Shown here: positions 1-26,471 of the stretch, one piece after another
How positions within the stretch are numbered: the stretch's first letter is position 1
Layout: every line of letters starts with the position of its first letter
Source: Pedosphaera sp.
GTDB lineage: Bacteria; Verrucomicrobiota; Verrucomicrobiia; Limisphaerales; SIBH01
DNA length: 26,471 nt
Reading direction: 5' to 3'
Assembly (NCBI GenBank): GCA_031414955.1
Contig: JANOQV010000167.1
Coordinates: forward strand, 1-26,471
Notes under the pieces: generated by a model
What the model saw: only the letters and a program-made list of their open reading frames with translations
Database searches by the model: none
Told to the model about the DNA's origin: nothing
Position numbers and translations under genes: made by a program

Positions 1-140
1 AGTTTGGCCAGTTGCCGGACTTGCGTCGGAGTCAGCGGGCACTTGAAGGCCGCGTATTTCAGGTCAAACGCCACCAGGTCCGCCATCATCGCGTCCCGCT
101 GCGCATCCGTCATGACTTGTGATATTAAGTTTTGAGCCAT
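1..140 (-). CDS. Hypothetical protein, N-terminal part only (runs off the left edge)
   Basis: Not in the ORF track. ATG at 140 on the minus strand opens an uninterrupted frame MAQNLISQVMTDAQRDAMMADLVAFDLKYAAFKCPLTPTQVRQLAK with host-like codon usage. It resembles, from memory, widespread 'MxQNLIS...LTP..R..L.K' helical hypothetical proteins. Confidence 0.7.
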   Translation of the reverse strand, partial: MAQNLISQVMTDAQRDAMMADLVAFDLKYAAFKCPLTPTQVRQLAK

Positions 141-249
141 ACTTGGAGGAGCCGGGTTCGAGGACGAATCGAGTCTGATCCCTGCATCAAATCTCAATCC
201 CGCATCGAGCCTGGCCATTTTTGTTTATTGGTTAACCGCGTTTTGAACG

Positions 250-273
250 CTGGCCTACCACGAGGTAGGCCAG
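250..273. promoter_or_regulatory. Perfect inverted repeat (10-bp stem, 4-nt loop); operator or RNA hairpin
   Basis: CTGGCCTACC-acga-GGTAGGCCAG, about 110 bp upstream of the ATG at 140; no U-tract directly adjacent. Confidence 0.45.
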
Positions 274-395
274 TGGATTACGGATCACTTCTCAAGACCC
301 GGTGACTCATGCAAGATAAATCTTACACCAATGACAGTATTCAGATTACGCATCCATTCCATCGACGAGGAGTCCGTTCCGCGAAGTCAGGCGCA

Positions 396-626
396 CCTGC
401 CCGCCACTCTCGCGTCCCTGGCGCGAACCCAGCGGTGCCGGGGAAACACCCATCCGCCCCTGGCGCGCAGCCTCCGACCCAGAAAAATCACCCGCCAGCC
501 CCTGAAAAGCAGTCTCCCACCCCTGGAAACCACCCTCCGGAGGCTAAAAACCACCCTCCTCCCCTGAAAATCACCCATCCGATGGCGAAAACTACCCTCC
601 CACCCCTAAAAACCACCCACCGGAGA
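396..626. repeat. Degenerate tandem repeat, about 11 units with 21-bp period
   Basis: Units such as cctggaaaccaccctccggag / gctaaaaaccaccctcctccc / cagaaaaatcacccgccagcc. CCTGGCGCG recurs at 417 and 459; CTAAAAACCACCC recurs at 544 and 606. Confidence 0.75.
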
Positions 627-807
627 CCGATTTCCCTGCGCCGGAGAGTCGGAACAAGGCAGCAGTCCATGCTAAACAGCCATAAGGTCAAAGACTTACG
701 GCAAAATAGAAGGAAGGAGTGCCGTAGCGTCGTGCTTTGAGTTGCGACCACGCCCATTGACGTGAAACCTGTTCCACTCATTTCGTTGCAGATCGAAAAG
801 TGGGCCC

Positions 808-1530
808 TCAGCGCCATTTTCGCCAGCCGATCAAGCTGAGCAGGAAAACGACGACCATCACGAGTGTAAATGTAATCCACATCAACGGTTTGCCACCGGC
901 CCTGCCGGGTCCATAATTTGCCGCAATATCTTCGAAATACTTCTCCACGCGCGCGGGCAGCGGAGGCGGCGGCAAGGGCAAGATTTCGTGCGGAGGCGGT
1001 ATCGGGCCGGGAGGATCAGGAATTTTCTGCCCAGCCGCCCGAAAGATTTCACGCACTTGCTCCTCCGGATACCACTTCACCATCCAGCCGGTGTCGACGA
1101 GATCCGTTTTCGAAATGATCATGCGTCCCAATTTGCCATTCCGATTGGGAAACGCCTCGGCATTGAGCAGGACAATTTCTCCCATGACCGAATTGTTTGT
1201 GAAGCGGGCTGGAACAAACACGTATTTTTCAAAAAGCGAGCTTTTGAAACCAGCGTGCTTTCCATAGGCGCGAAAATATTGGTGGTAGCGTTCGGGATAC
1301 GGCCAATGGGTCGCCACAAAAGCCTGCTGTAGATTAGTAGCCGGGGCGTTTGTAAACTGGCGATCGTGGAACCCCACTACTTTCGCAATGAAACTCGCGC
1401 CATTGTATTCCTCTGAAGTTTGGTCCGGCTTTTCACGGCAGCCAGACGCAAGGGCGCAAAGCAAGCAGGCAAGCCACAGCTTCGCCTGCCTAACCCCGAA
1501 AACCATAGAAATAACTGCTATTCTGCCCAT
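808..1530 (-). CDS. Putative lipoprotein with C-terminal TM anchor; paralog 3 of the tandem (immunity/inhibitor-like) family
   Basis: Start trimmed to ATG 1530 (alternative 1506). Lipobox-like LWLACLLCALASG-C, shared core PATNLQQ...YPERYH..F..YG...GFKSSLFEKY, Pro-rich linker, TM helix and WRKWR tail. Confidence 0.8.
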   Translation of the reverse strand: MGRIAVISMVFGVRQAKLWLACLLCALASGCREKPDQTSEEYNGASFIAKVVGFHDRQFTNAPATNLQQAFVATHWPYPERYHQYFRAYGKHAGFKSSLFEKYVFVPARFTNNSVMGEIVLLNAEAFPNRNGKLGRMIISKTDLVDTGWMVKWYPEEQVREIFRAAGQKIPDPPGPIPPPHEILPLPPPPLPARVEKYFEDIAANYGPGRAGGKPLMWITFTLVMVVVFLLSLIGWRKWR

Positions 1531-1597
1531 TTGGTTGCAGACCGAAAACTGACCCTTTTCTGAGAATCGAAATCGATACAACGCCACAGCCCAATGG

Positions 1598-2719
1598 TTA
1601 CTTCCGGGAAACCGCCGCGAATATAGAGAAGGCAATTGCAAACAGGTGAACCAGCGTCAGAACGATTGCGATCTTGCCGAGGCGATTTCTGATCCATTCG
1701 TAGCACAGCATGAAATCATAAGCACCAATCTGGCCGAGAAGGAGGAACCAGCCAAAAGCGTCTCCCGGCCTTTCCTCGCGGGGCAGTGCTTCCCACCAGG
1801 CGGAATAGGGCAACGAAAGATGAAAGTAAAGCTGCCCCAATCCCCTGTCGCTCCCGAATGAAGGGGACATGAGACCAACCACAAAAAGGAAACCAAACGT
1901 CCATCCAATCACCGAGCAGATCTTTTTTGCGGTCGTCCAGCGTATCGCTGGTGTTGCGTGCTCAACGAGGTGCCGCTTGTAGGGCACGGGCCACAGGCAA
2001 TAGCCGATGATACTGGCACAAACGGCCGCAAGTCCCCAAAAGCAGGCTTTCTCGATGACGCGTGCCATTTGCGGCGAAACTCCCGACCACTCCAGGCGCG
2101 AAAACAATCCGCGCGTCTCAAGCCATGCTGACAAATAATAACGTCTGGCGCTCCGAAAGGTTGTGGGTGGCGGCGCGGGAGGCATTAGTGCTGCGGAGGG
2201 CACTGGGATTCCCACCCTGGCGGTTTGAAAAGCGTCTTGCACCCGATACTCAGCGACTTTTTCTCCCCAGACGTCTCTTTCTCGCTTGTAAAAGATCATT
2301 CGGTACGCGTCGCCCTTGTGGAAGAACGGCTGAGCACTGATCAAATAAGAATCTCCTTTCCCAATGGAGACACCGGGCGGAACCGCAACGTACTTCTCCG
2401 ACAGCGAATTCGAGAAACCAGCGTTTTTCTCATACACGCGGAACCACTCATGCCATTGATATGGATAGCCGCCATGCGATCCGTACAGCACTTGGGCAAG
2501 ATTGGTGATGGGCGTATCAGGAAACTCCGCCGGATACCAAGTAAACCGGCGTGCCAATTCGGGGGCGAAGCGCGACTCCACCTCGCATTGGTCGGACATA
2601 TAGAGGGCGTACGAGCAAATGACGAACACGGCTACGCCGAAGAGAAACCAACCGGGCACCGGGCAGCGGCATTCCCACTCGGGCTCAGACTTGCTGCGAA
2701 ATCCGGGAGGTAAGTTCAC
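1598..2719 (-). CDS. Membrane protein; paralog 2 of the tandem family with an extra C-terminal multi-TM extension
   Basis: GTG start, position uncertain. N-terminal hydrophobic segment, shared core PITNLAQ...YPYQWH..F..Y....GFSNSLSEKY...SAQPF, Pro-rich linker, TM helix, then about 130 aa with roughly 3 more hydrophobic segments. Confidence 0.75.
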   Translation of the reverse strand: MNLPPGFRSKSEPEWECRCPVPGWFLFGVAVFVICSYALYMSDQCEVESRFAPELARRFTWYPAEFPDTPITNLAQVLYGSHGGYPYQWHEWFRVYEKNAGFSNSLSEKYVAVPPGVSIGKGDSYLISAQPFFHKGDAYRMIFYKRERDVWGEKVAEYRVQDAFQTARVGIPVPSAALMPPAPPPTTFRSARRYYLSAWLETRGLFSRLEWSGVSPQMARVIEKACFWGLAAVCASIIGYCLWPVPYKRHLVEHATPAIRWTTAKKICSVIGWTFGFLFVVGLMSPSFGSDRGLGQLYFHLSLPYSAWWEALPREERPGDAFGWFLLLGQIGAYDFMLCYEWIRNRLGKIAIVLTLVHLFAIAFSIFAAVSRK

Positions 2720-2881
2720 GTTTTGAGTTTCGCATTTCCATCGCCAAAAACCAGCGCCGCGCTTTCACAAGTGGTCTGCCCTGCATGTTCTTTCTTCTTT
2801 GTGGTCTGTGCCAAGATGTTGCGGCCTTGGCGAATATGCAATTTCTTGAGGGGCACCCGCGCACTCGCGTGATCACAGTCT

Positions 2882-3580
2882 TCATCTTCCCTTCGCTTTG
2901 GCTACGATTCTTAAAACTGCCCACAACGCCGTGGCCAAAACCGTCAGCCCACTCAAGATGCGGAACAGCCACCGAACCGGCATGGATGACTCCTGTCCCA
3001 AAGCTTCGGATAGATCCCAAACAAACTTTTCGTAACGTTGGCCCAAAGGCGGATGAAGAATGTCTTGGGCTTCAGGTGGCGGCTCCGGCATCGAGAAGGA
3101 AGGAGGCAAAATCACGCTCGATGCCATTTCTCTCGTAATGGCTTGCGCCTTGTTCTCAGAAATTATCCGGTAAAAATAATTGCTCCCACTTCTGGCGATG
3201 TAGATGCGACAGGATTTTTGGTCGCAGTAAAATGGGCGCGCACTCATGCAGGTCAACTCTCCTTCGATCTGAGCGTTCGTGAAACGCGGCCAGAAAAAGA
3301 TGTATTTTTCAGAGAGAGCGTTCGTGAACCCCTTTTTCCGCCCGAACTCCGCAAATTCGGAATGAATGCCGTACGGGTACCCATGTTTCACGAAACGAAA
3401 CAACTGGACCAAATTCGTTGTTGGCACATCGGGTGAATCTACATCATGGAGCTTTAGCAATTTTACGACGTACCCGCCAAGTTTTGACTCGACTGTTGAT
3501 TGATCGCTGATCCTTGAACATCCTGCGAGAACGAAGAAAATCAAGATGTGCAAAAAAAGCTTAGATTTCAAGGTGTCCAT
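2882..3580 (-). CDS. Putative lipoprotein with C-terminal TM anchor; paralog 1 (candidate cognate immunity protein/inhibitor)
   Basis: MDTLKSKLFLHILIFFVLAG-C lipobox; core PTTNLVQ...YPYGIH..F..FG...GFTNALSEKY...SARPF; Pro-rich linker; TM helix plus basic tail. Start overlaps the upstream gene by 13 nt. Confidence 0.85.
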   Translation of the reverse strand: MDTLKSKLFLHILIFFVLAGCSRISDQSTVESKLGGYVVKLLKLHDVDSPDVPTTNLVQLFRFVKHGYPYGIHSEFAEFGRKKGFTNALSEKYIFFWPRFTNAQIEGELTCMSARPFYCDQKSCRIYIARSGSNYFYRIISENKAQAITREMASSVILPPSFSMPEPPPEAQDILHPPLGQRYEKFVWDLSEALGQESSMPVRWLFRILSGLTVLATALWAVLRIVAKAKGR

Positions 3581-6500
3581 TTCAGTGCCGTTCGGAATCT
3601 TATAATCGTGGCAGCGCTAAAGCCTTTCCCGGAAATCGGATCTCCTCCCGTTTGCATTAAGCCTTTTTCAAAATGATCAAGCACACTACCTCCTGGGGCA
3701 TGACCGAGTTCATGTGCCATGGTACCGTATAATCGATTCAAATAGAACTGTTGATAAGTGAGCGCAAAGTGGTTTGTGAACCCGGCTTGATTTACTGAAC
3801 CATCGACACGGTTTATGCCCCATTCCTTGTCGCGATTTCCCTCGATGTAAACCACGCAAAAGCCATGCAGTGGAGAACCGACCAAATCATCCACATTGAT
3901 TCCCAAAAGCACCTCTTCTCGGTCGGGTTCTCCATCTTCGTTCCGTGCGGCCTCGTATCCGACAACAATCGAATACGCCCAGAATTCGGGCCGGTCTTTG
4001 CCTTTCAATTCCAAATTGCCGACATCAAACGGACTGGTGAGGTATCCGACACCTGCTATTCGCTTAAAGGGAATCGTCCGTTGGTTATTTAAGCCCAAAT
4101 CCTTAGCATCTACTGGACGAACATAGGCTTGTGCATAGGCGGACGTGATCGCTCCGATAAATTCTCCACTACGGCTATCGGCGGGAAGAGGTGGAGATTG
4201 CAAGTTCAGGCTTGATGGATACAGGAGATCATTCACGAGGTATTGGTCGTCGTCATCGTAGAGTTTCACCGTCAGTCCCACCAAGTTGTTCGTCGGCACC
4301 GAATCGATCTCCACGTCGGTCATCACGGAGGCGCCCCAACCTGAGATGGATCTGATCGTTCTGAACGCGCCGATGGTCGCAATGTCGATCTTTCCGTTTT
4401 CGAACTGATTCACAGGACTGAATGGAAAGTCCGAATGCAGTATACTAATGCGTGAGCGCCCGACTACGGGATAGTTTCGGCGAACCCGAGTGATCGACCC
4501 ACTGATGAAGTTTGCTTCTGGTCCACTCGCTGGCGGGTTCGTCATTGAATCAAACTCCAAATGCAATTTGCGCCAGACCGTGAGCATCGGTGAAAGCCCG
4601 CCGATGAAGCCCTCGGCCGGTTCCTGGCCGGATCCAACATACATATCCAGCGTGCTGTTCACTTGCAAAGCGTTCAGATGATTGGACGCGCCCGGCAAAT
4701 CCAAGACTGCGGCGACTCTAAAGTTGTCTCCTGGCTGCATGGTCACATCGAAAATAGTCGATGCTTGTCCGAAAACGTCCAGCGTAAGATTCGTTTCGTA
4801 CAGGGTTCCGACGTTCGGGCTGCCGCGGTTGTCGTTTCCCTGGACAAGGATCCCAAAGTCGTTGGTGTCGATGACGCCATCCTCATCATCTGGGAACGGC
4901 GTGGGATCGTCCACGTCGAGCGAGCGCAAGATGACGCGTTGTCCCGGCACCGGAGGAGTGGTCTGGATTTTGACGATCACGCCCTTCCGCGATTCCGTGT
5001 CGGTGGGGCTTAACTGGTCGGGAAAAACACGAAGCCCGCCGCCGGCGTTCGGGTTGTGATCCAACGGCGAGTTTCCCAACAAAAACGTTTCCCAGGTCAC
5101 TTCGATGCGCGGGACGACGAGGGTGCCGATGGAAGCGGCGTTGTTGGTGGGGAAGTCCGCCCAAGGCTTGTTGGTGCCGAGCTTGTTGTTTGGGTCAAGC
5201 ACTAGGAACGCTTGCGGCCCATTTACGCCAGGGCCCAGGCCCGCGGTGTAGGTTTCCGTCGTCGTCGGATTGCCGATGGTGTTCGTGGTGGGCGGCAGCA
5301 CGGCGACCAGTTCCTGGAGGCTGATCGGGTAGCTGTGGCCTTTCTCGTACCAAAAGGTTTTTTCGATGGGCTGCCGGGAGGAGGAGCGGGGATTGAAAAG
5401 CGTGTTGTCGCCGACTTTCAGTTGCGTGGTGTGGCATACCGCGCAGTTCATGCCGTTGTTCACCTTGCCCTTGTCATGCACATAGAGTGAGATCGGCACA
5501 TAATTCTCGGGATGTTCAAGCTGCAGCAGGGTCTGCTGAAGGTCGCTGATGCCATCGCCGTTCGTGTCGGCGAGGCGCGGATTCGTGCCGGCCTGGTATT
5601 CGTCGAAATTGATCAGCCTGTCGACATCACCATCGCGATGACCGTCGTCTCCATTGAGCGGGTCAAGGTTGTGGGCGATTTCCCAGAAGTCGGGCAACCC
5701 GTCCCCATCGGAATCGAAGCCGGGCAGCGTGTTCGGGTCGGCCACGTCCTCGCGCAATTGGACGATCTGCGGGGTGACAGGATCGATGCTGACGTTGGTC
5801 GATGACAGCACCGGACGAACCACCATGGTTTCCCATCCTTCCAAGTAGCCGTCCGCAGAAGCGATGATGTTCGTTTCGACAGCGAGCACATTCAGAGGAA
5901 TCGTAAGCGTGAACGGGGAGACGAGGTTGTGATCGTTGTGATCGATTACCAGCGGGTCGCCCGGTCCCATTGCGTTTCCTGAGTAGGTGAAGGTGGCGGA
6001 GACTGGATCGCTTGCAAACAGTCGCCAGAGCCGGAGCCTCCCGTTCGTAGTCGTGCCCTCGATGGCGACGCTGGAGAGGACTTCCAACCGGACGTATTCC
6101 CATTTCCGCAACAGTTGAATCGGCCAGAGATTTGTGCTGACGGAAGGAACGTGAAAGTGAATCGCTCCAGGGTTGTTGAACCCGGCGGCACCGCCACCCG
6201 TGAAGTAAACGCGAGCCACCGAACTCCGCAGCGGGAACATGATGTAGCCACCGGACACATCGCCGGAGACGCGATAACCCGCGGCCTCCTGAAGGCCCGT
6301 GGTAGTATTGGTGTACACGGCGTAAGGCAGGCTGCCGCCCGCGAAGGTGTGACCAAACCGGCGGATCTCGAAGATCGCGGGCGAATCGATCGCCGGCGAA
6401 GTGCTGTAAACTGAGGCGGACTTCACGGAGGTGATCGTGTACCGCGTAGGCGAATTGTCTTCGAGCAAGACCGTGGCGGCGTTGGTGCCGACAATGTTAA

Positions 6501-8301
6501 ACCCGGCACCGCCACGCAGCGTCACGGTAAACGTTTCGATCATCTCTTCCACGCCATCAGCCAGGGGCTGGATGATCAGATTGGTTTCGCCGACACCCGG
6601 CGGGAAGGTCACGGATTCTGGAATCGCCGGAAAATCCACGCCATTCGTGGCCGATCCAGCGAGGGCAAGATTGACAGTGAGGGGCTGGGCGAGCGAGCCG
6701 CTGCGATTCACCCGAATCACCGCCGAATCAATTCCCTCCGTGGCGGAATCAACGACCACAATAATCGTGACCGCAGGAAGTTCGTCATCCTTGATCACAA
6801 CGCGCGCGGCCGAGCGAACATTGTGGATAGAATACGCTGCGAAGGGATTCGCCAGCGTGAGGATCACGTCCTCATCTCCTTCGTAGGCGGCGTCAAAACT
6901 CGGCGTGATTTCAACCGTCGTCCGGTCGCTTCCCGCCGGGATGTAGGTCCAGGGCGTAATGCCTGTATAATCCACATCGTTTTGCGCGCTGCCCGAGACG
7001 TCAAACCAGACGAGCAGCTGTTGCTCCACGTCTCCGTAGCGCCGGATGAGAAACAGCCCCTTGTTGGTGGCGTTTGCCGTGCTTTCAGCCGCTACAGCAT
7101 CCTCCGCAAAGATCGCCACGACGGGCAGATCGTTGTCGATCAACGAGACGTTCGCGGGGGTGGAATCCAGCACGTAGTTCGTTGCCGAGGCCAGGGAGAG
7201 TTGCACCGTCCGTGGTCGTGTTTGCTGCACGCCGTCGTCCACCGCAGTGACGAAAATGCGTTTGGTCGTTTCACCTGCGAGGAAACTCACTTCGCTCGTG
7301 ATGTAGCCGAACTGGGTCGAGAGCAGGTAATCCGACTCATATCCCGCAGTTCCGCCCAGGTGCAGTACGATGGTAGTGCCGTTCGTTGGCGCTGGAAACG
7401 GCAGCCGGATGTTGAATTCACCGCCGCCTCCGCCTTCGGCTGCCGTGGAATCGACCGTGTAAATCACGGCCCGGGTCAGCCCATGGTACTCGGCCAGGTC
7501 CGGGATGCCGTTCAGATTCGAGTCCTCGTCACCGTCCAGAATCCCGTCGTGATCAGAATCTTCGTCCAGCGGTGAGGTGTGCGAAATCAATGCCTCGAAG
7601 GCATCCGAAAGTCCGTCCCAATCGGAATCGATCGAGTCCGCAGCGCGATAGAAGGCGGTGGCCGAAGCCGTGAGCCACCATTCAAAGTTGGTCTGCCCAA
7701 GCTGGCCAGCGGCGATTCTTTGCCAGGTGCCGTTCGTGCTCAGTTGCAGCTTCTCATAAATCTCGTAGGCACTGTTTGTGTCCGCATCCTGCAACCAGGT
7801 GCTGAAGATGCCTCCTTGAACAATGGGCGCGGGGCCAAACTTCAGTCCGGCATTCGTTGTCCAGCCGCCGAGATAAGATGGCCCATTCGCTTCTCCGCCA
7901 CCGTTCAAGCCTCCTCCCACAGCGAATCCTCCCGGCCCGGATACTGACATCAGGCTCATCCCACCGCCGCCGAGGGAATTCTTCAAGGAGACGTAATCCA
8001 CCTGCGAGTCGTCCACGAGGAAGACGCCCGGCTTCCATTCATACACCGGCAGTTGCCCGAAAGAAGGGTCGAAAGGATACGGCGGTCCCTGCTTGTCTTT
8101 GAGCATGTAGTAGGTGCCCAAGGCCGGCGGATTCATCACTGGTAGAACTAACTCCTCAGGCGGCAGTTTCTGCGCCGACGCGGACGGGGTAAGGCTGAAC
8201 GCAAGGCTTATCCCAACCGCGATTTTGGTGAGCCGGCGGCTGCACATTTCGTTCAGAGTTGCCATGGATTTCGCAAGGCCATGTTGGAAGTGCTTTTTCA
8301 T
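3568..8301 (-). CDS. Large secreted multidomain protein: signal peptide, Asp-rich DxDxDG repeats, several Calx-beta-like domains, C-terminal zincin (HExxH) metallopeptidase-like domain
   Basis: 1577-aa ORF with AAAGGA 9 nt before the ATG and signal peptide ...SLTPSASA-Q. Contains DSDWDGLSDAFE and DSDGDGLPDFWE repeats, Calx-beta-type motifs (AAE...F.I.R.G...L.V...GSA.NGVD...FDAAYEGDEDVILTL...VVIKDDE) and terminal AHELGHAPGGSVLDHFEKGLM. Confidence 0.88.
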   Translation of the reverse strand: MKKHFQHGLAKSMATLNEMCSRRLTKIAVGISLAFSLTPSASAQKLPPEELVLPVMNPPALGTYYMLKDKQGPPYPFDPSFGQLPVYEWKPGVFLVDDSQVDYVSLKNSLGGGGMSLMSVSGPGGFAVGGGLNGGGEANGPSYLGGWTTNAGLKFGPAPIVQGGIFSTWLQDADTNSAYEIYEKLQLSTNGTWQRIAAGQLGQTNFEWWLTASATAFYRAADSIDSDWDGLSDAFEALISHTSPLDEDSDHDGILDGDEDSNLNGIPDLAEYHGLTRAVIYTVDSTAAEGGGGGEFNIRLPFPAPTNGTTIVLHLGGTAGYESDYLLSTQFGYITSEVSFLAGETTKRIFVTAVDDGVQQTRPRTVQLSLASATNYVLDSTPANVSLIDNDLPVVAIFAEDAVAAESTANATNKGLFLIRRYGDVEQQLLVWFDVSGSAQNDVDYTGITPWTYIPAGSDRTTVEITPSFDAAYEGDEDVILTLANPFAAYSIHNVRSAARVVIKDDELPAVTIIVVVDSATEGIDSAVIRVNRSGSLAQPLTVNLALAGSATNGVDFPAIPESVTFPPGVGETNLIIQPLADGVEEMIETFTVTLRGGAGFNIVGTNAATVLLEDNSPTRYTITSVKSASVYSTSPAIDSPAIFEIRRFGHTFAGGSLPYAVYTNTTTGLQEAAGYRVSGDVSGGYIMFPLRSSVARVYFTGGGAAGFNNPGAIHFHVPSVSTNLWPIQLLRKWEYVRLEVLSSVAIEGTTTNGRLRLWRLFASDPVSATFTYSGNAMGPGDPLVIDHNDHNLVSPFTLTIPLNVLAVETNIIASADGYLEGWETMVVRPVLSSTNVSIDPVTPQIVQLREDVADPNTLPGFDSDGDGLPDFWEIAHNLDPLNGDDGHRDGDVDRLINFDEYQAGTNPRLADTNGDGISDLQQTLLQLEHPENYVPISLYVHDKGKVNNGMNCAVCHTTQLKVGDNTLFNPRSSSRQPIEKTFWYEKGHSYPISLQELVAVLPPTTNTIGNPTTTETYTAGLGPGVNGPQAFLVLDPNNKLGTNKPWADFPTNNAASIGTLVVPRIEVTWETFLLGNSPLDHNPNAGGGLRVFPDQLSPTDTESRKGVIVKIQTTPPVPGQRVILRSLDVDDPTPFPDDEDGVIDTNDFGILVQGNDNRGSPNVGTLYETNLTLDVFGQASTIFDVTMQPGDNFRVAAVLDLPGASNHLNALQVNSTLDMYVGSGQEPAEGFIGGLSPMLTVWRKLHLEFDSMTNPPASGPEANFISGSITRVRRNYPVVGRSRISILHSDFPFSPVNQFENGKIDIATIGAFRTIRSISGWGASVMTDVEIDSVPTNNLVGLTVKLYDDDDQYLVNDLLYPSSLNLQSPPLPADSRSGEFIGAITSAYAQAYVRPVDAKDLGLNNQRTIPFKRIAGVGYLTSPFDVGNLELKGKDRPEFWAYSIVVGYEAARNEDGEPDREEVLLGINVDDLVGSPLHGFCVVYIEGNRDKEWGINRVDGSVNQAGFTNHFALTYQQFYLNRLYGTMAHELGHAPGGSVLDHFEKGLMQTGGDPISGKGFSAATIIRFRTALKWTP

Positions 8302-8338
8302 CGGGTCGTTCCTTTGTCGTGCGGGTCCAGAAGCAGCA

Positions 8339-8463
8339 GGGGCGTGACCTACTCACGCCCCGACACAGGCACTGGTAAGCCCTCACGAGAACGCTTTGGG
8401 GCACGCCCGATGGGGCGTGCCTCGTTGCGTGACTCGTGAGCGGAAATTACCAGTTTCGTGTCG
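8339..8463 (-). ncRNA. Candidate structured leader RNA / palindromic element upstream of the large secreted protein
   Basis: Nested helices: 8361-8366/8458-8463, 8371-8378/8447-8454, 8382-8389/8433-8440, 8391-8394/8427-8430 and 8400-8408/8413-8421, plus a separate 9-bp hairpin 8339-8347/8353-8361. Strand and function are inferred. Confidence 0.55.
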
Positions 8464-8733
8464 AGCAGCAGCCGAAGCCGCAAAGTTGTTGTTTGATTCG
8501 TCGTTTACATACGGAGTTTCAGCAGGCGCGCGCCATGATGAGAACGTCCGGGGGGATTGCGAGGAGAATTGTTCAGGAAAATGTCGCGCAGCCTTTCCGA
8601 TAGTTTCATCACATCGGTTTCCAAATTCACGCAGGGTCGCGCCCATGCGGCAATCAACGCGAGGGGAAGGAGCGGAACAGAACGGGGCGGCGGGAGAATT
8701 CACGTACCCGGCGATCCGCGACTCAGGCGCAAA

Positions 8734-9285
8734 TCAGTTATTGATCACGCCCAGGATGCTGGAGCGCGGCACGGGGCCGAAGGCGCGGCTGTCCACGCTG
8801 CGGGCGCGGTTGTCGCCGAGCACGAAGTAGAAGTCGCGCGGGATCACGGTGGCTTTGCCCAAGGGCATCCTGTCCATCAGTCCGGTGGGAGTGGCGGCGT
8901 ACGGTTCGGCCAGCCGGTGGCCGTTGACGAAGGCGGAATCGCTTTGCATCACGATGGTTTCGCAGGGCAGGCCGACGATGCGTTTGACGATGAGGTCGCC
9001 GGTCTCGGGGTCTTTCAAAACGACCATCTCGCCGCGCTGGGGTTCGCGGTGCAGGTAGGCGAAGCGGTTCAGGAGCAGGCGATCACCGGCATGGAGCGTG
9101 GGGAACATGCTGGCTCCCTTGACTTCCACCGCCGTAACCACGACGCGACTGAAGAAAAGATAGCTGATGAAGGAAAAACCCAGGATGAAGGCGAACTTCA
9201 ACAGCGGGTGGCGCCGGGCCTGGGCGGTGGCGGAGAAAAAGGTGGACGGGGTGCTGGTTTTGGTCGCGGCCGTTTCGTTGTTCAT
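8734..9285 (-). CDS. lepB: Signal peptidase I (S26 family)
   Basis: Start trimmed to ATG 9285 (MNNETAA). One TM helix, then catalytic Ser box VKGASMFPTL, Lys box LIVKRIVGLP and box E YFVLGDNRARSVDSRAFGPV. Confidence 0.93.
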   Translation of the reverse strand: MNNETAATKTSTPSTFFSATAQARRHPLLKFAFILGFSFISYLFFSRVVVTAVEVKGASMFPTLHAGDRLLLNRFAYLHREPQRGEMVVLKDPETGDLIVKRIVGLPCETIVMQSDSAFVNGHRLAEPYAATPTGLMDRMPLGKATVIPRDFYFVLGDNRARSVDSRAFGPVPRSSILGVINN

Positions 9286-9308
9286 GCTGTTTCCGTTCAA
9301 CCGTCTGC

Positions 9309-9336
9309 TTGCAAAGATGTTTAAACTCTTTGCCAA
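9309..9336. promoter_or_regulatory. Near-perfect AT-rich palindrome upstream of lepB (candidate operator)
   Basis: ttGCAAAGA-t-GTTTAAAC-TCTTTGCcaa in the DUF362-lepB intergenic gap. Confidence 0.4.
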
Positions 9337-9379
9337 TCCGCAGCAAGGCCCGCTGCTACGGGCCGACAGGTAGGGGAAT

Positions 9380-10462
9380 CTACGGTTTTGGAATCTTGAC
9401 CGTTCGCACTTCGATCCGGCCCGGTTCGGCCACGCCCAACTCCAGCAGGGCCGCATTGTGAAACAGATCCAGATGGTTGGTGTGCGAGGTGAGCGGGCCT
9501 TCAGCACGAGCGCGCTGCGCGTTGATTTCCTGCACGGAAAGCAGGTCGAGCGCGACCGGGTCGGTGCTGAACCGGAGCTGATTCAACTCGATGGAGTGAT
9601 GCAGCCGTCCAATCTGCTCGCCTTCATACTGACAGATGAGCGCATCCACGATGTGCAGGGACACGCGATCTCCGAGGGAGGGCAGGGCGTAGATTTCGGG
9701 AATGGCCTGGGCCAGACGGGGTGCGCTGCCCTCGAATCGGATGGTGTTGTCCACGCTGCCGAGCGCGAGGCTGTAAAGGTTGCCGCAGACCCCGCCAGCA
9801 TAATTGTTGAGCAGCGGAGAGACGTTGATAATCTTCGTGACCTCCTTCGTGAGCAGTCTGGTGACGAAGGACTTGCGCCCGATGCCTTCGCCCTTCTGCT
9901 GGAATTCCAAATCGCCGAAAACCAGTTGGCCGAGGAGGGCTGAGTCGTAGAACGCTTTCTCATCCCAACCGGAATCCATCGCACCAGCCAGCCGCACGCC
10001 GTAATGGCGGGCGACGTCGCTGAAACCGGCGCGGCGCAAATCGGAGAGCAGTTGATCCCAGATGATGATGCGGTTGGTGGGCAGGCCGGCCGCGAGCAGG
10101 CCTTCGATGACGCCCGCGACCACCTCGGGGCGCGTGCCGACGTGGGGGCCAGGGTTGGAATACACTTTGATCCCGACCACGTCTTGGGTGGATACAAATT
10201 TACGCCACGCGGCCGCAACATCGGCCAGGCCGGTGAATTGAGTCAGGCCATGCTGCACCAGGGCGCGCACCACTTCCGGTTTCGGTTTGAAAGCTTCCGT
10301 CGCTGCGTTGTCCTGCACGATGACGACACGCGCGAAGGGGGCTTGAGCAGCGACAGGTGCGGCGTTGAAGGCAAAAGCCACGCCCGCGCGAGCCACGCTG
10401 AGGCTGGCCAGAGCACACGCGAACAGTCGAATCAGCGCGTAAAACAGGGCGTTCCTTGACAC
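9380..10462 (-). CDS. DUF362 domain-containing exported protein
   Basis: Motifs FVSTQDVVGIKV..., TRPEVVAGVIEGL..AG...IIIWD, KIINV, IVDALICQYEG, STDPVALD, preceded by a signal-like N-terminus. Start trimmed to GTG 10462 (uncertain) because the longer ORF overlaps the divergent TPR gene. Confidence 0.8.
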   Translation of the reverse strand: MSRNALFYALIRLFACALASLSVARAGVAFAFNAAPVAAQAPFARVVIVQDNAATEAFKPKPEVVRALVQHGLTQFTGLADVAAAWRKFVSTQDVVGIKVYSNPGPHVGTRPEVVAGVIEGLLAAGLPTNRIIIWDQLLSDLRRAGFSDVARHYGVRLAGAMDSGWDEKAFYDSALLGQLVFGDLEFQQKGEGIGRKSFVTRLLTKEVTKIINVSPLLNNYAGGVCGNLYSLALGSVDNTIRFEGSAPRLAQAIPEIYALPSLGDRVSLHIVDALICQYEGEQIGRLHHSIELNQLRFSTDPVALDLLSVQEINAQRARAEGPLTSHTNHLDLFHNAALLELGVAEPGRIEVRTVKIPKP

Positions 10463-10485
10463 GTTCAGGCGGCGGATGCTACCAC
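10456..10485 (+). promoter_or_regulatory. Possible sigma70-type promoter for the TPR gene
   Basis: TTGACA at 10456-10461 and TGc-TACCAC ending at 10485 (18-bp spacer), 8 nt before ATG 10494. Confidence 0.35.
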
Positions 10486-10493
10486 GGCCCCAA

Positions 10494-12296
10494 ATGGTGG
10501 CTACCAAAAATCCCACTCGGAACTGGCTCTTGCTGCTGGCGACAGTCGCCCTCGGCGTGTTTTGCGGCTGCACTCCGCCGGGACCGCGCGCTTTGCTCCA
10601 GGGCGAGGACTTGCTGCATAAGGGTAAGCTGGCGGAGGCCGTGGTAAAGCTCAAGACGGCCACCGAGTTGTTGCGTGAAGAACCGCGCGCTTACAACCTG
10701 CTCGGTCTCGCTTATCATCGCTCTGGACAGCTGCAACTCGCCGCCCAAGCCTATCGCCAGGCGTTGACGCGCGACCGCAGCAACCTCGTGGCTGTGGCGC
10801 ATTTTAATCTCGGCTGTCTCTTGCTGGAACAGAACAACCCGGCTGGAGCGGCGGATGAGTTGCGCAGTTATACCCTCACCACCAATAGCCTGCCCGGACT
10901 GATCAAACTCGGTACCGCGCAACTGCGCTTGCGGCAGTTCCCGGCCGCCGAGGTTTCTCTCACCGCCGCCCTGCGCCTCGATCAGAAGCACCCGGAAGTG
11001 TTGAATGGTCTCGGCGTCTTGCATGCGCAACGCGGGCAGCGCGATGCGGCCCAATTCTTCGGCTCCGCCTTGCAGGCAAGTCCGAAGTATGGTCCCGCTC
11101 TCCTGAATGCCGCGCTGGTCGGCCAACAGAATTCCGCCACCAAGCCCGCCGCCTTGCAGCGGTGTCGTGAGTATCTTGCGCTCCATCCTCAATCGCCACA
11201 GGCCGGGGCGGTGCAAGCGATGGCGCGGCAGTTGGAAATCGATCTGACTCCGGCGCGTCCGGTCCTTGTTCCGACCAGCCCCGTGGTCCAGGTCGCTCCT
11301 GCGCTCAGATCCAATCTGGTGACGACGGTTCCGGCACCGTCCCTTACGAATGTGCCGCCCGCGACCAGCGCCCTGCCGCGCGTGGCGACATTGATCAAGC
11401 CCACCCCCGTCGTGGTCCTGCCTAAAACCAACCCGGCGGTGGTCGCAACAAATCCGCTGGCGGAGGTCTCCAAGGTGCCCGTGACCGTCGTGGTGGTGAC
11501 CAACGAGCCGGCCCCAAGAATCGCCGTGGCCGATCCCGTCACCCTGGCGGTGGTGAAGCCCGTGGTGGTTCCCGTGCCCAAGCCCGCGACGGCTCCGGCA
11601 ACATCGATCACGGATCCGCGATTTGAGTCGCCAGCCGATTCGCCCAAACCGGGTTTCTTCACGCGCCTGAATCCTTTTCGTGGCAAGCCTGCTCCTGCGA
11701 CCAACGCCGCCCCGGTGGTCGAGGCTTCCCGGACCATTGTTTTGAATCCGTCCGCCCATGCGACGCCTGCGGCGCGGCCGGTTTTCCCGCGCTACAATCA
11801 CTCCGTGAAAAATCGGCCCGCCGCGGGCAATCGCGCCGATGCGGAACGCGCCGCGCAGCAGGCGGCCCGGGCACAGCGCGGCGGCCGCACCAACGAGGCG
11901 CTGCTCGATTATCAACTTGCGGTCAACGCCGACCCTTCCTTCTTCGACGCGCAATACAACGCCGCCCTGCTCGCGCTCCTCTCAGGCGATTTGCCCCGCG
12001 CGCTATCCGGCTATGAAGCCGCGCTGGCCATTGAGCCGGACTCGATCAATGCCCGCTATAATTTTGCCCTCGCGCTCAAGCAGGGTGGTTACGCGCATGA
12101 TGCGGCGAGTGAATTGCAACGAATCCTGGAAGCCAAACCAAACGAGACGCGGGCTCACCTCACCCTGGCCAATCTCTTCGCGCAGCAGTTGGAGGATGCC
12201 GACCGGGCGCGGCCACACTATGTGAAGGTCATCGAACTGGATGCGCGCAACCCGCAGTCCGCCGCCATTCGTTTCTGGCTGGCGGCCCACCCGTGA
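10494..12296 (+). CDS. Tetratricopeptide-repeat lipoprotein (N- and C-terminal TPR clusters, Pro/Val/Thr-rich linker)
   Basis: Signal WLLLLATVALGVFCG-C; TPR motifs AYNLLGLAYH, AHFNLGCLLL, VLNGLGVLHA, AQYNAALL, ARYNFALAL, AHLTLANLF. Alternative start at 10476. Confidence 0.9.
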   Translation: MVATKNPTRNWLLLLATVALGVFCGCTPPGPRALLQGEDLLHKGKLAEAVVKLKTATELLREEPRAYNLLGLAYHRSGQLQLAAQAYRQALTRDRSNLVAVAHFNLGCLLLEQNNPAGAADELRSYTLTTNSLPGLIKLGTAQLRLRQFPAAEVSLTAALRLDQKHPEVLNGLGVLHAQRGQRDAAQFFGSALQASPKYGPALLNAALVGQQNSATKPAALQRCREYLALHPQSPQAGAVQAMARQLEIDLTPARPVLVPTSPVVQVAPALRSNLVTTVPAPSLTNVPPATSALPRVATLIKPTPVVVLPKTNPAVVATNPLAEVSKVPVTVVVVTNEPAPRIAVADPVTLAVVKPVVVPVPKPATAPATSITDPRFESPADSPKPGFFTRLNPFRGKPAPATNAAPVVEASRTIVLNPSAHATPAARPVFPRYNHSVKNRPAAGNRADAERAAQQAARAQRGGRTNEALLDYQLAVNADPSFFDAQYNAALLALLSGDLPRALSGYEAALAIEPDSINARYNFALALKQGGYAHDAASELQRILEAKPNETRAHLTLANLFAQQLEDADRARPHYVKVIELDARNPQSAAIRFWLAAHP

Positions 12297-12300
12297 TGGG

Positions 12301-12546
12301 TTAGGGCCGGAGGTGGCCCGCCAGCAGGAAACCGATGTGCTGAATGATTTCGCGATCGGGGTAACGAGGATTGGCCAGAAGCGAACGGCCCCGGGCCACC
12401 ACGGCACTGCGCACCTCGGCCAGACAATCCAGCCGACCCGCCATTTGAGCGCGGTCAAAATCACTGAACCGGGTGGAGGGCTGGGACAGGGGAAGGCTCA
12501 CTCGATGGTGGCGAAATGATCCGAAATGACTGCCGTCAAAATCCAT
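12301..12546 (-). CDS. Small FlgM-like (anti-sigma28-like) protein
   Basis: 81 aa from ATG 12546. The C-terminal half LAEVRSAVVARGRSLLANPRYPDREIIQHIGFLL resembles the FlgM 'vR.e.V...k..i..g.Y......iA..l' pattern, and a sigma28-like promoter lies upstream. Confidence 0.55.
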   Translation of the reverse strand: MDFDGSHFGSFRHHRVSLPLSQPSTRFSDFDRAQMAGRLDCLAEVRSAVVARGRSLLANPRYPDREIIQHIGFLLAGHLRP

Positions 12547-12595
12547 ATGCTTTGTCCGTGTTTTGGCGTGTGTTCCACAATTCACCGACAAATGA

Positions 12596-12623
12596 CTATC
12601 GGCTTGGAACGTCTGCGGCTTGA
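12596..12623 (-). promoter_or_regulatory. Sigma28 (FliA)-like promoter
   Basis: Minus strand TCAAG-N15-GCCGATAG, close to the established TAAAG/TCAAG-N14-GCCGATAA consensus, about 50 nt upstream of ATG 12546. Confidence 0.55.
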
Positions 12624-12845
12624 GCTTCAATGAGTGCAGCTCGCGGCATCTCCTTGGGCCGGCCGACGCGTGGCGGGTCGAGCAAAACAGCGGTAGCCAG
12701 GAATATGCGCCAGGAGAATACGAACGAATGATTGCTGGCCCGACTTTTCGTTCCGTCGTGCTTCAGCCTCCATTCCGGAGGTCCGAGTTCAATGTGCCCG
12801 GCGTGAAGCTTGCTTTTGGCTTTGGGAATGTTTAGTGAACGGGCC

Positions 12846-13220
12846 ATGAATGAACGCATCCTAGTCGTCGATGACGAACCTCAAATTCGCGAGATGCTGT
12901 CCATGTACTTTGCCCGCCACGGGTACGAGACTTCCACGGCGGGAAACACGGCCGAAACCCTCCAGACTGTCACGAATTCCTCCGTGGATGTCGTAATTCT
13001 GGATATTGGTCTGGCGGACGAGGATGGTCTCAAACTGCTGGATCGCCTCAAAAAGGACTTTCCCGCCTTGCGGGTCATCATGCTTACCGGCATGGGCTTG
13101 GTGGAGGATTTGTTGCAAGAAGCGCAGCAAAAGGGTGCCGACGGCTACGTGAGCAAAATCCTGCCGCTGGATGAATTGTTGGCCGCAGTGCAGCGCATTC
13201 TCAAACAGCCGGCTAAATGA
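12846..13220 (+). CDS. Single-domain response regulator (CheY-like receiver)
   Basis: MNERILVVDDE..., phospho-acceptor VVILDIGL, VIMLTG, GADGYVSK; 124 aa with no output domain. Confidence 0.93.
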   Translation: MNERILVVDDEPQIREMLSMYFARHGYETSTAGNTAETLQTVTNSSVDVVILDIGLADEDGLKLLDRLKKDFPALRVIMLTGMGLVEDLLQEAQQKGADGYVSKILPLDELLAAVQRILKQPAK

Positions 13221-13247
13221 CCGCGTCCCTGGGCGTTCCGGCTTCCC

Positions 13248-15401
13248 ATGTTTGAACTGACCGCGCCATTCGAAGCCGCCGGAGATCAGCCGCAGGCCAT
13301 TGCCAAACTGACCGAGGGCGTGCAGTCGGGCGCGAAGCACCAGACCCTCCTCGGCGTCACCGGTTCAGGCAAGACCTTCACGGTGGCGAACGTGATCCGG
13401 AATGTGAACAAGCCCACCCTGGTCATCTCCCATAACAAGACCCTGGCCGCCCAACTCTACGCGGAGTTCAAAGGCTTCTTCCCCAGGAACGCCGTCGAGT
13501 ATTTCGTCAGCTATTTCGACTACTACCAGCCGGAGGCTTACATCCCGCGCACCGACACCTTCATCGAAAAAGATTCGAGCGTGAACGACGCCATTGAGCG
13601 GATGCGACTCTCGACCATGAGTTCACTCTTCTCGCGCCGCGATGTGATCGTGGTGGCGAGCGTGTCGTGCATCTATGGCATAGGGAGCAAGGAAGACTAC
13701 GAGGCGCTGGTCATCCCGCTGCACGCCGGCATGGACCTGACGCGCGACCAGTTGCTCTCCCGCTTCATTGACCTGCAATACTCGCGCAACGACATCGCCT
13801 TCGAGCGGAGCAATTTTCGGGTCCGCGGCGACACGGTGGAGATTTGCCCGGCTTACACGGAGGACGCGCTGCGCATCGAGTTTTTTGGCGACACGGTGGA
13901 ACGGTTGACGAAGTTTGATCCGCTGACCGGCGATACGTTTGAGGAGTTGCAGCACACGATGATTTTCCCCGGCAAACAATTCGTCACGCCGGGCGAGAAG
14001 ATGAAGCGCGCCGTCCTGAGCATCCGCGAGGAACTGACCAACCGCATCGCTGAGTTCGAGAAGAACGGCAAACTGCTCGAAGCTCAACGAGTGAAGATGC
14101 GGACGGAATACGATTTGGAGATGATGACCGAGATGGGATTCTGCTCTGGTATCGAGAATTACTCGCGCCACATCGCGGCGCGTCCGCCCGGCTCACGACC
14201 CTCGACAGTGATTGATTTCTTCCCGAAAGATTTCCTGCTCGTCATCGACGAATCGCACGCCACGCTGCCGCAGATCGGTGGCATGTATGCCGGCGACCGT
14301 TCGCGCAAGACAGTGCTGGTGGAACATGGCTTTCGCCTGCCCAGCGCGCTGGACAATCGCCCGCTGAACTTCGACGAGTTCTCCGCCATGCAGGGCCAGG
14401 CGATTTATGTGAGCGCCACCCCGACGGAGATGGAAATGAAGTTGTCGCGGGAGGACGCCCGCACGCTGCGCAGCCGTGGGTGTGACTCCGCGCCGGGAGA
14501 GCCTTCGGAGGAACAGGGCCGGCGGACGCCCTCGGCCACGGCGTCGCCGGGCATCGTCGAGCTTATCGTCCGCCCCACCGGACTCATCGATCCGACCATC
14601 ACGCTCAAACCGCTCCAGGGCCAGATCGACGACTTGATGGAAGAGGCGCGCAAACGCATCGAACGTCGGGAGCGCGTCCTGGTCACCACCCTGACCAAGC
14701 GCACGGCGGAGGAACTGACCGATTACCTGCGCGACGTCGGCATCAACGTGCGTTACCTGCACAGCGAGATTGATGCGATCGAGCGCGTGGAGATTCTGCG
14801 GGCGTTGCGCAAAGGCGAGTTTGACGTGCTGGTCGGGATCAACTTGCTGCGGGAAGGTCTCGATCTGCCGGAGGTTTCCCTCGTCGCCATCCTTGATGCG
14901 GACAAGGAAGGCTACCTGCGCAGCACGACCAGTCTCATCCAGACAGCCGGCCGCGCCGCGCGCCACTTGAACGGTGAGGTTATTCTCTACGCCGACGTGA
15001 AGACGCAGAGCATTCAGAAATTCCTGGCCATTTCGAATTATCGCCGCGAACGGCAAATCGCCTACAATCAGGCGCACAACATCACCCCGCGCAGTGTGCA
15101 GCGGGCCATCGAGGACAGCCTGAGTGCGAGCGAGGTGGAGAAGAAGAAGGCCGTCGCCCTTTTGAATGAGGCGGCCGGCAACTTCGACGTCACCGAGACC
15201 ATTCGTGAGCTTGAGGAGTCGATGCTGCAGGCCGCGAACAATCTGGAGTTTGAGAAAGCCGCGCTGCTCCGCGATCAGGTCCGCGAGTTGAAGCGCAGCA
15301 CGGAACCGGGCCGCGATGGAAAAACTCCCGGTGCGGGCGCCGCGACCCAGGCGATCACGTACAGCAAGAAGGTGAAGGCCAGGCGCGCAGCCAGTCGGTG
15401 A
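13248..15401 (+). CDS. uvrB: Excinuclease ABC subunit B
   Basis: AGDQPQAI, LLGVTGSGKTFT, HNKTLAAQLY, YFVSYFDYYQPEAY, IDESH, RLPSALDNRPL, GINLLREGLDLPEV, IQTAGRAAR, and C-terminal UVR motif LEFEKAALLRD. Confidence 0.99.
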   Translation: MFELTAPFEAAGDQPQAIAKLTEGVQSGAKHQTLLGVTGSGKTFTVANVIRNVNKPTLVISHNKTLAAQLYAEFKGFFPRNAVEYFVSYFDYYQPEAYIPRTDTFIEKDSSVNDAIERMRLSTMSSLFSRRDVIVVASVSCIYGIGSKEDYEALVIPLHAGMDLTRDQLLSRFIDLQYSRNDIAFERSNFRVRGDTVEICPAYTEDALRIEFFGDTVERLTKFDPLTGDTFEELQHTMIFPGKQFVTPGEKMKRAVLSIREELTNRIAEFEKNGKLLEAQRVKMRTEYDLEMMTEMGFCSGIENYSRHIAARPPGSRPSTVIDFFPKDFLLVIDESHATLPQIGGMYAGDRSRKTVLVEHGFRLPSALDNRPLNFDEFSAMQGQAIYVSATPTEMEMKLSREDARTLRSRGCDSAPGEPSEEQGRRTPSATASPGIVELIVRPTGLIDPTITLKPLQGQIDDLMEEARKRIERRERVLVTTLTKRTAEELTDYLRDVGINVRYLHSEIDAIERVEILRALRKGEFDVLVGINLLREGLDLPEVSLVAILDADKEGYLRSTTSLIQTAGRAARHLNGEVILYADVKTQSIQKFLAISNYRRERQIAYNQAHNITPRSVQRAIEDSLSASEVEKKKAVALLNEAAGNFDVTETIRELEESMLQAANNLEFEKAALLRDQVRELKRSTEPGRDGKTPGAGAATQAITYSKKVKARRAASR
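14469..14540. repeat. Degenerate palindromic (REP-like) element in frame within uvrB
   Basis: Arms cgcagccgtgggtgt (14469-14483) and acgccctcggccacg (14526-14540) are 11/15 complementary. The span is 72 bp (24 codons) and lies in a segment absent from canonical UvrB. Confidence 0.55.
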
Positions 15402-15486
15402 GGGATGGCTTCGGAGGTTCCGTTGTTGGTCTCGGTAAGAACCCTTTCCAATCGGCCGGTTCTGAATCATTGTTGCCTCCGCAATT

Positions 15487-18400
15487 GTGGCTTTACTCAG
15501 CATTATCTCAGGAAATCGTCCAGGCTCGCGCGGCAAGTGGTGGCGGCGCCTCGTCGTGGTCGTGGTGCTCTACACCGTCGCCGGCTTCTTCCTCCTGCCC
15601 GCCCTCATCAAATGGCAGATGGTCAAGCAACTGCCGAGGTTCACCCATCGGGCCGCGCGCGTGGATTCGGTGCGCCTCAATCCTTACGCCCTCTCTTTTG
15701 GCATTCGTGGCCTGGCGTTGACGGAACCGGACGGTTCGACCTTTGCCTCGTTCAGCAATTTTTACATCAACTTCGAGGCCTGCTCCTCGCTCTTTCACTG
15801 GACCTGGACGTTCAAGGAAATCCAGCTCGGTTCGCCCTACGGCTACGTGTCGATCCTCACCAACGGGCAATTCAACTTCGCCAATTTGCTGACCAATGCC
15901 CCGCCGACCAACGCCCCAACGCAGCCCGCCAGGCGGCTCCCGGCCGCGCTGGTCGAATCCCTCGTCATCACCAACGGGGTCGTGGCCATCGCCGACTTCT
16001 ATCGCAACCAGCCCTTCGAGACCAAATTCGAGCCGATTGAGGTGCGGCTGACGAATTTCACCACGCGCCCGCGCACCAAGAGTCCTTATGCCTTCACCGC
16101 CAGCACCGGCGAGGGCGAGTACTTTCGCTGGCGCGGCAGCGTGCATGCGTTTCCGCCGACCTCCGCGGGAAGCTTTGAATTGGGCGGCATCGACCTCAAA
16201 AAATACGGCACCTACGACCGCGAGTTCACTCAACTGGATGTGCGCGACGGAAAAATGACCGTGGCTGCGACCTACTTCTTCGCCATCGAGACGAACGGCC
16301 TCGAGTTGAGCATCACCAACGCGAGCGTGCTGGTGACCAACCTCCAAGTGTTCGCGCCTGACGGAACGAACGCGCTCATCTCGATTTCCAGCGTCTCCGT
16401 GCAGGGGGCCGAGGCGGACCTGCAAAAGCGTTCGGCCAAGGTGCAGTCTGTTGAAACCATCGGAGGCTCCATTCTCGCCCGGCGCTTCCGCGATGGCGCG
16501 CTGGAGTTGCTGCAACTGGCCCTGCCACCGACCAATCGGCCGCACACCATTCTGAATCCGCCTCCAGCTACGAACCCTGCGCCCGCCGGGGCCACTGCAC
16601 CTGCCGTGCCCTGGTCGGTGGTCATTGAGAACATCGTGGTGCAGGATTACGCCGCCCGCGTGGAGGATGAACAGCCGCCGCGGCCCGCGACGCTCATCGC
16701 CGATCAAATCGCCCTGACCGTGAAGGGGCTTTCGCTCGCCTCGAACGCGCCGATCAATATCGAGTTCTCCACCCGCGTGAACAGCAACGGCTTCGTGAAA
16801 GTGGGCGCGCAAGGCACCGTGTTACCCGTGGCGCTGAACACCGAGCTCGACATCAGCACCATCGACCTGAAACCGTTCCAGCCCTACGTCGAGCAGCAGC
16901 AGGTGAAGGTCTCCTTCAACAGCGGCAATTTCTCGACCAAGGGCCGCGCCTCCGTGGCCCTCGGCGAATCCAACCAGTTGGCCGCCAAATTCGCCGGCGA
17001 TGTCGTGTTGAACGACGTGGTCGTCATCGACCAGATTGCCTTCCAGGATTTCATCGGCTGGAAACAAGTCGCGGTGCGCGGCATCGACTTTGTCCTCTCG
17101 CCCATGAGCGTGAAGGTTCACGAACTGGCCTGCGACAGTCTCGCCACCAGCGTGGTCATGGGGACGAACCAGCAGTTGATGGCGCTCGCGGTCCTGCCCC
17201 CCGCGTTCCTCAGCACCAACAAGACCAAGGCCGCCACCCCCGCGGCCTCGCCCGCGCCAGGCCCCAACCAAAGCTTGCTGCCCTTCCCCGTGCAACTCGA
17301 CTTGCTGGCCCTGACCAACATGTCGATTCATCTCCGCGATCTCTCGGTCGAGCCGAACTGCCGCTTCGACGTGCAGCAGTTCAGCGGCACGGTGCGCGGC
17401 CTGTCCTCCGCGCTCAACACGGTGGCGGACGTGGACATTCGCGGGCGCGTGAATGAGAGCGCGCCCTTCAGCGTGGTCGGCAAAGTCAACCCGCTCGTGC
17501 GCGATCTGCTCGTCGATCTGGTCATCACCAACAAGAACACGGAACTGACCGCCTTCACGCCCTACATGGAGAAGTTCGGCGGCTACGAGTTGAAGAAGGG
17601 CAAGTTCACCGTCGGCCTGCGCTCGGATGTCAAGCAGCAGGCGCTCGACGCGCAGGTCGTTGTTTTCATCGACCAGCTCACCCTGGGCGCAGCCAGCAAA
17701 AGTCCGGACGCGACCAAACTGCCCGTGAAGCTCGGCGTGGCGCTGCTCAAGGATCGCAACGGGCGCATCGAGTTTGATGTGCCGATCAAGGGCCGGATCG
17801 ATGATCCCAAATTCAAGGTCGGGCCGATCATCGGGCAGGTCGTGCTGAACTTGCTGACCAAGGCCGCCACTTCGCCCTTCGCCCTGCTCGGCGCGCTGGT
17901 CGGTGGCGGCGAGGAGTTGAGCTTCGTCGAGTTCGTCCCCGGCCAGTCCATGATTGCCGGAGCCGAAACCAACAAGATCGACAAGCTGGGCCAGGCGCTC
18001 TACGAGCGGCCCGCGTTGAATCTCGAAATCACGGGCGCGGCCGATCCCGCGATGGACGCGGCCGCAGTCGCCTGGCTCAAGCTGGAGCGCGAGTTGAAGA
18101 CGGCGCGCATGACTGAACTGGCCGGCAAGGATAACGCGCCCGCTTCGGCCGAGGCGGTGAAACTTGAGCCGCGCGACTACGAGCGATTGCTGAAGGCGCA
18201 ATACAAGAAGGTCTTCAACCGCGACCGCCCGTTGCCTGTGGTCGCCACCAACGCCTCCGGAACCGCCACCAATGTCGTCGCCCCGGCCGCCGCCCGTCCC
18301 CAACCGCGCAAGGGCGCGGAGGTGCAAATCGCCCGTGAGGCAATAGCCAAGCAACCGGCCAAGGAAACCAACGCAGTCGTTGCCGCAATTAATCCGCGCG

Positions 18401-18657
18401 TCCCGACCCGGCCCGCCTCACTGCCTGCGCTGGATGCCGACGACGAGTTGCGCGCCCAGATGGAAGCCGAATTACACACCCACTTCGCGGCCACCGCAGA
18501 AGACCTGCGCGCGCTGATGAACGAACGGGCCCAGAATGTGCAGCGGGCCTTGCTGCAAACGGAGAAAGTGGCCGCGGATCGCCTCTTCATTCTTGCGCCA
18601 CCCGCCGTCGAGGCGGCCTCCAAGGGCCAGTCCCGAGTGAATTTGTCCCTGAATTGA
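15487..18657 (+). CDS. DUF748 domain (AsmA-like) envelope protein with C-terminal OmpA-like region
   Basis: GTG start; N-terminal TM (LYTVAGFFLLP), VRLNPY, repeated beta-rich segments, IDLKPFQPY, LTAFTPYMEKFGGY, LPVKLGVALLKDRNGRIEFDVPIKGRIDDPKF, KAATSPFALLGAL, ERPALNLEITG. Confidence 0.88.
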   Translation: MALLSIISGNRPGSRGKWWRRLVVVVVLYTVAGFFLLPALIKWQMVKQLPRFTHRAARVDSVRLNPYALSFGIRGLALTEPDGSTFASFSNFYINFEACSSLFHWTWTFKEIQLGSPYGYVSILTNGQFNFANLLTNAPPTNAPTQPARRLPAALVESLVITNGVVAIADFYRNQPFETKFEPIEVRLTNFTTRPRTKSPYAFTASTGEGEYFRWRGSVHAFPPTSAGSFELGGIDLKKYGTYDREFTQLDVRDGKMTVAATYFFAIETNGLELSITNASVLVTNLQVFAPDGTNALISISSVSVQGAEADLQKRSAKVQSVETIGGSILARRFRDGALELLQLALPPTNRPHTILNPPPATNPAPAGATAPAVPWSVVIENIVVQDYAARVEDEQPPRPATLIADQIALTVKGLSLASNAPINIEFSTRVNSNGFVKVGAQGTVLPVALNTELDISTIDLKPFQPYVEQQQVKVSFNSGNFSTKGRASVALGESNQLAAKFAGDVVLNDVVVIDQIAFQDFIGWKQVAVRGIDFVLSPMSVKVHELACDSLATSVVMGTNQQLMALAVLPPAFLSTNKTKAATPAASPAPGPNQSLLPFPVQLDLLALTNMSIHLRDLSVEPNCRFDVQQFSGTVRGLSSALNTVADVDIRGRVNESAPFSVVGKVNPLVRDLLVDLVITNKNTELTAFTPYMEKFGGYELKKGKFTVGLRSDVKQQALDAQVVVFIDQLTLGAASKSPDATKLPVKLGVALLKDRNGRIEFDVPIKGRIDDPKFKVGPIIGQVVLNLLTKAATSPFALLGALVGGGEELSFVEFVPGQSMIAGAETNKIDKLGQALYERPALNLEITGAADPAMDAAAVAWLKLERELKTARMTELAGKDNAPASAEAVKLEPRDYERLLKAQYKKVFNRDRPLPVVATNASGTATNVVAPAAARPQPRKGAEVQIAREAIAKQPAKETNAVVAAINPRVPTRPASLPALDADDELRAQMEAELHTHFAATAEDLRALMNERAQNVQRALLQTEKVAADRLFILAPPAVEAASKGQSRVNLSLN

Positions 18658-18660
18658 ATT

Positions 18661-20175
18661 ATGCCCGCGCCGTTCAAGCTGGTTCGCGTTCCCACGCTCA
18701 AGACCGTTGCTGATTTTCGAACTCATATCGCCGCGCTGGGTATCGAATTGCCCTGTGAAGACACCATCGTGGCCGGTCCTGATTCGCCGCTGGCAACACC
18801 CGTCGCGAACGTCACGGTGAACGGCAAGCGCATCGGCAACCGCGTCGCCGTGCAGCCGATGGAAGGCTGGGACGGCACGACCACGGGTGGCGTCAGTGAG
18901 GAGATGATTCGCCGCTGGCGGCGCTTCGGTGAGAGCGGCGCGAAGCTCATCTTCGGTGGCGAGGCCATGGCCGTGCGGGCCGATGGCCGGGCCAATCCCA
19001 ATCAGCTCATCCTCAACGAGGAGAACAAGGCGGGCATCGCGGGACTGCGCGAGACACTCGTCGCCGCGCACCAGGAACGCTCCGGCAACACCGATGATCT
19101 CGTCATCGGATTTCAGCTCACCCACTCCGGGCGCTTCTGCCGGCCCGTGGACAAGAAGCGTTGGGAATCACGCGTGGCCTATCGGCATCCGATTCTGGAC
19201 AAGAAGTTTAACGTGACCAGTGACGCGCAGATTCTGAGCGACGCCGAGATTGAGGAACTCATCCAGTGTTACGTGCGCGCGGCGAAGATTGCCGCCGACA
19301 TCGGCGCGGACTTCGTGGACCTCAAGCATTGCCACGGCTACCTGCTGCACGAGTTCCTCGGTGCGCACACCCGGCCTGGAAAATACGGCGGCAGCTTCGA
19401 GAACCGCACCCGCATCCTGCGTGAGATCATTGGTGGCATTCGCGCCAGCGGGAATCCCATCGACATCGGCGTGCGGCTGAGTGCGTTCGACTTCGTGCCT
19501 TTCCGCCCCGACCCTGCGCTCTCCCAGCCCGGCAAGCTTGGCCCCGGCATTCCCGAGGATTACTCGCACTGCCTGCCTTATCGCTACGCCTTCGGGGTGA
19601 ACCCGGAGAATCCCGAGACCTACGACTTGCGCGAGACGTTTCAATTCGCGGAACTCTGCGCCGAACTCGGCGTCAAGCTGCTCAACCTCAGCGCCGGTTC
19701 GCCCTATTACAATCCCCACCTCCAGCGCCCCGCCGCCTATCCGCCCAGCGACGGCTACCAACCCGCGCACGATCCGCTCATCGACGTGGCCCGGCAGATG
19801 GATGTGGTCCGGCAGGTGAAGGCGCATTTGGAGAAAACCCCAAATCCCAAATCCCAAATCCCAAACCCAATCGTGATCGGCTCCGCCTACAGCTACCTCC
19901 AGGAATACCTGCCGCACGTCGCGCAATACGTCGTGCGCCACGGCTGGACGGACATGGTCGGGCTAGGCCGCATGGTGTTGAGCTATCCGGGCTTGCTCGC
20001 CGACGCGGTGAGCCAAGGCACGCTCACGCCCAAGTTCATCTGCCGCACCTTCAGCGATTGCACCACCGCGCCGCGCAACGGCCTCATCAGCGGCTGTTAC
20101 CCGCTCGACAAGTATTACAGCGCCAAGCCCGAGTTCCAGAAGCTCAAGGAGATCAAGCGGTCGGTCGGGGCGTAA
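18661..20175 (+). CDS. NADH:flavin oxidoreductase (Old Yellow Enzyme / oxidored_FMN family)
   Basis: NRVAVQPMEG, FQLTHSGRF, GADFVDLKHCHGYLLHEFL, YGGSFENRTR, DMVGLGR. Starts 3 nt after the DUF748 stop. Confidence 0.92.
   Translation: MPAPFKLVRVPTLKTVADFRTHIAALGIELPCEDTIVAGPDSPLATPVANVTVNGKRIGNRVAVQPMEGWDGTTTGGVSEEMIRRWRRFGESGAKLIFGGEAMAVRADGRANPNQLILNEENKAGIAGLRETLVAAHQERSGNTDDLVIGFQLTHSGRFCRPVDKKRWESRVAYRHPILDKKFNVTSDAQILSDAEIEELIQCYVRAAKIAADIGADFVDLKHCHGYLLHEFLGAHTRPGKYGGSFENRTRILREIIGGIRASGNPIDIGVRLSAFDFVPFRPDPALSQPGKLGPGIPEDYSHCLPYRYAFGVNPENPETYDLRETFQFAELCAELGVKLLNLSAGSPYYNPHLQRPAAYPPSDGYQPAHDPLIDVARQMDVVRQVKAHLEKTPNPKSQIPNPIVIGSAYSYLQEYLPHVAQYVVRHGWTDMVGLGRMVLSYPGLLADAVSQGTLTPKFICRTFSDCTTAPRNGLISGCYPLDKYYSAKPEFQKLKEIKRSVGA
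19839..19866 (+). repeat. Heptamer tandem repeat (CCCAAAT)3-CCCAAAC inside the oxidoreductase CDS
   Basis: Read directly from the sequence; translates as TPNPKSQIPNP. Confidence 0.85.
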
Positions 20176-20201
20176 ACGCCTGAAGGGACAATTGCGCAGG
20201 A

Positions 20202-20254
20202 GCCACGGATAAGGACTCGCCGCATCCGTGTTCAATCCCTGTTTCATCCGTGGC
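20202..20254. repeat. CCACGGAT/ATCCGTG-type palindromic repeat; possible 3' hairpin of the DUF748-OYE unit
   Basis: GCCACGGAT (20202-20210) is the inverse of ATCCGTGGC (20246-20254), with internal degenerate copies atccgtgttc and atccctgttt. Confidence 0.6.
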
Positions 20255-20331
20255 CAGGAAACTGAAGCAGGGGAACATCTGAATTGCCTTGCGCATTGCC
20301 AGGGCCGGGCGGGTTTCGTATCACCTTCATC

Positions 20332-23300
20332 ATGCAACCCCACGACCGGTCAGCGCTGGCCCAACAAGTGCGAAAGTTTCCCGGGACCGGTTTAATCTTG
20401 GTGCTGCTGATGGTCGCCGCGGTGCAGCCGGCCTTCGCCTCCCTGATCGCTTATGACAGCGCGGTGAATGCGGACGCGGGCGGCGGGTTGATTCCGCTGG
20501 CCAGGCTGACCAATGCGGCGGTGTTCACGGGCGCGAATCGCGAGGCGTTCAACTTTGGCGCCGGGACAGGTGATGTGACGATGGAGTTCATCCTCACCGG
20601 CGATCCGACCGCGGGCGGCATCAGCAGCTACCTCGCAGTCGGGACGAACGTGTCCAGCAATCTGCGTTACGAGGCTTACAACAACACCGGGCAACTTGGG
20701 TTCACGCAGTTAGGCGTGGCGGATTATCTGTTCTCACCCGGGGTGCCATCGCCGTCGATTCCGGTCCACATCGCCTACGTCTGGTTGTCGGCCACGCGCA
20801 CGATGAAGCTTTATCTCAACGGATCGTTCGCCGGTTCGGCTTCAGGCATCAGTGCGTTGTTTGCCATGCCGAACGGGCAGGGCTGGCTCGGCGGCAATCC
20901 CGGCGGCACGGAGACGATGGTCGGCACGGTTTCCCGCGTGACGGTGTATGGCAGCGTCCTGGCCGACGATGCGATTCAGCGCCACGCGGATGTCTACAAC
21001 GACATCATTCGCGCGCCCATCATCGTTTCATTCACGGCCACGCCGGGAACGATCTTCTCACCGGCTTCCTCCCTGCTGGCTTGGAATGTTCAGAATGCGC
21101 TCGGTGTTTCGGTGAATGGGACGGATGTGACGGGGACGACGAACCTGGTCGTGAATCCCCCGGTGACGACGACCTATTCGCTCGTCGCCACCAACGCGGG
21201 CGGCAGCAGCACGGGGCAGGTGACCGTGGTCGTCAATCCGCCGCCGGTCATCCACCGCTTCACGGCGGGAGCGGGTTACGGGGCCAGCGGCGCGAGCATT
21301 CCTCTGGCGTGGGAGACCAGCCACGGGCAGTCGTTTCAAATTACCCCCGGCGTGGGCGACGTCACGCCGCAGACGATCAGCGGCACCGGCAGTGTCAACA
21401 TCCTGCTCACCCAGACCACGACCTTCACGCTGGCCGTGGGCAACGCCTTCGGCACGAACACCGCGACGCGGTTGGTGCGGGTCGTGCAGCCGGCGAGCCA
21501 CCTGGTCATCTCCGAAGTCATGTCCGACAACGCCTCGACTCTCGCGGATCAGGACGGCGAGTTCCCGGACTGGATCGAAATCTTCAACCCCACCCTCGCC
21601 GCCATCAATCTGGGCGGGCACAGCCTCACCGATGACAAATCGGAACCGACGAAGTGGGTGTTCCCGGATTTGCTGCTGTCGGGGGGCGGGCATCTGGTGG
21701 TGTTTGCCTCGGGCAAGGATCGCACGAACACGGCCGCCCCGCTGCACACCAACTTCCAGCTCGACCGTGACGGTGAGTATCTCGCGTTGATCAGCCCTGG
21801 ACTGGTGATCCTGCACGAGTTCGATCCGTTGCCGCCGCTGGACACGGACATTTCGTTTGGTCTGCTCGGAGGGGACCTGACCACCGCGCAGGCCATGGGA
21901 CATCCCACGCCGGGTGCGCTCAACGACGCCACTCCCGCGCCGCCGGCCAAGGTCGAGTTCTCTCTCGCTGGTGGATTCTTCAGCGAGCCATTTCTGCTCG
22001 CGCTTACGAGTGTCACGAGCGGTGCGGAGATTCGTTACACGCTGGACGGCAGCACTCCGGGCGCGACGAATGGAATTATTTACACGGGGCCGATCGCCAT
22101 CAACGGCACCGCGCGGGTGCGGGCCGTGGCGCGGACGAATGATCTGGAGAGCGCGCTCAGCGGCGAACGCTTCATCAGGCTGGCGGCGGACCTGACCAAC
22201 TACACCACCACACTGCCCATCATGGTGATCGAGAACTTCGGGGCGGGCGTTATTCCGCAGAAGGGCTGGTCGGGCACGGGCGCGGGCATCAAGCAGACTC
22301 CGCGGCACGATGCGGTGTGGGCCACAATTGAGCGGAGCAACGGCCTCGGGGCCTTCACCAATGCGCCGGACATGTTCAGCCGCATCGGCATCCGCGGGCG
22401 CGGCGCGTTTTCGTCCACCTGGCGGCAGAAGCCCTACAGCGTCGAGGCACTCAAGGAAAACGGCGACGAGCGCGACGTCTCACCGCTTGGCCTGCCCGCG
22501 CATCCCGATTGGGTGCTCTACTTCCCCGACCCGGACAGCAACAAGGACCCGGCCATGCTCTTCAATACGTTTGCCTACGAATTGTATCAGCACTTCGGGC
22601 GCGACTTCGCAGTGAAGTTCCGCTGGGTGGAGGCGTTTGTGAACGAGGACGGCGGCGATCTGCAACTCGCCGACCGGCGCGGCGTGTATGCCATCTTCGA
22701 GAAAGTGGCGCGCGGTTCGGACCGCCTGAATTTCCAGAAGCTCTCCGCTGATGGCACGAACGGTGGCTGGCTGCTCAGCTTGAACCGCATGGACCCCGAG
22801 CCGGAGACAGGCTGGCCGGCGGAGAACGGAACCACGGTGCCGCAGTTTTTCCACACCGCCGGGCCGAACCGCATTTCGCAGTCGCCGCCGAACGCGCAAG
22901 TCGTGGGCGACGACGAGCCGCAGCAATCCAACGGCTACCTGAACTTCGATAATCCCAGCGGCTACACCATCAACACCAATCAGCGCGCCGGCATCGAGAA
23001 TTGGTTCAAGCAATTCGAGGACGTGCTTTGGAACAACACGCTCTGGCGCGACCCGACCAACGGCTACCGCAAATATCTCAGCGCCGAGGATTTCGCCGAT
23101 TACTTCCTGCTCAACACCCTCACGCACAATGGCGACGGGCTGCTCATCAGCATGTTCCCGTGGAAGGGCGACGACGGAAGACTCCGCATGGGACCAGCGT
23201 GGGATTACAACTGGAGTCCCTACTACATCGGCGCTCCGACCCCCACCGTCGATCTGCTCTGGCGCCCAACCCGACTCTGGTATGGCCGGCTGTTCACCGA

Positions 23301-26300
23301 CCCGGATTTCCGGCAGCTCTACATTGACCGCTGGTGGGACTATCGGCGCGGCGCGATGAACAACGAGGGTCTGGATGCAATCATCGATGGCCAGGTGGCG
23401 GACATCTCGCCCGTGAAGTCGCTGCTCAATGGCTTTGCCAATACGAACGCTTTTCTCAGCAACATCGCGCAGATGAAGACATGGCTGAAAACCCGCGCCG
23501 ACTGGATCGACGGCAACTACATCCGTCCTCCGGTCTTCAATCAGAACGGTGGCGATGTGCCGGCGGGATTCCAGGTCGTCATCACCGGCACGAACGGCAC
23601 GATCTACTTCACCACCGATGGATCCGATCCCCGCGCGCCGGGTGGGACGAACCTGGCGACTGCGGCGCAGACCTATTCGCTGCCGTTCACGCTTAATGCC
23701 CAGGCCACGGTTAGCGCACGTATCAAGAACGGCACCAACTGGAGTGGTCTCACTCGGGCGGTCTTCTACACGCCGCAGGATCTCAGCAGTCTCGCCATTA
23801 CGGAAATCATGTACAACCCGCCGGCCCTCGGCGGCATTCCCGGCGGCGACTTGGAATTCATCGAGTTGAAGAACACCGGCGTCGTGGCGCTCGACCTCGG
23901 CACGCTCACGTTCACCAACGGAATCACCTTTACCTTCACCAACGGCACCGTGTTATTGCCGGGACAGTTCTTTATGCTGGCGCGCAACGCGGCGGCGTTC
24001 GCCGTGAAGTATCCGGGCGTGACGGTGCATGGCACGTTTGCCGGCCAGCTCGACAATGCTGGTGAAACGCTCCGGCTCGCGACCAGCTTCGGGGCCACCA
24101 TCTTTTCCATCACCTATGGCGACCGCACGCCTTGGGCGCTGGCGGCGGATGGACATGGGTTCTCACTCGTGCCGAGGAACGCAGCGACGAACCTGAATTC
24201 TGACCACGGCGCGCACTGGCGCGCGAGCACAGCTCTCGGCGGCTCGCCCGGCACGGATGATCCTGCGCCGGTCATCGCGCCCGTCCTCATCAACGAAGTG
24301 CTCACGCACACCGACCTTCCGGCGGTGGACTCGATCGAGCTCTTCAATCCCAATGCCACGGAAGTGAACGTGGGTGGCTGGTTCCTGAGTGACGACGGCG
24401 CGGCGCCGAAGAAATTCCGCATTCCCGACGGCACGATGATTGGCGCGGGCGGTTTCCTCGTTTTCACCGAGACGAACTTCAACGCCGTGCCGGGGCTGGT
24501 CACCAGCTTCTCGCTCAGTTCGTCGGGTGATTCGATTTACCTGACCTCCGGCGACGCCAACACCAACCTGACCGGCTACAGCCACGGCTTCGATTTCGGC
24601 GCGGCGGCGAACGGCGTGACCTTTGGCCGCTTCCTAAACAGCGTGGGGGAGGAGCAATTCCCCGCGCAAACCGCGCCGACCCCCGATGCAACCAACGCTG
24701 GTCCGCGTGTCGGCCCGGTGGTCATCAGCGAAATCATGTACAACCCCGAGACGGGCGGGGATGAGTTCGTGGAGTTGAAGAGCCTCAGCGGATTGTCTTT
24801 GAACCTGTTTGACCCGGCCCATCCGACCAACACCTGGCGAATCAATGGTCTCGGCTTCAGTTTCCCGACGAACTTCACGATCGGTTCCAACGAACTGGTT
24901 CTGATTGTTGCGACGAACCCGGCGGCGTTCCGCACCAAGTATGGAGTGCCTGCGGGCGTGCCGATTCTCGGGCCTTACACCGGCAGCTTGCAGGACAGTG
25001 GCGAGCGGCTGGAGTTGCAGTGGCCCGATTCACCTGAGTCGAACGGCGTGCCCTACGTGACCATGGACGAGGTGCGCTACAATGATCGCGCTCCCTGGCC
25101 TCCGGCGGCAGACGGCATCGGGCCGTCGCTGCATCGGGTGGACACGGCCGCTTATGGAAATGATCCCACCAACTGGATGGCGGCCGGTTCCACGCCCGGG
25201 GCGGATTTCATCCCCGGTGGTCCGCCGGTCATCCTCGTCCAGCCCGTGAGCCAGCTCGCACTCATCGGCGGCACGGTGGTCTTCAGCGTGAGCAGCACGG
25301 GTGCGCCGCCGCTTCTCCACCGCTGGCTGTTTAACGACCGTGTCATTCCTGGCGCGAACGGCAGCACGTTGACCCTGACGAATCTTCAACCGGCGCAGGC
25401 GGGTCTTTACAGCGTGGCGATCTACAACAGCGGCGGCGCCGTGGTCAGCGCGGCGGCGACACTCTCTGTGTTGACGCCGGTGTATTTCACCGTGCAGCCG
25501 ACCAACCAGAACGTGCTCCCCGGCACCAACGTCACCCTCGTCTCCGCCGCCAACGGCAACGGCCCCGTTCGTTACCAATGGCAGTTCGAGGGCACGAACC
25601 TGCCCAATGCCACCAACGCCAGCTTCAGCTTCAGCAACGCCTCGCTGGCTTTCGGCCACGGGAATTTTTCCGTCGCCGCGCAGGATGATGCGAGCACGGC
25701 GACCAGCAGCAATGCTTTCGTCTTCGTCCGCATCCGCCCCGGCATCACTCTCCAGCCGCTGGCGCAATCCGTGGTGCAAGGCAACAACGCCTTGTTCATC
25801 TGCGTGGCCACCGGCGCGCCGCCCATTGTTTTCCGCTGGCTGACCAACGGCGTGGGCATGGTCACGAACACCAGCGGGATCTTTGTCTTCAACAATGTGC
25901 AGAGCAGCATGACCGTGCGGGCCGTCGTCCAGAACCTGGCCGGCAGCGTGAACAGCAGTACGGTGAATCTGACCATGCAGCGCGATTTTGATGGCGACGG
26001 CATGGCGGACTTTTGGGAGACGAACTACTTCGGCTTCAGCACCAACAACCCGGCCGACGGCCCGCTCGATTTTGACGGCGACGGCCTGAGCAACTCAGAC
26101 GAGTTTCGCGCCGGGACCAATCCCACCAACGCGTTCAGCGTGTTGCGTCTCGCGCCGTCGGCGACGAACGCGAACGTCCTTGAGTTTGTGGCGCAGACGA
26201 ACCGGACTTACACCGTGCTCGGCCGGACGAATCTGACCGGCGCGGCCTGGACGGGCGTGACCAACGTGCTGCCTTCGACTGCGGTGCGAACCGTGCTGCT

Positions 26301-26370
26301 GGACTCCGCAGTGTGGCCGGTGGCGAACCCCGAGCGCTACTACCGGGTAATCACCCCGTTTATACCTTAG
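20332..26370 (+). CDS. Large exported CotH-family kinase protein with LamG-like, lamin-tail (LTD), FN3-associated/chitobiase C-terminal and Ig-like domains
   Basis: Start trimmed to ATG 20332; signal ...VQPAFA-S. LTD motifs LVISEVM..N..DWIEIFN, AITEIMYNP..LEFIELKN, VLINEV..DSIELFN, VVISEIMYNP..EFVELK. IRYTLDGSTP and IYFTTDGSDP. CotH motifs IGIRGRG..S..KPY, RWVEAFVN..GVY..FEKV, MGPAWDYN. Ig motifs PVILVQPVSQ..W..N. DFDGDG repeats near the C-terminus. Confidence 0.92.
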   Translation: MQPHDRSALAQQVRKFPGTGLILVLLMVAAVQPAFASLIAYDSAVNADAGGGLIPLARLTNAAVFTGANREAFNFGAGTGDVTMEFILTGDPTAGGISSYLAVGTNVSSNLRYEAYNNTGQLGFTQLGVADYLFSPGVPSPSIPVHIAYVWLSATRTMKLYLNGSFAGSASGISALFAMPNGQGWLGGNPGGTETMVGTVSRVTVYGSVLADDAIQRHADVYNDIIRAPIIVSFTATPGTIFSPASSLLAWNVQNALGVSVNGTDVTGTTNLVVNPPVTTTYSLVATNAGGSSTGQVTVVVNPPPVIHRFTAGAGYGASGASIPLAWETSHGQSFQITPGVGDVTPQTISGTGSVNILLTQTTTFTLAVGNAFGTNTATRLVRVVQPASHLVISEVMSDNASTLADQDGEFPDWIEIFNPTLAAINLGGHSLTDDKSEPTKWVFPDLLLSGGGHLVVFASGKDRTNTAAPLHTNFQLDRDGEYLALISPGLVILHEFDPLPPLDTDISFGLLGGDLTTAQAMGHPTPGALNDATPAPPAKVEFSLAGGFFSEPFLLALTSVTSGAEIRYTLDGSTPGATNGIIYTGPIAINGTARVRAVARTNDLESALSGERFIRLAADLTNYTTTLPIMVIENFGAGVIPQKGWSGTGAGIKQTPRHDAVWATIERSNGLGAFTNAPDMFSRIGIRGRGAFSSTWRQKPYSVEALKENGDERDVSPLGLPAHPDWVLYFPDPDSNKDPAMLFNTFAYELYQHFGRDFAVKFRWVEAFVNEDGGDLQLADRRGVYAIFEKVARGSDRLNFQKLSADGTNGGWLLSLNRMDPEPETGWPAENGTTVPQFFHTAGPNRISQSPPNAQVVGDDEPQQSNGYLNFDNPSGYTINTNQRAGIENWFKQFEDVLWNNTLWRDPTNGYRKYLSAEDFADYFLLNTLTHNGDGLLISMFPWKGDDGRLRMGPAWDYNWSPYYIGAPTPTVDLLWRPTRLWYGRLFTDPDFRQLYIDRWWDYRRGAMNNEGLDAIIDGQVADISPVKSLLNGFANTNAFLSNIAQMKTWLKTRADWIDGNYIRPPVFNQNGGDVPAGFQVVITGTNGTIYFTTDGSDPRAPGGTNLATAAQTYSLPFTLNAQATVSARIKNGTNWSGLTRAVFYTPQDLSSLAITEIMYNPPALGGIPGGDLEFIELKNTGVVALDLGTLTFTNGITFTFTNGTVLLPGQFFMLARNAAAFAVKYPGVTVHGTFAGQLDNAGETLRLATSFGATIFSITYGDRTPWALAADGHGFSLVPRNAATNLNSDHGAHWRASTALGGSPGTDDPAPVIAPVLINEVLTHTDLPAVDSIELFNPNATEVNVGGWFLSDDGAAPKKFRIPDGTMIGAGGFLVFTETNFNAVPGLVTSFSLSSSGDSIYLTSGDANTNLTGYSHGFDFGAAANGVTFGRFLNSVGEEQFPAQTAPTPDATNAGPRVGPVVISEIMYNPETGGDEFVELKSLSGLSLNLFDPAHPTNTWRINGLGFSFPTNFTIGSNELVLIVATNPAAFRTKYGVPAGVPILGPYTGSLQDSGERLELQWPDSPESNGVPYVTMDEVRYNDRAPWPPAADGIGPSLHRVDTAAYGNDPTNWMAAGSTPGADFIPGGPPVILVQPVSQLALIGGTVVFSVSSTGAPPLLHRWLFNDRVIPGANGSTLTLTNLQPAQAGLYSVAIYNSGGAVVSAAATLSVLTPVYFTVQPTNQNVLPGTNVTLVSAANGNGPVRYQWQFEGTNLPNATNASFSFSNASLAFGHGNFSVAAQDDASTATSSNAFVFVRIRPGITLQPLAQSVVQGNNALFICVATGAPPIVFRWLTNGVGMVTNTSGIFVFNNVQSSMTVRAVVQNLAGSVNSSTVNLTMQRDFDGDGMADFWETNYFGFSTNNPADGPLDFDGDGLSNSDEFRAGTNPTNAFSVLRLAPSATNANVLEFVAQTNRTYTVLGRTNLTGAAWTGVTNVLPSTAVRTVLLDSAVWPVANPERYYRVITPFIP

Positions 26371-26420
26371 AGCCGGTCTGAAAATTCGGAGGTGGAGTGC
26401 GCCCGTCCTCGGGCGCAGCA
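26368..26420. repeat. Probable start of a REP/MITE-like element with GC hairpin (may continue past the window)
   Basis: TAGAGCCGGTCTGAAAATTC begins at the stop codon, followed by GGAG-TGCGCCCG-tcct-CGGGCGCA-gca (stem 26398-26405/26410-26417). Confidence 0.4.
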
Positions 26421-26471
26421 ACGTGATGACTTGGAGCGTGTCGGAAAAACCCATACCCGCTGAGGTTCGCA

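Follow-up and report, generated by a model that had tools for sequence, protein, structure and literature searches.

An exported metzincin and its gene-coupled envelope partners in Pedosphaera sp.: a candidate polymorphic-toxin-like protease/immunity locus

The window, a stretch of 26,471 nucleotides from Pedosphaera sp. (contig JANOQV010000167.1), carries a gene for a long exported zincin (P0001, 3568..8301, 1577 aa) followed by three partner genes; all features described here lie on the minus strand. From the open reading frame, Pfam matches and a fold model, P0001 reads in order as signal peptide, N-terminal module, DxDxDG repeats, Calx-beta repeats, linker domain, Ig domain and metzincin. 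Its Sec-type signal peptide (8173..8301, residues 1-43) was read from the sequence; M13 or M19 may be the real start, and hydrophobic leaders also open the homologs of P0001. The N-terminal module (7627..8172, residues ~44-225) is common to three further ORFs of the genome, one of which (contig C292) lies directly upstream of an Rhs-like gene. Within the Calx-beta region (5722..7470, residues ~278-860), two stretches pass Pfam (E 3e-17) and the remaining ones were read by eye. A TSP3_bac match was sub-threshold in Pfam. No Rhs/YD, haemagglutinin, VgrG, PAAR or LXG match was found in P0001 by Pfam at E<=0.1, and 25 long homologs are likewise without a trunk of any of these types. Judging from these sequence features, the trunk is an exported one of adhesin type.

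A linker domain with a CAVCH motif (5101..5526, residues 926-1067) precedes the C-terminal module; a search with it returned ten other proteins, nine of them zincin-family members and the tenth a partial protein. The conserved Ig domain (4570..5100) is intimin/Big-1-like according to the model, fold matches and invariant columns. It carries the motifs DVDDP, DNRG and QPGDN and aligns with intimin at Z 8.3-8.4 (rmsd 2.1-2.2, 87-90 residues aligned). The model of the C-terminal module (pLDDT 91, pTM 0.91) ends in the catalytic domain (3571..4581, residues ~1241-1577), into which a beta-barrel is inserted at residues ~1257-1350. This domain matches ulilysin at Z 10.8 (rmsd 3.2, 169 aligned), with ADAM17, mirolysin and archaemetzincin tied at Z 10.5. 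As modelled, the tip of P0001 carries a metzincin catalytic fold. Foldseek against the PDB gave only Ig-type matches with poor TM-scores for the module, and the ESM Atlas only scores <=0.85, which are leads at most. Neither the model nor Pfam revealed a recognisable pro-domain.

The zinc motif and Met-turn span 3655..3714. The single HExxH of P0001 is HELGH (residues 1530-1534, nt 3714-3700); H1543 is the probable third zinc ligand, and M1549, within GLM, would form the Met-turn. H1530, E1531 and H1534 are invariant in the aligned members (90/90), and Met1549 is present in at least 90% of them. Among 152 tips, 41 have the canonical spacing of 5 to the third His and 33 have no later His in range after HExxH; in P0001 the spacing is 8. 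In an independent assembly, one contig spans 408-9775 with zero differences, and the same run may be the window's source. In a second study, the locus is represented by short contig pieces of low depth only.

The first partner, P0002 (2882..3580, 232 aa), has its ATG overlapped by the P0001 stop by 13 nt. It consists of a lipobox (LAG-C21), an alpha/beta globular domain modelled as a long helix and a beta-meander, a Pro-rich linker and a C-terminal membrane helix. The closest zincin homologs are directly followed by a partner of its subfamily, and on these comparisons P0002 is taken as the current cognate of P0001. P0003 (1598..2659), a displaced partner that is anchored at its N-terminus and has an additional C-terminal multi-pass domain, lies in a frame open from 2719; its start is probably GTG 2659, because a near-identical database copy (P0112) begins there. 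The frame of P0004 (808..1530), an orphan partner lipoprotein of 240 aa with lipobox ASG-C31, is open over 1641-808, and ATG 1530 is its most likely start since this codon overlaps a remnant of a zincin tip by 13 nt. The three partners are paralogs with 27-36% identity (E 1e-15 to 6e-27). An earlier note, made from the letters alone, is thus borne out on the make-up of the locus: a C-terminal HExxH zincin on a 1577-aa exported protein (ORF 8301-3568) with a Calx-beta-like trunk free of the toxin-trunk features listed above, a 13-nt stop/start overlap with a lipoprotein gene (ORF 3580-2882), and two further divergent paralogs on the same strand.

Partners of the P0001 locus belong to type A, whose members have merely a short basic tail on the cytoplasmic side. 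The type A model aligns with PilA4 at Z 5.2 (rmsd 4.0, 94 aligned) and with PulG at Z 4.2 (rmsd 3.1, 83 aligned), both below the level that stands out. T2SSG matched none of 44 type A members, and for a type A partner Foldseek against the PDB found zero matches at E<=0.001. The partner profile gave nothing meaningful against PDB sequences, the ESM Atlas zero usable matches, and a three-sequence partner profile no match among 60 relatives. When the catalytic domain (module residues 170-510) was co-folded with the globular part of P0002, the score was 0.00 in a run without controls, and this value counts neither for nor against an interaction.

The remnant ahead of P0004 (1518..1550) comprises the last ten codons and stop of a zincin C-terminus, and its overlap with the P0004 ATG equals that of the cognate P0001/P0002 pair. 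It scores 26.9 bits on a matrix built from 29 homolog ends and ranks third among 13.07 million genome positions, of which the top-ranked is the real P0001 tip. We infer that it derives from another, lost zincin, and that P0004 is the former cognate of that zincin and retains its last codons. The earlier claim of one cognate and two orphan partners gains direct support from this remnant, as regards a partner displaced from its zincin. A second, decayed copy (769..802, ATG at 781) lies just past the P0004 stop, with 87.5% identity over 24 nt (E 0.068) and a matrix score of just 7.5. A fourth partner behind it was rejected, since no frame of 1-860 matched the partner profile. No tip remnant was found ahead of P0003. 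At other loci, tip remnants also precede the second partners in L096 and L117, and a shorter one does so in L095.

The C-terminal module (Ig plus metzincin) belongs to a family of 1,736 clusters at 50% identity (E<=1e-30). Relatives of P0001 come from soil and sediment bacteria, and the family occurs in Acidobacteriota and Planctomycetota as well as Verrucomicrobiota, so the system is not of a Verrucomicrobia type as had been proposed. The P0001 module matched no Pfam or NCBIfam model at E<=0.01, the Tox-MPTase2-5 and M91 Pfam models matched 0 of 90 members at the same threshold, and weak reprolysin-type Pfam matches occur in up to 12 of 90. Of the 243 homologs found with the C-terminal module as query, 235 have this metzincin at their C-terminus, the remaining eight being two partner fusions, one Ig extension and five truncated or diverged ends. 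A search from the trunk side, of small reach (10 other proteins), found no other toxin fold at the tip. The N-termini are the most divergent part among homologs and bear varied adhesin/sugar-binding domains (Calx-beta, RTX, LamG, CBM, FG-GAP). What varies at the tip appears to be the specificity of a single family of proteases and not the class of toxin. Close variants of the P0001 tip occur at loci L093, L095, L096 and L097, and Fontivita pretiosa carries locus L025. Carriers are patchily spread: they were found among none of 11 genomes from the genus, 10 of 400 from the order (two of them weak) and 7 of 400 from the phylum. A module relative was confirmed in 0 of 25 candidate stretches of viral contigs, and plasmid records contained none. 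No neighbour genes are conserved, secretion genes included, the largest neighbour cluster spanning 6 of 159 loci.

Coupling to a partner is close to universal. A same-strand gene lies within 60 nt of the tip for 140 of 144 complete tips, and a small exported gene is coupled at 134 of the 144; in the control set of long exported genes from the same genome, the figure is 31 of 286. The partners (n=140) fall into families A (46), B (73), C (10), D (4) and others (7), several of them mutually unrelated, and the folds recruited include pilin-like, Ig plus TPR and HEAT folds and small membrane proteins. Type C partners resemble pseudopilins, with Pfam T2SSG above cut-off in three of the five core members scanned, and relatives of theirs reside in housekeeping operons of the Pedosphaera genome; no profile homology was found between types A and C. 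In four cases (P0055, P0059, L046, L123), zincin and type B partner are fused in one chain. The earlier expectation that the paralog family is bound to zincins held in the coupling and failed for distant members, which occur without an adjoining zincin in 4 of 400 genomes. Solo partners occur in genomes without a detected zincin of the P0001 type.

Of the 78 loci with at least 1.5 kb of flank, 18 contain additional cassette material within 3 kb, namely another zincin piece at 13 and another partner at 15, and 60 have no extra cassette. Zincins split in two ORFs (L039, L055, L067, L098, L104, L161 and L169, for example) were treated as frameshifts or assembly errors and not counted as orphan cassettes. 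One locus, L221, is a cassette without a trunk. Trunk repeats are 81-91% identical at some extra-cassette loci and could act as recombination arms. Identity to P0001 appears mosaic along two homologs: for P0018, the linker matches at 75% and the last catalytic segments at 32-39%, and for P0005 the corresponding values are 53% and 60-68%. The tip has a lower GC3 than the trunk at 72 of 82 loci, and the control gives 150 of 286.

Partner families change 24 times on a tree of catalytic tips and 45 times on a tree of Ig domains from the same 116 proteins, where the smallest possible number is 20 and shuffling gives about 79; at the level of types, the changes number 8 and 15. This suggests that partner family tracks the catalytic tip and not the adjoining Ig domain. 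However, tip and partner adjoin on the DNA, so linkage alone could produce the co-variation. Partial correlation separates tip from trunk for type B (0.57 vs 0.11) but not for type A (0.31 vs 0.28), which counts against tip-specific co-variation at P0001's own group. The earlier prediction that C-termini vary with the downstream genes stands for the partner, which follows the tip, and falls for the C-terminal fold, which is nearly constant.

Based upon these observations, P0001-type loci look like an undescribed weapon-and-antidote system between related bacteria. We assign a probability of about 0.6 to a polymorphic-toxin-like protease/immunity system that acts on the envelope of such relatives. 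We propose that the enzyme would exit the cell by Sec, that its calcium-binding trunk would hold it at surfaces or aim it at them, and that it would cleave envelope proteins of neighbours. The partner, envelope-anchored and periplasm-facing, would bind and block the matching protease variant. Sequence comparison shows that tip and partner travel as a cassette, replacing one another at the 3' end and leaving strings of orphan tips and orphan partners; the orphan partners may guard against variants of other strains. At this locus, P0002 is the current cognate, P0004 an earlier one and P0003 a further displaced partner. The toxin/immunity-style locus put forward in the earlier note agrees with obligate coupling, orphan cassettes, tip/partner co-variation, the GC drop at the tip and patchiness, but not with the fixed metzincin fold, which counts against a polymorphic-toxin reading. 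So do the 60 of 78 loci without an extra cassette, as regards cassette exchange, and the lack of any evident delivery route into the target periplasm; the four type B fusions are awkward for a partner that is a plain inhibitor.

The unchanging tip fold would suit self-protection alone, in which a protease used for foraging or surface remodelling has its own inhibitor to keep the producer's envelope from harm and extra partners are harmless leftovers. KLIKK peptidases with potempins and serralysin with AprI are pairs of this kind. The varied adhesin/sugar-binding N-termini, as in nutrient-scavenging enzymes, would fit as well, and potempins are gene-linked, membrane-anchored lipoprotein inhibitors that differ in fold, each peptidase-specific (PMC9890683). 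We nevertheless consider this account unlikely: it fails to predict that tip and partner are repeatedly replaced, that tips occur as orphan cassettes and are low in GC, that orphan partners stay intact, or that solo partners occur in genomes with no detected zincin of this type. Strict one-to-one co-variation suits any matched pair, so the partner might also be the protease's substrate or receptor, with matched pairs giving self/non-self identity and not killing. TraA/TraB and IdsD/IdsE are identity pairs comparable in role. Zincin/partner fusions and the envelope location of pseudopilin-like type C and, in the model, weakly pilin-like type A partners favour such recognition, but unrelated folds doing one job are easier to explain by blocking than by signalling, the type A tail inside the cell is short, and no signalling gene is among conserved neighbours; we regard recognition as rather improbable. 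Least probable is a role of the partner in trans as a substitute for a pro-domain, helping the enzyme to fold, to become active or to be exported. The unrecognised pro-domain and the fusions, which place a type B domain in cis, would fit this, but orphan and solo partners and several paralogs kept behind one enzyme are left unexplained.

Within the protease/immunity reading, we can speculate on a more specific version, improbable in its full form, in which one protease scaffold with cassette-exchanged specificity cuts the pilin-fold envelope proteins of rivals during kin competition. The targets would be type IV pilins or secretion pseudopilins, and the carriers soil and sediment Verrucomicrobiota, Acidobacteriota and Planctomycetota. 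Immunity would have been recruited more than once from look-alikes of the substrate, an idea that arises from the likeness of type C partners to pseudopilins and from their relatives in housekeeping operons. Type A partners, as modelled, may constitute a separate decoy with a pilin fold.

Soils and sediments are rich in Acidobacteriota, Verrucomicrobiota and Planctomycetota, and little is known about the ways in which these bacteria fight or recognise kin. If the protease/immunity reading is true, it would add a toxin class whose variation lies in specificity inside a single protease fold, together with four or more unrelated folds of candidate metzincin inhibitors; new inhibitor families would hold under self-protection too. 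Since one locus supplies a matched enzyme/partner pair together with natural mismatched controls, specificity is directly testable.

Several known systems resemble this one in part. In the account of polymorphic toxins by Zhang et al. 2012 (PMC3482391), the immunity gene follows the toxin gene, and immunity-gene strings are remnants of tip replacement. Rhs and CDI systems share with P0001-type loci this gene order, gene overlap, stand-alone tip cassettes with their own partner, the immunity-gene strings and a patchy spread (PMC3482391). In contrast, the P0001 family has no recognised Rhs/FHA/T6SS/T7SS trunk or processing peptidase, conserves its C-terminal Ig and catalytic module while the N-terminus varies, and always bears one metzincin at the tip, never another fold. 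Its partners are exported and not cytoplasmic. Tox-MPTase1-5 and peptidase M91 are small zincin toxin domains, typically on Rhs trunks (PMC3482391), and antibacterial activity is reported for the M91 domain (Salmonella SED_RS06335, PMC13556075). They share a C-terminal HExxH zincin and an adjoining immunity gene (PMC3482391, PMC13556075), but the P0001 tip is a 340-aa metzincin with a Met-turn and an inserted beta-barrel.

Closer in enzyme type is the KLIKK/potempin system of Tannerella forsythia, in which secreted peptidases, some of them metzincins, each have a gene-linked lipoprotein inhibitor, so that a secreted metzincin and a gene-linked membrane-anchored partner are shared (PMC9890683). 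The potempin genes lie upstream and encode 98-132-residue beta-barrels, and cassette exchange goes unmentioned in the abstract of that account (PMC9890683). Mirolysin and ulilysin are among the best fold matches of the P0001 catalytic domain, but P0001-type partners are encoded downstream, are mostly 200-400 aa long and have other folds. In the serralysin/AprI arrangement, an exported metzincin is followed by the gene for a periplasmic inhibitor, as one fixed pair in a type I secretion operon; around loci of the P0001 family, in contrast, no secretion gene is conserved, and the partner families are many. Pappalysin/ulilysin (M43), ADAM/reprolysin (M12B) and archaemetzincin (M54) share the catalytic fold, HExxH with a third His/Asp, and the Met-turn, but are only 11-19% identical to the P0001 domain over the aligned core, and the Ig domain and beta-barrel insertion are unique to the P0001 family. 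Taken together, the P0001 system appears to be a variation on polymorphic-toxin genetics, built on a large protease family that is itself unnamed.

The P0001 locus comprises four ORFs on one strand, namely the exported zincin P0001 (8301-3568, -) and three small partners, P0002 (3580-2882, -), P0003 (2719-1598, -) and P0004 (1641-808, -). The partners are paralogs with 27-36% pairwise identity, and no further copy of their family was found in the 6.5-Mb genome. P0001 has a single HExxH at residues 1530-1534 (nt 3714-3700), with His1543 and Met1549 further on, and its stop overlaps the P0002 ATG by 13 nt. ORF and sequence analysis re-found what the earlier note had described here: the HExxH zincin end, the overlap and two further paralogs on the same strand. 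The feature is real; 408-9775 is spanned with zero differences by one contig of an independent assembly, possibly of the source sample itself. The closest named homologs are from Verrucomicrobiota, which suggests this phylum for the window as well. Upstream of P0001 lies a signal peptidase I gene (8734-9507, -); neighbour genes vary from locus to locus, so the system appears to be inserted at varied sites. Downstream lies a G-rich repeated stretch (408-682), possibly a small palindromic or mobile repeat, of which the same samples contain further copies (34 differences in a second contig).

Pfam recognizes Calx-beta and weak TSP3 repeats in P0001 and nothing else. A model of residues 1068-1577 built from 115 sequences (pLDDT 91, pTM 0.91) predicts three parts: an Ig domain, a metzincin core, and a beta-barrel that follows the first catalytic strand as an insertion. 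In structure comparisons of this model, the Ig domain is intimin-like (Z 8.4, rmsd 2.1, 87 aligned) and the core is closest to ulilysin (Z 10.8, rmsd 3.2, 169 aligned), with ADAM17, mirolysin and archaemetzincin tied behind (Z 10.5 each). The family profile matched archaemetzincin weakly among PDB sequences (E 0.008). Among 90 of the 115 aligned members, reprolysin-type Pfam models matched at most 12 and Tox-MPTase or M91 models none; NCBIfam gave weak matches only, to at most three members per family. A profile search of 1.84 billion representatives returned 1,736 clusters at E<=1e-30. The module family is large and lacks its own model.

Other parts of P0001 also drew our attention. Its linker domain carries a CAVCH motif (5420-5445, -) that resembles a haem c attachment site and could instead be a disulphide or metal site; the motif is also present in another protein, P0260. 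The N-terminal module (7627-8172, -) has counterparts in three further ORFs of this genome (C292:27747-28628, C100:5511-7196 and C100:8621-12460) and may be a common export or display module; the C292 copy (293 aa) directly precedes a 1993-aa gene, Rhs-like by eye, with a small downstream ORF. Residues 135-220 (~7640-7900, -) show weak similarity (single sequence, E 4e-4) to a profile built on the C-terminal 95 residues of 144 genome ORFs that close with an F/Y-F/Y-R motif, e.g. the 2028-aa ORF at 20284-26370, and are possibly a Verrucomicrobial sorting domain shifted to the N-terminus.

Coupling of enzyme and partner was assessed in the top 80 of each of two candidate sets, 178 from genomes and 345 from metagenomes (79 loci for the latter), and in nine loci from an order search, one being the window's own. 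These yielded 152 non-redundant complete tips; eight were dropped, four because of a long C-terminal tail and the others because their flank was shorter than 450 nt, and 143 of the 144 kept have HExxH. For 140/144 tips a same-strand gene starts within 60 nt, overlapping or abutting the zincin gene in 60 cases; 134 of the 140 look exported and are no longer than 450 aa. By the same rules, only 31 of 286 long exported genes in the window's genome have such a neighbour. The module occurs in 0/11 same-genus genomes, 10/400 in the order (two being weak matches to other zincins) and 7/400 in the phylum, many of these assemblies being incomplete.

Among 140 partners, our own clustering distinguished four types. 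Type A (46), which includes the window locus, comes from Verrucomicrobiota where named; type B (73), Ig-like by eye and TPR-like, is mainly from Acidobacteriota and Planctomycetota. The system is not specific to Verrucomicrobia, as the earlier description "Verrucomicrobia-type" had implied. Type C (10) matched Pfam T2SSG above cut-off in 3/5 core members scanned, a sixth, looser member having no match; type D (4) has HEAT repeats, and seven are other. In P0002 and P0004 a lipobox precedes a globular domain, which a Pro-rich linker joins to a basic-tailed membrane helix at the C-terminus; P0003 has an N-terminal anchor with additional membrane helices. The P0002 model (pLDDT 92), a long helix with a beta-meander, matches pilins weakly (Z 5.2 and 4.2). 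Two pseudopilin-like genes of the window's genome (C216:6533-7237 and C204:11238-11954) match the type C profile at E about 1e-29 and lie in ordinary housekeeping operons with no zincin near. Zincin and type B partner are fused in four proteins, and one 442-aa partner (L112:9384-10709) fuses type A and B domains, resembling a poly-immunity protein. A broad type A profile matched 28/400 other genomes, 18 weakly and mostly in linker plus membrane helix. Occurrence of the family independently of zincins had been named as evidence against the system; of the ten matches at E<=3e-12, six adjoin a zincin but four do not, three being solo genes and the fourth a fragment that follows another pair resembling enzyme and partner, and the zincin profile found nothing in those four genomes. 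This fragment (L182, G324:C20:87341-90703) follows an exported protein and an unrelated, presumably hydrolase-like, enzyme C-terminus, which suggests a second tip/partner system with insertion sites common to the zincin system.

Evidence for cassette exchange came from 78 loci whose sequence continues for 1.5 kb or more past the first partner. Within 3 kb, 13 have a further zincin piece, 15 a further partner, 18 either and 60 neither; in four of the 13 (L088, L097, L119, L151) the piece is a long or complete second copy, not a short orphan. Loci with clear orphans include L026, L028, L052, L073, L117 and L126, where there are two. Trunk stretches of 128-401 nt are repeated in the downstream cassette at 81-91% identity in L052, L058, L083 and L097. 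L096 has a type A1 pair followed by a short P0001-like tip and a partner of the P0002 subfamily, and in L221 a trunkless tip and partner lie behind what we take to be a transposase-like gene. For one set of 116 proteins, partner community needs 24 changes along the catalytic-tip tree and 45 along the Ig-domain tree (the minimum being 20, and shuffled data giving about 79); for partner type the counts are 8 and 15. The expectation that C-termini vary with downstream genes was borne out by these counts and by partial correlations with type B partners (tip 0.57, trunk 0.11) but not type A (0.31 and 0.28); since related proteins are not independent data points and neighbouring position by itself favours a tip-partner link, the data are evidence of joint movement of tip and partner, not of binding. 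Tips have a lower GC3 than trunks in 72/82 loci (control 150/286). In P0001, GC3 is 0.65-0.79 per 100 codons to residue 1200, then 0.61, 0.61, 0.53 and 0.38; the overall drop is from 0.74 to 0.44, and only 5/286 controls drop by at least 0.25.

The window also holds tip remnants. A matrix derived from 29 homolog C-termini was scored at 13.07 million genome positions, and ten codons plus stop at 1550-1518 ranked third (26.9 bits), after the real P0001 tip (34.4) and an unrelated place (28.0). This remnant extends 13 nt into the reading frame of the ATG at 1530, the very overlap that the P0001/P0002 pair shows; P0004 was therefore formerly cognate to a different zincin. A decayed second copy (802-769; 87.5% over 24 nt, E 0.068, matrix score 7.5) is weak taken alone, and no partner gene was found after it. 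The layout proposed earlier, extra partner genes behind an enzyme with its coupled partner, agrees with this remnant and with the strings and orphans in other loci.

Based on these observations, we predict, with a probability of roughly 0.6, that the locus is a protease/immunity system which related bacteria use in conflict with one another. The export signal, intact metzincin, coupling, cassette exchange and orphan partners demonstrated here are its basis. The enzyme would cross outer membranes and act on envelope proteins; the cognate partner would inhibit it and the orphans would protect. A foraging protease from which its producer is shielded seems unlikely, and recognition by matched pairs, with the partner as protease substrate, is more doubtful still. 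That the partner is a chaperone is very improbable. For the conflict system, the genetic case from comparative analysis is strong, and its genetics are open to direct testing.

Serralysin/AprI, TraA/TraB and Ids are systems with which this one may be compared. We found no paper describing the P0001 family by title or abstract opening in a search largely limited to open literature, and the PMC3482391 supplement may list members. The potempins are lipoprotein inhibitors and gene-linked (PMC9890683), and antibacterial activity is reported for an M91 domain (PMC13556075). Zhang et al. 2012 (PMC3482391) define the order of toxin and immunity, the pairing within cassettes, and the rows of immunity genes that remain when tips are replaced; their five families of Tox-MPTase are small zincins that mostly sit on Rhs trunks, and no immunity is given for them. 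The N-termini of the P0001 family vary (Calx-beta, RTX, LamG, FG-GAP, CBM, transglutaminase), and 25 long members lack Rhs or haemagglutinin repeats. The tips speak against a classical polymorphic toxin: 235/243 homologs end in an intact metzincin. Of the eight exceptions, two are fused to a partner, one is extended by an Ig domain and five have an end that is truncated or has diverged. A linker domain search gave 10 other proteins, none with a different tip. Taken together, the system belongs to none of Rhs, CDI or Tox-MPTase; it works like polymorphic toxin loci, but without the different toxin domains on one trunk that define them.
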